In this document: in pieces, positions 1-64,000 of the stretch
Layout: the number at the start of each line of letters is the position of its first letter
Numbering within the stretch: position 1 is the first letter of the stretch
Source: a virus
Direction: 5' to 3' (one strand)
DNA: 64,000 nt
IMG/VR virus record: IMGVR_UViG_3300045988_139196
Made by a program: the position numbers and the translations under genes
Notes under the pieces: model-generated
Databases searched by the model: none
Seen by the model: the letters and a program-made list of their open reading frames with translations, nothing else
What the model was told of the DNA's origin: nothing

Positions 1-395
1 AGAATGTGCCAAGGTAGATTATTCTTACTACAAAACAATAATTCATTCCATATTTGTTGTGATATTATCTCAATATCAGGATGTTTACGCATTTGCTCAA
101 ATATTTCCTTTGTTTCTTCAACCGTAAATTTGCCATAAACATTCTGAAACCACTTTGCCAATGTTTTATTAGTATCTTTCGGAAATAAAAATTTAAGTTC
201 ATCTGCTTTTAAAATGCTATATGTACCAAAGATATTGTAAAACATATTATGCTTTGAATTAAATCTAGCTACATCAGTTTCCCTTGTTCTAAGATTATCT
301 GTCTTAACCGCACCAAATATCTCTGCAACTGCACATAACTCTTTATCAAAACGACCATAACTCGCACTACCACTATATTTATAATCCATACCCAT
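1..395 (-). CDS. hypothetical protein, C-terminal part lies outside the window (N-terminus MGMDYKYSGSASYGRFDKEL)
   Basis: Own translation of minus strand. ATG at 395-393 follows an AGGTGA RBS (rc of 401-406). Frame stays open to position 1. Absent from the supplied track because there is no stop in the window. Confidence 0.5.
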   Translation of the reverse strand, partial: MGMDYKYSGSASYGRFDKELCAVAEIFGAVKTDNLRTRETDVARFNSKHNMFYNIFGTYSILKADELKFLFPKDTNKTLAKWFQNVYGKFTVEETKEIFEQMRKHPDIEIISQQIWNELLFCSKNNLPWHI

Positions 396-403
396 ATAAT
401 CAC

Positions 404-898
404 CTACTTTACAAGTTCAAAATATTTTACGAAATCTTCCCAAACAATGTTTATTGTACCGCCTAATATATTAGTTTCATATTTAGGTTTCCAAGCAATG
501 GGGCGTAAAGCAACATAAATAATAGTTATATATTCATTAATGGGTATAATCTTTGTATATGAAAAGAGTATGTCAATAGTAAATTCAGTATTTGTTGGTA
601 TTGTTTCTATAAAAGCACCCTCAAAAATAGAGTCATTAAAAATATAATCTTTAATACATCTATATTTTCTTCCTTTTATATATTTATTAACAACATTAAG
701 ATAGTCATTCTTTTCGCCATATCTCTTTAATTCTCTATCTGTTGCCCATCTTCTTGTATTATCAGAAAGGTCTACAAGATAATTGTCATTTATATAATAA
801 ACAACTTTACCTATCATAGGCTTGGTAAAAGAACTTACATATATTACTTTATCTCCTATATCATATCCACTAAATCTATCATATCCACTAAATCTCAT
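404..898 (-). CDS. hypothetical protein
   Basis: Track ORF 404..925. Start moved to the internal ATG at 898, which follows GGAGGG (rc) and sits just after the stop of the upstream gene. N-terminus has a duplicated RFSGYD motif. Confidence 0.55.
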   Translation of the reverse strand: MRFSGYDRFSGYDIGDKVIYVSSFTKPMIGKVVYYINDNYLVDLSDNTRRWATDRELKRYGEKNDYLNVVNKYIKGRKYRCIKDYIFNDSIFEGAFIETIPTNTEFTIDILFSYTKIIPINEYITIIYVALRPIAWKPKYETNILGGTINIVWEDFVKYFELVK

Positions 899-900
899 TT

Positions 901-1371
901 TTACCCTCCAAAATAAAGCCACCACTTAGAAGCTTTTGCATTTATCTGCTTTTCCTTCAACTCAGTTATCTTCTTATTATTATCTTGATACACCTTTATC
1001 TGTTTCTTTACGAGTTCATCTGATTTTAAATCAGGATAAAGGCTTACAAGAGTAATAGAACTTTCAGAAGAAGTCATTGCATATGTATCACTTTCATATT
1101 CTTGATACTGCTTTACAACTGTATCAATTTGTTCTTCAATTTGATTATTTTGTTGTTCGTACATAGTAATCATTTCTACTGTATATTTAGATTTTACAAC
1201 CGAAGCTGTAAATCCTAATGTTGCAAATAAACAAGTAATTGTTGTAAAACTGAACAGGATTAAAGAAGTAAACCAACCTGCTGTATCCTTTCCAGCTTCA
1301 TTACCTTTCTTATTAAATATTATAGAAATAATAAGCATAGTGATTGATATAATAAATAAAAGTATAATCAT
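901..1371 (-). CDS. membrane protein with two N-terminal TM segments and a C-terminal coiled coil
   Basis: Hydrophobic stretches IILLFIISITMLIISIIF and WFTSLILFSFTTITCLFATLGF, followed by a charged heptad-like region. Confidence 0.55.
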   Translation of the reverse strand: MIILLFIISITMLIISIIFNKKGNEAGKDTAGWFTSLILFSFTTITCLFATLGFTASVVKSKYTVEMITMYEQQNNQIEEQIDTVVKQYQEYESDTYAMTSSESSITLVSLYPDLKSDELVKKQIKVYQDNNKKITELKEKQINAKASKWWLYFGG

Positions 1372-1458
1372 ATATAATTCTCCTCATATGTAAAATGTAA
1401 ACTAAGTGATAGTTTGTGTATAAATTGTGTATAAAAGATGAGATATGCGTTAATGGCG

Positions 1459-1487
1459 TTGACAAGTTAATTGACCCATGTTATAAT
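1459..1487 (+). promoter_or_regulatory. consensus sigma-A type promoter
   Basis: TTGACA (1459-1464), 17-nt spacer, TATAAT (1482-1487), directly upstream of the small plus-strand ORF. Confidence 0.6.
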
Positions 1488-1534
1488 AAAACAAAAAGGT
1501 AAACAACTTGAAGTAAACAAAAGGTGGTGAAAAT

Positions 1535-1696
1535 ATGTTAGAAATATTCAATAGTTTACTAAGTGTAATATTGTTTATAGGCAATATGTGTAAACAACTA
1601 ATAATCAACGTTCCATTCTTGGGATTTGTTCTTATTGCCCCGATCGTAACAGGTATCTTTAAATTTATAAACCACAAAGTCAATAAATACATCTAA
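1535..1696 (+). CDS. 53-aa hydrophobic peptide (type I toxin-like, holin-like or exclusion peptide), function unknown
   Basis: Own translation: MLEIFNSLLSVILFIGNMCKQLIINVPFLGFVLIAPIVTGIFKFINHKVNKYI. RBS AAAGGTGGTGA lies 5 nt upstream. Has its own promoter and terminator. Too short for the supplied track. Confidence 0.5.
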   Translation: MLEIFNSLLSVILFIGNMCKQLIINVPFLGFVLIAPIVTGIFKFINHKVNKYI

Positions 1697-1706
1697 TATT
1701 CATTCG

Positions 1707-1737
1707 TAAGCCACTCTTTTGAGTGGCTTATTTTTTT
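1707..1737 (+). terminator. rho-independent terminator
   Basis: Stem TAAGCCACTC/GAGTGGCTTA with a TTTT loop, followed by a T7 run. Confidence 0.7.
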
Positions 1738-1739
1738 GT

Positions 1740-2009
1740 TTATTCATCGCCACAGACCCAATTTTTCAGTTCGTCTGCTGATTTCTCGCACGTTGGTTTC
1801 ATCTTAAAGAATTTCCAATGTGAACCATAGTCCACCATAAGTTCCATATCTTTAAACCAATAACGCCTATAGCGTTCTACATTACACAATGCGTTGTCTA
1901 TGATGTAATCATTAATAGCCTGATTACATTCTTGTGGAGTTTTGTAACTCCCTATAATCTTTTTGCTTATACTTTTCTCACCGTATTTCATCAAGTAAAG
2001 TTTAATCAT
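1740..2009 (-). CDS. hypothetical protein
   Basis: Track ORF with a GGTGGTGA RBS (rc) upstream. No recognisable motif. Confidence 0.55.
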   Translation of the reverse strand: MIKLYLMKYGEKSISKKIIGSYKTPQECNQAINDYIIDNALCNVERYRRYWFKDMELMVDYGSHWKFFKMKPTCEKSADELKNWVCGDE

Positions 2010-2073
2010 TTTATCACCACCTTTGTTTTACGTTATTTTATATTTGTAACCTAAAATACGTTACAAAATATTT

Positions 2074-2149
2074 TGGTTGGACTAGCTGGATTCGAACCAG
2101 CGGAATGAGAGAGTCAAAGTCTCTTGCCTTACCACTTGGCTATAGTCCA
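2074..2149 (-). tRNA. tRNA-Gln (anticodon UUG), CCA encoded
   Basis: rc reads TGGACTATAGCCAAGTGGTAAGGCAAGAGACTTTGACTCTCATTCCGCTGGTTCGAATCCAGCTAGTCCAACCA. Acceptor TGGACTA/TAGTCCA, T-loop GGTTCGAATCC, anticodon loop CTTTGAC. Confidence 0.85.
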
Positions 2150-2262
2150 ATATTAGCACTGCTTTCACAGTGCTTTTTGTTCACCTGCCTTTACAAATCA
2201 GTTTGCAATTTGTAATCAACTAATCGATGAACCGTTATCGTTGTCGGCAACCGTAACCGACT

Positions 2263-2338
2263 TGGTGCAACTTAGGGGACTCGAACCCCTGACCCTTTGA
2301 TTAAAAGTCAAATGCTCTACCAACTGAGCTAAAGTTGC
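2263..2338 (-). tRNA. tRNA-Lys (anticodon UUU), CCA encoded
   Basis: rc reads GCAACTTTAGCTCAGTTGGTAGAGCATTTGACTTTTAATCAAAGGGTCAGGGGTTCGAGTCCCCTAAGTTGCACCA. Acceptor GCAACTT/AAGTTGC, anticodon loop CTTTTAA. Confidence 0.9.
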
Positions 2339-2429
2339 AAGTGCAGGTATCACACTACATTCCCTTATGGTGGGATAAGCTCTGTACCTGCTATGCCAAT
2401 TTGCTTTGTACGGCATTGGCAAACTGTAC

Positions 2430-2514
2430 TGGTGTCACTGACGAGACTCGAACTCGCATGGATTTTTCCGAGGAATTTTAAGTTCCTTGTGTATACCTAT
2501 TCCACCACAGTGAC
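2430..2514 (-). tRNA. tRNA-Leu (anticodon UAA), type II with long variable arm, CCA encoded
   Basis: rc reads GTCACTGTGGTGGAATAGGTATACACAAGGAACTTAAAATTCCTCGGAAAAATCCATGCGAGTTCGAGTCTCGTCAGTGACACCA. Anticodon stem AGGAA/TTCCT, loop CTTAAAA. Confidence 0.85.
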
Positions 2515-2560
2515 ACGTCTTATGTTAATTCTACCGTGCTACATTTGAGATTATGATTAT

Positions 2561-2589
2561 AGTATACTACTACTTTTGAGATGTGTCAA
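2561..2589 (-). promoter_or_regulatory. consensus promoter driving the tRNA cluster
   Basis: Minus strand reads TTGACA-catctcaaaagtagtag-TATACT with a 17-nt spacer. A 27-nt stretch is identical to the plus-strand promoter at 23538. Confidence 0.6.
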
Positions 2590-2675
2590 CATGTATAGAC
2601 CAAAGTTTACAAAATATTAATAATTATAGATAATAAAAAAACGAGACCTTAACGATCTCGTTTCTGTGTTAAAAT

Positions 2676-3647
2676 TTAGATTTTTGATCTCTTAGAACAT
2701 TGCTCCAAATATATTTTATATTCTTGCACAATACCCTTACGAGTTAAATTATAATCAAAGAAATCTAATGCTTGACTCAAGTTCTTGCCATTCTTACCCC
2801 CAATATCTTCCGTTCTGTACACGTTTAATAAATATTTATTCGCTCTATAAAAGAAACCCGATTTACTGATAATATTTAATTTCAGGTAGATTTTTGGCAC
2901 AATAATTCTCCTAATACTATTAACAACATTAACCGAGCTAGTGCCACTGGATATAGGACGAAATAAATAATCATTTGTGTTATATGCTTTTGATATGTTA
3001 GTATTATTATATGTGGTTACATCTCTCGATTTACCACAGATATTTTGCGGTTCTTTCCCAAAATGCAATGAATAAATATTATTACATAACTCTTTATGCA
3101 GCATATTAGATACATCTGAAAAATATTCAGAGGTTAAATCTATTGTTTGCCTTTTCCCATTCTGCTGTTTTACCCATAGAACCTGCCTATCAATATCGTA
3201 GTCGCCTTTTTTTATTTTAGATAAAGCACTTTTTGGAACTCCAATCCATAATAAATGGCACATTAACTTGATGTAACAGGAATACGCACTTACCTCTACT
3301 GACCATATGTCTATATCAGGGTTATTCATCGCCTTGTCAATAGCATCATTCAGTTCTTCAATATCAGTGATAAAATTTACTTGAAATTGTATATCTTCAA
3401 TATCGCAATTTATATCTGCAAAACTGAGCCAACTCTTTAGCAGCATTTTACTGATCCTAAAACTACCAAGAGTCGAATTATCTTTTAAAAAGTTAGCAAT
3501 ATTATCATGAAGTGTCTTTTCTTCATTGTATTTTTTCAAAAAACTGTTCAAAGTTGATGCTTTTTTCTTTAACGTTGTATCGCTGGTAATATTCGCTTCC
3601 TTTTCGATATATTGATGTATCGAAAATTCCAACTCTTCTTTTGTCAT
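2676..3647 (-). CDS. hypothetical protein
   Basis: Track ORF 2676..3677. Start moved to the ATG at 3647, which follows a GGAAGGACGG RBS (rc). No recognisable motif. Confidence 0.55.
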   Translation of the reverse strand: MTKEELEFSIHQYIEKEANITSDTTLKKKASTLNSFLKKYNEEKTLHDNIANFLKDNSTLGSFRISKMLLKSWLSFADINCDIEDIQFQVNFITDIEELNDAIDKAMNNPDIDIWSVEVSAYSCYIKLMCHLLWIGVPKSALSKIKKGDYDIDRQVLWVKQQNGKRQTIDLTSEYFSDVSNMLHKELCNNIYSLHFGKEPQNICGKSRDVTTYNNTNISKAYNTNDYLFRPISSGTSSVNVVNSIRRIIVPKIYLKLNIISKSGFFYRANKYLLNVYRTEDIGGKNGKNLSQALDFFDYNLTRKGIVQEYKIYLEQCSKRSKI

Positions 3648-3753
3648 AATAAAACCGTCCTTCCGAATATAATACATATAACAAAAAGCAATCTATTATA
3701 GGAAAATATTGTACTAATTATTATATGTATTATACCAAAAAAACGGTTAAAAG

Positions 3754-4179
3754 TCAAGCTAGTTTTTGGTTAGCACTAACATCGTGTGAAGTTAATGCAA
3801 GAGAAATGCAAATTGCTTGAGAGATTCTTCTCATTTCATTCGGAGTTAAGTGACCCAAATAATTAACTATCTTTGTCTTGCTAATCGTAGCAAGTTGTTC
3901 ACATAGAACGACGCTTGTTTTAGCCACTCCACTCGTTTTGTTAAGCAGGACATGAGTAGGGAAGTATGTTTTATTTTTTGAAACATTTGATGTTAGCGGT
4001 GCGACTATTAAACATGGTGAATATTTATTTCCAATGTTATTTTGCACAACTATTGCTGGACGCACCCCTGCCTGTACAGAACCTCCTACATCAGGAAAGC
4101 TTACCAAAATCAAATCTCCTCTTGTTATCTCTCTGTCACATATTTTTGTGTTATTTTCTTTAAAACAAATTTTTTCCAT
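3754..4179 (-). CDS. MazF/PemK-family endoribonuclease toxin-like protein
   Basis: RGDLILVSFP..GSVQAGVRPAIVVQNN..NKYSPCLIVAPLTS..PTHVLL..SVVLCEQLATISK matches the PemK/MazF SH3-like core. ATG at 4179 lies 9 nt after GGAGG. Confidence 0.7.
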   Translation of the reverse strand: MEKICFKENNTKICDREITRGDLILVSFPDVGGSVQAGVRPAIVVQNNIGNKYSPCLIVAPLTSNVSKNKTYFPTHVLLNKTSGVAKTSVVLCEQLATISKTKIVNYLGHLTPNEMRRISQAICISLALTSHDVSANQKLA

Positions 4180-4305
4180 AAACAACGTCCTCCTTTCTTT
4201 TTATTTAACGTTTTGTTGTTGTCGTTGTTTATTTTTCTTCTTTTTCTATATTATAACCGTACAACTTTTAATATTCATTGTATTTTGATGAATATAATGT
4301 TAAAT

Positions 4306-5166
4306 CTATCTTAATATTTCCATTGAGCCTAAATCATTTCCAAACATAGAAATATTAAGCGTTGCTATCTTTTCTCTTTTCTCAAAAATATTACACAAAT
4401 TAATGATAATTGGCTCTATGTAGCTTTTCTTGTAAAACATATCTGCATTAAATTTGCTCAAGCATCTATTCTCTTGCAAACTCCACAAGCCAATAAAACA
4501 TTTCTTATGCAGCTTGTCATACATTATATAGGGTGTAGCGGCTCGATTATGGTCAACAGCCAAAGTTCCGCAATCGAGTATTTCGCATAGCTTATCTATA
4601 TTTAGCAATTCAAAATATAGATATTGCAAGTTACTGATCTGACTCTTATTAAGATTGCCTAGTGCATATGTGTCGATAAGTAATGTAATCTTATCATTCT
4701 CAACGCTTGACCTAGTTTCATCAATATAATCTTCTTTCAGTAATTCCGTAATTTCAACCCACTGCTTTTTCTCTAGCGGAAAGAGTGGCATAGAAGCCAC
4801 TAAACGTTCAGGAACGTATCGGCAGGAAATAGTTAAAGTGACATCATGTATTCCTATTATAATAGTATCTCTTGCAATGCTTATAATAGCTGATGAAAAG
4901 TCATATTCAAGCCGACCAATCGTCATGCAGTAATCAAGTAGAACTAAATCTTGTGTCCTGTCTAGCTCCAAGCATAGAAAACCATGATCTATCCCACAAA
5001 TATCTTGTAAATCCTCAAAACCACCCCTATATTCTTCTTTAATAATTGGATTGTCAGTTAGCTTCAGAGCTGTTCCGTATATTTTGTCATTATTTTTGTT
5101 GTTTGTAAGTATAAATTCGTTATAGCATTTATTGCATACTAATTTTATTAATTCTTGTAAGACCAT
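4306..5166 (-). CDS. hypothetical protein (286 aa)
   Basis: Track ORF with GGGAG RBS (rc). No recognisable motif. Confidence 0.55.
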   Translation of the reverse strand: MVLQELIKLVCNKCYNEFILTNNKNNDKIYGTALKLTDNPIIKEEYRGGFEDLQDICGIDHGFLCLELDRTQDLVLLDYCMTIGRLEYDFSSAIISIARDTIIIGIHDVTLTISCRYVPERLVASMPLFPLEKKQWVEITELLKEDYIDETRSSVENDKITLLIDTYALGNLNKSQISNLQYLYFELLNIDKLCEILDCGTLAVDHNRAATPYIMYDKLHKKCFIGLWSLQENRCLSKFNADMFYKKSYIEPIIINLCNIFEKREKIATLNISMFGNDLGSMEILR

Positions 5167-5399
5167 TTTTACAACTCCCTTTTAATTTTAATCTTTGTAA
5201 AAGAACATCTGTTCTAATATGCTTATACTATACTATAAAACAAATGTTCTGTCAAGTGATTTATGTCCATTATTTTGTACAGTATATTTTACCACACAAT
5301 TAAGGTAAATATTAGTAAAACTAATTCCCACTGCCTTAATTTTATCACCATTCAATACTTAAATCAATGATAAATTATTCCCAAAAATAAATACACGAT

Positions 5400-5582
5400 T
5401 TAACAGCGACAATAGTTTCTTCGGAAGTTCCATACAATTCCGATATAAACTTCTTTTCGGGTTGATGGGAATGAAAAAGACTCTCCATTCTCATTTACCC
5501 ATATCTCATGCGACCCCTTACCTCTGCGTGAGTATGAAAACCCACGCTCGGCAAGCAGTCTTTTAAATTTGTTTATGTTCAT
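5400..5582 (-). CDS. HicA-like mRNA interferase toxin
   Basis: FKRLLAERGFSYSRRGKGSHEIW matches the HicA/YcfA dsRBD-like motif (G-x-GSH). Start set at the internal ATG (MNINK) after an AAAGGAAC RBS. Confidence 0.6.
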   Translation of the reverse strand: MNINKFKRLLAERGFSYSRRGKGSHEIWVNENGESFSFPSTRKEVYIGIVWNFRRNYCRC

Positions 5583-5649
5583 TTTGTTGTTGTTCCTTTC
5601 TTTTCTAATTTTTGCAAGATTTGAAAACAAAACTTGCATTTTATTTACT

Positions 5650-6426
5650 TTAGTTTGTTGTATTACACTTTCTCAACATTCTAATAATTCCACTCTGACC
5701 CTTTGGCGTTACCATAGGAGTGAGTCCTATTCTGACTGCGCCATTCTGTATGTATGAGCTTTCTTTAAGCTGAAACCATGGCTGAGTGTCTATGTACCTT
5801 TGATAAGGCATATTCTTATGACCGTCCTTACAGCCTAACACTTTCTTTTCTCTCAAAAAATTAAATAGCCTTGTTCTGCCTATCTTTATTCCGTTCTTAG
5901 TTGCCAACTTTGCCATGTCGTTCATTGATATACAATCTTCAGAAGTTTGTATATGACTTGCAAAGTCCACAAGAGGTTTATCCTGCTCTATCTTATTATT
6001 AAGCTGTCTGATCGTTGATAGATTGAGCCTGAACAATTCTCTCGTCTGAGCATCGGCATTTGGCAGATAGGTGTTAATGAACATCTCGTCATTGGCTACA
6101 TAACCGCCTGTCTTGCGTATAGTCGGGAGAACTTCTGAAGTGACCCAACGTTTAAATGTTTTAGCCTTTGGTAGCTTACTTCCGAGAATAAGAGAATACA
6201 AGCCAGACTCATTAATGATAGTCATTGTTTGCTTTCCACCAAGGACGCCCTGAAATGGGGCGTCATTTTTATCATCATCATCAACGTGCCTTGCAATGGC
6301 ATTTCTTGCCTTTGTATACCCCAAAATCTCAGCCACATCTTTTCCGACAAACCAAGGCTCTCCGTCCTTAACTATTGTCCTCACTGTTCCAAATTCCTTG
6401 TTTGTGAATGTTTTAATTCCGTCCAT
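5650..6426 (-). CDS. phage antirepressor, Bro-N domain plus KilAC-like C-terminal domain
   Basis: FTNKEFGTVRTIVKDGEPWFVGKDVAEILGY..ARNAIARHVDDDDK..INESGLYSLILGSKLPKAKTFKRWVTSEVLP is a typical Bro-N sequence. C-terminal half is KilAC-like. Start set at MDGIK. Confidence 0.8.
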   Translation of the reverse strand: MDGIKTFTNKEFGTVRTIVKDGEPWFVGKDVAEILGYTKARNAIARHVDDDDKNDAPFQGVLGGKQTMTIINESGLYSLILGSKLPKAKTFKRWVTSEVLPTIRKTGGYVANDEMFINTYLPNADAQTRELFRLNLSTIRQLNNKIEQDKPLVDFASHIQTSEDCISMNDMAKLATKNGIKIGRTRLFNFLREKKVLGCKDGHKNMPYQRYIDTQPWFQLKESSYIQNGAVRIGLTPMVTPKGQSGIIRMLRKCNTTN

Positions 6427-6517
6427 TTTCTTTGTCCTTTCTGTTCTTAATTTACATTGTTGTTTGAAATTTCCTGCTTGCAAGCATAAAAATACACTAT
6501 TGTCAAAGAAATAGTTC

Positions 6518-6546
6518 TTGACAGCAGTGTTTACTCATGATATAAT
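6518..6546 (+). promoter_or_regulatory. consensus promoter, antisense to the RHH-antirepressor operon
   Basis: TTGACA (6518-6523), 17-nt spacer, TATAAT (6541-6546). Confidence 0.6.
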
Positions 6547-6552
6547 ATATTT

Positions 6553-6661
6553 ACCAGAAGTAACACTTGTCAAAACACCATTACTATAAGTAATGTGCTT
6601 GTGTACTTTTGTTCACCTGACAACTCTGCTTGACTTTCCACGGACAGCAGAGTTGTTTTTT
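6553..6661 (+). ncRNA. candidate ~110-nt antisense sRNA (sar-like)
   Basis: Bounded by the consensus promoter and a terminator (stem CAACTCTGCT 6621-6630 / AGCAGAGTTG 6646-6655, then T6). No plus-strand ORF. Lies in the intercistronic region between the RHH gene and the antirepressor gene. Confidence 0.45.
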
Positions 6662-6842
6662 ATTTGCCAACAATAGTTTTAGTTTCGTTTAGCCTTAGTA
6701 CCAATTCAAACTTGTCATCTACATACATTTTCATGAATGTTTCCAACAAATCGTTCATTTTAATGCCGTTAATAGCACATTTTGACTTGAACTGATTTTG
6801 AATTTCGCTGTCTATTGTTGTTGTGAACGGTTTTCTATCCAT
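6660..6842 (-). CDS. ribbon-helix-helix (Arc/CopG-like) DNA-binding protein
   Basis: 60 aa. KPFTTTIDSEIQNQFKSKCAINGIKMNDLLETFMKMYV fits a beta-alpha-alpha RHH pattern. First gene of the operon containing the antirepressor. Confidence 0.55.
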   Translation of the reverse strand: MDRKPFTTTIDSEIQNQFKSKCAINGIKMNDLLETFMKMYVDDKFELVLRLNETKTIVGK

Positions 6843-6870
6843 TATTATTTTCTCACCTGCCTTTTATTAT

Positions 6871-6899
6871 AGTATAATTTATTTTTATATGTTTGTCAA
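6871..6899 (-). promoter_or_regulatory. promoter of the RHH-ant-hicA operon
   Basis: Minus strand reads TTGACA-aacatataaaaataaat-TATACT with a 17-nt spacer. Confidence 0.55.
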
Positions 6900-7076
6900 C
6901 CATATAAAAATAAAAATCTTTCACAAAATTCTAGCGTATTTTTTGTTGAAATACACAATTTTAGTTTCTGAGATATTACACTTAAACCCTAAATCTTGAT
7001 TTTCAGCCTAAAATATGCTAAAATTTTCTTATAAAAAGTAATTCTAATTAATCTTAGAAATTGGAGGAAATAAAAA

Positions 7077-7736
7077 ATGAGCAAAATAAAATTAATTCTT
7101 ATCGCACTCATGACAATATTAGCATTGTCCTCATGTAATAGTAAAACAACAAGTTCCATATCTGACAGTAATTTCACTACCACTACAACAATTACAACAA
7201 CCACCACTCCCACAACAACTTCTCATACTTTGACAACAACCAAACCATCAACTACCACAACCACTTCCAAATCATCAACTACTACCACAACGACTACAAC
7301 CACAACGACAACTACAACTACCACGCATGATTATAGTTCTGAAATAAGTGCTTTAGAGCAAGAAAATAATCGCCTACAGGGTGAAATCTCCACCTATCAG
7401 AACGAAATAAACAATGAGCAATCTGATATTTCCATCTATGAAATCTATAAATCGGATGCCGAAGATGATGTTGAGGAGGCTAAAATACAGCTTGAAAACG
7501 CCAATAAGAAAATGGTTAAAGTTTATGGTGATGGCGGTTGGACTACAGAAGTTGACTCAGAAGCAGTTTCAAAGGCTCAATCTCACTTAGACGATTGCCA
7601 AAGAGTTGTTGACGTGTACAATGAACTTATATCAGAAAGTCAAAGTAATATTGATTATTATAACACTTGTATATCCAATAATCAAAGTTCCATTGAAAGC
7701 AATAATAGTCTTATAAACGATTATCGTAGCAGATAA
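7077..7736 (+). CDS. lipoprotein with a poly-Thr linker and C-terminal coiled coil
   Basis: Signal peptide with lipobox LALSSC, a Thr-rich low-complexity region of about 65 aa, then heptad-like SEISALEQENNRLQGEISTYQNEINN. Good RBS GGAGGAAATAAAAAATG. Confidence 0.7.
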   Translation: MSKIKLILIALMTILALSSCNSKTTSSISDSNFTTTTTITTTTTPTTTSHTLTTTKPSTTTTTSKSSTTTTTTTTTTTTTTTTHDYSSEISALEQENNRLQGEISTYQNEINNEQSDISIYEIYKSDAEDDVEEAKIQLENANKKMVKVYGDGGWTTEVDSEAVSKAQSHLDDCQRVVDVYNELISESQSNIDYYNTCISNNQSSIESNNSLINDYRSR

Positions 7737-7758
7737 TCATAAAACAGGAGGTAATACC

Positions 7759-8118
7759 ATGAAGAAAATTTGTTCCATTCTTGTGATTGCAATAGGAATA
7801 ACACTATTTGTGATAGGTTATACAACAAAAATTCCAAGCAAAAATTTAACCACATTTTCAATTTTGGAAGGTGACAAGTATAGTGCCATTGACGAATATG
7901 TTGGCGGTGACGCTTACAACTATATCATAGGAGCTTCACTTGTCAGCGGTAAAATAGCCGCTGCGAAAATTGAGAGAGTAATTTTCATATCCACTGGCTC
8001 ATTAATTTTCTCCATTGGCATAATTGGTTTTGCATTTTCATTTAAAACCAAAGAAAAGAAACCTAAAGAAAAAAAAGATGTTGGCGAGCAGGGTGACTTG
8101 TCACAAACTAACGAATAA
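7759..8118 (+). CDS. membrane protein
   Basis: N-terminal TM segment ICSILVIAIGITLFVIGY and C-terminal TM segment VIFISTGSLIFSIGIIGFAF. RBS AGGAGG. Confidence 0.6.
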   Translation: MKKICSILVIAIGITLFVIGYTTKIPSKNLTTFSILEGDKYSAIDEYVGGDAYNYIIGASLVSGKIAAAKIERVIFISTGSLIFSIGIIGFAFSFKTKEKKPKEKKDVGEQGDLSQTNE

Positions 8119-8144
8119 AATTTACAAAGTTCCACAAAATAGTA

Positions 8145-8173
8145 TTGACAAAATGAGTATAGTATGCTATACT
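8145..8173 (+). promoter_or_regulatory. promoter of type III TA locus A (extended -10)
   Basis: TTGACA (8145-8150), 17-nt spacer, TGcTATACT (-10 at 8168-8173). About 26 contiguous nt spanning the -10 and leader (AGTATGCTATACTATAAATGATGAAAG) are identical in the locus B promoter. Confidence 0.6.
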
Positions 8174-8204
8174 ATAAATGATGAAAGGTAGTTATTTACC
8201 ATTT

Positions 8205-8294
8205 CCGCTTACCAATATGCGGGATATAAATGGTTGGGTTGAAAGTTTTCCGCTTACCAATATGCGGGATATAAATGGTTGGGTTGAAAGTTTT
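8205..8294 (+). ncRNA. type III antitoxin RNA: two exact tandem 45-nt repeats
   Basis: CCGCTTACCAATATGCGGGATATAAATGGTTGGGTTGAAAGTTTT occurs twice (8205-8249 and 8250-8294). It sits between a promoter and a terminator, directly upstream of a ToxN/AbiQ-like ORF. Confidence 0.7.
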
Positions 8295-8327
8295 AAGCCT
8301 TGCCGTTGTGGCAGGGCTTTTAATTTT
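8295..8327 (+). terminator. rho-independent terminator between antitoxin repeats and toxin
   Basis: Stem AAGCCTTGCC/GGCAGGGCTT followed by TTTAATTTT. Confidence 0.6.
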
Positions 8328-8342
8328 GGAAGGTGAAAAATA

Positions 8343-8849
8343 ATGGTTGAACATGGCTTTTATATAATTGATGATTTATTCTTCAAGAAATTTAACGACC
8401 CTTTTCTAAAAGGAAATAAATCCGAAAATCGTCCTCATTACTATTGTTTTAAAGATACTAATGAAGGACTATATTGGATAATTCCTTTAAGCTCACGCAT
8501 TAACAAGTATCAAAAGATAATCAACCAACGCTTAAAAAATCATAAGCCATGTGATATATTACATATTTGTACTCTGAGCAATGGAAAACAAAGTGTATTT
8601 TTAATACAAGATATGTTTCCCATTACTCAAAAATATATCAAGCGTAAATATACCATTAATTCCAATCACCTCATTCTTAAAAATCAAAATGAAATACGAA
8701 TTATTAAACAAAAAGCTGAACGTATTCTTAATCAGATCAATCGAGGTCAACATTGTATTACAACTTGTGCCGATGTATTATCTATCAAAAAAGAACTGCT
8801 GTTAGAACTACAGATAGAAACTCAAACAGCGGACACTCTGACTTGTTGA
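8343..8849 (+). CDS. type III TA toxin, ToxN/AbiQ/CptN-like endoribonuclease
   Basis: FYIIDDLFFKKFNDPFLKGNK..NRPHYYCF..GLYWIIPLSSRINKYQKI..SVFLIQDMFPITQKYI has the ToxN/AbiQ family layout. The genetic context is the canonical type III TA arrangement. Confidence 0.7.
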   Translation: MVEHGFYIIDDLFFKKFNDPFLKGNKSENRPHYYCFKDTNEGLYWIIPLSSRINKYQKIINQRLKNHKPCDILHICTLSNGKQSVFLIQDMFPITQKYIKRKYTINSNHLILKNQNEIRIIKQKAERILNQINRGQHCITTCADVLSIKKELLLELQIETQTADTLTC

Positions 8850-8901
8850 TTTGTGTTTTTTGAATTTGCATAAAATTCCATTCAAAACTTTTTGAAAAGC
8901 A

Positions 8902-8930
8902 TTGACAAATTGACAATAGTATGCTATACT
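8902..8930 (+). promoter_or_regulatory. promoter of type III TA locus B
   Basis: TTGACA (8902-8907), 17-nt spacer, TGcTATACT (-10 at 8925-8930). Confidence 0.6.
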
Positions 8931-8962
8931 ATAAATGATGAAAGATTATCTCTATCATCTCT

Positions 8963-9087
8963 AATTTACGCTTCGCAATGTGCGACACAGAAACATTGTA
9001 GATACAATTACGTTTCACAATGTACGGCAAAGTAACATTGTAGTATTCAATTTACGCTTCGCAATGTGCGACACAGAAACATTGTAG
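8963..9087 (+). ncRNA. type III antitoxin RNA: about 2.9 tandem repeats, 43-nt period
   Basis: Repeat 1 (8963-9001) and repeat 3 (9049-9087) are identical: AATTTACGCTTCGCAATGTGCGACACAGAAACATTGTAG. Repeat 2 (9006-9043) is a diverged copy. Confidence 0.7.
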
Positions 9088-9089
9088 TG

Positions 9090-9132
9090 ATGCTGTCATT
9101 TTGGTTAATCTGAAGTGACAGCATATTTTTTT
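9090..9132 (+). terminator. rho-independent terminator
   Basis: Stem ATGCTGTCA (9090-9098) / TGACAGCAT (9116-9124), followed by ATTTTTTT. Confidence 0.65.
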
Positions 9133-9151
9133 GTATTAGGAGTGTCAAAAT

Positions 9152-9640
9152 ATGACGGAACATGGTATGTACTTTATTACACCCGACTATTATCAACTTA
9201 TTCGAGATGTAGGAGGAACTTGGAATGATTGCAAGGAAAGACCCATTGTTTGTTTGATTAAGTCCACCGAAAATTCCAAATTGTATTGGGCAATACCTGT
9301 AGGCAAAGTAAATCATCGTGACACTAAAGCTATTAATCGTATTTATTCCTATATAAACAAAGATCCAAGAAATATTGCTTCTTGCTTTTATCACATTGGC
9401 AAGACAACCACCAAATCTATTTTCTTTATTAGTGATGCTTTTCCTGTAACAGATGTCTACATAGACAGAATTTATGAGGGCTATGATAAACAACAATATG
9501 TCATTGAAAACAATAATCTTCTGTCTGCTCTGAAATATAAGCTCCAAAGAATTTTAAGTTATGAAAATGCTAATCCAAATTTCTTCCGTCAGCATATTAC
9601 CGATGTTAAAAGAAAACTATTAGACGAAATTAACAATTAA
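9152..9640 (+). CDS. type III TA toxin, ToxN/AbiQ/CptN-like endoribonuclease (paralogue)
   Basis: MYFITPDYYQLIRD..KERPIVCLIKS..KLYWAIPVGKV..SIFFISDAFPVTDVYI aligns with the 8343 and 55678 proteins. RBS AGGAG. Confidence 0.65.
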   Translation: MTEHGMYFITPDYYQLIRDVGGTWNDCKERPIVCLIKSTENSKLYWAIPVGKVNHRDTKAINRIYSYINKDPRNIASCFYHIGKTTTKSIFFISDAFPVTDVYIDRIYEGYDKQQYVIENNNLLSALKYKLQRILSYENANPNFFRQHITDVKRKLLDEINN

Positions 9641-9657
9641 ACAAAAGAGGTATTCTT

Positions 9658-9990
9658 ATGTCCGAAATTAAATCAATAACAGACCAAGAAATATTATCAT
9701 ACTGGAACTCAATTAAATCCGTAAGAGGAGTTGCTATTAAACTCGGTATCTCGTGGCAAAGAGTTATGAAAAGTCTTTCTAGTTTAGGTATTATAGTTAA
9801 TAATACCCACGCCAAAATCACTCAATACCACAAAGAAGGGAAGTCGGCTAATGAGATTGCCAACTTAATGAATATGAACGTTAATGTTGTGAAAGCCTAT
9901 CTCCCACGCAACAGACCTCAATACAAGGTTAATCAATCTAAAAATGCTCTAGCAGTACAGAGGAGTAAAGAACGCCACAAGAAACGCTAA
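9658..9990 (+). CDS. small helix-turn-helix DNA-binding protein
   Basis: Two HTH-like segments: VRGVAIKLGISWQRVMKSL and GKSANEIANLMNMNVNVVKAYL. Confidence 0.45.
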   Translation: MSEIKSITDQEILSYWNSIKSVRGVAIKLGISWQRVMKSLSSLGIIVNNTHAKITQYHKEGKSANEIANLMNMNVNVVKAYLPRNRPQYKVNQSKNALAVQRSKERHKKR

Positions 9991-10016
9991 AGGGACTTTT
10001 AAAAGTCCCTTTTTAT
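9989..10016. terminator. bidirectional terminator between convergent genes
   Basis: Stem AAGGGACTTTT/AAAAGTCCCTT flanked by A and T runs. Confidence 0.6.
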
Positions 10017-10873
10017 TTTACATACTTATCCACAACTTCCTTGCCCACTTCCATTTTTAACATTTGCTCTTTTACGAGTCTGCTATCGCAGCCACTATAA
10101 TGTTGCTCAGTTATCCTCAAATCAGAATGTCCTAAGCTCTGACAGGCAATACGCAAATCTCTAATAACATCTTCACTGCCTTTTTGAATACAACTAATAT
10201 AAACGGAATGTGTCTGCCTAAAGCTGTGAGTGCTATATTTACCTTCTATGCCATGTTTGGCGGTTATATTCTTTAGAAATGTTGTAACGGAATTAAGTTC
10301 CATAGGAGCTATTCTGAGTAGTCTGCCGTTCCAATCATACTTCTCATTAGTATATATAATTTCTTCTTCTCCGTCCTCATTCAAGAAAATGTCCTCAATA
10401 TACTTCCTCTTACGTTCTCCACTCTGAAAAATATAATCTTCTGGGTCAAGTCCATAATACTTGATTATAAAACTCAGCATTTTCTTCACAGTATCACAAA
10501 GCCATGCCGTTCTCCATTTGTCCGTCTTGTCCTCTTGTAATGTCAAGTAATCTACAATTTTGCCGTTGTTATCGGTTAAATCCTTGACCCTCAAGGTCAT
10601 TATATCTCCGTAACGATAGCCTAAGTTACAAGCAAAAATTATAATATTTGCCTTGAAATATTTTTTGTTCTGAAACAAATCTTCCAAGAGAACATTCAGA
10701 TCATCGGGTCTGAACCAACTCGCAGACTTCTGCTTGCTTTCTTTATGCTTCGTAATAGCATTTCTGTGACCTTTTTTTCGTTTTGGCTGTTTTGTTATCT
10801 GTATTCCTGTCAGAAGTCTATCCGATAAATCGAAAATTTTGCAAGTTTGAGCTGTACTAATATTCATTTTCAT
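10013..10873 (-). CDS. tyrosine recombinase (phage integrase family)
   Basis: Catalytic signature: LGYRYGD (Arg I), HSFRQTH (His-x-x-Arg), LGHSDLRITEQHY (His/Tyr). Confidence 0.75.
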   Translation of the reverse strand: MKMNISTAQTCKIFDLSDRLLTGIQITKQPKRKKGHRNAITKHKESKQKSASWFRPDDLNVLLEDLFQNKKYFKANIIIFACNLGYRYGDIMTLRVKDLTDNNGKIVDYLTLQEDKTDKWRTAWLCDTVKKMLSFIIKYYGLDPEDYIFQSGERKRKYIEDIFLNEDGEEEIIYTNEKYDWNGRLLRIAPMELNSVTTFLKNITAKHGIEGKYSTHSFRQTHSVYISCIQKGSEDVIRDLRIACQSLGHSDLRITEQHYSGCDSRLVKEQMLKMEVGKEVVDKYVK

Positions 10874-10882
10874 TCACTCCCA

Positions 10883-11143
10883 TCATATACACAATGTAAA
10901 TATTATTCCTGCTATCAACATAACGCTTGTAAAGAGCAAGCCAAAACCACCATAGACAACGTTCTTCACTATCATTCTAACTTTTCTCTGGCGTTCTTCT
11001 CTGAGCCTTTGACGGCGTTTTGCTTTTAAATATGCCTTCCGCATATTATAATCTTGTTCTTCCTCTATCTTCCGTAGCTCTTCTTTACGATCGTTGTCTA
11101 GCATTTTCACAAAAAGTAATGTATTCGTATTTTCATTTTTCAT
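10883..11143 (-). CDS. small membrane-anchored protein
   Basis: Start set at the ATG after GGAGGAATAAAT. Charged N-terminal half and a C-terminal TM segment GGFGLLFTSVMLIAGIIFTLCI. Confidence 0.5.
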   Translation of the reverse strand: MKNENTNTLLFVKMLDNDRKEELRKIEEEQDYNMRKAYLKAKRRQRLREERQRKVRMIVKNVVYGGFGLLFTSVMLIAGIIFTLCI

Positions 11144-11251
11144 ATTTATTCCTCCTATATTTATTCCTGCATAAAGAAATACTCCTATCAATCAATGTGA
11201 TTAATAGGAGTATTTATATTTATTATATTAGTTTTATACACACAATCGCTT

Positions 11252-11806
11252 TCATATTGCAAGTAAACTGTCTATTTCTGCAAGTCTTTTAAGAAGCTTT
11301 TCACGCTCCACTTTTAAGCTTTCCACGTCTATATCAGATACGAGTTTAACGCCCTCGTGGTCTTTGATTTTGCTATAAATCGTTTCAGGAACACCTTTTA
11401 CACGAACGATTGTGTTCTTATCAGCCGCTATTCTAGGACTTTTGGCAGAGCCACCCGAAGTGGCAAAGCCACCGTTTATAAGCATTGCATTGTCGGAGAA
11501 AATAACCTCTCTGTCACGATAAAGTCTTTTCAGAACAACGATTGAGCCAACTCTGATTTCTCCGTCCTCGTAACCCTCAGTATAAGTGTCGAGGTCAAGA
11601 TCTACTGTGACAGTGCTAACCGCACCAAGTTCTCCGCATTCACCATAGCATTCGATGAGTAACGCCTTGACAGCTTCCTTGTTCTCCTCTGGGAAGACCC
11701 AGCAAGGGGCGTTCCACTTGCCCTGTATCTGCTTTGCCCCTGCGACAAAGCTCTTGTTATACGGACTGTTTACCTTGATTGTCTCGTTTTCAACTGTAAC
11801 TTTCAT
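11252..11806 (-). CDS. hypothetical protein
   Basis: Track ORF with RBS GGAGATAAAAC (rc). Visibly more GC-rich than its neighbours. No motif recognised. Confidence 0.55.
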   Translation of the reverse strand: MKVTVENETIKVNSPYNKSFVAGAKQIQGKWNAPCWVFPEENKEAVKALLIECYGECGELGAVSTVTVDLDLDTYTEGYEDGEIRVGSIVVLKRLYRDREVIFSDNAMLINGGFATSGGSAKSPRIAADKNTIVRVKGVPETIYSKIKDHEGVKLVSDIDVESLKVEREKLLKRLAEIDSLLAI

Positions 11807-11829
11807 GTTTTATCTCCTATTATATTATA

Positions 11830-12105
11830 TTACTTCTTATTGTCAGGGATCTTAGCCCACATTTTCTCTCGATAAGCCAACTCTTGGCTATAGGTTTCAT
11901 GCCATTGCTTATCCAGTTCTTTTCGTTCCTCAAGCGTAAGACTTCTACCCTCATCAATAGCCTTATAAAAGGCGTCATCATAAATCTTTTGAGCTTTGTC
12001 AAAAGCTCCAATTGGATTGTATTTTCTGTTAATTTCTCTCCGCTTATTTTCACTATGGTTCACACATAGATAAATAATAATCAAAATGATTGTTGCTAGT
12101 AACAA
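11830..12105 (-). CDS. small membrane protein
   Basis: N-terminal TM segment LLATIILIIIYLCV. The overlapping ORF 11820..12053 is judged spurious. Confidence 0.5.
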   Translation of the reverse strand: MLLATIILIIIYLCVNHSENKRREINRKYNPIGAFDKAQKIYDDAFYKAIDEGRSLTLEERKELDKQWHETYSQELAYREKMWAKIPDNKK

Positions 12106-12185
12106 TGTTTATTCCTCCTCATTCAGCTCATGCTCGTTGTAAATTTCTTCATTATTTCTAATTAATTATACCACAAAATTCCTCA

Positions 12186-12398
12186 TTAGTCAACTAGAAT
12201 TTTGTCGAAAACGTCCATAAAATCGGACAGTATGGCTATTTTTATTAACCACGTTTTACACTCGTCATCAGTATAGCCGCTACACTTCATTTGTGCGATA
12301 TGTAATCTAATACGCTCATTCCGTTCCAATGATCTGATACGTTCCATAAGACGCTTATCAGGGTGCTGTATTACCATGTTATTCTGCTTTTCTATCAT
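12186..12398 (-). CDS. hypothetical protein
   Basis: Start set at the ATG after GGAGGAATTTTAT. Confidence 0.5.
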   Translation of the reverse strand: MIEKQNNMVIQHPDKRLMERIRSLERNERIRLHIAQMKCSGYTDDECKTWLIKIAILSDFMDVFDKILVD

Positions 12399-12416
12399 AT
12401 AAAATTCCTCCAAAAA

Positions 12417-12503
12417 TTAATTATGGAAATGTTTAAAAGCTTCTTCTTTATCAGTACATATTGTTCCATTAGTAGTTATGAATGTGTGAATTTCTTTTAT
12501 CAT
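12417..12503 (-). CDS. 28-aa truncated paralogue of the 12539 and 13076 proteins
   Basis: Own translation: MIKEIHTFITTNGTICTDKEEAFKHFHN. It shares the N-terminal motif of the two upstream paralogues (MIEHIEYFKTTDGKEFKSAEEALTHE and MFTHTECFTTSDNKTFTSKEEAFNHE). Confidence 0.4.
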   Translation of the reverse strand: MIKEIHTFITTNGTICTDKEEAFKHFHN

Positions 12504-12538
12504 AAGTAATAATTCTCCTCTGTATAAACTTCTTTTAA

Positions 12539-13048
12539 TTAAATAAACCTATTCAAATTTTTCATCATATCCTCTAAGTTAGTTATTTTCTTCTTATAAT
12601 GGTCAAGTAAAATTATGTTATATTCTGTTGGTGGGCAAGTACTGTATTTAGACATAGTTTCATGCCAACTTGTTATAATGTCTTTCATATAATTCAATTG
12701 ATGGTTAGTACCGATTTCATACCAGCCCACACCCTTAAAGCTATTTGAATTAAAATAATATGCATCAATTTCATCATCTGTAAGATAAGCAAGCATTGCA
12801 ACAAAGTTAAAAGCATCTTTATTTTCGATATAAACATAATCTGCCTCATACCAAATATCTTTTGCAAGAGCTTTCAAGTTTTTGTCTTTAGGTATTTCCC
12901 AATAAGGTTCATCATCGTACTTATCATATCCAACAAGCTTAAACTTCATTACATCTTTATTTGTTTTAAGTTCATGTGTAAGAGCTTCTTCAGCACTCTT
13001 AAATTCCTTACCATCTGTTGTCTTAAAATATTCGATATGCTCAATCAT
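12539..13048 (-). CDS. hypothetical early protein, tandem paralogue family
   Basis: Shares the N-terminal motif and the central AFNF..L.Y/FKG.GWY motifs with 13076..13624. Confidence 0.6.
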   Translation of the reverse strand: MIEHIEYFKTTDGKEFKSAEEALTHELKTNKDVMKFKLVGYDKYDDEPYWEIPKDKNLKALAKDIWYEADYVYIENKDAFNFVAMLAYLTDDEIDAYYFNSNSFKGVGWYEIGTNHQLNYMKDIITSWHETMSKYSTCPPTEYNIILLDHYKKKITNLEDMMKNLNRFI

Positions 13049-13075
13049 TTATATTCTCCTTCAAGTTAAAAAAAA

Positions 13076-13624
13076 TTAAAAATGCTTATTGATATAACTA
13101 AATTCCGTAATTAAATCCGATAATACTTCTTTATCCTCTTCTAAAATATGGAGATTGATGTCAGTTTTATGCTTATTGTAGTTAGCTTCATCTACTTTTA
13201 CAGCAACTTCTAGTGTGTGTAAAACATCAATCATAAATTCAAATTTTTCTTCATAAAACATAGAGTATGCTCTATACCAACCAGTACCTTTAAATTTTGT
13301 ATAGCTTGCACACTTTTTATTATAATTAACCATATCTTCTGTGCTAGGTAAATAATAGACTAGATTACAAGCAAAATTAAAAGCTTCTTCATTTCCAAAA
13401 TAAATATATGTGGTTGTATTAGGATAAAATATACTTAGTGCAAGATGAAATAAATCTGTAAAGTCTATATCCACTTTATTATATCGGTCAGTCATAACAT
13501 TATAAGTTACAATTACAATGTCTTTAACTTTTTCATTTATTTCAAGTTCGTGATTAAAAGCCTCTTCTTTACTAGTAAAAGTTTTATTATCACTTGTTGT
13601 GAAACATTCTGTATGGGTAAACAT
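13076..13624 (-). CDS. hypothetical early protein, tandem paralogue family
   Basis: See 12539..13048. Confidence 0.6.
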   Translation of the reverse strand: MFTHTECFTTSDNKTFTSKEEAFNHELEINEKVKDIVIVTYNVMTDRYNKVDIDFTDLFHLALSIFYPNTTTYIYFGNEEAFNFACNLVYYLPSTEDMVNYNKKCASYTKFKGTGWYRAYSMFYEEKFEFMIDVLHTLEVAVKVDEANYNKHKTDINLHILEEDKEVLSDLITEFSYINKHF

Positions 13625-13646
13625 ATACTTATCCTTTCTATATCAG

Positions 13647-14061
13647 TTATAGCTTTATTACATTATCTTCTATAAATTTATTTAAGTTTCTATCAGCTTC
13701 ATAGAGTTTATCTAATTCCTTACGACAATCTTTAAGTAATGTTTCTTTTAAACTCTCTAAACAAGCATAATCACTTTTTTCAATATCTTCAATTATCTTT
13801 TTGAGATGTTTAATAATTTCAGAAAATAGGTATAGTCTGAATCATAACAAATGTGTTCTGCAAGGGTAATAAGGTCATTGAATTCCTTATCAACTTCCTG
13901 ACAACGCTTTTTGTAAATAGGGATATACCTTATAATTTTAAATAGTTTTGCCCAATCGTTTGTTTTAAGTTCCCATTCAAGAGCTTTCTTTATATCCGTA
14001 AATTTTCATTATCTGTTGTAATAATATAATCTCTGTTATCTTCATTAAAAATTGTAATCAT
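13647..14061 (-). pseudogene. frameshifted small early gene (at least 2 frame changes)
   Basis: Own translation: MITIFNEDNRDYIITTDNENLRI*. A second frame continues KKALEWELKTNDWAKLFKIIRYIPIYKKRCQEVDKEFNDLITLAEH. A third continues YLFSEIIKHLKKIIEDIEKSDYACLESLKETLLKDCRKELDKLYEADRNLNKFIEDNVIKL*. Confidence 0.4.
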
Positions 14062-14075
14062 AAACTTTATCCTTA

Positions 14076-14441
14076 TTACATACACTCCCTATGTTCTCTG
14101 TTTAGATTATTATCCACAATATCATCAAACCATCTTCCACCAACTTCAAATCTTCTCCTAATAAGAGTATTAGCATTTTCAATATCTGAAAGCATAATAG
14201 AAACAATAGTGCAATCACTAGGATAAGCATTATCTTTAGTAAGACCATATTCATTATTCATTACTTTACCTTTGATAACATAAACATTCACATTATCTTC
14301 TGTCTTAGCTGTTTCATTTATCCAATCAAGAAAATCTGGAATTGATTCTTCGCAAAGTCCTTCAATAGTCAGAGCACTATCATTATAAAGCTTATCAAGC
14401 ATTTCCTTATCTGTAACTCTAATAGTATTATAATTAATCAT
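14076..14441 (-). CDS. hypothetical early protein
   Basis: Start after GGAGGAATTAATT. Shares an ..IPDFL..I...A......VYV..GK..N.. segment with 14466..15047. Confidence 0.55.
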   Translation of the reverse strand: MINYNTIRVTDKEMLDKLYNDSALTIEGLCEESIPDFLDWINETAKTEDNVNVYVIKGKVMNNEYGLTKDNAYPSDCTIVSIMLSDIENANTLIRRRFEVGGRWFDDIVDNNLNREHRECM

Positions 14442-14465
14442 AATTAATTCCTCCAAAAAATATAT

Positions 14466-15047
14466 TTAGTTGTACTTCTTTGCTAGTTCTTCAAGGTCAT
14501 TCTGTATATCACAATTCTTAGCATATACACAACTTAGAACGTCCATAACCTTTGCAACACTGTTGGAAAGTTCATCATTATTATATTTATTTACAACTTT
14601 CAGCAATTCATCAAAAGCGTGTTTAACGTCTAAATCTAGGTCATTACCATAAACATATTCATCTTCCTTTATGTCAAGACCATTCAAATAGTCATTTAGT
14701 TCACGGAACTGTTTAAACTCAGAAGAAGCAAGTTTAGCTTCATAGTCTTTAACTCGATTACAAAGATAAGATGGATTTACAAATGCAAATATGTGATTAT
14801 CGTCCAGTTTATACTTAGCAAGTTCACCGAACAACTCATAAGATTTATTAAGTAGTTTGCCACTTGCTACATACACATCAGCTCCAGAACGCAAATTGGC
14901 AAATTTGTGTATCTCTTTCATAAACTTAGGCAAATCATCTTCTGAATTAAGTTCCATATATACAGATGCTTCACTATACATAAGACCGAACTTACAATCT
15001 ATATAGTCCATATCTTTTTCATCATCAAGTTTTATTATATTATACAT
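14466..15047 (-). CDS. hypothetical early protein
   Basis: Track ORF with RBS AGAGGTAATAAAT (rc). Confidence 0.55.
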   Translation of the reverse strand: MYNIIKLDDEKDMDYIDCKFGLMYSEASVYMELNSEDDLPKFMKEIHKFANLRSGADVYVASGKLLNKSYELFGELAKYKLDDNHIFAFVNPSYLCNRVKDYEAKLASSEFKQFRELNDYLNGLDIKEDEYVYGNDLDLDVKHAFDELLKVVNKYNNDELSNSVAKVMDVLSCVYAKNCDIQNDLEELAKKYN

Positions 15048-15067
15048 ATTTATTACCTCTAGCTTTC

Positions 15068-15376
15068 TTAATTATATTTATCTACCTCAGCCATTACTTC
15101 CTTGATAAAGTTAGTAATAATTTGCTTCTTACGTTCTTCATTCTTATAATAAAAGTTATCTGTGACATATGTAGTAACAAGAGTTACAAGTTTCTCTTTA
15201 GAACTGAATGTGTCTATAAAATCACAATGGGTATGAGGAATATTGTACATATCTTCCTCTGTATAAACATAGTTACTAGGATACAACTTATCATTGATTT
15301 CTTCTGTATCCAAACATATAATCAAATTCTTATCAACAGGGCTTGTATAATGTTCATAAAGCTTAAATGTTTTCAT
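15068..15376 (-). CDS. hypothetical early protein
   Basis: Start after GGAGGTTTTAACC. Confidence 0.55.
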   Translation of the reverse strand: MKTFKLYEHYTSPVDKNLIICLDTEEINDKLYPSNYVYTEEDMYNIPHTHCDFIDTFSSKEKLVTLVTTYVTDNFYYKNEERKKQIITNFIKEVMAEVDKYN

Positions 15377-15395
15377 GGTTAAAACCTCCAATTTA

Positions 15396-15605
15396 TCACC
15401 TTTTATAGCTATCTACGTTCCAAACATTTATGCTGAAAACGTCATTATAAATATCGTCAATACCTGACACTTCTGCACAGTTCATATCTTCTGGAATATC
15501 TCCATAATCTCCGTTATAAACCATTTTTTCTCCGTCGTCCGTCCATATCTGAATGTGCTGATTATCAGGGTCAAGAAATAGTTGCATAATATCACGAACT
15601 GTCAT
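15396..15605 (-). CDS. hypothetical acidic early protein
   Basis: Track ORF tightly packed against its neighbours. Confidence 0.5.
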   Translation of the reverse strand: MTVRDIMQLFLDPDNQHIQIWTDDGEKMVYNGDYGDIPEDMNCAEVSGIDDIYNDVFSINVWNVDSYKR

Positions 15606-15607
15606 AG

Positions 15608-15943
15608 TTAGATTACCTCCTCTTTAATCTCGACAACTCCAAACGGATTATCTTTTCTGCCCTCAAAATAAGCGTAACACTCACTGATTATACAGCCATT
15701 TTGATATGAACTGAGATCATTCACGTTCATCTTCTCACCATTTGCATTAAATAGCTCATATCTATCTATATAATTGCTAGTGCCATAAAGAATAAAAGTA
15801 CACTTAGTTTCTGTTAATGGATCTAAAATACTATTGATCTCATCATCAGTGATATTTGGATTTTCTGCTTCCCAAATTTTCCGTAAACACTCAGTATCAT
15901 TAATAGTAAATGTCACCTTGCGTGTATTTCCGTATTTGTTCAT
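15608..15943 (-). CDS. hypothetical early protein
   Basis: Start after GAGGAGGAATAAGACA. Confidence 0.55.
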   Translation of the reverse strand: MNKYGNTRKVTFTINDTECLRKIWEAENPNITDDEINSILDPLTETKCTFILYGTSNYIDRYELFNANGEKMNVNDLSSYQNGCIISECYAYFEGRKDNPFGVVEIKEEVI

Positions 15944-15947
15944 TGTC

Positions 15948-16304
15948 TTATTCCTCCTCATCGTCATCTATATGTTCGAGTTCATCAGCGACTTTTAGCA
16001 AAAACTCCTTTATACTATCAGCATCATCAATTAATACTCTTATACTGTCAGGCACTCCGCTTTTCCCTCTTAAATCAACCCACATTGCAGCGTGTTCATC
16101 AGCATCAAAAATCATCGCCATTTCTCTAAATGCTCTTATAAAGTCTTTAGAAGTACCGTTGTAAAAAACAGTTTCAACAACATCTTCTCCAGCATCGGAA
16201 TAAAATTCTACCTCTTGAAAAAATTCATTATTATCAGCTTCATATTTCTCCGATAATTTAATCCTATTGTTTCCCAAAACCTTAGTAATCTTTTTGTTTA
16301 ACAT
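15948..16304 (-). CDS. hypothetical acidic early protein
   Basis: Start after GGAGGTCTTATT. C-terminus reads ADELEHIDDDEEE. Confidence 0.55.
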   Translation of the reverse strand: MLNKKITKVLGNNRIKLSEKYEADNNEFFQEVEFYSDAGEDVVETVFYNGTSKDFIRAFREMAMIFDADEHAAMWVDLRGKSGVPDSIRVLIDDADSIKEFLLKVADELEHIDDDEEE

Positions 16305-16419
16305 AATAAGACCTCCGTTAATATATTTTTCCATTGCTATACATATAAATGAATGGTACTCTTTACAAGTATCTCCCTTGCTCCGAGTATATAAGAGGGG
16401 AATAATTCCCCTCAGAATG

Positions 16420-16602
16420 TTAAATCAATCCATTTTCTTTGAACTCTCTTATCAGCCCGTATTGTGTGCCAAGCTTTCTAAGTTTATTTTGTATTTCAGC
16501 TAATTCCGCATAGCTTATTGAGCTTTCTGACAAATCAGCTTGTAATTGTATTGCAAGTTCTCTTGTTCTTGCTTTTCCTCTTGTGTATTTATTAATATTC
16601 AT
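16420..16602 (-). CDS. hypothetical small protein
   Basis: Track ORF with RBS GAGGAGATAGTCTAATC (rc). Confidence 0.5.
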   Translation of the reverse strand: MNINKYTRGKARTRELAIQLQADLSESSISYAELAEIQNKLRKLGTQYGLIREFKENGLI

Positions 16603-16620
16603 GATTAGACTATCTCCTCT

Positions 16621-16986
16621 TTAATAGTATTCATTGAGATACTTGCTTTCAAGTTTTTTAACTTTTTCCGTTATACTGCTTTTATCCTTGCAAATGTCTA
16701 TAAAGTCAGCAGTATTACACATATTCAAGAGTTTATAATACTTTTCTTCAACAGTATATTTATTCCAAAAGATTAAATATTCCTCTCTCTGTTGCTTTGC
16801 GGCTTGTTCAATCCTTTTCATATCCTCACATGGAATGTAGTCTGTAGATACGTACAATTTGATTATTCCATTTGCGCTTATATGTGCTATCTGCTTACAG
16901 TCTTTATGTTCCATTACGGCTTTATTACATACTGTAATGCCGTTTCCTAAACAGCACATAAATAATTCAAAGTTCCGTTTGCTCAT
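16621..16986 (-). CDS. hypothetical early protein
   Basis: Start after GAGGAGGCTTGATTAT, 5 nt after the stop of the upstream gene. Confidence 0.55.
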   Translation of the reverse strand: MSKRNFELFMCCLGNGITVCNKAVMEHKDCKQIAHISANGIIKLYVSTDYIPCEDMKRIEQAAKQQREEYLIFWNKYTVEEKYYKLLNMCNTADFIDICKDKSSITEKVKKLESKYLNEYY

Positions 16987-16990
16987 ATAA

Positions 16991-17212
16991 TCAAGCCTCC
17001 TCATCGTCAAGACCATCGTCTATAAGGTCATCAATCTCCAGCTCATAACATAGGTCATTCAAGACCGCTTCTTGAGCAACTATATAACGATAAACATCAC
17101 GCTTTTTAGTGTTCTTTTTATCATTGTTATATTCCTTGTCTGCATACTCAAGTGCTTCCACTGTCTCGTTATACATTTTTATAATAATCTTAATCATTTC
17201 TTCTCTTGTCAT
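16991..17212 (-). CDS. hypothetical acidic early protein
   Basis: C-terminus reads ELEIDDLIDDGLDDEEA. RBS GAGGAGGAGTTAACC. Confidence 0.55.
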   Translation of the reverse strand: MTREEMIKIIIKMYNETVEALEYADKEYNNDKKNTKKRDVYRYIVAQEAVLNDLCYELEIDDLIDDGLDDEEA

Positions 17213-17239
17213 GGTTAACTCCTCCTCAAAACAGATATT

Positions 17240-17620
17240 TTATTTAGATTTGTTTTGCATCTCAAACTCTTCTAATTCCTCCCAATCAATTTCATCATAA
17301 TACGTTTCAGGGTATTGCCAATCAACGCCCTCATAAACGAAAACGGCTCTCCATTTAATATTGTCGCATAATTCCATGAAGTCAAGCTTTGTATACGTTG
17401 CTACATCTTCAAGCAAGCCGTTTTCATCGGTTTCGTCATAGTATTCAGGTATATAGCAGATCTCGTCATTTGCAAGTTCATCAAAGCTTTTGTCTGACTT
17501 ATACACATACCCTTGATCGGTGCAGAAAAAACCTATTTGATCTTCAAAATCACGTTTTTTAATACCTTGTTTAAGCAAGGTGTCTATTTTTTCTCTTGTT
17601 AAATATGGCTTATTACTCAT
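17240..17620 (-). CDS. hypothetical acidic early protein
   Basis: Rich in D, E, Y and W. RBS AGGAGGTAAACC. Confidence 0.55.
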   Translation of the reverse strand: MSNKPYLTREKIDTLLKQGIKKRDFEDQIGFFCTDQGYVYKSDKSFDELANDEICYIPEYYDETDENGLLEDVATYTKLDFMELCDNIKWRAVFVYEGVDWQYPETYYDEIDWEELEEFEMQNKSK

Positions 17621-17635
17621 GGTTTACCTCCTTGT

Positions 17636-18787
17636 TTATTTATACCATGTTGATTTTACGTCATTTAGATTTATCGGGCAAAGTAACATAAGCTGACTAT
17701 TATATTTATTTTCCTCAACATTTTTGAAGACTATAGGTTTCGATGCTCCACTATGGAACATTTTAATTCTGTCGCCCTCAAGATTTTTAATAGCATCCGT
17801 AAAGTATGTGAGATGATAGCCGCTAGTCTCAGAAATATTCAAGCCCTCAATATCAATGCTTCCATAAGGTGAGACAAGTCCATTATTCTTGATTGCAAAC
17901 ATATCCATAGTCTTTTTAACTCTAATCTCTTTAAAGTATTTCAAGTTTTCAAGCATATTCTTTTTCTCAAATTCAAATTCAGAGCTAAAACTACATGGAA
18001 TAGCTGCCTCCCATTTGAAATACTGCCCTTCAAGATTCCTGCTCAAGAGCGTAAAATCTTCCGACACAAGATTAAATGCTGTTATATCCTTAAACGATAT
18101 AATATCACATTCACCCTTTTTGAATTGCTTTAAAATTGAAAATGTGTTATTATTTATTGTAAACTCATTTTTAAAGCTCAAGCCGTTATCTTCCGTATCA
18201 GTGCTGATTGCAAGTCTATAGCCGTCAAGAGCTACCATTTTATTTGCCTTAAAATTAATACCTCTTAATATAGGCTTGAGATCGTCTTGTGTGTATATAG
18301 CATAGCTGATTGAATTACAACGCTCCATAAGCTTCTCAATCGTGTATGTATGTTGCTCAAGGATATTTGAATTATTTGAATTAATATTATCAATCCAAAC
18401 TTTTCCAAGATGTGCAAAAAGAGAATGTGCATCATTATCATTTACATCAGTTATTCCAGCTTTAAATGACTTTTTGCCGTCCTCAAAGTTGCACGCTTTA
18501 TCACTATCAAACGTGATAATTGTATCGCTGCCCTTGAAATATTTAAGAGCCTTTATAACTCTTTTCACGTCCTCAAGAGCAAACATGATCTTGTCATCGG
18601 TTATACAGCTTATAGTCTTACAGCCGATAACCTCCAGATTATTTGCGGAAATTTTCATTTTTCCGTCCTCAGCCTGGATAAACGCACTCCGCAAAAGATA
18701 GTCAGATGATTTTGTGTTAATGATCTTTTCCACCTGCTCGAGGGCTGCTACAAGGTTCTTTGTGTTTACTATAATTTTCGTGTTCAT
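17636..18787 (-). CDS. dnaN: DNA polymerase III beta sliding clamp homologue
   Basis: 383 aa. Aligns by eye along its full length with bacterial DnaN: LKPILRGINFKANKMVALDGYRLAI vs TRPILTGVNWK..ATDSHRLAL, LLSRNLEGQYFKWEAAIP vs FFSRLLDGNYPD, and GASKPIVF....QLMLLCPINL vs GAMRPFLI....QLILPVRTY. Confidence 0.8.
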   Translation of the reverse strand: MNTKIIVNTKNLVAALEQVEKIINTKSSDYLLRSAFIQAEDGKMKISANNLEVIGCKTISCITDDKIMFALEDVKRVIKALKYFKGSDTIITFDSDKACNFEDGKKSFKAGITDVNDNDAHSLFAHLGKVWIDNINSNNSNILEQHTYTIEKLMERCNSISYAIYTQDDLKPILRGINFKANKMVALDGYRLAISTDTEDNGLSFKNEFTINNNTFSILKQFKKGECDIISFKDITAFNLVSEDFTLLSRNLEGQYFKWEAAIPCSFSSEFEFEKKNMLENLKYFKEIRVKKTMDMFAIKNNGLVSPYGSIDIEGLNISETSGYHLTYFTDAIKNLEGDRIKMFHSGASKPIVFKNVEENKYNSQLMLLCPINLNDVKSTWYK

Positions 18788-18810
18788 GATTTTTTACCTC
18801 CGTATTGTTA

Positions 18811-19194
18811 TTAGTATCTACATTTTACGATCTGAATTATTCCAGACTTAATGCACAAGTCGGCTAGTTCGTCTTGTTCTTTAACCTTGTTGATTTCAGC
18901 TTGGAATATCTCAGGATTTTTAATTGCATACTTTTCCACAAAATCATTTTTTCTGAGATTATAGAGAAAATAATAGTTCCCATCAACGGCTACAAGCCTA
19001 TTGTAAAAATCCATAACTTTGATATTTTTCTTTCTCAACTTATATGCAACTTCAAATAAAGTTCGAGGAGGCAATAAGTTATTAATAACATTACAATTCT
19101 TTATAACTCCTTTTGTCTTGCCGTTATCGCCCTTCACTGTAATTGACGTTTTGCCGATTTTTATTTCCTCTCCGTTGATTTTTGTAATTTCCAT
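18811..19194 (-). CDS. hypothetical early protein
   Basis: Track ORF with RBS GGAGGTCAAATTTT (rc). Confidence 0.55.
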   Translation of the reverse strand: MEITKINGEEIKIGKTSITVKGDNGKTKGVIKNCNVINNLLPPRTLFEVAYKLRKKNIKVMDFYNRLVAVDGNYYFLYNLRKNDFVEKYAIKNPEIFQAEINKVKEQDELADLCIKSGIIQIVKCRY

Positions 19195-19328
19195 AAAATT
19201 TGACCTCCGTATTTTAAAATAAATGTTTTATTCGCTTTTCAAGCGTGTTATATGGTACTCTCAACGACTTCATGCGGTCATTTTGAGTATATAGGGCGGC
19301 TTGTGTAACCGCCCTCAGATCGTGTGTA

Positions 19329-19859
19329 TTATGCTTTTTCAGATCGCTCACATGGTATATCAGTGAGAACATAATCCCAGCTTGTACCCCAATGAGTGAC
19401 GCCCCACACATATAGATCTAAAGTTTCATTGTAGTATACTATTTCGTTAGTATATTCTTCAAGGATACTAGCACCTTGTTCAGAAATGATGAAGTATTGA
19501 AATATTTCTGAATACTGTTCACTGTTTTTAAGATCGTCAATTTCATTTTCCAATTCTGAAATTAATTCAAGATTGTCTTCTGCCTCTGCCTCCTCTAAGC
19601 GTTCTTGCAATTCTTCCAGTTTATCGGCGTATTCCTCATAATCAAGCGTATTGCCTTCTGAGTCCTCATAAGTTACATCAGAACCGCCAACCATGTCCCA
19701 GTAGCCGATCTCAGCCGTTGTTGATAAAATGTCATTGCACATAACAGCATCAAATGACTTTGCAAGCGTTGCATAGTCAACAAAACCATTTTGCTTACCA
19801 TAGTCTGAAATCTCGTTTCCACAAAAATGTGTGCCGAATATTGTTTGTGTTTTTGCCAT
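19329..19859 (-). CDS. hypothetical strongly acidic early protein
   Basis: Contains EYADKLEELQERLEEAEAEDNLELISELENEIDDL and a C-terminal WGVTHWGTSWDYVLTD. RBS GAGGAGGAATTTTT. Confidence 0.55.
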   Translation of the reverse strand: MAKTQTIFGTHFCGNEISDYGKQNGFVDYATLAKSFDAVMCNDILSTTAEIGYWDMVGGSDVTYEDSEGNTLDYEEYADKLEELQERLEEAEAEDNLELISELENEIDDLKNSEQYSEIFQYFIISEQGASILEEYTNEIVYYNETLDLYVWGVTHWGTSWDYVLTDIPCERSEKA

Positions 19860-19970
19860 AAAAATTCCTCCTCAAATATGTATCATTTTGGTTTATCTAT
19901 GTTGTATGGTGTGTTTATTTTCCTCGTGCGGAAAATTCCCACATATACCGCCCTTTATGGGCGGTTGTCA

Positions 19971-20183
19971 CTAAATCATTTTAAATGTAAATTTCACATT
20001 ATGAATGTGATCTGAATTATATCCACCTCCAGCAATCGCCCTCAGATCATCTCTAATGTATGATTTAATGTGATCCATGCCATAGAAATGATCGGGGTTA
20101 ATGGTATATGTATCGCTGAATGTAAATATCTTGCCTGGATACCATTTAGGCACACTCTTAATATTTGGATGCTTCTCATCCAT
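19971..20183 (-). CDS. hypothetical early protein; a possible 5' extension to 20225 is broken by an in-frame TAA
   Basis: A strong RBS GAGGAGGTCAATTATT precedes the ATG at 20225, not the ATG at 20183. A TAA at 20198-20196 is in frame with both. Confidence 0.5.
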   Translation of the reverse strand: MDEKHPNIKSVPKWYPGKIFTFSDTYTINPDHFYGMDHIKSYIRDDLRAIAGGGYNSDHIHNVKFTFKMI

Positions 20184-20341
20184 GGTGTACTTGATTTACG
20201 CAAAGATCTTAATTTTGCTACTCATAATAATTGACCTCCTCAAAGTCTTAAAGTTGTATGTTGTATAACGTGTAAATAATGGTTATGGTATCCGCTCCAC
20301 CTCATGCGGTTTTGTGGATATAAGGGCGTATAAACGCCCCT

Positions 20342-20611
20342 TTAAGCGTGTAAATACGCTTCTTTTTGGCTCATTTTTGTAACGCTATTGGCAGCGTGCA
20401 AAACGCTTTGCGGGATTCTATAGCCACAAATAACGTATTTGTCAAGGCGTGTGCTATAGCCTATTGAATAGTTCCAGCCGTAAACACCAGCGTTATAATA
20501 ATTAGTGCTATCGGTATAGGCATCAATGCTGCTATCATCAACAAGAATAAGGTCTTGACCGCTGATTATATTTTTTGCATCCATGTTTGTGATTTTTTTT
20601 GATGTATACAT
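20342..20611 (-). CDS. hypothetical early protein (first gene of the leftward arm)
   Basis: Track ORF with RBS GGAGGTAATTTT (rc). Confidence 0.55.
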   Translation of the reverse strand: MYTSKKITNMDAKNIISGQDLILVDDSSIDAYTDSTNYYNAGVYGWNYSIGYSTRLDKYVICGYRIPQSVLHAANSVTKMSQKEAYLHA

Positions 20612-21358
20612 AAAATTACCTCCATTTTTTTGGTTTACGTTTGTTTTTTTGTTTTTTTGTTTTGTCTGTTGTCTTATTTCTTTTGTTTTACTGTTCTACA
20701 CTTGACTTTTTATTTCTTTTGTGTTATCTTAAAATATGGTTGATTAAATTCAGATCATTGCACTGGATTCAATCGTATAGCGGTTAAAATAACCGCTAAA
20801 AGTTTAGGTAAACTATTAGCAAGATCCCTTTTTTTATATCCCAGAAATTCGAAAAACTGGATTAAAAACATTTTGAGCCTATCGTTTTTAAGATTTTCAC
20901 CGCCTACATTTGACGTTGTTCAATTCGGTTTTAGCCGGTTCGTACGGTGAAATATTTGATTTTCAAGTTGCAAAAATTTATTACTAGCCGTCACATGACC
21001 TTGCAAAAGTCAACTAGATTTTTTGTTGTGCGGTTGTCAACTCTTTTCATTTTAGATTTTCCGCTTTTTAGTGCTAGCGGTAAACTTACTTGTATCTGGT
21101 AAAGGGTTTTGCTTTTTGGTTTTTGGTTTATTCCCTTCCCTTACTGTAATTATATTATAACACATGGCGTCATGTATTACAATTGACTTTTTGCACAAAC
21201 ATGGAGTCATGTATTTATATAACTTGCACACACAATATATAGTGCATATTATTGTATTTTTGAATGATAACCGCTATATATAGTGATACTATGATTTATA
21301 AACGAAACTAAAATATTTGTAAGAAGTTACAAATATATAATTGAAATGAGGTTTAAAA

Positions 21359-21559
21359 TTGGACAATATAAACAAAAAGAAGATAGAGTATAATGCTGCA
21401 TACACTGCCAAAAATTACAAAAAATTATCGGTTAATGTGAAGCCCACAGATTATGCGGCTATTGACAATTATTGTAAAAAATCAAATATTAGCAAAGCTA
21501 AATTTATTGTAAAATGTTGTAAACACTGTATAGATCATGATATTAGTTTTGATGATTAA
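21359..21559 (+). CDS. ribbon-helix-helix DNA-binding protein (TTG start)
   Basis: KKLSVNVKPTDYAAIDNYCKKSNISKAKFIVKCCKHCI fits a beta-alpha-alpha RHH pattern. RBS GAGG lies 9 nt upstream. It is the only ORF in the 3.3 kb central region. Confidence 0.45.
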   Translation: MDNINKKKIEYNAAYTAKNYKKLSVNVKPTDYAAIDNYCKKSNISKAKFIVKCCKHCIDHDISFDD

Positions 21560-21899
21560 CTAGACCACAATATATAGTTGTTAATACAGTATTTATTACT
21601 TGTAATACACAATATACAGTATGCTTATATCTTGAGTTATAAGGCTACTAGCAAGCGTTATATACTGTTGTATATATGGGTGGTATGTTATACTTGATAG
21701 CCGTTAAAATGAATTTTAGAGCATACAATATATAGTGGTATTATAGTGTGTTATATATCGTGAGCTTGCAAGCGGTGATATTGCAAGGGATCTTGACGTG
21801 TATATGTTTGTATGTATATATGTATGTGTACAAATATTTGGACTGTTGTAAACGTGATTTTATTGAAATAAGTGTACGATTTTTTGGACTTATAAGGAT

Positions 21900-22915
21900 C
21901 TTTGAATGATCCTTTACTAATGGTTGCTAGTCAATTTGCATAATTTTATTAGTTGATTTTGTGCAATTTGCTAGTTTAAAATAGGGATTGAGTATTGAAT
22001 TTAAAGTGTATTTTAGTGAGTATTTACCACTTTGGCGGTAAATATGGAGTGAAATAGGGAATTGATAGGTTAAAATATTAATATAAAATGTTCAAATTTT
22101 AAAGATGATGATTAAGGGCGTTCGGTATATCGAATAGTAACCACCGATAAATATATTTAGCAAAAATCAAATATTAATAATAAACAAATATACTAAAAGT
22201 CAATTATTAACTTAATCAATAATTGATAAAAATCAAATATTATAAAGTCAATTGAGCTTGTATGAAGTCGGTAGAAATTATATTAACATTCTATGAATTG
22301 TGATACAATTATTTATATATGTGTTTTTGGCAAAAAGGCATATAAACCACGCAAATAAGCGGTTTTATGAATATGGTAAAGTAATTAATTAAAAAGACTT
22401 GTAGGGGTATCTTTACATTTATGGGAACATATGGAAACAAGATTATCCCCTTAGTAGTTCCACTCTATCCACACGCCCCAAAACCAAATCTAAAATCAAA
22501 ATAGCACTTTTTAAAATTCCTGCACACTATCCCACTACCCCACCAAAAAACCAAATTTTCATTCGATAATGCGTTCGAGTAAACCTCGTATCTATGCCAT
22601 TTTTTAAACTTTTTCAAACCCAAAAATATACTTAAATACACCGAAACACACCAAAATTAACTTGTAAACATTATTTCTATACCATAAGAAAACAACCTAT
22701 CACTCCCAAAAAATACACTCCATTAAAGACTATAATAGGTCTTATTTTTTTGTCCTAAAATGGCTATAAATCTAGTTTTACACTTAAACAATCACTCATT
22801 TAAAATTCAATTTTAATTCACTGTCAACTTATTAAATTACACTTCAGAAATAATATACTATCACCGAAACATCTCAAAACAATAAAAAACCATCAAAAAA
22901 ATCATTTATAAAACT
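21900..22915. repeat. long degenerate inverted repeat with a strand-composition switch near 22440
   Basis: rc of 21900-22140 is collinear with 22555-22915 at roughly 65-75% identity by eye. Example: rc-left AACCTATCAATTCCCTATTTCACTCCAT vs right AACCTATCACTCCCAAAAAATACACTCCAT. Example: AATCAACTAATAAAATTA vs GTCAACTTATTAAATTA. The plus strand is G/T-rich to the left of ~22440 and C/A-rich and G-poor to the right. Confidence 0.55.
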
Positions 22916-23537
22916 CATAAAATAACCTATTGTAAAAACGAAAAAACGTTTTTACGCCTTGATTTACAAGCAAAAACAACGAATATGCTATCGTAATTTT
23001 ACCGAACGCTCCGAAATAAAATGCTTAGACGAAAACAAAATGTTTAAGTAGTTGCCAGACAACTCATGCAAACAATAATCTTTCAACTGAAAAAATATCT
23101 GTGAAGATTAGCGTGACCGTAGGGAACGATAATCAAACAGGGAAGTTATATACGAGCGTAGCGAGAATATAACTGACTAGCTGTGCGCAGCACAATAATA
23201 AATACAAAGCTTCTTCAATAACATAATGTCAATACATTATCATTAATTATCATTATCGGTCATTATCGCTTTATTGCTCAATAGATATAACCACCTTAAT
23301 AGATGTAATCACAATGATCTTCATTTTATGTTAGTTAATTTCATGTAAGTCATTTAATGTTCTATCCTACATTATTTAATTTTTAATTTCACTTTCCCTG
23401 AACCTCTCTTATTTTCTGATTTTTAAATTTTATTTCACTTGCCTTGGCTTATAACCTCTAAAAATGCAATTGACTTAATTGCCTCAATGTAAACAACAAA
23501 TTAACACAAAAGTTACATATTTATGTTCAACTCACTA

Positions 23538-23566
23538 TTGACACATCTCAAAAGTAGTAGTATAAT
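23538..23566 (+). promoter_or_regulatory. perfect consensus promoter for the rightward arm
   Basis: TTGACA (23538-23543), 17-nt spacer catctcaaaagtagtag, TATAAT (23561-23566). Confidence 0.65.
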
Positions 23567-23751
23567 AACCGTAGTATCTCAAAAGTAGCATACTAAACTT
23601 ATGATATTAATATATCATATTGATTATTAGTTGTCAACAAGAAATTTATTCCTGTAAACAATTAATATTTAGAAGAAAAAACCTACACGCTTTAGCGGGT
23701 AGGAAGGATTCTCTTATTACTAAAGATATCTAATATTATTCTACTCTACAC

Positions 23752-23826
23752 TTTGACCTACACTTTTAGTATACAGATTGCACACTTTTTTGCATTTTGA
23801 CCTACACTTTTGGTATACAGATTGCA
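23752..23826 (+). repeat. two 31-nt direct repeats (44-nt period), candidate operators or iterons
   Basis: TTTGACCTACACTTTTAGTATACAGATTGCA (23752-23782) and TTTGACCTACACTTTTGGTATACAGATTGCA (23796-23826) differ at one position. Confidence 0.7.
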
Positions 23827-23904
23827 AAAATGGCGGACTAACAATAAATGGAAGACAGCAATAAAAGGTGGTGACAAATCATAACTGACAATTATTTTGT
23901 AAAA

Positions 23905-24654
23905 ATGCCCAAGAAATATATATACGCTGACTCAGCAGACAACTTTGAAATTTTATTGTATCGCTGTCTTAGTTACCTATATGAAACTAGAACAAGGACG
24001 GTAGGTACATCTATAAATGAAATTTTGGAATTGTGTCATTGTTCCATTTATAGTAAAGGTAACAGAGAAAATACTCATAGGATAAAAGCACTTTTCAATA
24101 TTTTTATTGCTAGGTCAGATTTGACTTGGGACAACCAATGTGACTATAAATCATCAAATAATGTCAATGCAAACGCTCATTTAAGATTCAAGGTCAACAA
24201 AGCGGTGTTTGATCCTCCAGATAATTTCGTAATATTATACGACACAGAATGGGACAAACTAATGTCTATTTCAAATAGGCTGTCTAAGTCAATACTTCTT
24301 CGTGTTTACTTATACATAAAGTCATGGAACTTTCAGAATACAGAAATTATAACAGAGAGTGTTTGTGGTTGTTACAAGAAAGAAACGATAATGGCAGAAG
24401 AATTACATATGTCGGTCAGACAGTTAGACAACTATTTAAAGGCATTATGTGATAATGGGCTAATAGTCAAGCATATTACAGGCTCTTATATAAAGAATGG
24501 CAAGGTCTATAATGCTCCTAACGTTTATGTGCTTAGTTCAGATCTGAACGTACAACAACATATCCGAGAAGCTGTTGACAGACTAAAGTACACCTATAAG
24601 GTAGATGAATTTCTACCAATGACACATAAGAACAAGAAAATTAGAAAGGATTGA
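23905..24654 (+). CDS. putative winged-helix DNA-binding protein (replication organiser or regulator?)
   Basis: wHTH-like segment EELHMSVRQLDNYLKALCDNGLIVKH. First gene of the rightward arm, just downstream of the direct repeats. Confidence 0.35.
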   Translation: MPKKYIYADSADNFEILLYRCLSYLYETRTRTVGTSINEILELCHCSIYSKGNRENTHRIKALFNIFIARSDLTWDNQCDYKSSNNVNANAHLRFKVNKAVFDPPDNFVILYDTEWDKLMSISNRLSKSILLRVYLYIKSWNFQNTEIITESVCGCYKKETIMAEELHMSVRQLDNYLKALCDNGLIVKHITGSYIKNGKVYNAPNVYVLSSDLNVQQHIREAVDRLKYTYKVDEFLPMTHKNKKIRKD

Positions 24655-25505
24655 TAAACGTGATAGATAATAAGATTATAGTATTTGAAAACGAGGACTT
24701 TGGAGAACTTAGAACGGTTGAGATTGACGGAGAAGTTTGGTTTGTAGGTAAGGACGTGGCAATGATATTGGGTTATGGAAATGGAAAAGTTAAAAGTAAG
24801 GCTTTAGCTAACGCTATAAAAGATCATGTAGATATTGAAGATAAAAGGTTCTTAAACTATGATGAACTTAAAGCGTACCAAAATGGTGACCTTAAAAATA
24901 TTAGCCACTATGGAATGACAATTATAAATGAAAGCGGTCTATATTCTCTTGTATTTGGAAGTAAATTGTCAACCGCAAAGAATTTCAAACACTGGGTAAC
25001 TTCTGAGGTTCTTCCTTCACTTCGTAAAACTGGTACATATAATACGCAGGCTTTTGAAGAATTAAAAGCAGAGGTAATAAATCTCAAAGAAGAATTAGAG
25101 AAAAACAAATTACCCAAGAAAACATATAGTCCATGGTTTGGTCGTATGCACCCTAAATATAAATTAATAGAAGATAGTCTTGGTATTACTAGGGGTGCAT
25201 TGTATAGAGAAATTCTTAAAGAGCTTGCTAACAGATACGGACTTGATACATACCAAATAGAACAAGACTATTTGTATGAAAATTGTTTGGATAAATGTTA
25301 TCCTCTTGACCCATATCAGTGTGTTCCGCAATATCGCAATATGATAGAAGATATTATTAATGAGTATTTAATCAGTAACAGTTTAGCTGATAAAAACGAT
25401 ATTATTGCAACTAAGAAATATAAGACAATTTTTTCAAAAACTAATTCTAAGACTGATTTTAATGAGTCTTACTTTAACACAGAGGACGGTGAAAACAATG
25501 AGTAG
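24651..25505 (+). CDS. Bro-N domain antirepressor-like protein
   Basis: FENEDFGELRTVEIDGEVWFVGKDVAMILGY..INESGLYSLVFGSKLSTAKNFKHWVTSEVLPSLRKTG. Start is TTG at 24651 or GTG at 24660. Confidence 0.75.
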   Translation: MINVIDNKIIVFENEDFGELRTVEIDGEVWFVGKDVAMILGYGNGKVKSKALANAIKDHVDIEDKRFLNYDELKAYQNGDLKNISHYGMTIINESGLYSLVFGSKLSTAKNFKHWVTSEVLPSLRKTGTYNTQAFEELKAEVINLKEELEKNKLPKKTYSPWFGRMHPKYKLIEDSLGITRGALYREILKELANRYGLDTYQIEQDYLYENCLDKCYPLDPYQCVPQYRNMIEDIINEYLISNSLADKNDIIATKKYKTIFSKTNSKTDFNESYFNTEDGENNE

Positions 25506-25668
25506 AAATCGCAAAACAACTTCTTTACAACAACTATTCCCTGAAGATTATATATACGAGGTTCAGGACAAGCCTTTAGACGACAATGAAGAATATTTAA
25601 GGTTTCGCAGTGAGTATTGGACTATGCTGGCTGAAACTGACGATACATACAAAGAAGATTATATGTAA
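25498..25668 (+). CDS. hypothetical small acidic protein
   Basis: Start moved to the ATG at 25498 after GAGGACGGTGA. Confidence 0.45.
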   Translation: MSRNRKTTSLQQLFPEDYIYEVQDKPLDDNEEYLRFRSEYWTMLAETDDTYKEDYM

Positions 25669-25691
25669 GATAAAATAAAGGAGACAACAAA

Positions 25692-26396
25692 ATGAACAAT
25701 TTGAAACTTGTAGAAACAGACATATTTAATGAAATCGCAACTTGTGACTTTTGGGGTAACGCCAACAATGAGTATCTTGTCACAAGAGAACAGATTGGTA
25801 GAGCATTGGGCTATAGTAATCCTGCAAATGCAATTAAAAATATCCATTTAAAGCATAAAGAAAGGTTAGATAAATTTTCAACTCAGCTCACTTCAAAACA
25901 AATTGAAGGAAATAGACAGATTGAGCGTAAAAGAACATTTTATAATTTACAAGGTGTTTTACTTATCATTCAATATTCACAAGTACCTGAGCAATTAAAA
26001 GAAAATTTATTGACAAAAATCAAAAGCAAAATGGGTAATAAGGAAATCGTTGTAATTACAGAACGCAAAGAATTGAATTTTATTAATGATTTGGAGGAGA
26101 TTTTGTCAGTTTTTCTGATTAAAGGAATCAGACAATTTCGCATAGGAAATAAATATAGAATCGACTATTACATTCCCACTATAAAAGTTGCCATTGAATA
26201 TGATGAAAATTCTCACAAGCTTTACAACCAAGATGAAGAAATAATGCGTGAAACTTTTATAAAAGAGCAATTAGGTTGTAAATTTATTAGGATATCAGAC
26301 GATTACAATAATAATAAAGGAATAGGTCTAGTCATAAAGAAATTAATAAATTGGGGTATTTTAAAATCAGGACTGGAGGTAATGAACAATGCCTAG
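25692..26396 (+). CDS. antirepressor-like N-terminal domain fused to a PD-(D/E)xK (DUF559/Vsr-like) nuclease-like domain
   Basis: N-terminus FWGNANNEYLVTREQIGRALGYSNPANAIKNIHLKH. C-terminus YRIDYYIPTIKVAIEYDENSH..FIRISD resembles the D..(E/A)xE..H core of Vsr/DUF559-type nucleases. Confidence 0.5.
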   Translation: MNNLKLVETDIFNEIATCDFWGNANNEYLVTREQIGRALGYSNPANAIKNIHLKHKERLDKFSTQLTSKQIEGNRQIERKRTFYNLQGVLLIIQYSQVPEQLKENLLTKIKSKMGNKEIVVITERKELNFINDLEEILSVFLIKGIRQFRIGNKYRIDYYIPTIKVAIEYDENSHKLYNQDEEIMRETFIKEQLGCKFIRISDDYNNNKGIGLVIKKLINWGILKSGLEVMNNA

Positions 26397-26640
26397 ACTA
26401 ACAAAACTTACAGAGAGTGAGTATGCCAATGGTGTATTCGCAGAAGCCAAAAGAATAAACAATAACGAGACAATTCGTAAACAACCGCCTACAGAACAGC
26501 AAGTTAGATTGTGTCTTAGAGTGTTAAGAGATTTTCACATACATATAAACAAGGATAATATTCCTAGATTTAAAAGTGTTCAGGAATTAGAGCTTTGGCA
26601 AAAGAAAATGATACACAATAAATTATATGACAATAACTAA
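26389..26640 (+). CDS. hypothetical protein
   Basis: Track ORF that overlaps the upstream stop by 8 nt (translational coupling). Confidence 0.5.
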   Translation: MPRLTKLTESEYANGVFAEAKRINNNETIRKQPPTEQQVRLCLRVLRDFHIHINKDNIPRFKSVQELELWQKKMIHNKLYDNN

Positions 26641-26659
26641 AACGGAAAGGTAGATTAAA

Positions 26660-27697
26660 ATGACAGAAAACAACAAAACTATGGTAACAGTATTTGAGAG
26701 CAAAGATTTTGGCAAGGTAAGAACGGTAGATATTGATAACAAGATTTACTTTTGCGGTTCTGATGTGGCAAAGGCGTTGGGGTATTCAAGACCAGCGGAC
26801 GCAATAACATCTCATTGTAAAGGGGTCTGCGTTTTACCGACCCCTTCGGCTGGAGGTGTACAGAAAACAAAATTCATTTCAGAGGGTGACGTTTATCGTC
26901 TTATAGCACATAGTAAACTCCCTTCCGCAGAACGCTTTGAGAGTTGGATATTTGACGAGGTACTTCCAACTATACATAAAACAGGCAGTTATATTGCGGC
27001 AGGCTCGGAAAAAGACAATGAACTAAAACTATTGCAAGCTACGGTTACTCAGCTTCAGAATATGTTACTTGCATTATCGGCTAAGAAAATACCAAATGAA
27101 AAAGCTTTGAACATATGGAAGAAACAAATTAGCACTCCGCTTATAGTGAAGTTACAGGATAATGCTTTACGAACTACAGGTGAGGTTGTTGAGTTTGCAG
27201 ATATGCTACATAGAGTTTATACTCAAATGACTTCAATGTTTGGCTTTTGTACTGTTACGGCTCTTAGTGAGTTTACAGATAAGTACAATTGTGATTGTAC
27301 TACAATACAGCCAAGTATTATAAATGCTATTGCGGATAATCATGTATATCAGGCTTGGTTTACTCAGGCTTGTAATCAGCTTATGATTTGTGTAGGTAAT
27401 GGGGATAGGTTTACATCTGACGATGGTTGTACTTATAATGCTACACAGTTTACTTTAGAGGACAGCTTTGATTTTATTGCTTACACACTGGCAGAGGTTA
27501 TGAATGATAGATCGGCTCATCATGCACACACGCTGTCTATGGTTTATAAGAAGATAAACTCCACGAGAGGTTGGCATAATCAAATGACTAGGAAGAAGGC
27601 AAAGACTAAGAAAGATGTAATATTGTCTGATAGAAAACAGTTTACTAAATTTGTGTTAGCTAGCAATGAAATTATAAAGGAATTGAGAAGGAGTTAA
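26660..27697 (+). CDS. Bro-N domain protein with an unknown C-terminal domain
   Basis: FESKDFGKVRTVDIDNKIYFCGSDVAKALGYSRPADAITSHCK..ISEGDVYRLIAHSKLPSAERFESWIFDEVLPTIHKTG. Confidence 0.75.
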   Translation: MTENNKTMVTVFESKDFGKVRTVDIDNKIYFCGSDVAKALGYSRPADAITSHCKGVCVLPTPSAGGVQKTKFISEGDVYRLIAHSKLPSAERFESWIFDEVLPTIHKTGSYIAAGSEKDNELKLLQATVTQLQNMLLALSAKKIPNEKALNIWKKQISTPLIVKLQDNALRTTGEVVEFADMLHRVYTQMTSMFGFCTVTALSEFTDKYNCDCTTIQPSIINAIADNHVYQAWFTQACNQLMICVGNGDRFTSDDGCTYNATQFTLEDSFDFIAYTLAEVMNDRSAHHAHTLSMVYKKINSTRGWHNQMTRKKAKTKKDVILSDRKQFTKFVLASNEIIKELRRS

Positions 27698-27701
27698 ATT
27701 T

Positions 27702-28004
27702 ATGAGAACATATACGGTAACAAGCAAAGTAACCGCAGAGGAACGTGAGGTTACAATTAACATTTCATGCGAGAATGGCGAGTGGGTCGCTAATTTGTAT
27801 ACCTGCATTGAGAAGTATGCTAACAAATGTAAAAAGCAAGGCTGGAAACAGATTGATGAAACAAGACACACTGACGGTACGTTTATCGGAGCTACATTTA
27901 TTGCTCCTGCCAAAGCCATTAGTATTAGAAACGCTCACCCAACTAAAAGAGTTATCTCAGAAGAACATAAACAAAAGCTTTTAGCTGCGAGAAATAAAGA
28001 TTAG
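27702..28004 (+). CDS. hypothetical protein
   Basis: Track ORF. The overlapping ORF 27745..27984 is judged spurious. Confidence 0.5.
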   Translation: MRTYTVTSKVTAEEREVTINISCENGEWVANLYTCIEKYANKCKKQGWKQIDETRHTDGTFIGATFIAPAKAISIRNAHPTKRVISEEHKQKLLAARNKD

Positions 28005-28013
28005 TTAAAATTG

Positions 28014-28105
28014 TACATTAATTGTGTTAATTTTACAGCTAAATTGTTTTGAGTATAATTTTACTTGTAAAGTATTACTCTTTAAAATTTAACACAATTA
28101 ATGTA
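28014..28105 (+). promoter_or_regulatory. perfect 17-bp inverted repeat bracketing a promoter-like element upstream of the RNA polymerase gene
   Basis: TACATTAATTGTGTTAA (28014-28030) and its exact reverse complement TTAACACAATTAATGTA (28089-28105). TATAAT at 28054-28059 lies between them. Confidence 0.55.
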
Positions 28106-28158
28106 TGTTCCTGACGGTAGAACGTAGATTATGATAGATATAAAGATAGGAGATATAA

Positions 28159-30834
28159 ATGGCATTAAATAAACTATATTATGTGTATGGACTTGACACA
28201 GCTTGTTTTTACACTGATAAAGAAAATGAGATTGAAAAGTATTTACTAAAGGCTAGGCGTGTTAAGAACAGATTTAAACAGAGGTACGTTGATAATAAAA
28301 ACAATCTTTCGCCAAAGAGACAAAAGCTCTATCAGCAATTAAATAAACTCGTTATAAGGCTAAAGTCTGAATTGAAAGAAGAATTACATAAAAACATAGG
28401 ACTAACTCGAAACGTGAGAATGGATAAGATCGTTGACAAAAACGGAGAGCCGTCTATTAGAAAGAGGGTTTCTATTTTTGATAGTTCTTTGACAAGATAT
28501 TTTGGCTTAAAGGAAAGAGAATTTAATACCGAGATACTTATAATTAAGGTCTATTTTTACGATGTAGCTGAGAGCATTGTTAAAAATGGTTTTTATATGA
28601 ATGGCTATAAATATAAATTTTTCTCGGCTTCAGCAGGGCAGATAAGAACAAAAAAACTTGTTGCGGTTAGAGAAGATTTGTTGCTTAAATATTGGAATGC
28701 CTTGACCGCTGGCTTAACCGTGGAGAAAATCAACAAGTTGGGCGGTATGAATATTAACAAATATTTAGCATATTTGGCTTTATGCAATTCTGCAACAGAC
28801 CTATGGGAAGATTTTAACATTGATCGTTGTATTGTTGTTGATGATTTTGAAAATGTAATTCATGATACGGTTGATTTTATAGACGATAAAACCTACGAGA
28901 TTACAAGAGTAACGAAAGATTTAGATTTTACACAAACTGATGGCTGTGGAATGATTTTACCATATCTAACTGATAGAAATTTTATGGTTAGACTACCGTG
29001 GATAAAGGGTTTATTGGCTAAATTTGATTTCGTAAAATTCATTAAGGATAACAATGCAACAGGAATCGTAAAAGATATTTATGGCACAACTCACAATATA
29101 ATTGATGAAAATATTCAGATAATTTTCACTAAGAGCCAGTTAAAAATGTGGAAATATTTTGACAGTTGGGAAGAGTATAAAAACAATTTTAAAAAATATG
29201 GCTGTACCGCAGGTATATGTAATCGTGAAGAAAGCGTAATATCAGACTCGGTTATAAATTATCAGATGATACAAACTCTAGCTGATATGACGGATAGCGA
29301 AATAAAAGAATTGGCAAAAAGTAACATAGAAGAAATAGATAAAATTGCCTCTGATGTACCAACAATGCTCAAAGTTTTTGGAGCTGATAAATCTAATTGT
29401 TATAAAACTGGTTTTCAAAAGTGCCTTGAAATTTATCCTGAATTGCTTTCTGACTTATATTGCAGGAGTATGTTAAAAGATATAAAAAAGAAAAAAGAGA
29501 AAGAATTATGGTCTGCACGTTTTGATATGGGTGGTAAATATAGCTTTGTCATACCAGATTTGTATGCGTTTTGTGAATGGCTGTTTTTGGGGATAAAAAA
29601 TCCAATGGGTCTTTTACAGAATGGTGAAGTATGTTGTAAGTTGTACAATGACAATGAAAAATTAGATTGTCTTAGAAGTCCCCACTTGTATATAGAACAC
29701 CCAATAAGAATAAATAAAACACAATTTGATTGGTTTGATACCAATGCTATTTACATAAGTTCTCATGACCTTATTTCAAGAATAGTACAATGCGATTTTG
29801 ATGGAGATAAATTGCTTGTGACAAATAATTCAACGTTGGTTAGCATAGCAGAAAGAAATATGAATGGTATTGTTCCTTTATTTTACAATATGCGTAAGGC
29901 AGCGGCAGAAGAAATATCAGTGAGTTCTTTATTTAAAGGCTTGTTACTAGCATATAATGGAGGCAATATTGGTACACCGAGTAACAATATTACAAAAATA
30001 TGGAATAGTGGCAAAATGAATAATGAAAAAATGCAAGCTGTTAAATGGTTAGTGGCAGAAGTAAATTATACTATAGACTATGCTAAAACGTTGTACAAAC
30101 CACAAAGACCTGAAAAGGTTGACAAAATTATCAAGCAATACACTAAAAACAAAATACCTTATTTTTTTATGTATGCCAAGGGCAAAAAGAAAGAACAGGT
30201 AAAACCATTGTCTTTATGCACTGTTGATAGAGTTAAAATGCTTTGTCCCAAAAGAAAAATCAACTTTAATTTTACAAACTCAAATATCGGCAAATTTGAT
30301 TATAAGGTTTTGATGAATAATCCAGATATAGAATTTAATCAAAACATTGCAGACAAATATAAAGAAATATCAAGTACGTTAAATTTTAAACATACAGATG
30401 ATAGCAAAATGAATAATTATCTTGCGGTGTTTGATGATGCAAAAAGCAAATTATTCAGTTTACCATATTCCAAAAACGTAATTATTGATAATATTATCAT
30501 TGATTTGTTCCACAATAGGCGTACCGCTTTAAAGAAAACATTTTGGCTCTTATTTGGTGACGAGGTGTACAATAACATAAAAAGAAATATTGGTAGTAAT
30601 TTTATACAATGCGAAAAATGTCATAAAAGATTTTATAAACATAGTTCCAATGAAAAATATTGCAATAAGTGCAAGGGTTATCAAAAAATTAAAACAAAAA
30701 CTTTGATCTGCTGTGATTGTGGTAAGGAGTTTGCGGTAGATAGTCAAAGTCGAAAAATTAGGTGTGAAGAATGCCACAAAAAAGAAAGAAGCAGGATAAA
30801 TAAAAACTATCGAGAAAAGACCAGTTCGTTTTAA
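28159..30834 (+). CDS. YonO/RdRP-like single-chain two-barrel RNA polymerase with C-terminal Zn-ribbons
   Basis: DFDGD at nt 29794-29808, preceded by LRSPHLY (nt 29671-29691). YKFFSASAGQIRTKK (nt 28621 onward) resembles the FS.SQ.R barrel motif of cellular RdRPs and YonO. C-terminus carries CEKCHK..CNKCKG and CCDCGK..CEECHK. Confidence 0.6.
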   Translation: MALNKLYYVYGLDTACFYTDKENEIEKYLLKARRVKNRFKQRYVDNKNNLSPKRQKLYQQLNKLVIRLKSELKEELHKNIGLTRNVRMDKIVDKNGEPSIRKRVSIFDSSLTRYFGLKEREFNTEILIIKVYFYDVAESIVKNGFYMNGYKYKFFSASAGQIRTKKLVAVREDLLLKYWNALTAGLTVEKINKLGGMNINKYLAYLALCNSATDLWEDFNIDRCIVVDDFENVIHDTVDFIDDKTYEITRVTKDLDFTQTDGCGMILPYLTDRNFMVRLPWIKGLLAKFDFVKFIKDNNATGIVKDIYGTTHNIIDENIQIIFTKSQLKMWKYFDSWEEYKNNFKKYGCTAGICNREESVISDSVINYQMIQTLADMTDSEIKELAKSNIEEIDKIASDVPTMLKVFGADKSNCYKTGFQKCLEIYPELLSDLYCRSMLKDIKKKKEKELWSARFDMGGKYSFVIPDLYAFCEWLFLGIKNPMGLLQNGEVCCKLYNDNEKLDCLRSPHLYIEHPIRINKTQFDWFDTNAIYISSHDLISRIVQCDFDGDKLLVTNNSTLVSIAERNMNGIVPLFYNMRKAAAEEISVSSLFKGLLLAYNGGNIGTPSNNITKIWNSGKMNNEKMQAVKWLVAEVNYTIDYAKTLYKPQRPEKVDKIIKQYTKNKIPYFFMYAKGKKKEQVKPLSLCTVDRVKMLCPKRKINFNFTNSNIGKFDYKVLMNNPDIEFNQNIADKYKEISSTLNFKHTDDSKMNNYLAVFDDAKSKLFSLPYSKNVIIDNIIIDLFHNRRTALKKTFWLLFGDEVYNNIKRNIGSNFIQCEKCHKRFYKHSSNEKYCNKCKGYQKIKTKTLICCDCGKEFAVDSQSRKIRCEECHKKERSRINKNYREKTSSF

Positions 30835-30847
30835 ATAGAAAATGGAC

Positions 30848-30886
30848 AAATACCTCGCAAATACGTTGTTTGCGAGGTATTTTTTT
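30848..30886 (+). terminator. rho-independent terminator
   Basis: Stem TACCTCGCA/TGCGAGGTA followed by T7. Confidence 0.7.
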
Positions 30887-31073
30887 GTCTAAAATGCTTA
30901 AAAATCGCTACCCATATGGAAAGAGTATTTTGCTAATTTACAAATCTAAAGAGTAATTTTTTCTTTTTAAGCAAATAAACATACTAATCCATAATATATT
31001 ATAACACGCACAAAGTCAATATTCAATAGGCATTGTGTACAAAATTAAAATTGAAAAGGTGGTTATTTTACAC

Positions 31074-31241
31074 ATGATTTTCGTCACAAAGGACGAGGCG
31101 GATTATCTTCGTCAGAACATTAAGAACGTTAAGATTTTCAAAACGTGCCGTCTGAAAAACAATGGCTCTAATCGTGGTAAGAGATACGCAGAGGAAACAT
31201 CTGCGGTTGTTAATCTGCTTGCCAAGTACAGAGCTGATTAA
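31074..31241 (+). CDS. hypothetical small basic protein
   Basis: Start moved to the ATG after AAAGGTGG. Confidence 0.45.
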   Translation: MIFVTKDEADYLRQNIKNVKIFKTCRLKNNGSNRGKRYAEETSAVVNLLAKYRAD

Positions 31242-31314
31242 AAAAATATCTTACAGTACGTCTGTAAGGGTGGGTATATCCCACTAACTTATTTAGAAAA
31301 GGAATTTATTTTTT

Positions 31315-31938
31315 ATGACAGTAACAGAAGAACTTCCAATTTCCATTGTAGATAGTTTGGATAAGAGAACATATCCTACGCCTGAAGAGTATAACTATTG
31401 GAAATCGAGAGAAAACAGAACATTTTTTATTGATTACGAGGTAGATGAGTTTTATAACCTCATTGAATTAAGCAAAGTTATTATTCAGATGAACATGGAA
31501 GAAAGAGAAATTAAAAATCCAAAGCCAATCTTTATTTTCATTCATAGTTATGGTGGAGATATAGAACAGGCAAATTATTTTTGTGACCTGATACAGAGTA
31601 GTCATATTCCTATCGTTACTATTGGAATGGGTGTTGCTATGAGTGCAGGCTTTCTTATTTTTCTTGCTGGCAAGCGTAGATATGCGTTTGAACATTGCCA
31701 AATGCTCGTTCATCAAGGCTCTACTGCTTTTCAGGGTAGTGCTGCTGAAATTGAGGAAGCTCAGAAAAATTATAAGAAACAGCTTGAGGGCATGAAGTCA
31801 TATATCCTCGCAAGGACGGACATTGATGAAAAGACTTTTAATAAAAATAGAAATAAAGATTGGTATTTATCTCGTGATGAACTTGTGAAGTACAAAGTGG
31901 TCGATAAGATTGTCACATCGTTTGATGAAATTAATTAG
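31315..31938 (+). CDS. ClpP-family (S14) serine protease
   Basis: GVAMSAGFLIFLAG (catalytic Ser context) and MLVHQGS (His context). Length is typical of ClpP. Confidence 0.7.
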   Translation: MTVTEELPISIVDSLDKRTYPTPEEYNYWKSRENRTFFIDYEVDEFYNLIELSKVIIQMNMEEREIKNPKPIFIFIHSYGGDIEQANYFCDLIQSSHIPIVTIGMGVAMSAGFLIFLAGKRRYAFEHCQMLVHQGSTAFQGSAAEIEEAQKNYKKQLEGMKSYILARTDIDEKTFNKNRNKDWYLSRDELVKYKVVDKIVTSFDEIN

Positions 31939-31949
31939 GCGGTGTTATC

Positions 31950-32660
31950 ATGGGCAAGAAAAATAATAATACAATAACCTCGTATGATAACCCACCTGAG
32001 AAAATTGACGGTGATCTGTTTTATAGTCTACAATTAGATAAAGAACAAGAAGAATTTGCTAATGCAATTTGGAACAAGGACAATGATATTATTTTCTGTA
32101 ATTCCAAAAGTGGAAGTGGCAAAACTACTATTGCCATTGGTATAGCAAATTTACTTGTGCAGTACCAAATGTTCTCAAAGATTATTTATATTGTTTCGCC
32201 TTGTGCAGAAGGCAGGTTGGGCTTTCTACCCGGTGATGTAACTTCAAAGAGTGAGGTTTACTATGAACCACTCTATAATGCACTACAGACACTTGGTATA
32301 AATCCATTTACGGCTGTATGTACAAATAGTCTTGTTTCTGAGAAGTATGAAGAAGGCTATATCAAACCTCTTACGGACGTTTACCTTAGAGGCGTCAACT
32401 TTAAGGACGCAGTTATTATAATTGACGAGTCTCAGAACGCAACTTTTGACAATCTTAAAAAGACTTTAACAAGAATAGGTGAAAACTGCAAGACAATTTG
32501 CATAGGACATACAGGACAAATTGATTTACCTAATCATAAGGCAAGTGGATTTGAGAAATATCTAAATCATTTTTCAGGAAAAGAACATTGTCAGATTTGC
32601 GAGTTACATACTAACCATAGAGGTTGGGTGTCAACTTGGGCTGACGAATTGGAGGATTAG
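31950..32660 (+). CDS. PhoH-like ATPase
   Basis: Walker A SKSGSGKTT and Walker B with the PhoH signature IIIDESQN. Confidence 0.7.
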   Translation: MGKKNNNTITSYDNPPEKIDGDLFYSLQLDKEQEEFANAIWNKDNDIIFCNSKSGSGKTTIAIGIANLLVQYQMFSKIIYIVSPCAEGRLGFLPGDVTSKSEVYYEPLYNALQTLGINPFTAVCTNSLVSEKYEEGYIKPLTDVYLRGVNFKDAVIIIDESQNATFDNLKKTLTRIGENCKTICIGHTGQIDLPNHKASGFEKYLNHFSGKEHCQICELHTNHRGWVSTWADELED

Positions 32661-32665
32661 AATAA

Positions 32666-32845
32666 ATGGCTAAAATAACAAAAAAGAACGTTCTGTCGGT
32701 ACAGGGCATTGTAAACATAGAGAATGGAAAAATAACATTTAGCGTTGAAGATATTGAGGGTGAAATTGCCCTTGCGGAACTTATGTCAGATTTCAACGGT
32801 CAGGAAGTAAAACTGTCTGTAAACCAGACAGATGAAATTGCATAG
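32666..32845 (+). CDS. hypothetical 59-aa protein
   Basis: Own translation: MAKITKKNVLSVQGIVNIENGKITFSVEDIEGEIALAELMSDFNGQEVKLSVNQTDEIA. RBS GGAGGATTAGAATAA. Its TAG stop is in frame with the next ORF. Confidence 0.5.
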   Translation: MAKITKKNVLSVQGIVNIENGKITFSVEDIEGEIALAELMSDFNGQEVKLSVNQTDEIA

Positions 32846-32914
32846 TGGGAGGAATTTAAAATTTCTACATACAAAAGATTTGAAGGCGAGTCTGATGACG
32901 AGCTTATATTTAGA

Positions 32915-34063
32915 GTGTGCAAAGATAAGGACAAGATAGGTACTTGGAATGATGTCAGGGATATTTTAAATAATTTGCTTTACGCTGATTTTGGCGAGTC
33001 AACTTATCGTAAGAAATTTCAATGCTTTGAGAAAATGTTCAATGCAAATCAGAAAACTTTTGCAGACACAGAAAACACCCTTAATGAAATTCAAGACCAA
33101 ATTCGTGAATTAAAGAAAGAGCGATATAAACTTCAAACAGAGAAGTTGGAGAATAATAGATGGCTTAGAGAAAATGCACGAGATGAATTGATAACTGAAA
33201 AAATAGTCAATGCAATTTCTGATATAGACCCTATTATAGTTCCTGATTATTTGTCGGGAGTAAATAATAGCAAGTCTGCGATATTGGCATTTACTGATTG
33301 TCACTTTGGCATAGAGTTTTGCATAAAAGATCTATTTGGCAATGTAATAAACGAATATTCTCCAGAGATATTTGAACGCAGAATGTGGAATATGCTTGAA
33401 AAAGTTGTTGACATTATTGCTAAAGAGGACTTGGCAGAAATTAATGTTTGGGAACTTGGCGACAGTATATCAGGACTTCTCAGATTAAATTCTCAACTTA
33501 TGCACCTTAGATATGGTGTTATAGATTCGGCAATAAAGTATGCTGAATTTCTTGCTAATTGGCTCAATGATCTTTCGCAATATGTGAAAGTGAATTTCCA
33601 AATGGTTAGGGACAGCAATCATTCACAACTTAGACTTCTCGGACAGCCTAAGAACAGTTTTCCCGATGAAAACATGGCAAAGGTGATTATTGCTTTCATA
33701 AGGGAAAGACTTAAATATAATCGAAATGTAAACATAATTGAGAATGAAACAGGCTTTTGCTTTAGCGATGTTGAGGGTTATAACGTGCTTGGTTGTCATG
33801 GTGAAGTAAAGGATTTACAGAATTGCACAAGTTCTTTTTCAAGAGCGTACAATACAAACATTGATTATGTTTTGGCAGGTCATGTACATCATCAGACCTC
33901 AAAGGAAAATGCAAAACATTCAGAGGTGCTTACAGTACGTTCTATGGTAGGTACTGATGATTATGCGATGTCCTTATACAAAACTTCTGACACAGGTGCA
34001 AGCCTGTTTATATTTGATAATGAATTTGGCAAGATTGCCAACTATGATATAAAAGTAAAGTAG
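32915..34063 (+). CDS. calcineurin-like metallophosphoesterase with an N-terminal coiled coil; start codon uncertain
   Basis: Motifs ELGDSISG, RDSNHS, GCHGE and AGHVHH. The frame is open back to 32846, and GGGAGG at 32847-32852 sits well upstream of the first canonical start (GTG 32915). Confidence 0.65.
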   Translation: MCKDKDKIGTWNDVRDILNNLLYADFGESTYRKKFQCFEKMFNANQKTFADTENTLNEIQDQIRELKKERYKLQTEKLENNRWLRENARDELITEKIVNAISDIDPIIVPDYLSGVNNSKSAILAFTDCHFGIEFCIKDLFGNVINEYSPEIFERRMWNMLEKVVDIIAKEDLAEINVWELGDSISGLLRLNSQLMHLRYGVIDSAIKYAEFLANWLNDLSQYVKVNFQMVRDSNHSQLRLLGQPKNSFPDENMAKVIIAFIRERLKYNRNVNIIENETGFCFSDVEGYNVLGCHGEVKDLQNCTSSFSRAYNTNIDYVLAGHVHHQTSKENAKHSEVLTVRSMVGTDDYAMSLYKTSDTGASLFIFDNEFGKIANYDIKVK

Positions 34064-34453
34064 GTGAATACTATGATGATTAAAAAGAGTTATAACGATT
34101 TTGATACTTTCATGCAGGATATTATAGATGTATATTTGGAAAATGAGGGCTTTAGTGTTTTATGTGACTACAAGTTGGCTTGTAAGATTATCAAGAAATT
34201 TTTATCATTTGACGATAAGACTAAAATTAATTCTATTTCTCTTGATCCGCCTGAGTGGAACGGATATGGTGGCGAATTTGTTGTTTCAACTTTTGAAAAC
34301 GAGTTGTTCTGTGAAAGAGCAAGACGTGACGATAAGCCAATAATTGTTGGTGATGAGAGTATTGTTTTCGTTCAGCGAGATTTTGTCGGCAAGGATTTTA
34401 TTGAAGAAGATTATGTTCCAAAGCTTTATTTTGGTTTTACAATTAACGAATAA
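34064..34453 (+). CDS. hypothetical protein
   Basis: Track ORF, abutting the upstream stop. Confidence 0.5.
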   Translation: MNTMMIKKSYNDFDTFMQDIIDVYLENEGFSVLCDYKLACKIIKKFLSFDDKTKINSISLDPPEWNGYGGEFVVSTFENELFCERARRDDKPIIVGDESIVFVQRDFVGKDFIEEDYVPKLYFGFTINE

Positions 34454-34516
34454 TTTGTAGTTAAATACAACTCCTTTTATTATATTTTGCAGGATAGCAA
34501 GCGTTATCCTGCATAT

Positions 34517-34592
34517 TGTCGGATAGCTCAATCGGTAGAGCAATGCACTGTTAATGCGGAGGTCGTGAGTTCGAGTCTCACTCTGACAGCCA
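34517..34592 (+). tRNA. tRNA-Asn (anticodon GUU), CCA encoded
   Basis: TGTCGGATAGCTCAATCGGTAGAGCAATGCACTGTTAATGCGGAGGTCGTGAGTTCGAGTCTCACTCTGACAGCCA. Acceptor TGTCGGA/TCTGACA, anticodon loop CTGTTAA, T-arm GTGAGTTCGAGTCTCAC. Confidence 0.8.
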
Positions 34593-34944
34593 AAACAGAA
34601 CTCAATACGCCTCTTAAAAATGCGTACCACGTTGAGTCTTTTAAATGAAAAATCTGACGAGATTTTTGCATGGATAGTTGACAAAGTTTTGTTGACTATC
34701 CTTAGTTTTAATTACAAAGTAATTCAACCTTACGCACCTCTTAACAATGTGTCCCAGTGAGGGGTATTTTGAGTTATGGTTTTGAGAATTTTGTATTACT
34801 CAAAAAAACAAAATTCAAGCCCTTGTGGGCGAAATAAAGAAGATCAAGTGTGAGGGTAACACTTTAAAGAAACCCCAAATGAAGAATAAGTGCTAAAAGC
34901 GACACTCTAAAGAAAGCTTGAGATTAGAAGAAAGGAGAGGTTAA

Positions 34945-35931
34945 ATGGCTAAGAAAAGCAAACGTATTCAAGTACATGATGATGAAATACTTTCAAAAAT
35001 CAATTCTGAAACAATGAAACTATGGAACAAATATAAAATTGATATGTCACTTAGAGAACTCTCCGAAAAGACTATCGCAGGCTATCAAAATGATTTAGAG
35101 TCTTGGTGGATATACATATATAAAAATCAGGGCAACCAAAGTATTGTTGATCTGACGGAAGATGATATAACTGAATTTTTATATTTTTGTAAAACTGAGG
35201 GTAATAATTCAAGACGTATGAAAAGGCGTATGGCTTCAATTTCAGCTTTTTATAAATTTCTGCGTAAGAAGAAGTTAATTACAGAAAACCCAATGGAATT
35301 TATGGATAGACCTAAGAAAGATACAGATGTTATTACTCAGACGTTTTTAACTGTTGAACAGGTGCAGGAATTAAGAATTGCCTTGCAAAACTTAGTAGAA
35401 AACGCTGACACACATCATAAGAAACATAGGGCTTTACAATATCAGTGTTATGCTCTATTTTCATTATCTACAATGGCTAGGGTTAATGCGGTTGCGAATA
35501 CTAAGTGGGAACAAATTGATTTTGACAATAGGGTTGTCAATGATGTAGTTGAAAAAGAAGGCTACGTTGTAACTCTTTATTTTTCGGAAGAAGTTAAAGA
35601 ACTGTTGTTAGGTTTGCTTGAGTACCGCAAGACAAATAATATTATTGACAATGGCTATGTTTTTGTTTCTTATACAGACGGAAAGTTTGATAAGGTAACT
35701 AATGGCACATTAAATTCTTGGTGTCATATTATTGGTGAAATGATTAATGTTCCAACGCTACACGCTCACGATTTTCGTCATTCGGGAGCTACGCTATATA
35801 AAAACGCAGGTATGTCACTAGAAGATGTTTCGGCATTGCTCAACCATAGTGGAACTGACGTGACAAGAAAATTTTATATTAGGGTTGATAAAAAGAAAAT
35901 TAGCCAGAATAAGGATAAATTTGATTTTTGA
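34945..35931 (+). CDS. tyrosine recombinase (XerC/D-like integrase with SAM-like N-terminal domain)
   Basis: N-terminal core-binding-like region (SEKTIAGYQNDLESWW..ISAFYKFL). Catalytic HDFRHSGATLY and LLNHSGTDVTRKFY. Confidence 0.75.
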   Translation: MAKKSKRIQVHDDEILSKINSETMKLWNKYKIDMSLRELSEKTIAGYQNDLESWWIYIYKNQGNQSIVDLTEDDITEFLYFCKTEGNNSRRMKRRMASISAFYKFLRKKKLITENPMEFMDRPKKDTDVITQTFLTVEQVQELRIALQNLVENADTHHKKHRALQYQCYALFSLSTMARVNAVANTKWEQIDFDNRVVNDVVEKEGYVVTLYFSEEVKELLLGLLEYRKTNNIIDNGYVFVSYTDGKFDKVTNGTLNSWCHIIGEMINVPTLHAHDFRHSGATLYKNAGMSLEDVSALLNHSGTDVTRKFYIRVDKKKISQNKDKFDF

Positions 35932-35937
35932 GCGATT

Positions 35938-35970
35938 AAGCACTCTGATTGAAAATTGGAGTGCTTTTAT
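35938..35970 (+). terminator. rho-independent terminator
   Basis: Stem AAGCACTC/GAGTGCTT followed by TTTT. Confidence 0.6.
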
Positions 35971-36007
35971 ATTGGCTTGAAAATTAAACAAATAAAAAGG
36001 AGGTGGC

Positions 36008-37099
36008 TTGATTACGCCAAGGAAAAAAGTAAAAACCCCTGTAAGTACAAAAATATGTACAGAATGTGGCAAGGAAAAACCACTGTCACAATTTTATACT
36101 ACTAGAAATAGTAATATTTCTACTGATGGCAAAACGGTAAATATATGTAAGTCTTGTGTTAAAAAGGGTTCTTATAATTCTGATGGAAGCTTAAATATAG
36201 AAGCGTTCCAAAAGAAACTAATGTTAATGGATAAACCATACATACCAGAAGCTCTTGACTCTGCTATGAGTGAAGTAAGAAGATCATTAGAATTGGGCAA
36301 GGGTAGAACCGATATTATAGGCTGTTATTTTAAGAATGTGTCAACATTGCCACAGTATACGAAATTATCTTTTTTGGACTCTATGAATTTGTTTAATCAA
36401 GGCAAGTCTATTACTGAGGCAGTAACTACAACGGAAAAACGCAATATACTTCCTCGAAACGAAGAAGTATATGTAAATATGGTTGATGATTTTGTTGTTA
36501 CAAACGATATTACCGACTTATTTGGCGAGGGGTACACAAAATCACAGTACCGAAAAATGAAGAAAAAGTTTGATAAATTAAAAGAAAACTACTCAATTCA
36601 AACAAACTTACACGAGGAAGCTTTAGCAACCTATGTTCGTTTTAAGGTGAAAGAGGAAGAAGCCACAGCAGCAGGAGATGTTGGAAGTGCTGACAAATGG
36701 AATAGAGCTGCCCAAGATGCTGCTGATAAAGCAAAGTTGACTCCAAAACAATTAACGCAGGCTGATTTGCAAGGTGGAGTAACTTGCATTTCGGAAATAT
36801 CAAAAGCTTGTGAACAAGCGGTTGATATTGTTGAAATATTACCTAAGTTTAAGTACCAACCTAACGATGCTCCTGATTTTATAATATGGTGCTATATTAA
36901 CTATGCTAGAAAATTAAAAGGATTACCTAAGTGTGAGTATAAGGAAGTGTACCAATTTTATGACGACATGAAGAATGAGTACATTTCTCAGTATGGAGAT
37001 CCCTATGGTATTTTTACTGATGATACATCGGAAAAAAATAGGAGTTCTGTTGAAACGTTTATAAAACTGCCAAAAGATTATGAGAATGGTGACAAGTAA
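36008..37099 (+). CDS. Zn-ribbon protein, candidate small terminase subunit (by position)
   Basis: CTECGK..CKSC near the N-terminus. Lies immediately upstream of the large terminase and overlaps it. TTG start after GGAGGTGG. Confidence 0.35.
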   Translation: MITPRKKVKTPVSTKICTECGKEKPLSQFYTTRNSNISTDGKTVNICKSCVKKGSYNSDGSLNIEAFQKKLMLMDKPYIPEALDSAMSEVRRSLELGKGRTDIIGCYFKNVSTLPQYTKLSFLDSMNLFNQGKSITEAVTTTEKRNILPRNEEVYVNMVDDFVVTNDITDLFGEGYTKSQYRKMKKKFDKLKENYSIQTNLHEEALATYVRFKVKEEEATAAGDVGSADKWNRAAQDAADKAKLTPKQLTQADLQGGVTCISEISKACEQAVDIVEILPKFKYQPNDAPDFIIWCYINYARKLKGLPKCEYKEVYQFYDDMKNEYISQYGDPYGIFTDDTSEKNRSSVETFIKLPKDYENGDK

Positions 37100-40077
37100 T
37101 GAACTGGCAAAGAATAAAAGATTTTGAAAAAAATAGTGATAGTGTATTTGGCAAAAATCTACATAATTATTACACTTTTATAAGTTGGGCTAAGTGGTAT
37201 CCTGATTTATTACTCGACTTAATGAAACCTGAAACAGGTGGGTTAAATCTGCATTTAGATCAACGCATATTTTTGCGTTGTGACGTTAGATTTATGAGTA
37301 TGTATGGAACGTTTAGCCGTGGATATGGTAAATGCGTAAGTGGAGACACTATGTTATTTACCGATGAGGGTATTAAAGAGATTGGTGAATATTTTAATTA
37401 TCAAAATAACGATGTAGAAACCTATTATCCTACACACGCAAGGGTTGTAAATAGATATGGTAACTTAGAATGTTCAACTTTAGGTCTTTATAATGGTAGA
37501 AAAAATACTATAAAACTGACAGATAGTAAAGGTTATTCTATAACAGCCACCCCTAATCATAGAGTACTTGTTATGAAATCAAATGGAAGTGTAGATTTTG
37601 TAAAAACAGAAGATATAAAGATTGGCGATTATTTGGTTATTAATCGCAAAAATAATATCTGGGGTAATAATAATAAAGTTGAATATAAAAATGAAATTGG
37701 TGCATATGTAGAAAGCTTATCTCAACAATCACGTTCACATTTGAATATCAGAGCAATGCCAGATGGAATTACATCTCAATTAGCATTGATTTATGGATAT
37801 TTGATTGGAGACGGTTGTATGACTTCAAAAAATACAATTATCTTTACTAATATAGGTGATGAGATATTAGACAAGTTTAAAAATATTACGCAGAAATATT
37901 TTAACGTTGATGTCAAAAAAAGAAGTGACAATAATTACGACTATGAAATTAATGACACTTATTTAAGAAAATATCTCGAAATTATAGGATTTGATTATAG
38001 TAGATCATATGATAAAAAAGTACCTAAATCTATAATGGTAGCTAGTAAAGATGTTGTGTCAGCATTTTTACAAGGCTTATTTGACACAGATGGTACAGTA
38101 GACAATAAAATTATATCTTTAACAACAGTGTCGGAAAAGTTGGCAAATCAAGTTCATTTTTTATTACTGAATTTTGGTATTGTTTCTAAACTAAGTATTA
38201 AGAAAACAAAAAGTAAATTTGGTAAAGCATATCAAATTTGCATATCGGGGAACGATGTTGGTATTTTTAAATCTGAAATTGGTTTTGGTTTAAAGAAAAA
38301 GGCTGATAAACTTGATAAGTTGTGCAATAAAAAACATAACACAAATACAGACATAATACCATATCAGAACGAATTAGTTAAATCTGTACTTAATGAATTG
38401 AATTTACATTGGAGCGTTTCAAGGGAGTTCAATCATATTACAAGTGGAGAATGTGATTTAACGTATTCTAAATTAGATAGGTTAATTGCTCTATTGAACG
38501 AAAAGGGAGTTGCAAATAACACTTTAAACGAGTTGTATGCAACTCATTATTTTTATAGTCCTGTTGTTAATATTGAACATACTGTTTCAGATACATATGA
38601 TTTTCATTTACCTCAAACACATTCATTTGTGAGTAATGGAATTATAAGTCATAACACATTTGACGAGGTACTTGCTATGGTCGTAGTAGCAATGCTGTTC
38701 CCAAATATTGAATTGGCTCTTTCTGCGCAGACTAAAGAAAATGCGGCAGATTTATTGAAATCAAAGTGGAATGAAATTGTAAAATTATATCCACTTTTAA
38801 AGGACGAAATAAGAGAAGCTAGGTTTTCAAAGGGAAATGCTTATATTGAATTTAAAAATGATGCGACCATAGATGCTATTGCAAATGCTCAAAGCACAAA
38901 GGGTCAAAGACGTAGAAGGTTAAAAATAGAGGAATCCGCATTGCTAAATAATGCACTGTTTCAAGATGCTCTTGAGCCTGTAGTTGAAGTTCCAAGACTT
39001 ACGGTTGGCAGACTTGCGATAGTAGACCCAATGGAACTTAATCAGCAAATTCATTTTTTTACAACGGCAGGATTTAGGGGTTCAGACGAATATCAGCGTA
39101 GTATTTCAATGTTAGATGATATGGAAAATCTAAAGGGAAAAATAGTTTTGGGAAGCAACTGGCAACTTCCGTGTTGGTATGGTAGGGGAAGTAATAAAAG
39201 CAAAATACTTTCAAAGAAGAAAAATTCTTCTGTTGTAGCCTTCGCCCAGAACTATGAACAAGAATGGGTCGGCTGTGCTGACGGTGCGTTGGTTAATATT
39301 AATAAACTAATGAATTGCCGTACTCTAACGGAAGCGGTTTTACAAAATCCAGATCCAGAACAAGAATATTATATGGGTGTTGACGTGGCAAGAAGCCAAA
39401 AAACTTCTAATAACCAATCTTCTATTGCTGTAGTGCGTGTAATTAGAAGTAAGGATAAAGGGAGAATTATTTACATTGATGTGGTGAATATCATTAATAT
39501 TCCTAACGTACTTAATTTTAATGCCCAAGCTGCTATTATCAAAAAAGTTCAAAAACTTTATATGGCTAAAGTAGTTGTATTAGATGCTAATGGACTTGGT
39601 GTTGGATTGGCTGATGAACTTTTAAAAGACACGATTGACAATTCTACAGGTAAGGACTTGGGCTGTTGGGACACTATTAATGACGATAATGTTCCAGAAG
39701 TTCCTAACTCACCACAAATACTTTACAATATGAAAGCTCAGACTTGGCAAAATGAAATTGTAAGCACTTTTATAGATATGGTGGATAGTGGCAAACTTAG
39801 ATTGCTGGAAAAAAGACAAGATAATGATTTTACCGATAATGAATGGGATAGTTTTGACGAGAAAGTTAGACCTTTTATTGAGACAGATGCTTTTATTGAA
39901 GAAGCTGCGAATTTAAAGATGAAACATCTTAATAACGGCAACATTACTATTGAACAAGTTGTAAAAAAAGTAAATAAGGATAGAGTTTCGGCATTGATCT
40001 ATGTGTTGTGGTACGTTAATAAATATGCTCAAGACATAAATAACGATGAATACGATTATTGTTGTTTATTCAATTAA
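37099..40077 (+). CDS. terL: terminase large subunit, interrupted by an intein in the Walker A loop
   Basis: The exteins join as FSRGYGK|TFDEVLAMV, giving a P-loop GYGKT. Walker B-like LKIEES follows, then a nuclease-domain-sized C-terminus. Size without the intein is 551 aa. Confidence 0.75.
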   Translation: MNWQRIKDFEKNSDSVFGKNLHNYYTFISWAKWYPDLLLDLMKPETGGLNLHLDQRIFLRCDVRFMSMYGTFSRGYGKCVSGDTMLFTDEGIKEIGEYFNYQNNDVETYYPTHARVVNRYGNLECSTLGLYNGRKNTIKLTDSKGYSITATPNHRVLVMKSNGSVDFVKTEDIKIGDYLVINRKNNIWGNNNKVEYKNEIGAYVESLSQQSRSHLNIRAMPDGITSQLALIYGYLIGDGCMTSKNTIIFTNIGDEILDKFKNITQKYFNVDVKKRSDNNYDYEINDTYLRKYLEIIGFDYSRSYDKKVPKSIMVASKDVVSAFLQGLFDTDGTVDNKIISLTTVSEKLANQVHFLLLNFGIVSKLSIKKTKSKFGKAYQICISGNDVGIFKSEIGFGLKKKADKLDKLCNKKHNTNTDIIPYQNELVKSVLNELNLHWSVSREFNHITSGECDLTYSKLDRLIALLNEKGVANNTLNELYATHYFYSPVVNIEHTVSDTYDFHLPQTHSFVSNGIISHNTFDEVLAMVVVAMLFPNIELALSAQTKENAADLLKSKWNEIVKLYPLLKDEIREARFSKGNAYIEFKNDATIDAIANAQSTKGQRRRRLKIEESALLNNALFQDALEPVVEVPRLTVGRLAIVDPMELNQQIHFFTTAGFRGSDEYQRSISMLDDMENLKGKIVLGSNWQLPCWYGRGSNKSKILSKKKNSSVVAFAQNYEQEWVGCADGALVNINKLMNCRTLTEAVLQNPDPEQEYYMGVDVARSQKTSNNQSSIAVVRVIRSKDKGRIIYIDVVNIINIPNVLNFNAQAAIIKKVQKLYMAKVVVLDANGLGVGLADELLKDTIDNSTGKDLGCWDTINDDNVPEVPNSPQILYNMKAQTWQNEIVSTFIDMVDSGKLRLLEKRQDNDFTDNEWDSFDEKVRPFIETDAFIEEAANLKMKHLNNGNITIEQVVKKVNKDRVSALIYVLWYVNKYAQDINNDEYDYCCLFN
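37333..38655 (+). mobile_element. 441-aa intein with a LAGLIDADG homing endonuclease domain
   Basis: Starts CVSGDTMLFT (Cys1), block B is TPNHRVLV, LAGLIDADG motifs are LIYGYLIGDGCM and FLQGLFDTDGTV, and it ends FVSNGIISHN followed by the +1 Thr. Confidence 0.8.
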
Positions 40078-40107
40078 TGCAAATACAAACGAAAGTGAGG
40101 TGAGGCT

Positions 40108-41769
40108 ATGCCTGAGAATATTGCAGAGAATACTGAGAATGTTATTGAAAACAATCAAGATAAAACAGAAAGTGCTTCAGAAACTAGCTCCATGTCAAAT
40201 ACGCAAGAGCGTTCCTATGAGTCAAATGCTTTTTATGAAATGACATCTGTTTGGGAAGATTGTATTGAAGATTTACCTATCGATATTGAGGATATTAAGA
40301 AATTTGCTCATAATCCGCAAATACATATAAAAAATATTCGCAAAATTTGTCGGTGGGCGTATTATGAAAATGGCTCTGTTATGACTTCTATCAACTATCT
40401 TAAAACCATGTTCACGTTAGATAAGGTGGTTTATTCAAAGTCAAAGACTAAACGCAAGAAGAAATTTGAAAATGCAAGACAGTTAATGCAACAAACTCTT
40501 GACACAATAAGATATAAGGAAGTTATTCGAGATAATTTGTTTAACGATATGATTGAGGGAATGGACTTTAAATACTTTGAGATTACAAAGTCCGTATTCG
40601 CTGACAAGTATCTTGATGACATTGATACTTTAAACATTGTAGAGATTAATGAACTGGGAGTTAAATGTGCCGTTATTAATTTGCCTGTTGACTATTGCCG
40701 TATAGTTGGCAGAAAGAATGGCTCACCTATTGTTGCTTTTGATTTAAGATATTTTGACGATATGGCAGAAGATGACAAAAGAAGAAAACTACAGGCTTTT
40801 CCAAGAGAAATTCGAGAAGCATATAGTAAATATTCAATTCACAATAATATTAAGTCATGGAAAGTTTTAAATAATGATAATACAATGGTAACAAAAATTA
40901 ACTGTAAGGCTATTAATCCTTATGGTGTTCCACTAATGATTTGTGCGTTGGACGATGTATTGTATGCAGATTATTTCACTTCTACAAAGCGGAATGTATT
41001 AGATCAGTTGAACAATCAAATTATTTATCAAACATTTCCTGAAGCAAAGGACGGACGTTGCACTTTGACGGAAAGCCAGCAGAAAAACCAACATAAAGTA
41101 GTTAAAGATGCTATTACTACAAGACAAAATAAATATGGCAAGTCATTTTTCTCACTTGCCGCAGGTACAAAATTAAATGACATAAAAGTTGACACTTCTA
41201 TTTTTGATGAAAAGAATGAAAATGCCAATAAATCAAAAGTGCCTGCCGATTTAGGTATTGCTAGTAGTGTCCTTGACGGTAATAGTACAGGAAACTATGC
41301 TGTTGCAACACTTAATTTGGAGTTGGTTGCAGGAAACGTATATGATTGGATAAATATGTTTATTATGGAATTGAATAAATGTATTAATGCCAATATTATT
41401 AAGGATAAAAAGCTTTATATGGAGTGTGCTATTTTACCTGTTACTTTTGTAAATAGAGATAAACAGGTTAAATATATGACCGACCTTTATGCTAGAGGTA
41501 AGGGGTCTTTGACGGCTTGGATTGCAAGCACTGGTTGGGATAGCGATGTATACTTGTCGCTTATGGATTATGAACTTGATAATGATTGGGAAAATAAATA
41601 TCCAACGCATAAGACGAGTTATACCATGAGTAGCAAAGACAACGACCCAAGTGATGCAGACCACTCAAATGGTGGTAGAAGTAAGGTAGCTGAAAAGACA
41701 AACGAAAATAGCATAATGAGCGAAAATCTAAATGGAAACGCTCAACCAAAACCTTCAACAACAAACTAA
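40108..41769 (+). CDS. portal protein (by position and size)
   Basis: 553 aa, directly downstream of terL, with acidic termini. No motif verified. Confidence 0.5.
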   Translation: MPENIAENTENVIENNQDKTESASETSSMSNTQERSYESNAFYEMTSVWEDCIEDLPIDIEDIKKFAHNPQIHIKNIRKICRWAYYENGSVMTSINYLKTMFTLDKVVYSKSKTKRKKKFENARQLMQQTLDTIRYKEVIRDNLFNDMIEGMDFKYFEITKSVFADKYLDDIDTLNIVEINELGVKCAVINLPVDYCRIVGRKNGSPIVAFDLRYFDDMAEDDKRRKLQAFPREIREAYSKYSIHNNIKSWKVLNNDNTMVTKINCKAINPYGVPLMICALDDVLYADYFTSTKRNVLDQLNNQIIYQTFPEAKDGRCTLTESQQKNQHKVVKDAITTRQNKYGKSFFSLAAGTKLNDIKVDTSIFDEKNENANKSKVPADLGIASSVLDGNSTGNYAVATLNLELVAGNVYDWINMFIMELNKCINANIIKDKKLYMECAILPVTFVNRDKQVKYMTDLYARGKGSLTAWIASTGWDSDVYLSLMDYELDNDWENKYPTHKTSYTMSSKDNDPSDADHSNGGRSKVAEKTNENSIMSENLNGNAQPKPSTTN

Positions 41770-41827
41770 AACCTAAGTTGCGTTTAGTGACTAGGTTTAT
41801 TTTATGTCAGAAAAGAGGTGAAAGTTA

Positions 41828-42979
41828 GTGTTTCATTGTGAAATAAGCGAAGCAAAGAGGTCGGACGGTCGCAGACGTGTAAAGTTGGTACTACACGAAA
41901 TTCATCAAGACCGTAATCACTATAACAAAAATGGTATTAGTTACAATGAGCAATATGTTAGAGATAACGCAGATAGTATTATTGGTATGCCTATTTGTGC
42001 AACATTTTTGGATAGTGAAAAAGATATTCCATACGACCATGGAATGACAGGTCAAGACGGCAATATGCCATTATTTGAAAATTCTGTTCAAGTAGGTTCT
42101 GCTGATGGTTGGTCTATTGAAGATATTCAGATTAATGGTGAGAAACATAAAGTTCTTATTGCCGAGGGTTATATTAATCAGCAACGTTATCCACATTTTG
42201 TTGAATGGCTTGAAAACAAAATCAATGATGGTGATACAATATATGGTTCTGTTGAGTTCGTTGGTAAGGGCAAAAATAAAATAGTGTATGACGGAGAGCC
42301 TGTCGAAAAAGGTAGAGTACCAAAAGTTTATGACTATAGTGGATATTGCATTTTAACTGTCGAGCCAAGTGACGATAGTGCAATACTGATAGAACTAAAT
42401 CAAAAGATAAAGGAGGACGAGAAAGTGGACGAAAAGACACTTAATCAGATTATTTCTGCTGTTGAGAATAAGATTACTGAACTCAATACTAAAAATGCAG
42501 ATTATGAGAGTAAGATTGCTGAAATGAATGAGATTATATCTACAAAAGATGCCGAGATAGCAACTCTTACAGATGAAAAGGCAACAGCCGAAACAAATGC
42601 TTGTCAGAAAGACGAGAAGATTAATGAGCTTAACGGACTCGTTGAAACAATGAAAGCAGAATTGAATGAACTTAAAAAGTCTGCAAAGATTGCAGAACTC
42701 AATTCAGCTCTTGGAGATTTTTCAGACGATGAAAAGAACATGGCAAAGGATAAGCTTGACAAGTTCAACGCAGATCCTATGGGTTGTGGTATCGAGGTAA
42801 ACGATATTGTTACAGAAATCAACGCTTGCATTGGTGCTGAAACAAAGAAGAAGGAAAAGGCAATGGCTGTTGAGATTAATTCTCAGAACAATTTTGCCGC
42901 TGACATATTTGGTTGCGTAGATACCGACAACGATGATGATAAGAATGACAAACTCGATATTGATAATCTGTTTGTATAA
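41828..42979 (+). CDS. scaffolding-like protein (globular N-terminal domain plus long acidic coiled coil)
   Basis: C-terminal half is heptad-rich and acidic (KITELNTKNADYESKIAEMNEIISTKDAEIATLTDEK...). Lies between the portal and capsid genes. Confidence 0.4.
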   Translation: MFHCEISEAKRSDGRRRVKLVLHEIHQDRNHYNKNGISYNEQYVRDNADSIIGMPICATFLDSEKDIPYDHGMTGQDGNMPLFENSVQVGSADGWSIEDIQINGEKHKVLIAEGYINQQRYPHFVEWLENKINDGDTIYGSVEFVGKGKNKIVYDGEPVEKGRVPKVYDYSGYCILTVEPSDDSAILIELNQKIKEDEKVDEKTLNQIISAVENKITELNTKNADYESKIAEMNEIISTKDAEIATLTDEKATAETNACQKDEKINELNGLVETMKAELNELKKSAKIAELNSALGDFSDDEKNMAKDKLDKFNADPMGCGIEVNDIVTEINACIGAETKKKEKAMAVEINSQNNFAADIFGCVDTDNDDDKNDKLDIDNLFV

Positions 42980-43003
42980 AAAATACGATTGGAGGAATTT
43001 TAA

Positions 43004-43462
43004 ATGATTAAATTTGCAAATATTGGTGATTTCAAGGTAGCGCAGAATTTTGGCTATCTCAAGACACCTGTTGTTCTTGAGAACGGCATGGCTGTTACAT
43101 ATGATCTTAAAACAAAGGCTGTTGCTCTGCCAACTGCAACAATGGCAAAGCAGGCTGGTCTTGCAGTTGTAATGAACAGAATTGATAAGCCTGAGACACT
43201 CACACCAAACGATTATAGAATTGAGATTGGTGAGTTTCCACGCATTTTTACTCTTGCTTCTCTTGCAGGACATCTTTTTGATATGGACGATGCAGTTGTA
43301 ACAACAGCTTATAATACACTCGCAGTAGGTAACAAGCTTGTCGTTGGTACTGACGGTAAGTGGGTTAAGAGTGCTGATGTTTCTGGTTATGCAGAGTATC
43401 TTGAAATTGTGGAAAAGACAAGTTTTGGCGGTAACGGACTTAGAGTCGTTGTACACGCTTAA
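43004..43462 (+). CDS. head-associated protein (decoration or auxiliary capsid protein?)
   Basis: Lies directly upstream of the major capsid candidate and has similar highly expressed-looking codon usage. Confidence 0.35.
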   Translation: MIKFANIGDFKVAQNFGYLKTPVVLENGMAVTYDLKTKAVALPTATMAKQAGLAVVMNRIDKPETLTPNDYRIEIGEFPRIFTLASLAGHLFDMDDAVVTTAYNTLAVGNKLVVGTDGKWVKSADVSGYAEYLEIVEKTSFGGNGLRVVVHA

Positions 43463-43497
43463 TTAATGAATGTAAAATAAAGGACGGTGTTTTAATA

Positions 43498-44592
43498 ATG
43501 ATTAATACTTCTTTTGAACTTAATAATCTGAATAAGTCTGAGGTTGCTGTCAAGAACGCAAAGGCTTTCAACGAAGTAGTTGAGATTTGTTCTGCTCTTT
43601 TTGCAGGCAAAGATACATCAAAGTACGGTCAGAAGGTAGACGCAGTACGTTCAAGAATTTCAAAGCTTGGTGAGCAGGCACTTGCAGGCGATAGTAGAGC
43701 AGTTGCAGAGATTAATACCATTGTAAAGTATATTATACAGCCAAGGCTTCTTGAGGCAACGAAGGTATTTAATTTCCTTGGTAATTATCGTGAGATTGGC
43801 TATGATGAGCAGCCAAGAATTAAGACTTATTCTTATGAGGGTCTTGATGCTAGACTTCAGGCTTCTGGTTCTGATGTAGGTTTTGCAGGTAGAAAGTGGG
43901 TAGAGTACCCAATCGTAACTCAGACAATTTCTTCTGGTATGGCTATTGATTATCGTGAGCTTGCTTCTGGTAATTTTGCTGGTACTGTAGCAGAGGAAAT
44001 GGCACAGGTACAGACCGACATGAACAACAAGGGTGTTGCTTATGTATTTGATGTTATCAAGTCTGCACTGAAGAACAACACTGAATATGTAAAGTTCTAT
44101 GGCGAGTATGACTCTGCTCCAACTCAGGCACAGGTTGATGGCATGATAAATAAGGTTAGAAAGCTTGGCAAGGTTGGTATTGCAGGTGACTTCTCACTTA
44201 TTTCTGGTATCTGCGATTGGAACGGTTATAAGACAGTTGGTTCTACACCAATCCCATTCTTCAATGCTACACAGGTAGATGAGATTGCAAGAACAGGTCT
44301 GAATGGCTTCTATAAGGGTTCAGCTCTTATTGAGCTTGAGAACCCTTATAACTTCACAAAGCCACTTGCTGATAAGTCAGGTTTTGACACATACTACAAT
44401 CCTAATGATCTGTGGTTTATTGCACAGGGAGCAAATTCTCCAGTAAATATCTTCAGACGTGGTGGTATTACAACTATGACAGGCAATGATGTTGAAACAG
44501 GTACAGTAAAGACACGTTTCGATATGGAGCTTGGTGCTGACGTTGTAAAGGGCAGAGAATTTGAAATTGGTCTGCTTACAAAGCAGGGTTAA
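43498..44592 (+). CDS. major capsid protein (by position, size and codon usage)
   Basis: 364 aa, following the scaffold-like gene. Visibly different codon usage (GGT/GCT/CTT-rich) typical of highly expressed late genes. Confidence 0.5.
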   Translation: MINTSFELNNLNKSEVAVKNAKAFNEVVEICSALFAGKDTSKYGQKVDAVRSRISKLGEQALAGDSRAVAEINTIVKYIIQPRLLEATKVFNFLGNYREIGYDEQPRIKTYSYEGLDARLQASGSDVGFAGRKWVEYPIVTQTISSGMAIDYRELASGNFAGTVAEEMAQVQTDMNNKGVAYVFDVIKSALKNNTEYVKFYGEYDSAPTQAQVDGMINKVRKLGKVGIAGDFSLISGICDWNGYKTVGSTPIPFFNATQVDEIARTGLNGFYKGSALIELENPYNFTKPLADKSGFDTYYNPNDLWFIAQGANSPVNIFRRGGITTMTGNDVETGTVKTRFDMELGADVVKGREFEIGLLTKQG

Positions 44593-44670
44593 TTACATAA
44601 TAATTATTGATGTGGCGAGGGTATAAACTCTTGCCACATTATTATTATATTTGAAAGGAAGATTGAAAAT

Positions 44671-45213
44671 TTGGCAAATGTAAGAAAAAATACAACTACT
44701 GCCACAATGAATAACGATATTACAGAAGTAAAGTCTAAAAGGGAAATTCAGCTTACCGATAGAGTATTTTTGGAAAACACTCGTAATTGGGAATTGGGTT
44801 TTAGGGCTGTGGAAACACAAAGAGATATTACTATTCCACCAAATGCAAAGAAATTTGCACAGCTTAATGTTGGAGAGGTTATGGCTCAGATACAGGAAGG
44901 TAATGGAATGTTCTGTGGTACTGACGGCTTTGGCAATAATGCTTATCTGAAAATTCTTGACGAGGATATAAGAAGATACGTTTTTTCACTTGACGAGAGT
45001 GATAATAATGATCCTGTTATTCTTGATATTAACAGTGTAAAGGCACTTCTTGGCATTAGCAATAAGGCTGATTTTATGGCTGAACTCTCAAGACTTGTAG
45101 TTACTGAAGGCGATAAAAAAATGATTATTCCACTTGCCAAAGAAGTTGGAATTGACAATGTGGCAGTTTATAAGCGTAACGAAATAGAAAATATTTCAGG
45201 CTATAAGTTTTAA
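44671..45213 (+). CDS. hypothetical structural-module protein
   Basis: Track ORF with a TTG start after AAAGGAAG. Confidence 0.45.
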   Translation: MANVRKNTTTATMNNDITEVKSKREIQLTDRVFLENTRNWELGFRAVETQRDITIPPNAKKFAQLNVGEVMAQIQEGNGMFCGTDGFGNNAYLKILDEDIRRYVFSLDESDNNDPVILDINSVKALLGISNKADFMAELSRLVVTEGDKKMIIPLAKEVGIDNVAVYKRNEIENISGYKF

Positions 45214-45230
45214 GAAAGGGTGTGGTTAAA

Positions 45231-45638
45231 ATGGCTACTACCTATGAAGATGTGGTCGCTGTTTTTGAGTCCACATTTCTTGAAAGGGTTGCGTTAAGCG
45301 ACGACCTTGTTTTTCAGTGGTTTAAAATGGCTTGTGGCGAGTTTTCAACTCAAATTAGTCAACTTTACTTTAATAATGAGAAAAGAATATTTACTGATAT
45401 TGACGGAAACGATATTGTTTTAAATCAGATAGTTGTTAATATATTGGGCTATACAATAAAGAGATTTTATTGTGAAAGACAATATAGCAAAATTGTCAAA
45501 CGTAGCAACATAGTTTCTAAAGACTTGTCAATAAACAATTCAGAGGGTGACAAAAGACAAGCTAAAGTTGAGATTGATTGGGTGAACTTTAAAATAGTTG
45601 ACCTTTATGAGCAACTTAAAGACACTGCGTATAATTGA
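45231..45638 (+). CDS. hypothetical head-tail connector-region protein
   Basis: Start set at the ATG (MATTYEDV). Confidence 0.45.
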   Translation: MATTYEDVVAVFESTFLERVALSDDLVFQWFKMACGEFSTQISQLYFNNEKRIFTDIDGNDIVLNQIVVNILGYTIKRFYCERQYSKIVKRSNIVSKDLSINNSEGDKRQAKVEIDWVNFKIVDLYEQLKDTAYN

Positions 45639-45647
45639 GGTGGTTGA

Positions 45648-46646
45648 ATGAGTAAAGAATGGTACTTAATTCAGCAACCGTATTATACGGAAGGTTCTGA
45701 AAAACCAGATTTGTTGTTTGATAGTGAAATGTCTTTTAATGACGTTTTAGAGGATAGTGTTATTGAAGATGATATTATTCTGTGCAGTGGAGTGTTTAAC
45801 GGTGAGAATTTTGAAAATGAATTTGCTACAAAGGGCATAATTCAGAATGAAACACCTGACACGCCAACACAAGCTTGGCAAAGACAGGTTTTGACTTATA
45901 TTAGTACAATATCGGACTATAAGTACATTAAATACGATAATAAGATTTGGCTAATATTGACCGAGCCTACAAATAACAAACTGTATGAAAAATCTATTTT
46001 GTATTTGTGTAATTATGTTATTAAGTGGCAAGACGAAAACGGCATAGTTCACTATAAGCCGTGTAATATTCAAAATGCTTCACAGTATAATTCAGGCACA
46101 AATGAGACAAAAATAATTACCATTGGCTACGATCAGTTGATGATGTACATTTCGCTTGACGAGGAAACGAAATATTTTCCTCATGATAAGCGTTTTTTTA
46201 TTGATTATAATGACAAAGAGCCTACACCTTATAGAATTACTAGACCTGATACTGTCAGCTTCTCTTTTGGAAATAGCAGATGTACGCACATTATCTTGTC
46301 AGAGAGTCAATACAATCCGCAGACAGATAGAATTGACCTTATGCTATGTGACTACTTTAAGCCTAATGATGCAACCAAACCTGTTGAAATATCTTACAGT
46401 GGCAATGCAGAAATTCGTTGTGGTGGTACAGTAAAAACATTTACTGCAAAAACAGATAAGAGTGTCACTTGGTCTTTGAAATTACTTGATAAACAACAAG
46501 ATTTTATTACCATGATAGTAAATGAAAATAAGGTAAAGATAAAGTGTTTAAACAACAATGCTTTAATCGGTAGCTCTTTTAAATTGGTTTGTACAGTTGA
46601 TGATGTTTTGTCTGAATTGTTAATTAATATAGTGGGAGGTGTGTAA
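45648..46646 (+). CDS. hypothetical structural-module protein
   Basis: Track ORF with RBS GAGGTGG. Confidence 0.5.
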   Translation: MSKEWYLIQQPYYTEGSEKPDLLFDSEMSFNDVLEDSVIEDDIILCSGVFNGENFENEFATKGIIQNETPDTPTQAWQRQVLTYISTISDYKYIKYDNKIWLILTEPTNNKLYEKSILYLCNYVIKWQDENGIVHYKPCNIQNASQYNSGTNETKIITIGYDQLMMYISLDEETKYFPHDKRFFIDYNDKEPTPYRITRPDTVSFSFGNSRCTHIILSESQYNPQTDRIDLMLCDYFKPNDATKPVEISYSGNAEIRCGGTVKTFTAKTDKSVTWSLKLLDKQQDFITMIVNENKVKIKCLNNNALIGSSFKLVCTVDDVLSELLINIVGGV

Positions 46647-46647
46647 A

Positions 46648-47127
46648 ATGCCAATAAATTCTGTTATATCGGAGTGGAAAAATAAAGCTATTTCTATGAT
46701 ATTATCACAAGATAATATATTAGATTTATTTGAAAAGGACGATGAAGAACTAGAAAATATTGTGTATTCTAATATATACCCTTTTTTATATATACCTTAC
46801 ACTCAAACTAATGTAGAATTGTATCTTAACATTGAAGTTTCAGTTCCGAAAGTAATATGGGGAGCATTTAAGGGTTATCCCCAAATGATAATCCAAATAA
46901 TTTGTCACCAAGATAAAATGAGACTTAACAAAGCTGGTATTTCCAAAACTAGAATGGATTATGTGTCTGAATTGTTAGGTCAGTTATTTAACAACTCAGA
47001 TGGTTGGAGTGGCAATAGAATACAACTTATTTCGGACGTACCAGATAATTTGTCACCTGTTTATAAAAGGCGTACCTTAATATTTCAAGGTGAAGAACTT
47101 ACGATAAATCCATGTGAGGGTAATTAG
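46648..47127 (+). CDS. hypothetical structural-module protein
   Basis: Start at the ATG after GGGAGGTGTGTAAA. Confidence 0.5.
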   Translation: MPINSVISEWKNKAISMILSQDNILDLFEKDDEELENIVYSNIYPFLYIPYTQTNVELYLNIEVSVPKVIWGAFKGYPQMIIQIICHQDKMRLNKAGISKTRMDYVSELLGQLFNNSDGWSGNRIQLISDVPDNLSPVYKRRTLIFQGEELTINPCEGN

Positions 47128-47129
47128 TT

Positions 47130-47882
47130 ATGGACGAGCTTTCGATTTATCGTAATAAAAAAGAAACATTTATGTTAGGCAAGTTTGAAATTCACAACCC
47201 AACTTTGGACGAGATTTCAGACGAGTCAAAACTAGGTGAAAAACAGTTTTGGGTCATTGTATCTGACATAATTTCAACTCCATATGATAGAAGGCTATAT
47301 CTTTGGAGCAAGGGTATTGATTTTAACTCAGTAGATAGTTTTGACTTGTTTTGTGATATTGTCGAAAATCATTTGCTAACTGATGTTTCATTTATAATCC
47401 GTAATATTGATTTTGGTAAGATGAAACGCTATATTGACACGAATAGCGGTGATATTATTTTATTTGATGTTTATAACAATATTCAAATAGGTAAAGCAGA
47501 TTATGAACTGCTTACTGAATATTTCAGGAAAATGCTTAATATCGCTGATAACAATATTAAAGATGGAAATGAACACACCCGAAAATGGAGATTACAATAT
47601 GAATTAGACAAGCTTGAAAGACAATTAGCTAGGGGTGAGTATCAAGAAAAAGAATTTCGCTCTATTTTGTTGCCATATATTTCAGCATTAACAAATATTG
47701 AAGGGTTTAAATACAACTGGGACACGGTTTGGTCGTTACCTATTAATGTTTTTTATGATTGTCTTTTAAGAAATCAAATCATAAATCAAGCACAGAAGCT
47801 TACCACAGGTTTGTATAGCGGTACTATTTATTATAAGGACATTAAGAATAAAGAAGAATTAAATTGTTTCCGTACATGGTAA
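47130..47882 (+). CDS. hypothetical structural-module protein
   Basis: Track ORF. Confidence 0.5.
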   Translation: MDELSIYRNKKETFMLGKFEIHNPTLDEISDESKLGEKQFWVIVSDIISTPYDRRLYLWSKGIDFNSVDSFDLFCDIVENHLLTDVSFIIRNIDFGKMKRYIDTNSGDIILFDVYNNIQIGKADYELLTEYFRKMLNIADNNIKDGNEHTRKWRLQYELDKLERQLARGEYQEKEFRSILLPYISALTNIEGFKYNWDTVWSLPINVFYDCLLRNQIINQAQKLTTGLYSGTIYYKDIKNKEELNCFRTW

Positions 47883-47914
47883 CGGAAACAATAGAAAATA
47901 AAGGAGGAAATAAT

Positions 47915-48709
47915 ATGTTTAATCCAGACAAATTGCTTTTTAAACAAGCTATTTCAGGTCAGATGTTTTCGCCTACTGACGGAGTGCTGTTTTGGACTCT
48001 TGAAGATTTGAAAGACGTAAACATTCAGACCAATGCTACTTCACAGGATAAGACAGATGCAACAGGTGCGGTAATTGCAAAATACTATGATGCTGATACA
48101 GCTCAGATTACAGGTAATACATCGTTCCTTACGCTGTCACTTCTTGCTGCTCAGTGGGGTACAGAAAAGAACGTTGCAAGTTCTACTAACAAAATTCTCA
48201 TTCCTAAAAGAGAGAAGATTAAGGTGGGTAGCGACATAACAAAGATTACTCTGAGTAAAGTTCCTGTGGGTGGAATATCATTCATTTATCTGCTCAATGA
48301 AAGGAAGGAACAGGTTGCTTCTTACAAATATGCAGCGGTAAATTCAGAAAAGGAATTTTCACTTGATGCGGCTAAGAAAGAAATTACACTTCCGACAGAT
48401 ACTGCTATCAAGGAAGGAATGACTATTCAGGTATATTATACATATGAGTCTGAAAATGCAGTTGACATTACAAAGAGTACGAATGATATGCCAAAATCAG
48501 GTGAATTTTGGCTTGAATCAATCTTTACAGATATTTGTGATAAAAATATTGAATATCATGGTTGGGTTGTCATGGCATCTGCACAGCTTTCTCCTGAGAC
48601 TCAGATACCACTTGACAAGACGGGCGACTTCCCATTTACTATTGACTCTCTGAAGGACTATTGTAGTGACGAGGGTCAGCTTCTGAGATTTGTTATTCCA
48701 GAGGATTAA
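47915..48709 (+). CDS. major tail protein candidate
   Basis: Start at the ATG after AAAGGAGGAAATAAT, one of the strongest RBSs in the module. About 265 aa, upstream of the chaperone-like genes and the tape measure. Confidence 0.45.
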   Translation: MFNPDKLLFKQAISGQMFSPTDGVLFWTLEDLKDVNIQTNATSQDKTDATGAVIAKYYDADTAQITGNTSFLTLSLLAAQWGTEKNVASSTNKILIPKREKIKVGSDITKITLSKVPVGGISFIYLLNERKEQVASYKYAAVNSEKEFSLDAAKKEITLPTDTAIKEGMTIQVYYTYESENAVDITKSTNDMPKSGEFWLESIFTDICDKNIEYHGWVVMASAQLSPETQIPLDKTGDFPFTIDSLKDYCSDEGQLLRFVIPED

Positions 48710-48710
48710 T

Positions 48711-49007
48711 ATGGAAAACAATCATGAGTGTGTTATTTGCGGTAATGGATATTATGCGTGTAATAAATGTGATAAAATAAATAGTTGGAGGAGATATGTG
48801 GACACCCCATCTTGTTATCAATTATTTTTAATCATAGAAGAATATATGCACGAGGTTATCTCCAAAGCTGAAGCGAGAAAACTACTTGCTAATATTGGTA
48901 TTACTTTTAAAACATTAAAAAAGGAAGATTATAAAGAGTCGGTTTATAATGTTTTGGCTGATATTACAAATTCAAAAATAGCACAACAAGTAAAAAAAAC
49001 TAAATAA
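48711..49007 (+). CDS. small Cys-rich (Zn-binding?) protein
   Basis: CVICGNGYYACNKCDK near the N-terminus. Confidence 0.45.
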   Translation: MENNHECVICGNGYYACNKCDKINSWRRYVDTPSCYQLFLIIEEYMHEVISKAEARKLLANIGITFKTLKKEDYKESVYNVLADITNSKIAQQVKKTK

Positions 49008-49013
49008 AATAGA

Positions 49014-49057
49014 AAGGGCGGTTATTATGATAAGTATTGACCGCCCTTATTTTTTTA
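49014..49057 (+). terminator. rho-independent terminator
   Basis: Stem AAGGGCGG/CCGCCCTT followed by ATTTTTTT. Confidence 0.7.
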
Positions 49058-49070
49058 TAAAGAGGTAGAA

Positions 49071-49517
49071 ATGACAGATAGAAGCAAGTTTAATGTAGAT
49101 AAAGACAAATCAAAACGTAGTTATAATGGCATTATTTTCGACTCAGTGTTAGAAATGAAATATTATCGTGATGTACTTTGTCCTTTAGTGGAAAGCGGTG
49201 AAGTGATTTCGTATGAGTTACAGAAACCATATGAACTGCAACCGAAGTTTGTTCACGATGGCAAAACTGTGTTGTCAATTAAATATGTCGCTGATTTCGT
49301 GGTTACTTATAAAGATGGTGTCACTGAAGTTATAGATACAAAAGGTATGCCAGACTCAGTGGCAATACTTAAACGTAAATTGTTTTGGTATTGCTATCCA
49401 GACATTACATATAAGTGGATTACTTATGCTAAAAAGTTTGGTGGGTGGATTGATTATGATGAGTGTAAGAAACTGAGAAACGCAGAAAAGAAACGCAAGA
49501 AAATGGAGGAAACTTGA
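49071..49517 (+). CDS. DUF1064-type protein (PD-(D/E)xK-like nuclease fold)
   Basis: YNGIIFDSVLEMKYYRDVL..GEVISYELQKPYELQP..IKYVADFVV..VTEVIDTKG..LKRKLF matches the DUF1064 pattern. Confidence 0.6.
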   Translation: MTDRSKFNVDKDKSKRSYNGIIFDSVLEMKYYRDVLCPLVESGEVISYELQKPYELQPKFVHDGKTVLSIKYVADFVVTYKDGVTEVIDTKGMPDSVAILKRKLFWYCYPDITYKWITYAKKFGGWIDYDECKKLRNAEKKRKKMEET

Positions 49518-50000
49518 ATGAAAAATAAGCTTAGTTTTGCGGAAATGCAGGCATTTATAAATAATGTAGTTAAAGGTACAGTTGAGTACGGAGCAGGATA
49601 TAAAGATATCTTGCGTGAATATTATACGCTCACTCTTTACGGAGAGCATAAGTTTTTATCAGACGATATTGCGGAGATTTATGATAGTGGAGAGTTGAAT
49701 AGGGAATATAATAATATTGATTGGAAGTCGATTGACGAAGATCAGTATTACTTAATTGGTATAGCTATTGACAGCGGTATTGACATGAATGTTAGATACA
49801 AAGCGGCTGAAAAGGTTATGAGCATGGCTAATATAGCTGTAACAGAGTTTGCAAACAAAGCAAAAGAAATGATAGAACAGATTAGTGTTGCTACGAAAGA
49901 TATTGACACTGAAAGCTTAAATGAAGTGTTAAAAACACTTAAAGATAGTAATGACATGGCAAATAAAATTGTAATTTCAAACAACAAGGACGGTGACTAA
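49518..50000 (+). CDS. tail assembly chaperone candidate (by position)
   Basis: 160 aa, acidic, upstream of the tape measure. Confidence 0.35.
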   Translation: MKNKLSFAEMQAFINNVVKGTVEYGAGYKDILREYYTLTLYGEHKFLSDDIAEIYDSGELNREYNNIDWKSIDEDQYYLIGIAIDSGIDMNVRYKAAEKVMSMANIAVTEFANKAKEMIEQISVATKDIDTESLNEVLKTLKDSNDMANKIVISNNKDGD

Positions 50001-50001
50001 T

Positions 50002-50268
50002 ATGTTCTTTGCAGAACAGGAAATAACACTCGGAATAGTTCCTAATGCTAGGAATATTCATAGGTTTGTGTATTTTACACAGGTACGCCCCTCTGTGGTT
50101 AATCTGACAACAGATAGAACGGTCAATGGTAAATCAATTATAGGTCTTTGTAGTCTTGGTTTAAGAAATGGTGACAAAGTTACGATAGAAACACATAGTA
50201 AAGTTTCTCAGGAGCAAGCTGACGAGGATTTAAAGCTTGTTGTAAAGTGGTTGCGTGGTGAGGAATAA
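50002..50268 (+). CDS. HPr-like protein lacking the phospho-accepting His15
   Basis: VVNLTTDRTVNGKSIIGLCSLGLRNGDKVTIETHS aligns with B. subtilis HPr [42 protein letters not shown] is replaced by VPNARNI. The Ser46 context (KSI) is kept. Confidence 0.6.
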   Translation: MFFAEQEITLGIVPNARNIHRFVYFTQVRPSVVNLTTDRTVNGKSIIGLCSLGLRNGDKVTIETHSKVSQEQADEDLKLVVKWLRGEE

Positions 50269-50739
50269 ATGGTTGTAAAAAACCTTAAAGAACTAGAGCG
50301 AGAACTAAGAGCAAGAATTGATTACGCTCTGCTTACAGATGTTGCCGAGGTTGTTACCACTGTTATGCTAGATCATATTGAAAGAGATGTTTACGATAGT
50401 TATGTACCACATGAATATGTAAGACGATACGATAATGGTGGTTTAATGGATATTAATAATATTAATTCTTCTATCGAAGGTGACACTTTAGTTGTTGAAA
50501 ACAACACAATGGCTAACCCTTATATTTTTGTACAGGGGAAAATGATTAAGTCAGATAATGCAGACCAAGAATTAGCACCTATCATTGAAAGTGGTTGGGG
50601 GTACGATTTTGGAAATTGGACGTATCATGGTGTTGCTAGACCATTTGTATACAACACAAAAGAGGATTTAAGGGATAACAAATATCATGTTATAGCTTTA
50701 AGGCAAGGACTTAAAAGACAAGGAATAGAGGTGAAGTGA
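50269..50739 (+). CDS. hypothetical tail-module protein
   Basis: Track ORF, abutting its neighbours. Confidence 0.45.
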   Translation: MVVKNLKELERELRARIDYALLTDVAEVVTTVMLDHIERDVYDSYVPHEYVRRYDNGGLMDINNINSSIEGDTLVVENNTMANPYIFVQGKMIKSDNADQELAPIIESGWGYDFGNWTYHGVARPFVYNTKEDLRDNKYHVIALRQGLKRQGIEVK

Positions 50740-50740
50740 A

Positions 50741-53700
50741 ATGGCAGATGATTTAAAAATACGAGTTCCTGTGGAACTTGACACAAGCAAAGTTAAAGAC
50801 GATATACCTAAATTAAATAATGTACTGGCAAATGACAATAAGGCTCATGCTAAAATCATTGGTGAGTTGGACTTGAATAAAACACAAAAGAAAATTCAAT
50901 CTCAACTTGCTACAATCAGCAAAAATCTAAAAATAGATATTGGTGGTTTAAATGTAACTTCTATTCAGAGTAGTATAAAGGCTGCTGAAAAACAGGTAAC
51001 TAGCTCTGTTAAAAATATAAAGCATGAGATACAGAATATTGACACAACTCTTGCAGAAACTTTTAAGGCAGGTTTTAATAAAGACGGACAGATAGATATT
51101 GTTAAAACTATTGAAAATGCAAGAAAAGTTTTGAGTCAGTTTGGCAATCCGACATTTTCATGGACTAAAGATAGTTCGGGTGAAGTCACTCAAATTACAG
51201 CAGAAATTACAAGTTTGACAGGTCAAGTCGAAAAACTGAAATATGCTCTGAACGAAACAAATGGGTCATTTGACTATCTATCGGGTAGTAGTTCTGAAAA
51301 GGGTATATTAAAGCTGATTGCGGATATTGATAAGGCTAAGTCGGATTATACTGCTAAACTTTCGGCATTTAAGTCAGCGAATAAAGGTATTGAATCGGGT
51401 ATAGGAAATGAAATTAATGCCGTTAATGCTGCTATTGACAATCTTGGCAAGGGTGGTTCTATTGCAGAGGTTGATAAACTATTCAATTCATTAAAAACTA
51501 CTGCAAGCAATATCAGGCAAAATTTAAAATCTCTTACAAGTTCTTTTAATGAAACTACAAATGCCGAAAACACTTTGGCTAAAATGCCTGCAACAATACA
51601 GGAAATATCAAATAGTTTTTCAAAACTTAAACAACAACCGTCAGAGGTTTCCGAATTAATTAGTAACTTAAATTCCCAATTAAATAAGGTCAATGAAACC
51701 GAAAGTCAATTTGGGCGAAACGAAAAATGGTCTGAAGAATATCGTGAGTTAGTTGTTTCGGTTAAAAAAGCAGAAACAGAAATAAAGAGCTTACAGTTAC
51801 TTGAAAGATCTGATAATTCTGAGGCACAGCAGCAAGCTCATTATTATAATAAGATGTTTGGTGAAATCAAACAGATTAATAAGCTTAAAAAGCAACAGGT
51901 CAATGCTGGCGAGCAAGAAAATGTTGAGCTAAAAAGACAGATTAAAAATCTTGAGAGTAGAGTTTCTTATGACGAGAAGCAGCTTAAAAAGAAGAAACTG
52001 ATTACAGAAGAACTTGAAAGACAAAAGAATGAATTAATAAACATTGGTAGGGAAGAACTTAGATTAGCCAATTCTCGTTCTGCTGATAAATCGTCAGCTA
52101 CATCTACTAAAACAGAAAATAATGTAGCTAGACTTACGCAAAATCTCACCACCTTAGAAACAAAATGGAAAGAGTCGCCTATTTTTAATGGAGAGTTTCA
52201 AGAAAAGTTTAATGAGTTAAAAACAAGTTTGTCTAATGTAGGTGGCGATCCTAAAGCATTAGACGAATATCGTATTAAACTCAATGAACTAACAAATGAG
52301 TTAAAGAGGGCAGATGTAGCTTATAAAGCTAGTTTTTCTAGCAATAAATCACAACAGAATATAGAAGCTACAAGGCAGAACATTAAAAAGTTAATATACA
52401 CAATTCAGACATGGCAACAGGCTAATACTAAAGCCATGGGCAAGAATACTTTTAATGGCGGTACATATCAGGTTGAAACTGATAATATGATAGCTTCACT
52501 CAAAAAGTTGCTTAATGCCAGTGATTTAACTGCGAGCGATTTGAAAGCCAATGTTGATAAAATCAATCGTAGTTTTAGGACAATGAGTTCTGAGGCACAG
52601 GCAGCAGGTGTGAACGGTTTAAGCTTTTTCGATAAGATTAAAGAGGACGCTTTAAAGTTCACAAGCTGGATGAGTTTGACTACTGTGATTTCAGGTATAT
52701 CCAGAGAAGCTGTTAAGTTCTATAATAATGTTGTAGATATTGATACAGCTATGACAGACTTGCGTAAGGTTACTGATAACACAAATCAGCAATATACCGA
52801 GTTCTTTGATAATATAGGTCAAAAGGCTAAAGATTTAAAGATTGATTTATCTGATCTTATTTCTCAAACCGCAGAATGGGGTAAACGTGGTTATAGCTTA
52901 GATGAAGCCGAAACACTTGCCACAAACTCAGGTATTTATTCAGTTGTTGGTGAAGTAGATAATGCAACAGCAGTACAAGACCTAACAACAGTTATGAAAA
53001 GCTATAACATGACAGTTGATGAGTCTATCAATATTGTCGATAAGTTTAACGCAATATCAAACAAGTATGCTGTTTCAGCGAGTGACATCGGTGATATGTT
53101 GTCAAGGTCAGTATCTTCACTGAGCGTAGCAGGAAATACACTAGATCAGGCAATAGCAATGGGTACAGCCATTACAGAAATAACTGGAGACGCAGCCGAA
53201 GCGGGAAATAGTTTGAAAGTCCTGTCAATGCGACTTCGTGGAGCAAAAACAGAACTTGAAGATGCAGGCGAGTCAACAGAGGGCATGGCGGTATCGACCT
53301 CAAAACTGAGGGAAGATATTAAAGCTCTTACTAACGTAAATGGCACAGGCGGTTTTGATATAATGAAGGACTCTCAGAATTTTAAGAGTACCTATGAAAT
53401 TATGAAAGGTATCGCCAATGTTTGGAACGATCTTACTGATACATCAAAAGCCGCTGTCATAGAGAAAATCGCAGGCAAGCAAAGAGGCAATACAATTACT
53501 GCATTGCTTACAAATATGAGTCAAGCGGATAAAATTGTTAATGACTCAATAGGCTCTGCTGGGTCTGCTATGTCAGAGTATGAAAAATACCTTGATTCCA
53601 TTCAAGGAAGAGTGCAAGGTTTTCAGACAAGTATTGAAAATTTGTCAGCTACTCTGATTAATGGTGATTTAGTTAAATTCGGTATCACCAGTGGAACACA

Positions 53701-53851
53701 AATTATTGATGTTCTTGATAATCTAATTAGTAAATTCGGTGTTTTAAAAACACTTATTCCTACCGTTATGGCAGGATTATCATTCAAAAACGTAGGTAAA
53801 CAATTATTAAAGATGCCAACTTATGCACAGCCACAAACTATATGTGCATAG
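50741..53851 (+). CDS. tail tape measure protein, 5' portion (the ORF terminates by reading into a group I intron core)
   Basis: Long coiled-coil N-terminus. TP901-family tape-measure core (DIDTAMTDLRKVTDNT..ISNKYAVSASDIGDMLSRS..AGNSLKVLSMRLRG). The last 9 codons plus the TAG overlap the P1 hairpin. Confidence 0.75.
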   Translation: MADDLKIRVPVELDTSKVKDDIPKLNNVLANDNKAHAKIIGELDLNKTQKKIQSQLATISKNLKIDIGGLNVTSIQSSIKAAEKQVTSSVKNIKHEIQNIDTTLAETFKAGFNKDGQIDIVKTIENARKVLSQFGNPTFSWTKDSSGEVTQITAEITSLTGQVEKLKYALNETNGSFDYLSGSSSEKGILKLIADIDKAKSDYTAKLSAFKSANKGIESGIGNEINAVNAAIDNLGKGGSIAEVDKLFNSLKTTASNIRQNLKSLTSSFNETTNAENTLAKMPATIQEISNSFSKLKQQPSEVSELISNLNSQLNKVNETESQFGRNEKWSEEYRELVVSVKKAETEIKSLQLLERSDNSEAQQQAHYYNKMFGEIKQINKLKKQQVNAGEQENVELKRQIKNLESRVSYDEKQLKKKKLITEELERQKNELINIGREELRLANSRSADKSSATSTKTENNVARLTQNLTTLETKWKESPIFNGEFQEKFNELKTSLSNVGGDPKALDEYRIKLNELTNELKRADVAYKASFSSNKSQQNIEATRQNIKKLIYTIQTWQQANTKAMGKNTFNGGTYQVETDNMIASLKKLLNASDLTASDLKANVDKINRSFRTMSSEAQAAGVNGLSFFDKIKEDALKFTSWMSLTTVISGISREAVKFYNNVVDIDTAMTDLRKVTDNTNQQYTEFFDNIGQKAKDLKIDLSDLISQTAEWGKRGYSLDEAETLATNSGIYSVVGEVDNATAVQDLTTVMKSYNMTVDESINIVDKFNAISNKYAVSASDIGDMLSRSVSSLSVAGNTLDQAIAMGTAITEITGDAAEAGNSLKVLSMRLRGAKTELEDAGESTEGMAVSTSKLREDIKALTNVNGTGGFDIMKDSQNFKSTYEIMKGIANVWNDLTDTSKAAVIEKIAGKQRGNTITALLTNMSQADKIVNDSIGSAGSAMSEYEKYLDSIQGRVQGFQTSIENLSATLINGDLVKFGITSGTQIIDVLDNLISKFGVLKTLIPTVMAGLSFKNVGKQLLKMPTYAQPQTICA

Positions 53852-54153
53852 GTCACACACGTTTTAAAATAAGGTTGCCAAATTGCTGAGAACGGCTAAA
53901 GCTTTGCGACTACTTATAGCAATGGCACTATAAGAGTGAGGAAACTCGGAAACAATAGCAAAGATAACATATGCTGAGATAAAAGTCTATTATACTATTA
54001 TAATAGGTGCTAAGTGTTATTAAAAATGTCAGGTCAGCAGCCAACCCCTATCGGGAGATACGGACTAGGTTCAGAGAGTAGACGGTAACTATCTTGTGGT
54101 GAGATAAAGGTGTACTCCAACTATAGGTAACACCTATAGCGTTTCTAAAAATG
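53822..54153 (+). ncRNA. group I intron catalytic core (P1-P9)
   Basis: P element AAATTGCTGAGAACGG (53880-53895). P4 is TGCTGA 53884-53889 / TCAGCA 54034-54039. P3 is GGTTGCC 53873-53879 / GGTAACT 54084-54090. R element GGTTCAGAGAGTAGACGG (54068-54085). P7 is GAGTA 54076-54080 / TACTC 54113-54117. P8 is ATCT/AGAT. P9 hairpin is 54121-54139. P1 is 53819-53829 / 53843-53853, with a single U-G pair at 53821/53851. Confidence 0.7.
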
Positions 54154-54338
54154 AATTATCCCTCATTTATTTAGTTTTGCCCTTTAACAGTAAGGGTGGG
54201 ATAAAACTGTTATTAATCATTTTGCATAGTGTTTTATTTTACACTATTCATTTGTGTATGTCAACACTAAATTTGTTCGTTAATAAAAATTTTACATTTA
54301 TATTTACATAATGTTTGTTAATGCAACCATTATATGGC

Positions 54339-54367
54339 TTGACATTAGTTCCCAATATGGGTATACT
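54339..54367 (+). promoter_or_regulatory. promoter of the MazEF-like operon, followed by operator-like repeats
   Basis: TTGACA (54339-54344), 17-nt spacer, TATACT (54362-54367). Then the palindrome TATGCGTTAAACGCATA and ACGCATAATTTATTA twice (54378-54435). Confidence 0.55.
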
Positions 54368-54534
54368 GATAATAGAAATATGCGTTAAACGCATAATTTA
54401 TTATTTACACGCATAATTTATTAGTTATACGCATATTTTAGGTGCTTGCCCCTATAATATAATAGAGGTGATACCGCATGGAAGAAACTAACAACAAAAA
54501 GAATGTACGTAAAAAGTAGCAGGAGTTGATAGAT

Positions 54535-54726
54535 ATGGCAGTTATGAGTAAACCTGTAAATCTTGCCTTCGTTGTTAGAGAAGATAAAGCGGACGAATTT
54601 ATTAATTCCAAGTCCTCCGCAGCAGTTATTTCAAAAATAAAAAAACAGGCAAGAGAGATGATGAAACATTCGACTTTTAACGGACAGCCATGGGGAGAAG
54701 ATATTAGGAAATCACTTGAAGGCTAA
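54535..54726 (+). CDS. hypothetical small protein
   Basis: Start at the ATG after GCAGGAG. Confidence 0.4.
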   Translation: MAVMSKPVNLAFVVREDKADEFINSKSSAAVISKIKKQAREMMKHSTFNGQPWGEDIRKSLEG

Positions 54727-54802
54727 ACTATAAAAGTTTCATTTTTAATCAACAACCATACACAAAGGTATAAAATTATTTCAAAATTTAGAGGTGAGGT
54801 TT

Positions 54803-54985
54803 ATGGCTAAAACAATAAATGTACAGAATACTAAGATGTCAGTTGAGGAATTTAATCAATTTATTACAGCCAATTTAGATTTTATACTGAGTAATGTACC
54901 GCACAATCCGACAATAAACAAAGATGATGAGTGGAATGATAAAATCTACGATAATTATGCAAAAATCGATGACGATAGGAAGTGA
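54803..54985 (+). CDS. candidate antitoxin of the downstream MazF-like toxin
   Basis: 60 aa with an acidic C-terminus (KDDEWNDKIYDNYAKIDDDRK). Ends 5 nt before the toxin start. RBS AGAGGTGAGG. Confidence 0.4.
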   Translation: MAKTINVQNTKMSVEEFNQFITANLDFILSNVPHNPTINKDDEWNDKIYDNYAKIDDDRK

Positions 54986-54990
54986 CATAA

Positions 54991-55380
54991 ATGGCGAAGA
55001 AACAATGGGAGTTGTGGTACGCTAATTTTCCCTTTGAAGATAAAAATATCTCAAAGGATAGACCTGTTATTATATTGAGTGTGCAACCTTTGTGTGTACT
55101 GTCAATTAAAGTGACAAGTCATGAAGTGAGAGAAGCCGATAAATATGATGTACCTATTACTCATTGGCAAGAGGCAGGATTAAAGCATGAGTCTGTAGCA
55201 CGAATTTCCAAAACCGTATCGTTGGATAACAGTAAGTTCCGAAGAAAAATTGGTGAACTACATAAAGATGATATTGATATTATTCTTGAAAATTATGTTC
55301 AGTTTTTGCTTGAGTCAGATCAGGTTAAAATGGAAAACGGCAAGGGTGACAACGAGTTACTGAACGCAGCAAATGAATAG
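54991..55380 (+). CDS. MazF/PemK-like toxin
   Basis: WELWYANFPFED..SKDRPVIILS......IKVTSH..........ESVARISKTVSLD fits the PemK-like SH3 barrel pattern. Confidence 0.55.
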   Translation: MAKKQWELWYANFPFEDKNISKDRPVIILSVQPLCVLSIKVTSHEVREADKYDVPITHWQEAGLKHESVARISKTVSLDNSKFRRKIGELHKDDIDIILENYVQFLLESDQVKMENGKGDNELLNAANE

Positions 55381-55389
55381 ACATAGAAT

Positions 55390-55421
55390 AAGACCCTAGA
55401 TTTTCTCTAGGGTCTTTTGTT
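55390..55421 (+). terminator. rho-independent terminator
   Basis: Stem AAGACCCTAG/CTAGGGTCTT followed by TTTGTT. Confidence 0.7.
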
Positions 55422-55470
55422 ATTGACATTTTCACTAATTTTTAGCTTGAAACTTTGTACATATTGTATA

Positions 55471-55499
55471 TTGATTTTTTGTCGTTAATGTCATATAAT
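55471..55499 (+). promoter_or_regulatory. promoter of type III TA locus C
   Basis: TTGATT (55471-55476), 17-nt spacer, TATAAT (55494-55499). Confidence 0.55.
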
Positions 55500-55531
55500 A
55501 TAGTAAAGAAATGATTCAAGAGATTGAACAC

Positions 55532-55632
55532 TTCAAATGTTTGTCGCTGCTAGATATGCGACTAATAAATAGTCTAGTTCAAATGTTTGTCGCTGCTAGA
55601 TATGCGACTAATAAATAGTCTAGTTCAAATAT
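55532..55632 (+). ncRNA. type III antitoxin RNA: about 2.2 tandem repeats, 46-nt period
   Basis: TTCAAATGTTTGTCGCTGCTAGATATGCGACTAATAAATAGTCTAG occurs at 55532 and 55578, with a partial third copy from 55624. Confidence 0.7.
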
Positions 55633-55662
55633 AGTCTCGCCTAGAGCGGGACTATTTGTTTT
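55633..55662 (+). terminator. rho-independent terminator
   Basis: Stem AGTCTCGC/GCGGGACT followed by ATTTGTTTT. Confidence 0.6.
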
Positions 55663-55677
55663 GAGGGGCATAAATTA

Positions 55678-56157
55678 ATGGAAGTTGGACATTTTTATTT
55701 TTTGGACAATCAATATTATCAAGATTTCAATGACGATAAGCTTATGAGCAATCATGAAACTGTTGATGGTGAAGTACATGGTCGCCCTTGCTATTGTTGT
55801 ATAAACACATCTGATAACGGTATTTATTGGGCTATTCCAATATCTTCGCAAGTTGAGAAATATAGAAAAATATATGATAAGAAGATTGACAAGAATGGAA
55901 AATGCGATACCATTGATTTTGGAAAAGTGCTTGGTGCAGAGAGAGCGTTTTTAATTCAAAATATGTGTCCTGTTACCGATAAATATATAAAGAATGAGTA
56001 TCAACATTTAGGTGTACCAGTAGCCATTGATTATATGACATATAAAAGAATAGTGTCTAAGGCTACAAAGGTGTCTGCTTTGGTACATAATAATAATTCG
56101 CATTTGATATTTCCAGATGTGTTGAAAATTGAAGAAGTGCTAAAGTCAAAAAAATAA
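55678..56157 (+). CDS. type III TA toxin, ToxN/AbiQ/CptN-like endoribonuclease (third paralogue)
   Basis: FYFLDNQYYQDFNDDKL..GRPCYCCI..GIYWAIPISSQVEKYRKIY..RAFLIQNMCPVTDKYIK. Closest by eye to the 8343 protein. Confidence 0.7.
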   Translation: MEVGHFYFLDNQYYQDFNDDKLMSNHETVDGEVHGRPCYCCINTSDNGIYWAIPISSQVEKYRKIYDKKIDKNGKCDTIDFGKVLGAERAFLIQNMCPVTDKYIKNEYQHLGVPVAIDYMTYKRIVSKATKVSALVHNNNSHLIFPDVLKIEEVLKSKK

Positions 56158-56176
56158 ATAGAATACAATGCAAATA

Positions 56177-56204
56177 AAGCTCCGATATTCTCGGAGCTTT
56201 TGTT
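56177..56204 (+). terminator. rho-independent terminator
   Basis: Stem AAGCTCCGA/TCGGAGCTT followed by TTGTT. Confidence 0.65.
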
Positions 56205-56276
56205 ATACATGAACACACATCGTTTACTTTCGTCCATTTGTACACTTGTGTACACTCATACACTCATATTCATTAT

Positions 56277-56702
56277 CTATTCTCTCAAATTAACATTTAC
56301 GTTAGTCCAATCCTTGCCGTCACGTTCCATAGTGACAGTATAGTACAATCTGCCCTTAACACCAAAACTATTTTCAGCGTCCACATAAGATGATACGGTG
56401 TAGCTATCATTATGATGTGTAATAAAGCTTTTATCATACATTGGATAATCTGCCGTGGCAGGGGCTTTTAACTGTTTGTTTACATAGAATTTAGCTGCTG
56501 TGTAAGCTTCTTGGCTGTAGTCTTTTTCGTAGTGTGAAATGTCGGATATTTTATCGACCAATCCTATAATAAAGAAAAATAATAATATAATGGCAAATAT
56601 AATTTTGCCAATAGAATAATGAACTTGTTCGGTAGCCTCGTTGTTGTTAGACATGGTATTTTCATTAGTTACATTGTCTGTTTTTCCTTGATTATTCGTC
56701 AT
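56277..56702 (-). CDS. single-pass membrane protein with an extracytoplasmic domain (exclusion-type moron?)
   Basis: TM segment IIFAIILLFFFIIGLV. The C-terminal AKFYVNKQLKAPATADYP...SYVDAENSFGVKGRLYYTV pattern is common in small Firmicutes envelope proteins. Confidence 0.55.
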   Translation of the reverse strand: MTNNQGKTDNVTNENTMSNNNEATEQVHYSIGKIIFAIILLFFFIIGLVDKISDISHYEKDYSQEAYTAAKFYVNKQLKAPATADYPMYDKSFITHHNDSYTVSSYVDAENSFGVKGRLYYTVTMERDGKDWTNVNVNLRE

Positions 56703-56889
56703 AACTATTCTCCTTTAAATTTTATATCAAAACTATAAATGAATAACTGTTAAGGTCTTTAAAACAGTTGAAAATGAGAGTAGTGGCAAGACTAATATTA
56801 GCGTATTAGGCAAGACTATAACGCAACTTTCAGATTTAAAGAACTTATTCAACAATAAATCAAATATAACCTTAATCCCTGCAAGTGAA

Positions 56890-59800
56890 GTGGCGAACGT
56901 TCGTCAGTTCAACAATCTTTTAGCACAGGGAAAATCTGTAGCTGAAGCTGAGTCAATAGCCTTGAAAGGCTGTTCTGAAACAACTCTCAATGTTGCCAGA
57001 AGTGCTAATGGTGCAGCAGTATCAGAAGAAATACTGTCTGCTTCTTTAAAGGGTGTTGCAACTTCCTCTAAGCTTGCTGCCGCTGGCATGAAAGTATTAT
57101 CAACCGTTGGTAATATGGCGGTAGGTGTTATCGCAAGTATAATCCTTGATGGTAGTATAACACTTTTTGATAATATTGTCAATGGTGCAGATAATGCAAA
57201 AGAAAGTTTAGCTCAGTTCACAAGTAGTTTCTCTGACTCTATTGACAAATTAGACGAAGAAAACAAGTCAGTAAATGAATTAGTAAATCGTTATGTAACT
57301 TTGGTTGCGACAACAGATGACTTGTCAACTGTTAAGGACGATTTGAATACTATTCAGGACAACTTAATTGATAAGTACGGTAATGAAGCTAAGAGCCTTG
57401 ACTTGCTTAATGACAAAATGTCTGAGAATATTAAGAAAATCAAAGAGTGGAAAAAAGAAAAGGCTGAGAGTGAACTTTATCAAGAGTCGGATATTACTGA
57501 TCCTGATGATAGTGATAGAAAGCTGAGTGTTAAAGAAGCCTATGATTTAGCACAAAAGAAATTAAAAGAGGGAAGCTCTTTTAACAAGGGTCTTTTTACT
57601 ACTGATTATGGTGGCAAAGGGCAAGCCTATGTATCAGACGGTCTATTCAGTGGCTATAATTCTAATGCTGATATCAACAAGGTCGGCTCTCGTGGTGATG
57701 GTGATTGGTACAGTTACAAGAATGACATTGAACCAATTCTCAAAAAGTATAATAACGTTGGTATAAGCACTAATGCTTATAGTAATTTACTTTTCGCAGG
57801 TACAATGCAAGAACGTATTGATACCATGCAAAAGGTTTATGATGAATTATCCGAGAAATGGGCAAACATTTCAAAAGACGATAATCGTAACAAGTGGTTG
57901 GCTGACTTGCAAAAAGAAATTGCCACTACAACAGAGGAATATGATAAACTTTCCAATGCCGTTGATAAATACAACGAAATTCAGAAAACACTTGAAAACT
58001 ATAACACAAGTGAAGAATTTAGTAAAGCATTTGATGAAGCTCAGAAAGCTACTGAAAGTTATAGTCATGCTGTAGAAACCAAAAACATTGATGATGTTGA
58101 TAGGCTTTATGATTTAACTCAGAAATACAAAGATAAGTTAATCAACTTGGCTAATGGTGACGAGGATTTAATTGACTATGTTAATACTTTCTTTGAAACT
58201 TTGCCTGCAAAATTAACAACAGGTACTTTTGATATTTCTGAGTGGACGGACGATATTGACGAAGTTCAGAATAAGGCAAAATCACTGAAAGATACCTTAA
58301 CGAGCCTGCAAGACGGAAGTATTTCGGATAGTGATTTAGTTGAACTGTTTAAATCATATCCTGACTTAGCTAAGTTCTCAGGCAACACGGAAAAGCTGAC
58401 AGAAGAAGTTAAGAAACTGATAAGACAAAACCCTAAAGAGCTGATAAATAGACTCAAAGAGTTATCAGACACATTGCCAAATGGCAACGATAAGGCTAAT
58501 GTGGAAGGTCTTATTTCAAGCCTTGAAAAGCTTGGAGAGGTAGCTTCTTCTATTTCCGAAGTTAAGCTGTCTGTAGACGATATTGAGAAAATTTATGAGG
58601 AAACGTTTGATGATCTTATAGATAAAGCCGAGGACGAGAAAGATGTTCTTGAAGAACAAAAGAATATTCTTACAGAACAAAAAACTCAACTTGACAATAT
58701 TATTTCTCAGTACGAAACCGTTGCAAACACAGTGGAGTCTTATATTGACGAGCAGAAATCAGCTATTGAGGACAGATACAATGCTGAAATTGATGCCATT
58801 AAATCCGTTAATGAAGAAAAACAAGATACTATTGACTTACAGGAAAAGTTAAATAATCTTGAAAATGCTAAAAAGAAAAAGGTAAATGTTTATTCTGAAG
58901 CTAGTGGTTGGCACTTAGAAACCAATACCGAGGAAGTAAACAAGGCACAGCAGGAATATGAACAGGCGAGTGCTGATAAACGTGTATCTGACCTTGAAAA
59001 ACAGCGTGACAAGGAAACTTCACTGTGGGATAAGTATAAACAACAGTGGCAAGACCTTATCAATAGCTCTACCAATACAGAAAATGAACAGCTTGCCAAA
59101 GATATTTTAGGCGTTAATTGGACGGACAAAATAGCACAGCAAGACACGAATATTCTTAATGACTTTGCGAGCAAATATCAATCTTATCGTTCTCAGCTAT
59201 CAGATCAGGTTGAAAAGGAAATTGAGAGCGTTGATAAAGAGATAACGGCTAAAAGCAAAGAAATTGAGGCATACAAGAAAGAAAAAGAAGCTTTATCAAA
59301 CTATGTTACAGATATTACGAATAAGAACAAAGACTACATAAAACAGTTGACAAACGTTTCTGAAAAAGAAATGCAGACTATGGAAGGTAGGACTAAGTTC
59401 TTAGAGGATTGTAAAAAACGTGCTAGGGAAGCTCTTGACTATTCTGATATTTCTGTTGAGGGTGCTAAATCGAATGGTTTGTATCTTGTTCAATATGACG
59501 GTGAAACTGTTGGAACAGGGCTTGATGAAGCACAAGCAGAACAGTTAAAATCTGAACTGTACGGCAAAATGGTTTCATCAGAACTCTTGGCTAACCCTAT
59601 GCTTGGTAAGAACAAGGGTGCATTAACAGCTATTCTTAACGCTTTAAAGAGTAAGTTTAACATTATTAAGCCATATCGCTCAGGTGGTATTGATGATTAT
59701 ACAGGGCTTGCTCAACTTCATGGAAAGCCAAATGCAGTTGAAACTATCTTCAATTCAGAGCAAGGCAGAAAGCTATACAACCTTGTGGCTAATACGGATA

Positions 59801-60027
59801 ACCTTGTCAATTATATTGGAGATAAGATTTATAACGGCATAACAGATTTGGTAAGGACAAAAATGTCCTCACCAAACAATATTCAAAATAGAAATGACAC
59901 AAACAATAAGACTATCGTATTCCAGATTGATACTGTCAATACAACAGACGGCACAACATTCTTAGAGCAGATGAACGCTTATCTGCAACAGGCTGATTTG
60001 GATAGAATAGTTGGTAAAAATTATTAA
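56890..60027 (+). CDS. tape-measure-like coiled-coil protein, likely the 3' portion of the split tape measure; 5' boundary unresolved
   Basis: No ATG or RBS. The frame is open from 56743. N-terminus has a hydrophobic Gly/Ala segment (AAGMKVLSTVGNMAVGVIASIILDG), followed by about 900 aa of coiled coil. Confidence 0.55.
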   Translation: MANVRQFNNLLAQGKSVAEAESIALKGCSETTLNVARSANGAAVSEEILSASLKGVATSSKLAAAGMKVLSTVGNMAVGVIASIILDGSITLFDNIVNGADNAKESLAQFTSSFSDSIDKLDEENKSVNELVNRYVTLVATTDDLSTVKDDLNTIQDNLIDKYGNEAKSLDLLNDKMSENIKKIKEWKKEKAESELYQESDITDPDDSDRKLSVKEAYDLAQKKLKEGSSFNKGLFTTDYGGKGQAYVSDGLFSGYNSNADINKVGSRGDGDWYSYKNDIEPILKKYNNVGISTNAYSNLLFAGTMQERIDTMQKVYDELSEKWANISKDDNRNKWLADLQKEIATTTEEYDKLSNAVDKYNEIQKTLENYNTSEEFSKAFDEAQKATESYSHAVETKNIDDVDRLYDLTQKYKDKLINLANGDEDLIDYVNTFFETLPAKLTTGTFDISEWTDDIDEVQNKAKSLKDTLTSLQDGSISDSDLVELFKSYPDLAKFSGNTEKLTEEVKKLIRQNPKELINRLKELSDTLPNGNDKANVEGLISSLEKLGEVASSISEVKLSVDDIEKIYEETFDDLIDKAEDEKDVLEEQKNILTEQKTQLDNIISQYETVANTVESYIDEQKSAIEDRYNAEIDAIKSVNEEKQDTIDLQEKLNNLENAKKKKVNVYSEASGWHLETNTEEVNKAQQEYEQASADKRVSDLEKQRDKETSLWDKYKQQWQDLINSSTNTENEQLAKDILGVNWTDKIAQQDTNILNDFASKYQSYRSQLSDQVEKEIESVDKEITAKSKEIEAYKKEKEALSNYVTDITNKNKDYIKQLTNVSEKEMQTMEGRTKFLEDCKKRAREALDYSDISVEGAKSNGLYLVQYDGETVGTGLDEAQAEQLKSELYGKMVSSELLANPMLGKNKGALTAILNALKSKFNIIKPYRSGGIDDYTGLAQLHGKPNAVETIFNSEQGRKLYNLVANTDNLVNYIGDKIYNGITDLVRTKMSSPNNIQNRNDTNNKTIVFQIDTVNTTDGTTFLEQMNAYLQQADLDRIVGKNY

Positions 60028-60046
60028 ATAAACACAAAAGTAACAA

Positions 60047-60080
60047 AGAGCCATTAATTATTTAGTGGCTCTTATCTTTT
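60047..60080 (+). terminator. rho-independent terminator
   Basis: Stem AGAGCCA/TGGCTCT followed by TATCTTTT. Confidence 0.6.
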
Positions 60081-60106
60081 AGAAATATTTTAAATTCAAT
60101 AAAATA

Positions 60107-60135
60107 TTGACAAACGTGGACGAATGTGGTATAAT
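60107..60135 (+). promoter_or_regulatory. consensus promoter of tnpA
   Basis: TTGACA (60107-60112), 17-nt spacer, TATAAT (60130-60135). Confidence 0.6.
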
Positions 60136-60167
60136 GTACTTATAAGAAACAATAAAGGAGTTTTTAT

Positions 60168-60818
60168 ATGAGTAATTATAAACCACAAGAATTTGCTGAA
60201 ATGATAGGTGTATCTGTAAAAACCTTGCAACGTTGGGACAAAGAAGGCAAACTTAAAGCATATCGCACTCCAACAGATAGGCGTTATTATACTCACAAAC
60301 AATATGTCGATTATATGGGTGATGGTAATAGTAAACACGGCAAAACGGTCATATATACAAGAGTATCTACTTCTAATCAAAAAGATGATTTACAAAATCA
60401 AGTCGAATTTTTAAAACAATATGCTAATGCAAAAGGGATTATTGTTGATGAAATCTTTGAAGATATAGGTAGTGGGTTAAATTACAATCGCAAGAAATGG
60501 AATAAACTTATTGAAGATTGTATGCTTGGATTAATAAAGACTGTTATTGTTGCTCATAAAGACAGATTTGTACGTTTTGGATATGAATGGTTTGAACGTT
60601 TTCTTAAATCTGATGGTGTTGAGATTATTGTTGTTAATAATGAAAAGGCATCACCAGAGCAAGAATTAGTTAATGATTTAATATCCATTATACACGTTTT
60701 TAGCTGTCGTATATATGGTTTAAAAAAGTATAAAAAGCAAATCGAAGGAGATGAAGAAATTGCTAAAGAGTTACAAGACAGAAATAAACCCAACGTTCGA
60801 ACAGAAACAAACAATTAA
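60168..60818 (+). CDS. tnpA: IS607-family serine recombinase transposase (MerR-like HTH plus resolvase domain)
   Basis: N-terminal HTH EFAEMIGVSVKTLQRWDKEGKLKAYRTPTDRRYY, then VIYTRVSTSNQKDDLQNQ containing the catalytic Ser. Confidence 0.8.
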   Translation: MSNYKPQEFAEMIGVSVKTLQRWDKEGKLKAYRTPTDRRYYTHKQYVDYMGDGNSKHGKTVIYTRVSTSNQKDDLQNQVEFLKQYANAKGIIVDEIFEDIGSGLNYNRKKWNKLIEDCMLGLIKTVIVAHKDRFVRFGYEWFERFLKSDGVEIIVVNNEKASPEQELVNDLISIIHVFSCRIYGLKKYKKQIEGDEEIAKELQDRNKPNVRTETNN

Positions 60819-61935
60819 TCGCACTATTGGAGTATGCAGATACGTTTACAACTTTTATCTTGCTCACAATCAAGAAATATATAAAACTGAAAAACGTTTT
60901 GTATCTGGAATGGACTTTTCTAAATGGATTAACAATGAATTCATTCTCAACAATCCTGACTTTCATTGGATAAAAGAGGTTAGCAGTAAGTCTGTTAAAC
61001 AAAGCATTATGAACGCTGAGAGAGCTTTCAAGAACTTTTTTAAAGGAAAATCAAGATTTCCAAAGTTCAAGAAGAAAGCAAAATCAGATGTAAAAATGTA
61101 TTTTGTAAAAACAAATGCTAAAACAATTATTCAATGTGGAAGACATAGAATTAAGATTCCTACCCTTGGTTGGGTAAGATTAAAAGAAAAAGGATATATT
61201 CCTACAAACCCCAAAACACATATTATCAAAAGCGGAGCAGTGTCTTGCAAAGCAGGAAGATACTATGTGTCGGTTTTAGTCGAAGAGCAGGAACATCAAA
61301 AGCCTGTTTTAAATGACTTTGGAATAGGAATAGACTTAGGTCTTAAAGATTTTGCCGTTTGTTCAAGCGGAAAAGTTTACAAGAATGACAACAAGAGTTC
61401 TAAAATAAGGAAACTTGAAAAGAAACTTAGACGTGAGCAACGTAGCTTATCGAGGAAATACGAAAGCTATAAGAAACTTAATAAAAATATGAAAGGAGTA
61501 GCTACTCGACAAAATATCCAAAAGCAAAAGTTAAAAGTACAGAAAATTCATCAAAGACTTGACAATATAAGAACAGATTATATCAATAAGGTAATATCCG
61601 AATTGGTGAAAACCAAGCCAATGTGGATTACTATTGAGGATTTAAATATATCAGGTATGATGAAGAATAGACATCTCTCCAAATCAATCGCACAGCAAAA
61701 GTTCTTTGAATTTAGGACAAAGCTACTTGCTAAGTGTAACGAATATGGGATTGAGTTAAGAGTCGTTGATAGATTTTATCCTTCTAGCAAAACTTGTCAT
61801 AATTGTGGTTGTATCAAATCTGATTTGAAATTATCGGATAGAACATACCATTGTTGTGAATGTGGTTATACAGAGGATAGAGATTATAATGCAAGTCTTA
61901 ATTTGCGAGATTGTCAAACCTACAAGGTAGCATAA
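60751..61935 (+). CDS. tnpB: TnpB RNA-guided nuclease (OrfB_IS605 family), catalytic residues intact
   Basis: N-terminus SYKTEINPTFEQKQTINRTIGVCRYVYN. RuvC I is IGIDLGLKDFAV, RuvC II is ITIEDLNISGM, Zn finger is CHNCGC..CCECG, RuvC III is DRDYNASLNL. Confidence 0.8.
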   Translation: MKKLLKSYKTEINPTFEQKQTINRTIGVCRYVYNFYLAHNQEIYKTEKRFVSGMDFSKWINNEFILNNPDFHWIKEVSSKSVKQSIMNAERAFKNFFKGKSRFPKFKKKAKSDVKMYFVKTNAKTIIQCGRHRIKIPTLGWVRLKEKGYIPTNPKTHIIKSGAVSCKAGRYYVSVLVEEQEHQKPVLNDFGIGIDLGLKDFAVCSSGKVYKNDNKSSKIRKLEKKLRREQRSLSRKYESYKKLNKNMKGVATRQNIQKQKLKVQKIHQRLDNIRTDYINKVISELVKTKPMWITIEDLNISGMMKNRHLSKSIAQQKFFEFRTKLLAKCNEYGIELRVVDRFYPSSKTCHNCGCIKSDLKLSDRTYHCCECGYTEDRDYNASLNLRDCQTYKVA

Positions 61936-62085
61936 ACAAGCTAACGTAGGTATGTACCGTAGGCTATACGGGAATTTACGCCTGTGGACTATACAAGAAC
62001 TTGTGAGTAGTCTTATGACAAAAGCATATAGGTTGAAGCAGGAATTTTCTCGATATGGATATATTTGTCCATATTTTGAGTAGCA
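61880..62085 (+). ncRNA. predicted omega-RNA (reRNA) scaffold of TnpB; boundaries approximate
   Basis: Inferred from the known TnpB architecture (scaffold overlaps the tnpB 3' end and the IS right end). A hairpin ATATGGA/TCCATAT lies at 62054-62076. Confidence 0.3.
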
Positions 62086-62096
62086 GGTGAAGAAAA

Positions 62097-64000
62097 ATGA
62101 TTATGACTCCTACATTGGTATTTCCTGATGATGAGGTTGTAAAGATAGATAAGCATAAGGACACAAACGGTGAATATGATCGTGCGCCACACTTCAGTTA
62201 TCAGTTTAATTGTACGGCAGGTTCGGCTATGCGTTGGGCATTGTGTGAGTACACAAACCTTAAAACAGGCGAGGTTAATCACTCTTATTTTCCAAAGGGT
62301 GGTGACATAAACATCTTTTACAATGGTGATAAAGTTGGTGTTAATGAGTTAGTTTTTAATGACATTGCAGAGAACGGTCATGATTACCAATATCGATACA
62401 TTCTTTTTCAAACAGACCCTACAACCATAGCTGACGACACTCAACATGGAGATGGTGTTGGTTTGTATGATATGTATTTCTGCCGTGGAAAAGTTCAGAG
62501 AGCAGGTTCTTCAACATTATTTTATATAAATAAGGAAATAGGCAATTTGAAAGACGCTTATTATTATGAACGTGCTGACGGTTCAAATTACCTAGTTGGT
62601 GGTGCATACATGGAGATAGGCGAGGAACGTAGATTTATTGAAAAGTATGACTACAAAACAGGCATGGTTACATTAAAATCTGCTTTTACAAATACACCAA
62701 CAGTAGGCATTGAATTTAGGATATTTACTAATTACTTTATAGATAAACCGCATTATGTAAAATGCAGAAACGACCCTGATTGTATTGTGACGGCTGAAGT
62801 AAATGAAAACAATTCTACTAGACCGATACATTGTGAAACAACGTATACTCACCCTAATCATGTCGGATTGAAATATTATAAGTATTATTTGTATCAAATA
62901 ATTAATTCAAATGTAGTCTATGACGGAACTATTCAGGACAGCACAAATGATACAACTCAGGTCAATCTTGGTAAAAGTATAGGTGAAAATATAGTAAATA
63001 AGTGTATTACTATAGAGGTAGAGCCTAGTGGAACAGAGGGTCATGTTACCGAGGGTATTAATGGTTTTATTTCTAACTACAATACTGCTACTGGAATGGC
63101 TATAATTTATTGCCCTGCAAACACTCAGTTTATAAAAGGTGCAAAGTTTACTGTTTATAGTGAAACACAGAAATTGATTGGCGAGAGTCCTGCAATTTAT
63201 AATTTCAGACTCGACTATGATTTCTATGCTATGCAGGCAGGAAATTCGTATTGTGTTGTTAGTGAGATTATGACACTTGACGATAAAATGTATCATTTTA
63301 GCAAAAGAGTATCGTTCCAAGGCAACGAGTTAGGTGATTTAGTAAACAACTTTAATTGTCTAATAATTAATAATCGTATAGCAATGCTGTCATGGAATAC
63401 AACTCTTAGTGGTACTGCAAAGATTTTTAGACGTAATGTAAATGAAGAAGATTATGTTTTTCTTGGTACTACTAATACAAAGAGCTTCTTTGACACAACA
63501 GTTGGCAATAAGCAGACTTATGAATATTATGTTTGTTACGGAGATTACAAACCATATAAATCAGAGCAAGTATCGGTAAACAAGGACGGTTGGTTTATAT
63601 ACTCTTTAACCGATTTGGGTACAAAATATAACAAAAAGTATTATGCTATTTCTGAGTGTTGGGAGTTTATAACAGGTATGACCGATAATGATATTACATC
63701 AAATATTGGTCTTGCGGTACACACAGGAACAGGTATTAAGCCAAAAACAACTAGAACAGTAACAGACTATGAGAGTGGTTCTTTCTCTGCTGATCTTTTA
63801 ACAATTAATTGCCCTGATGGTCGAATAGTCGATAATATTGACAGAGTAAAAGCATGGACAAAATTTATTAAAGGCAAGAATGATTTTATGTTAAAATCTC
63901 ATAAGGGCGATGTTTGGATTATAAATATCTCAGATAACCCTACTAGAATTTATGATAGCACAAGTGTATTAGGGCTGACTAATATTAAGTATGGTTGGAT
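62097..64000 (+). CDS. tail or baseplate structural protein, C-terminal part lies outside the window
   Basis: Own translation: MIMTPTLVFPDDEVVKIDKHKDTNGEYDRAPHFSYQFNCTAGSAMRWALCEY... The frame is open from ATG 62097 (RBS AGGTGA) to the window end. The supplied minus-strand ORFs here are spurious. Confidence 0.6.
   Translation, partial: MIMTPTLVFPDDEVVKIDKHKDTNGEYDRAPHFSYQFNCTAGSAMRWALCEYTNLKTGEVNHSYFPKGGDINIFYNGDKVGVNELVFNDIAENGHDYQYRYILFQTDPTTIADDTQHGDGVGLYDMYFCRGKVQRAGSSTLFYINKEIGNLKDAYYYERADGSNYLVGGAYMEIGEERRFIEKYDYKTGMVTLKSAFTNTPTVGIEFRIFTNYFIDKPHYVKCRNDPDCIVTAEVNENNSTRPIHCETTYTHPNHVGLKYYKYYLYQIINSNVVYDGTIQDSTNDTTQVNLGKSIGENIVNKCITIEVEPSGTEGHVTEGINGFISNYNTATGMAIIYCPANTQFIKGAKFTVYSETQKLIGESPAIYNFRLDYDFYAMQAGNSYCVVSEIMTLDDKMYHFSKRVSFQGNELGDLVNNFNCLIINNRIAMLSWNTTLSGTAKIFRRNVNEEDYVFLGTTNTKSFFDTTVGNKQTYEYYVCYGDYKPYKSEQVSVNKDGWFIYSLTDLGTKYNKKYYAISECWEFITGMTDNDITSNIGLAVHTGTGIKPKTTRTVTDYESGSFSADLLTINCPDGRIVDNIDRVKAWTKFIKGKNDFMLKSHKGDVWIINISDNPTRIYDSTSVLGLTNIKYGW

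Follow-up and report, generated by a model that had tools for sequence, protein, structure and literature searches.

Organization of the locus

The interrupted gene lies in a 64,000-nt stretch of viral DNA (IMG/VR record IMGVR_UViG_3300045988_139196; hereafter the window) from an SPbeta-like prophage of Hominimerdicola aceti, for which no DNA similarity to any phage-collection record was found. Two long plus-strand frames, here treated as exons of a tape-measure protein (TMP) gene, flank a segment that carries the core of a group I ribozyme at its 5′ end, about 2.5 kb of cargo genes and a short conserved tail. The first-pass annotation had listed a core, a promoter with repeats, toxin–antitoxin loci, a membrane protein and a downstream open reading frame, and each of these was recovered at its position. 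In human gut metagenomes the phage is very frequent, with hundreds of contigs, so that both material and public data are available for tests.

Exon 1 (50741–53821) comprises 1,027 codons. The annotated ORF is slightly longer, 1,036 aa, as it runs into the intervening segment and stops at a TAG (53849–53851). Its product contains the Pfam domain PhageMin_Tail (PF10145, aa 695–912, 2.2e-23) and corresponds collinearly to the N-terminal half of fused TMPs. Exon 2 (56755–60027, 1,090 codons) encodes a long coiled-coil C-terminal half that matches the TMP profile phrog_4211 at positions 945–1505 of 2625. In uninterrupted TMP homologs of 1,886–2,120 aa, counterparts of both halves follow one another in this order, in support of the earlier proposal that the two ORFs are a single interrupted tape measure. 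Seven fused homologs are collinear across the exon junction, and alignments with fused homologs begin at residue ~24–30 of the exon 2 frame extension. Spliced frames free of internal stops can be assembled for the window (2,117 aa) and for L011, a diverged lineage (2,150 aa). The predicted product would have the arrangement of a TP901-type TMP, with the PhageMin_Tail core followed by the long coiled-coil half in one polypeptide.

The start of the downstream ORF is unusual, as the first-pass annotation had recognized. The frame is open from 56743, its first in-frame start codon is the GTG at 56890 and no conserved start is present. The 45 codons upstream of this GTG are nonetheless under coding selection: differences by codon position are [4,1,13] and [14,11,31], and indels remain in frame. 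Protein similarity begins exactly at VFKT in three lineages, and no Shine–Dalgarno sequence is found upstream of this conserved coding start. A hydrophobic Gly/Ala segment had been placed directly after 56743 and read as a continuation of the tape measure; the continuity holds, while the segment itself lies about 100 residues further on.

The ribozyme core and the probable 5′ splice site

The core spans 53819–54139 from P1 to P9. P1 is an 11-pair hairpin (53819–53853, plus strand), recovered as the same P1 in the Rfam alignment; its wobble pair is U53821·G53851, and a U·G is present in 25 of the 26 distinct sequences. The flanking pairs covary, four of them being altered on both sides in L011 or L114 (a third lineage). 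The 5′ splice site, as read from this conserved U·G pair, lies directly after U53821. The catalytic core proper (53874–54139, plus strand) contains P3, P4, P5, P6/P6a, P7, P8 and P9, with the P3/P7 pseudoknot, the P/Q/R/S elements and, in P7, a bulged A next to the G-binding pair; P5 bears a long extension that includes a hairpin with a GAAA tetraloop (53938–53947). The last element is the P9 hairpin (54121–54139), in agreement with the earlier estimate that the core is complete by ~54150.

The window core matches the full RF00028 model (positions 1–253, 29.9 bits, E=6e-6), and full-length matches are also obtained for L011 (30.8 bits) and L114 (42 bits), all three scores lying under the gathering threshold of 50 bits. 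When 4 kb or the entire 64 kb is searched, the core is not detected with RF00028. The low score is attributable to the ~100-nt extension of P5 and to the absence of P2. Covariation supports the fold: across the three lineages 22 of 72 pairs are altered on both sides, compared with 3.6±1.3 in shuffled controls, and none of 500 shuffles reaches this number. Over the 72 core pairs 97.9% of cells are paired, as against 27–41% with slid partners. The R element 17-mer is also found within accepted Rfam group I introns elsewhere. By this comparative evidence the core is a group I ribozyme.

The sub-threshold Rfam scores would be expected if the segment were a plain intergenic moron island between unrelated genes that resembles a group I intron by chance. 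We regard this as very improbable, given the full-length RF00028 matches in three lineages, a covariation signal above every control and the many homologs in which the two ORFs form adjoining parts of one protein.

Placement of the probable 3′ splice site

Homology among all relatives resumes at 56720/56721, near the 3′ end of the intron, and the 3′ splice site is best placed between G56754 and G56755. Placement rests on homology and reading frame: protein conservation, codon-position bias and collinearity with fused TMPs all begin there, before any start codon. Position 56755 was the first candidate on the earlier list, and conservation and coding selection now single it out. A terminal G precedes the first conserved codon in every junction type (AAG, UAG, AUG or AAGG), and in L001-type sequences an in-frame TAG stands immediately before the start of exon 2 conservation. 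The canonical 5′ site of L114 is in phase 1, which would shift the 3′ site by one further G; this fits, as judged from the single L114 sequence. The predicted ligated RNA reads ...GAUGCCAACU/GUCUUUAAAACA..., where the slash marks the junction.

No P10 or P9.0 pairing that could select the 3′ splice site was found; as noted previously for P10, nothing convincing is present, and GUCUUU, the start of the 3′ exon, shows no complementarity to the guide sequence that lies 5′ of GGU. A pairing between the 3′ exon and 53861–53868 was considered and rejected as a conserved interaction, as it is not kept in L114. Alignment with relatives lacking the segment had been suggested as a direct check on the junction. 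Among close relatives no intron-less allele was found.

The conserved intron 3′ tail (56728–56754, plus strand) consists of CAAAACUA-UAAAUG, then 13 nt to the terminal G56754. Its first part (56728–56741) is complementary over 14 bp to 54164–54179 at the left edge of the cargo (CAUUUA-UU-UAGUUUUG, plus strand), and the two may form the right and left arms of a helix whose 7-bp core, GUUUUG(A)/(U)CAAAAC, is kept in the window, L011 and L114. Energy tests of this helix are not significant, either against shuffles or against other intron segments; a helix closing the loop across the cargo is only suggested by the sequence.

A conventional alternative is a ~320-nt intron that splices just after P9, at G54139 or G54141, with the cargo and the second ORF as separate genes and only a few residues gained by the first ORF. 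It would agree with the end of the Rfam model at G54139 and with the location of all core elements upstream of 54140. The local exon 2 would then encode RF or FLKMNYPSFI before a stop codon, which has no counterpart in L011 or L114, where the sequence after P9 is different. Neither coding selection from 56755 in the absence of a start codon nor collinearity with fused TMPs would be accounted for, and we give this reading little credence.

Overall, the comparative evidence supports a single tape-measure gene with a 5′ group I core, cargo and a remote 3′ splice site, and we consider it likely that the TMP gene of this SPbeta-like prophage contains a single group I intron of 2,933 nt, at 53822–56754.

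Cargo genes

The cargo begins with a promoter (TTGACA-17-TATACT, 54339–54367) followed by 2.8 copies of an operator-like 20-nt repeat (54384–54440), the two together spanning 54339–54440 on the plus strand and conforming to the promoter with operator repeats described earlier. The first gene of the module that follows (module A) is a small plus-strand ORF (54535–54726) with no family match; it encodes 82 aa in relatives and is shortened in the window by a TAG. Next come a candidate antitoxin of 60 aa (54803–54985, plus strand), with no antitoxin-family match in family searches, and, 5 nt after its end, a PemK/MazF-type toxin (54991–55380, plus strand; PF02452, 2.2e-12; phrog_1936, MazF-like, 3.9e-20), an arrangement that fits the MazEF-like pair proposed from the sequence. 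Module A is closed by a bidirectional terminator-like hairpin (55390–55416).

The second module has the makeup of a CptIN-family type III toxin–antitoxin system, with tandem RNA repeats and a terminator directly upstream of a CptN-like toxin gene. Its CptI-like antitoxin RNA locus (55471–55655, plus strand) comprises a promoter-like site, 2.2 copies of a 46-nt repeat that are 100% identical (55532–55630) and a terminator (55631–55655). The toxin gene follows (55678–56157, plus strand), and its 159-aa product matches CptN (PDB 4RMO) nearly over its full length (residues 5–155, E=1.7e-22). The type III locus had thus been called correctly as complete.

On the opposite strand, 56277–56702 encodes a membrane protein of 141 aa, with one membrane pass and a small outer domain of the alpha+beta type; a membrane protein in this orientation was also anticipated by the first-pass annotation. 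Comparison of the structure model (pLDDT 72.8) with the PDB gave no significant match. Homologs with 42–48% identity occupy the same place in L001, L011 and L113, and by this distribution the antisense gene is the conserved component of the cargo. No match to a transposase family or TnpB is seen for any of the five cargo ORFs in the window, in keeping with the earlier view that the cargo lacks a transposase, and no homing-endonuclease domain (LAGLIDADG, GIY-YIG, HNH or similar) is found in the cargo ORFs of the window, L002, L011 or L114.

Variation among relatives

Comparison of 29 complete introns, from 952 to 4,876 nt in length, reveals eight cargo configurations, with modules swapped between near-identical phages at the same position. 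The cargo is, on this comparison, a modular, strain-variable set that includes a conserved antisense membrane-protein gene. L011 and L114 keep the same split and the same intron, each with different cargo; exon 2 identity in L011 is 40%.

About one-quarter of the related contigs carry a 2.5-kb insertion within P4/J4-5 of the core. The inserted element is homologous to the described IStron CbISt3 (70.6% identity across 96% of its length) and by this match is an IS607-type (group B) IStron nested in, and separate from, the host intron. The window's own IS607 copy sits outside the intron, at ~60086–62084.

An interrupted core raises the question of whether splicing has been lost and the intron persists as a relic, the tape measure being permanently split into two cooperating proteins of ~1,040 aa, the second of which would start at the GTG at 56890 or another weak start. 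Apart from the insertion, the missing P10/P9.0 pairing, the non-significant long-range helix and the internal terminators and convergent gene within the segment would all suit a relic, and gene callers do call starts for the second ORF. These called starts, however, vary among near-identical relatives (products of 1,039–1,072 aa), and conserved coding begins 45 codons before the GTG, after a conserved G and without a Shine–Dalgarno sequence. Compensatory changes maintain the helices between lineages with exons that share only 40% identity, and the insertion itself, as a homolog of a self-splicing IStron, could excise itself from the RNA. A relic is therefore judged unlikely, though it is the foremost competitor of the splicing intron.

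A model for splicing across the cargo

In the splicing model, a late transcript would cross the whole segment during lytic growth, whereupon the ribozyme core at its 5′ end would fold and cleave after U53821 at the P1 U·G pair. Ligation at G56754/G56755 would yield ...KQLLKMPT/VFKTVENE... in a TMP of 2,117 aa. The 2.5 kb between core and 3′ tail would form a peripheral insertion, maybe closed by the GUUUUG/CAAAAC helix. With promoters and terminators of its own, the cargo would presumably be expressed in lysogeny and serve addiction, defence or exclusion. On the pre-mRNA, the polymerase would have to read through two plus-strand terminator-like hairpins (55390–55416 and 55631–55655) and a convergent gene. 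YonO transcribes the SPbeta late genes as a single operon (PMC5467207), and a YonO-like polymerase is encoded in the window (28159–30834).

If splicing eliminates the segment from the mRNA, modules, even an IStron, could be swapped, lost or gained without harm to an essential gene, and such tolerance would explain the strain-to-strain variation. We favour, with somewhat less assurance than the intron itself, the idea that the group I intron is a long-lived safe harbour for accessory genes within an essential late gene. Its peripheral region would be a recombination hotspot at which phages exchange genes of toxin–antitoxin, membrane-effector and exclusion type, and even an IStron as an intron within an intron, with everything spliced out over 1–5 kb. 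In a bolder extension, the cargo would control tail production, through antisense transcription or through the action of the two intron-encoded endoribonuclease toxins on the pre-mRNA, and would thereby couple expression of the tape measure to addiction-module status.

Relation to known systems

Group I introns in tape-measure genes have a precedent in TMP-IVS1/2/3 of Bacillus cereus group prophages (Tourasse and Kolsto 2008, PMC2504315). In both cases a temperate phage of Firmicutes has its long TMP gene interrupted in frame by a group I intron, with a stop codon soon after the 5′ splice site, and some of the Bacillus introns likewise lack a homing endonuclease. The Bacillus introns are either compact or limited in their cargo to homing-endonuclease genes and remnants of these (PMC2504315), whereas the present intron is 2.9 kb long (0.95–4.9 kb in relatives) and harbours several genes that have promoters of their own, including toxin–antitoxin and membrane-protein genes; one of the genes lies antisense.

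IStrons, known from CdISt1 and from group B IS607-type elements such as BcISt1 and CbISt3 (PMC4227781, bioRxiv 10.1101/2023.11.20.567912), have the same layout of a 5′-end core, kilobases of coding cargo and a far-downstream 3′ splice site (here, 54139 versus 56754). IStron cargo is spanned by a stem of inverted repeats; around the cargo of the window intron there is likewise a short inverted repeat, which is not distinguished from shuffles or from other intron segments. Unlike IStrons, the window intron has no transposase or TnpB, and it occupies one fixed site in one gene, apparently by vertical inheritance. Prophage moron or defence hotspots are comparable in their self-transcribed toxin–antitoxin and membrane-protein genes, fixed position, conserved flanks and module swapping; here, in contrast, the island would be removed as RNA, and it lies not between genes but within the coding region of a structural gene that is essential.

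The T4 nrdD (sunY) intron described by Michel et al. in 1992 is reportedly of a type whose 3′ peripheral domain holds an ORF and whose 3′ splice junction is far away from the core. It shares with the present intron a complete upstream core, a long insertion and a short 3′-terminal segment with a terminal G. The T4 insertion is one sense-strand homing-endonuclease gene, in contrast to the multi-gene, partly antisense, strain-variable island found here, and the 3′-domain pairings reported for sunY could not be demonstrated in the window intron. The IStron-like layout put forward by the first-pass annotation stands, and IStrons and phage introns of the ORF-in-3′-domain type are together its closest architectural parallels.

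Outlook

The known cargo of group I introns in bacteria and phages consists of homing-endonuclease genes or, for IStrons, of transposon genes, and either kind aids the spread of the intron itself. The cargo described here consists of variable lysogeny-type genes that are plausibly useful to the prophage or its host, and the idea of a defence or moron hotspot is thereby extended to the interior of a coding sequence. If splicing takes place as proposed, accessory-gene islands may hide in genes annotated as two 'split' ORFs, and a natural ribozyme would join exons across as much as ~4.9 kb of unrelated DNA that is transcribed independently. How the late-gene polymerase gets past terminators within the intron and a gene transcribed towards it would then become a testable question.

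Group I ribozyme core in the tape-measure gene

The tape-measure protein (TMP) gene of this SPbeta-like prophage is present as two ORFs: one of 1,036 aa (50741-53851) with a TP901-type tape-measure core (PF10145, 2.2e-23), and another of 1,045 aa (56890-60027, frame open from 56743) that matches a TMP profile at profile positions 945-1505 of 2625. The first-pass annotation had proposed a group I core at the 5′ end of the intervening segment, followed by cargo genes and a distant 3′ splice site within the TMP gene, a reading that is supported by covariation, junction conservation and fused TMPs. On this sequence evidence the segment is probably a functional intron (53822-56754) with predicted splicing. 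Group I introns are already known in prophage TMP genes of the B. cereus group (PMC2504315). The remote 3′ splice site proposed here is a feature of IStrons; the T4 nrdD intron likewise has a distant 3′ splice site.

Neighbouring genes in related contigs match Pfam families named for the SPbeta structural proteins YonD, YonB, YomX, YomW and YomN, and Hominimerdicola aceti strain Sanger_31 carries the same prophage. The prophage is very common in the human gut, judging by the 475 blocks of the contig collection in which just one variant of the 1,036-aa protein is indexed.

Rfam returned no intron match, either at the gathering threshold over the whole window or at E<=10 over 4 kb. In a search limited to 381 nt, RF00028, the Rfam group I intron family, aligned over its full length (model 1-253) to 53816-54139 with 29.9 bits and E=6e-6, under the cut-off of 50. 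The same core occurs in two more divergent lineages, L011 (30.8 bits) and L114 (42 bits). By eye, the four classical elements P, Q, R and S follow in order: P (UUGCUGA, 53883-53889) pairs with Q (UCAGCAG, 54034-54040), and R (GGUUCAGAGAGUAGACGG) with S (GAGAUAAAGGUGUACUCC) forms P7, including the usual bulged A. R and S depart from consensus (GAGUA with UACUC, not GACUA with UAGUC) in a mutually compensating manner, and the 17-mer of R is also found inside Rfam-accepted group I introns of unrelated viral contigs.

Covariation was counted over an alignment of 26 distinct core sequences (A1), with pairs scored on our own P1-P9 structure. Paired cells amounted to 97.9%, compared with 27-41% when the partners were slid, and both sides had changed in 22 of the 72 pairs versus 3.6+-1.3 in shuffles, none of the 500 shuffles reaching 22. 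The P5 extension includes a GAAA-capped hairpin whose stem covaries (G-C to C-G). Together with the full-length RF00028 alignment, the covariation bears out the ribozyme core at the 5′ end. A family-specific core pattern yielded chance matches only in metagenome contigs and a single true match in genome contigs, the H. aceti genome. At the usual position of P2, the sequence ACACGTTTTAAAATAAGGTTG (53856-53876) recurs unchanged in L011 and with a one-base difference in L114; no local pairing partner was found for it.

Predicted splice sites

The P1 stem of 10-11 bp pairs 53819-53829 with 53843-53853. Its sole wobble, U53821.G53851, is kept in 25 of the 26 sequences, and the surrounding pairs covary. 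Cleavage is predicted after U53821, so that exon 1 would end in ...KQLLKMPT in phase 0. The annotated ORF continues to the tail YAQPQTICA and a stop in the window, and the tails of L011 and L114 differ in sequence and length; the residues past KQLLKMPT are simply read-through into the intron. In contig L111, C replaces U at the wobble (A1 column 27) and gives a C-G pair, which may mark an allele that splices poorly or reflect a sequencing error.

The 3′ splice site is placed by sequence comparison at G56754/G56755 (here and below, the slash marks the junction), the first of the positions listed in the first-pass annotation, chosen on homology, junction types, codon-position bias and fused TMPs. 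After a variable stretch, homology common to all close relatives resumes at 56720/56721. Three junction types, AAG/GUC, UAG/GUC and AUG/GUC, share a G followed by GUCUUUAAAACA, and in all three protein similarity (VFKT...) starts exactly at the common junction. The L001 type carries an in-frame TAG immediately before it, and its frame is therefore unreadable from further upstream. The 45 codons from 56755 to GTG 56890 change in the manner of coding sequence. Counted by codon position, one variant shows [4,1,13] differences from the window (11 codons synonymous, 5 non-synonymous) and another shows [14,11,31]; insertions and deletions preserve the frame, and both other frames contain stops. As had been noted, the second ORF starts without ATG, the window frame having no start codon before GTG 56890; starts assigned by gene callers vary among near-identical relatives, giving 1,039-1,072 aa. 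In L114 the canonical 5′ site lies in codon phase 1 and a second G (AAGG/UG) restores the frame, which fits the intron model in this single sequence. The predicted spliced junction is AAGATGCCAACT/GTCTTTAAAACAG, and the corresponding 26-mer of spliced RNA is predicted to be GATGCCAACTGTCTTTAAAACAGTTG.

P10 pairing had been judged unconvincing, and canonical P10 and P9.0 sought by eye were not found. A substitute for P10, in which the conserved, single-stranded P2-region GUUUUAAA (53861-53868) would pair with UUUAAAAC of the 3′ exon, was discarded, being palindromic and lost in L114. The cargo is bracketed by a 14-bp inverted repeat (54164-54179 and 56728-56741), the core of which, GUUUUG(A)/(U)CAAAAC, also occurs in L011 and L114. 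This repeat could hold the cargo in a loop, as an inverted-repeat stem does in IStrons; duplex energies of such a loop-closing helix are not significant relative to shuffles or to all other 40-nt intron windows. A local 3′ splice site, directly after P9, was considered and rejected; it leaves the coding selection from 56755 and the collinearity with fused TMPs unexplained and is very improbable.

Uninterrupted tape-measure proteins

A permanently split TMP would consist of two separate products. With the segment and the start of exon 2 as queries, neither DNA nor protein searches of the phage collection gave a match. Near-identical 1,036-aa proteins dominated the output of a first junction-protein search, close homologs of fused type were absent from the results of a shorter query across the spliced junction, and an intron-less allele sought by DNA pattern in viral contigs gave chance matches only. 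Among 1.84 billion representative proteins, a homolog search with the exon 2 frame returned many uninterrupted TMPs of 1,886-2,525 aa, in which homology starts at extension residue 24-30, equivalent to residue ~950-990 of the long protein. Seven of them are collinear across the predicted junction, which falls within a length-variable linker. The predicted spliced frames contain no internal stop in the window (2,117 aa) or in L011 (2,150 aa). Exon 2 of L011 is only 40% identical to that of the window; L114 is more distant still. A permanent split is unlikely, although less so than a local 3′ splice site, and a functional intron is the preferred reading.

Contigs L122 and L123 had been taken as further split TMPs, and neither contains the present intron. 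L122 carries at 1-900 a TMP homolog split elsewhere, within the PhageMin_Tail core, and immediately upstream a 211-aa zinc-finger, endonuclease-like ORF, which suggests that an intron or a homing endonuclease entered TMP genes independently.

Cargo genes and their variability

Each cargo element of the first-pass annotation was recovered. A promoter (TTGACA-17-TATACT, 54339-54367) and 2.8 copies of a 20-nt repeat precede a small ORF, a 60-aa ORF and a PemK/MazF toxin. The first ORF is 82 aa long in relatives; in the window (54478-54537 region) a TAG at 54517-54519, where L003 has AAG, interrupts it, with a possible restart at ATG 54535. Next comes a type III toxin-antitoxin locus of the CptIN family, made up of 2.2 copies of a 46-nt repeat, followed by a terminator and the gene of a toxin matching CptN of PDB 4RMO (E=1.7e-22). 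On the minus strand lies a 141-aa single-pass membrane protein, modelled as a membrane helix with a small alpha+beta domain; a PDB fold search with this model gave no informative match, and PADLOC recognised none of the cargo proteins. A literature search of incomplete coverage found no intron reported with toxin-antitoxin or membrane-protein morons.

The 29 complete introns compared range from 952 to 4,876 nt in eight gene configurations. The module of small ORF, 60-aa ORF and PemK alternates with an unrelated module of 67+145+132 aa, the CptIN toxin gene is present in some introns and absent in others, and L011 has a SLATT/DUF4231 membrane effector in place of the window's modules. The sole constant is the minus-strand gene adjoining the 3′ end, homologous in the window, L001, L011 and L113 (42-48% identity); in L114 and L123 a different zinc-ribbon protein occupies its position.

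The path of the pre-mRNA crosses two plus-strand terminator-like hairpins (55390, 55631) and the convergent gene. Read-through of these by late transcripts is plausible because the window encodes a YonO-like polymerase (891 aa, 28159-30834, Pfam RdRP 3.5e-15), a match expected for the single-chain RNA polymerase of SPbeta-type phages.

Other insertions and a probable intron within the intron

The Fusobacteriales-1 RNA motif (RF02920 in Rfam, 88.7 bits) occurs at 8964-9085, outside its name-giving taxon, in sequence from a Clostridia host or prophage. In the structural region, a 992-aa ORF (37099-40077) combines an intein splicing domain with a LAGLIDADG homing endonuclease and adds a selfish insertion of another type to this phage. 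A separate IS607 element without an intron part (60086-62084) lies immediately downstream of the TMP gene, encoding a MerR+resolvase TnpA (60168-60818), TnpB (60751-61935) and a RAGATH-18 RNA (61981-62044); it is missing in L002 and L007.

A 2,546-bp insertion is found in L001 (11149-13694), L004, L006, the H. aceti reference genome and eight viral contigs, about a quarter of the related contigs (listed bearers: L001, L004, L006, L118, L039, L059, L066, L068, L071, L073, L077, L103). Its target is the GG of UUGCUGG/GAACGG inside P4/J4-5 of the host ribozyme, equivalent to window 53888/53890. Within it lie a group I-like core (RF00028, 35.4 bits, E=2.4e-7), genes for an IS607 serine recombinase and for TnpB, and a RAGATH-18 RNA. 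Over 96% of its length it shares 70.6% identity with an element that Clostridium phage c-st carries; this is presumably CbISt3, a 2,559-bp group B IStron listed for that phage by Tourasse et al., in whose account group B IStrons insert at GG targets and splice after G (PMC4227781). Precise excision would restore an L002-type host sequence. The insertion initially seemed a sign that the host intron is dispensable; because it is an IStron homolog whose precise removal would restore the host sequence, an intron within an intron is the better reading.
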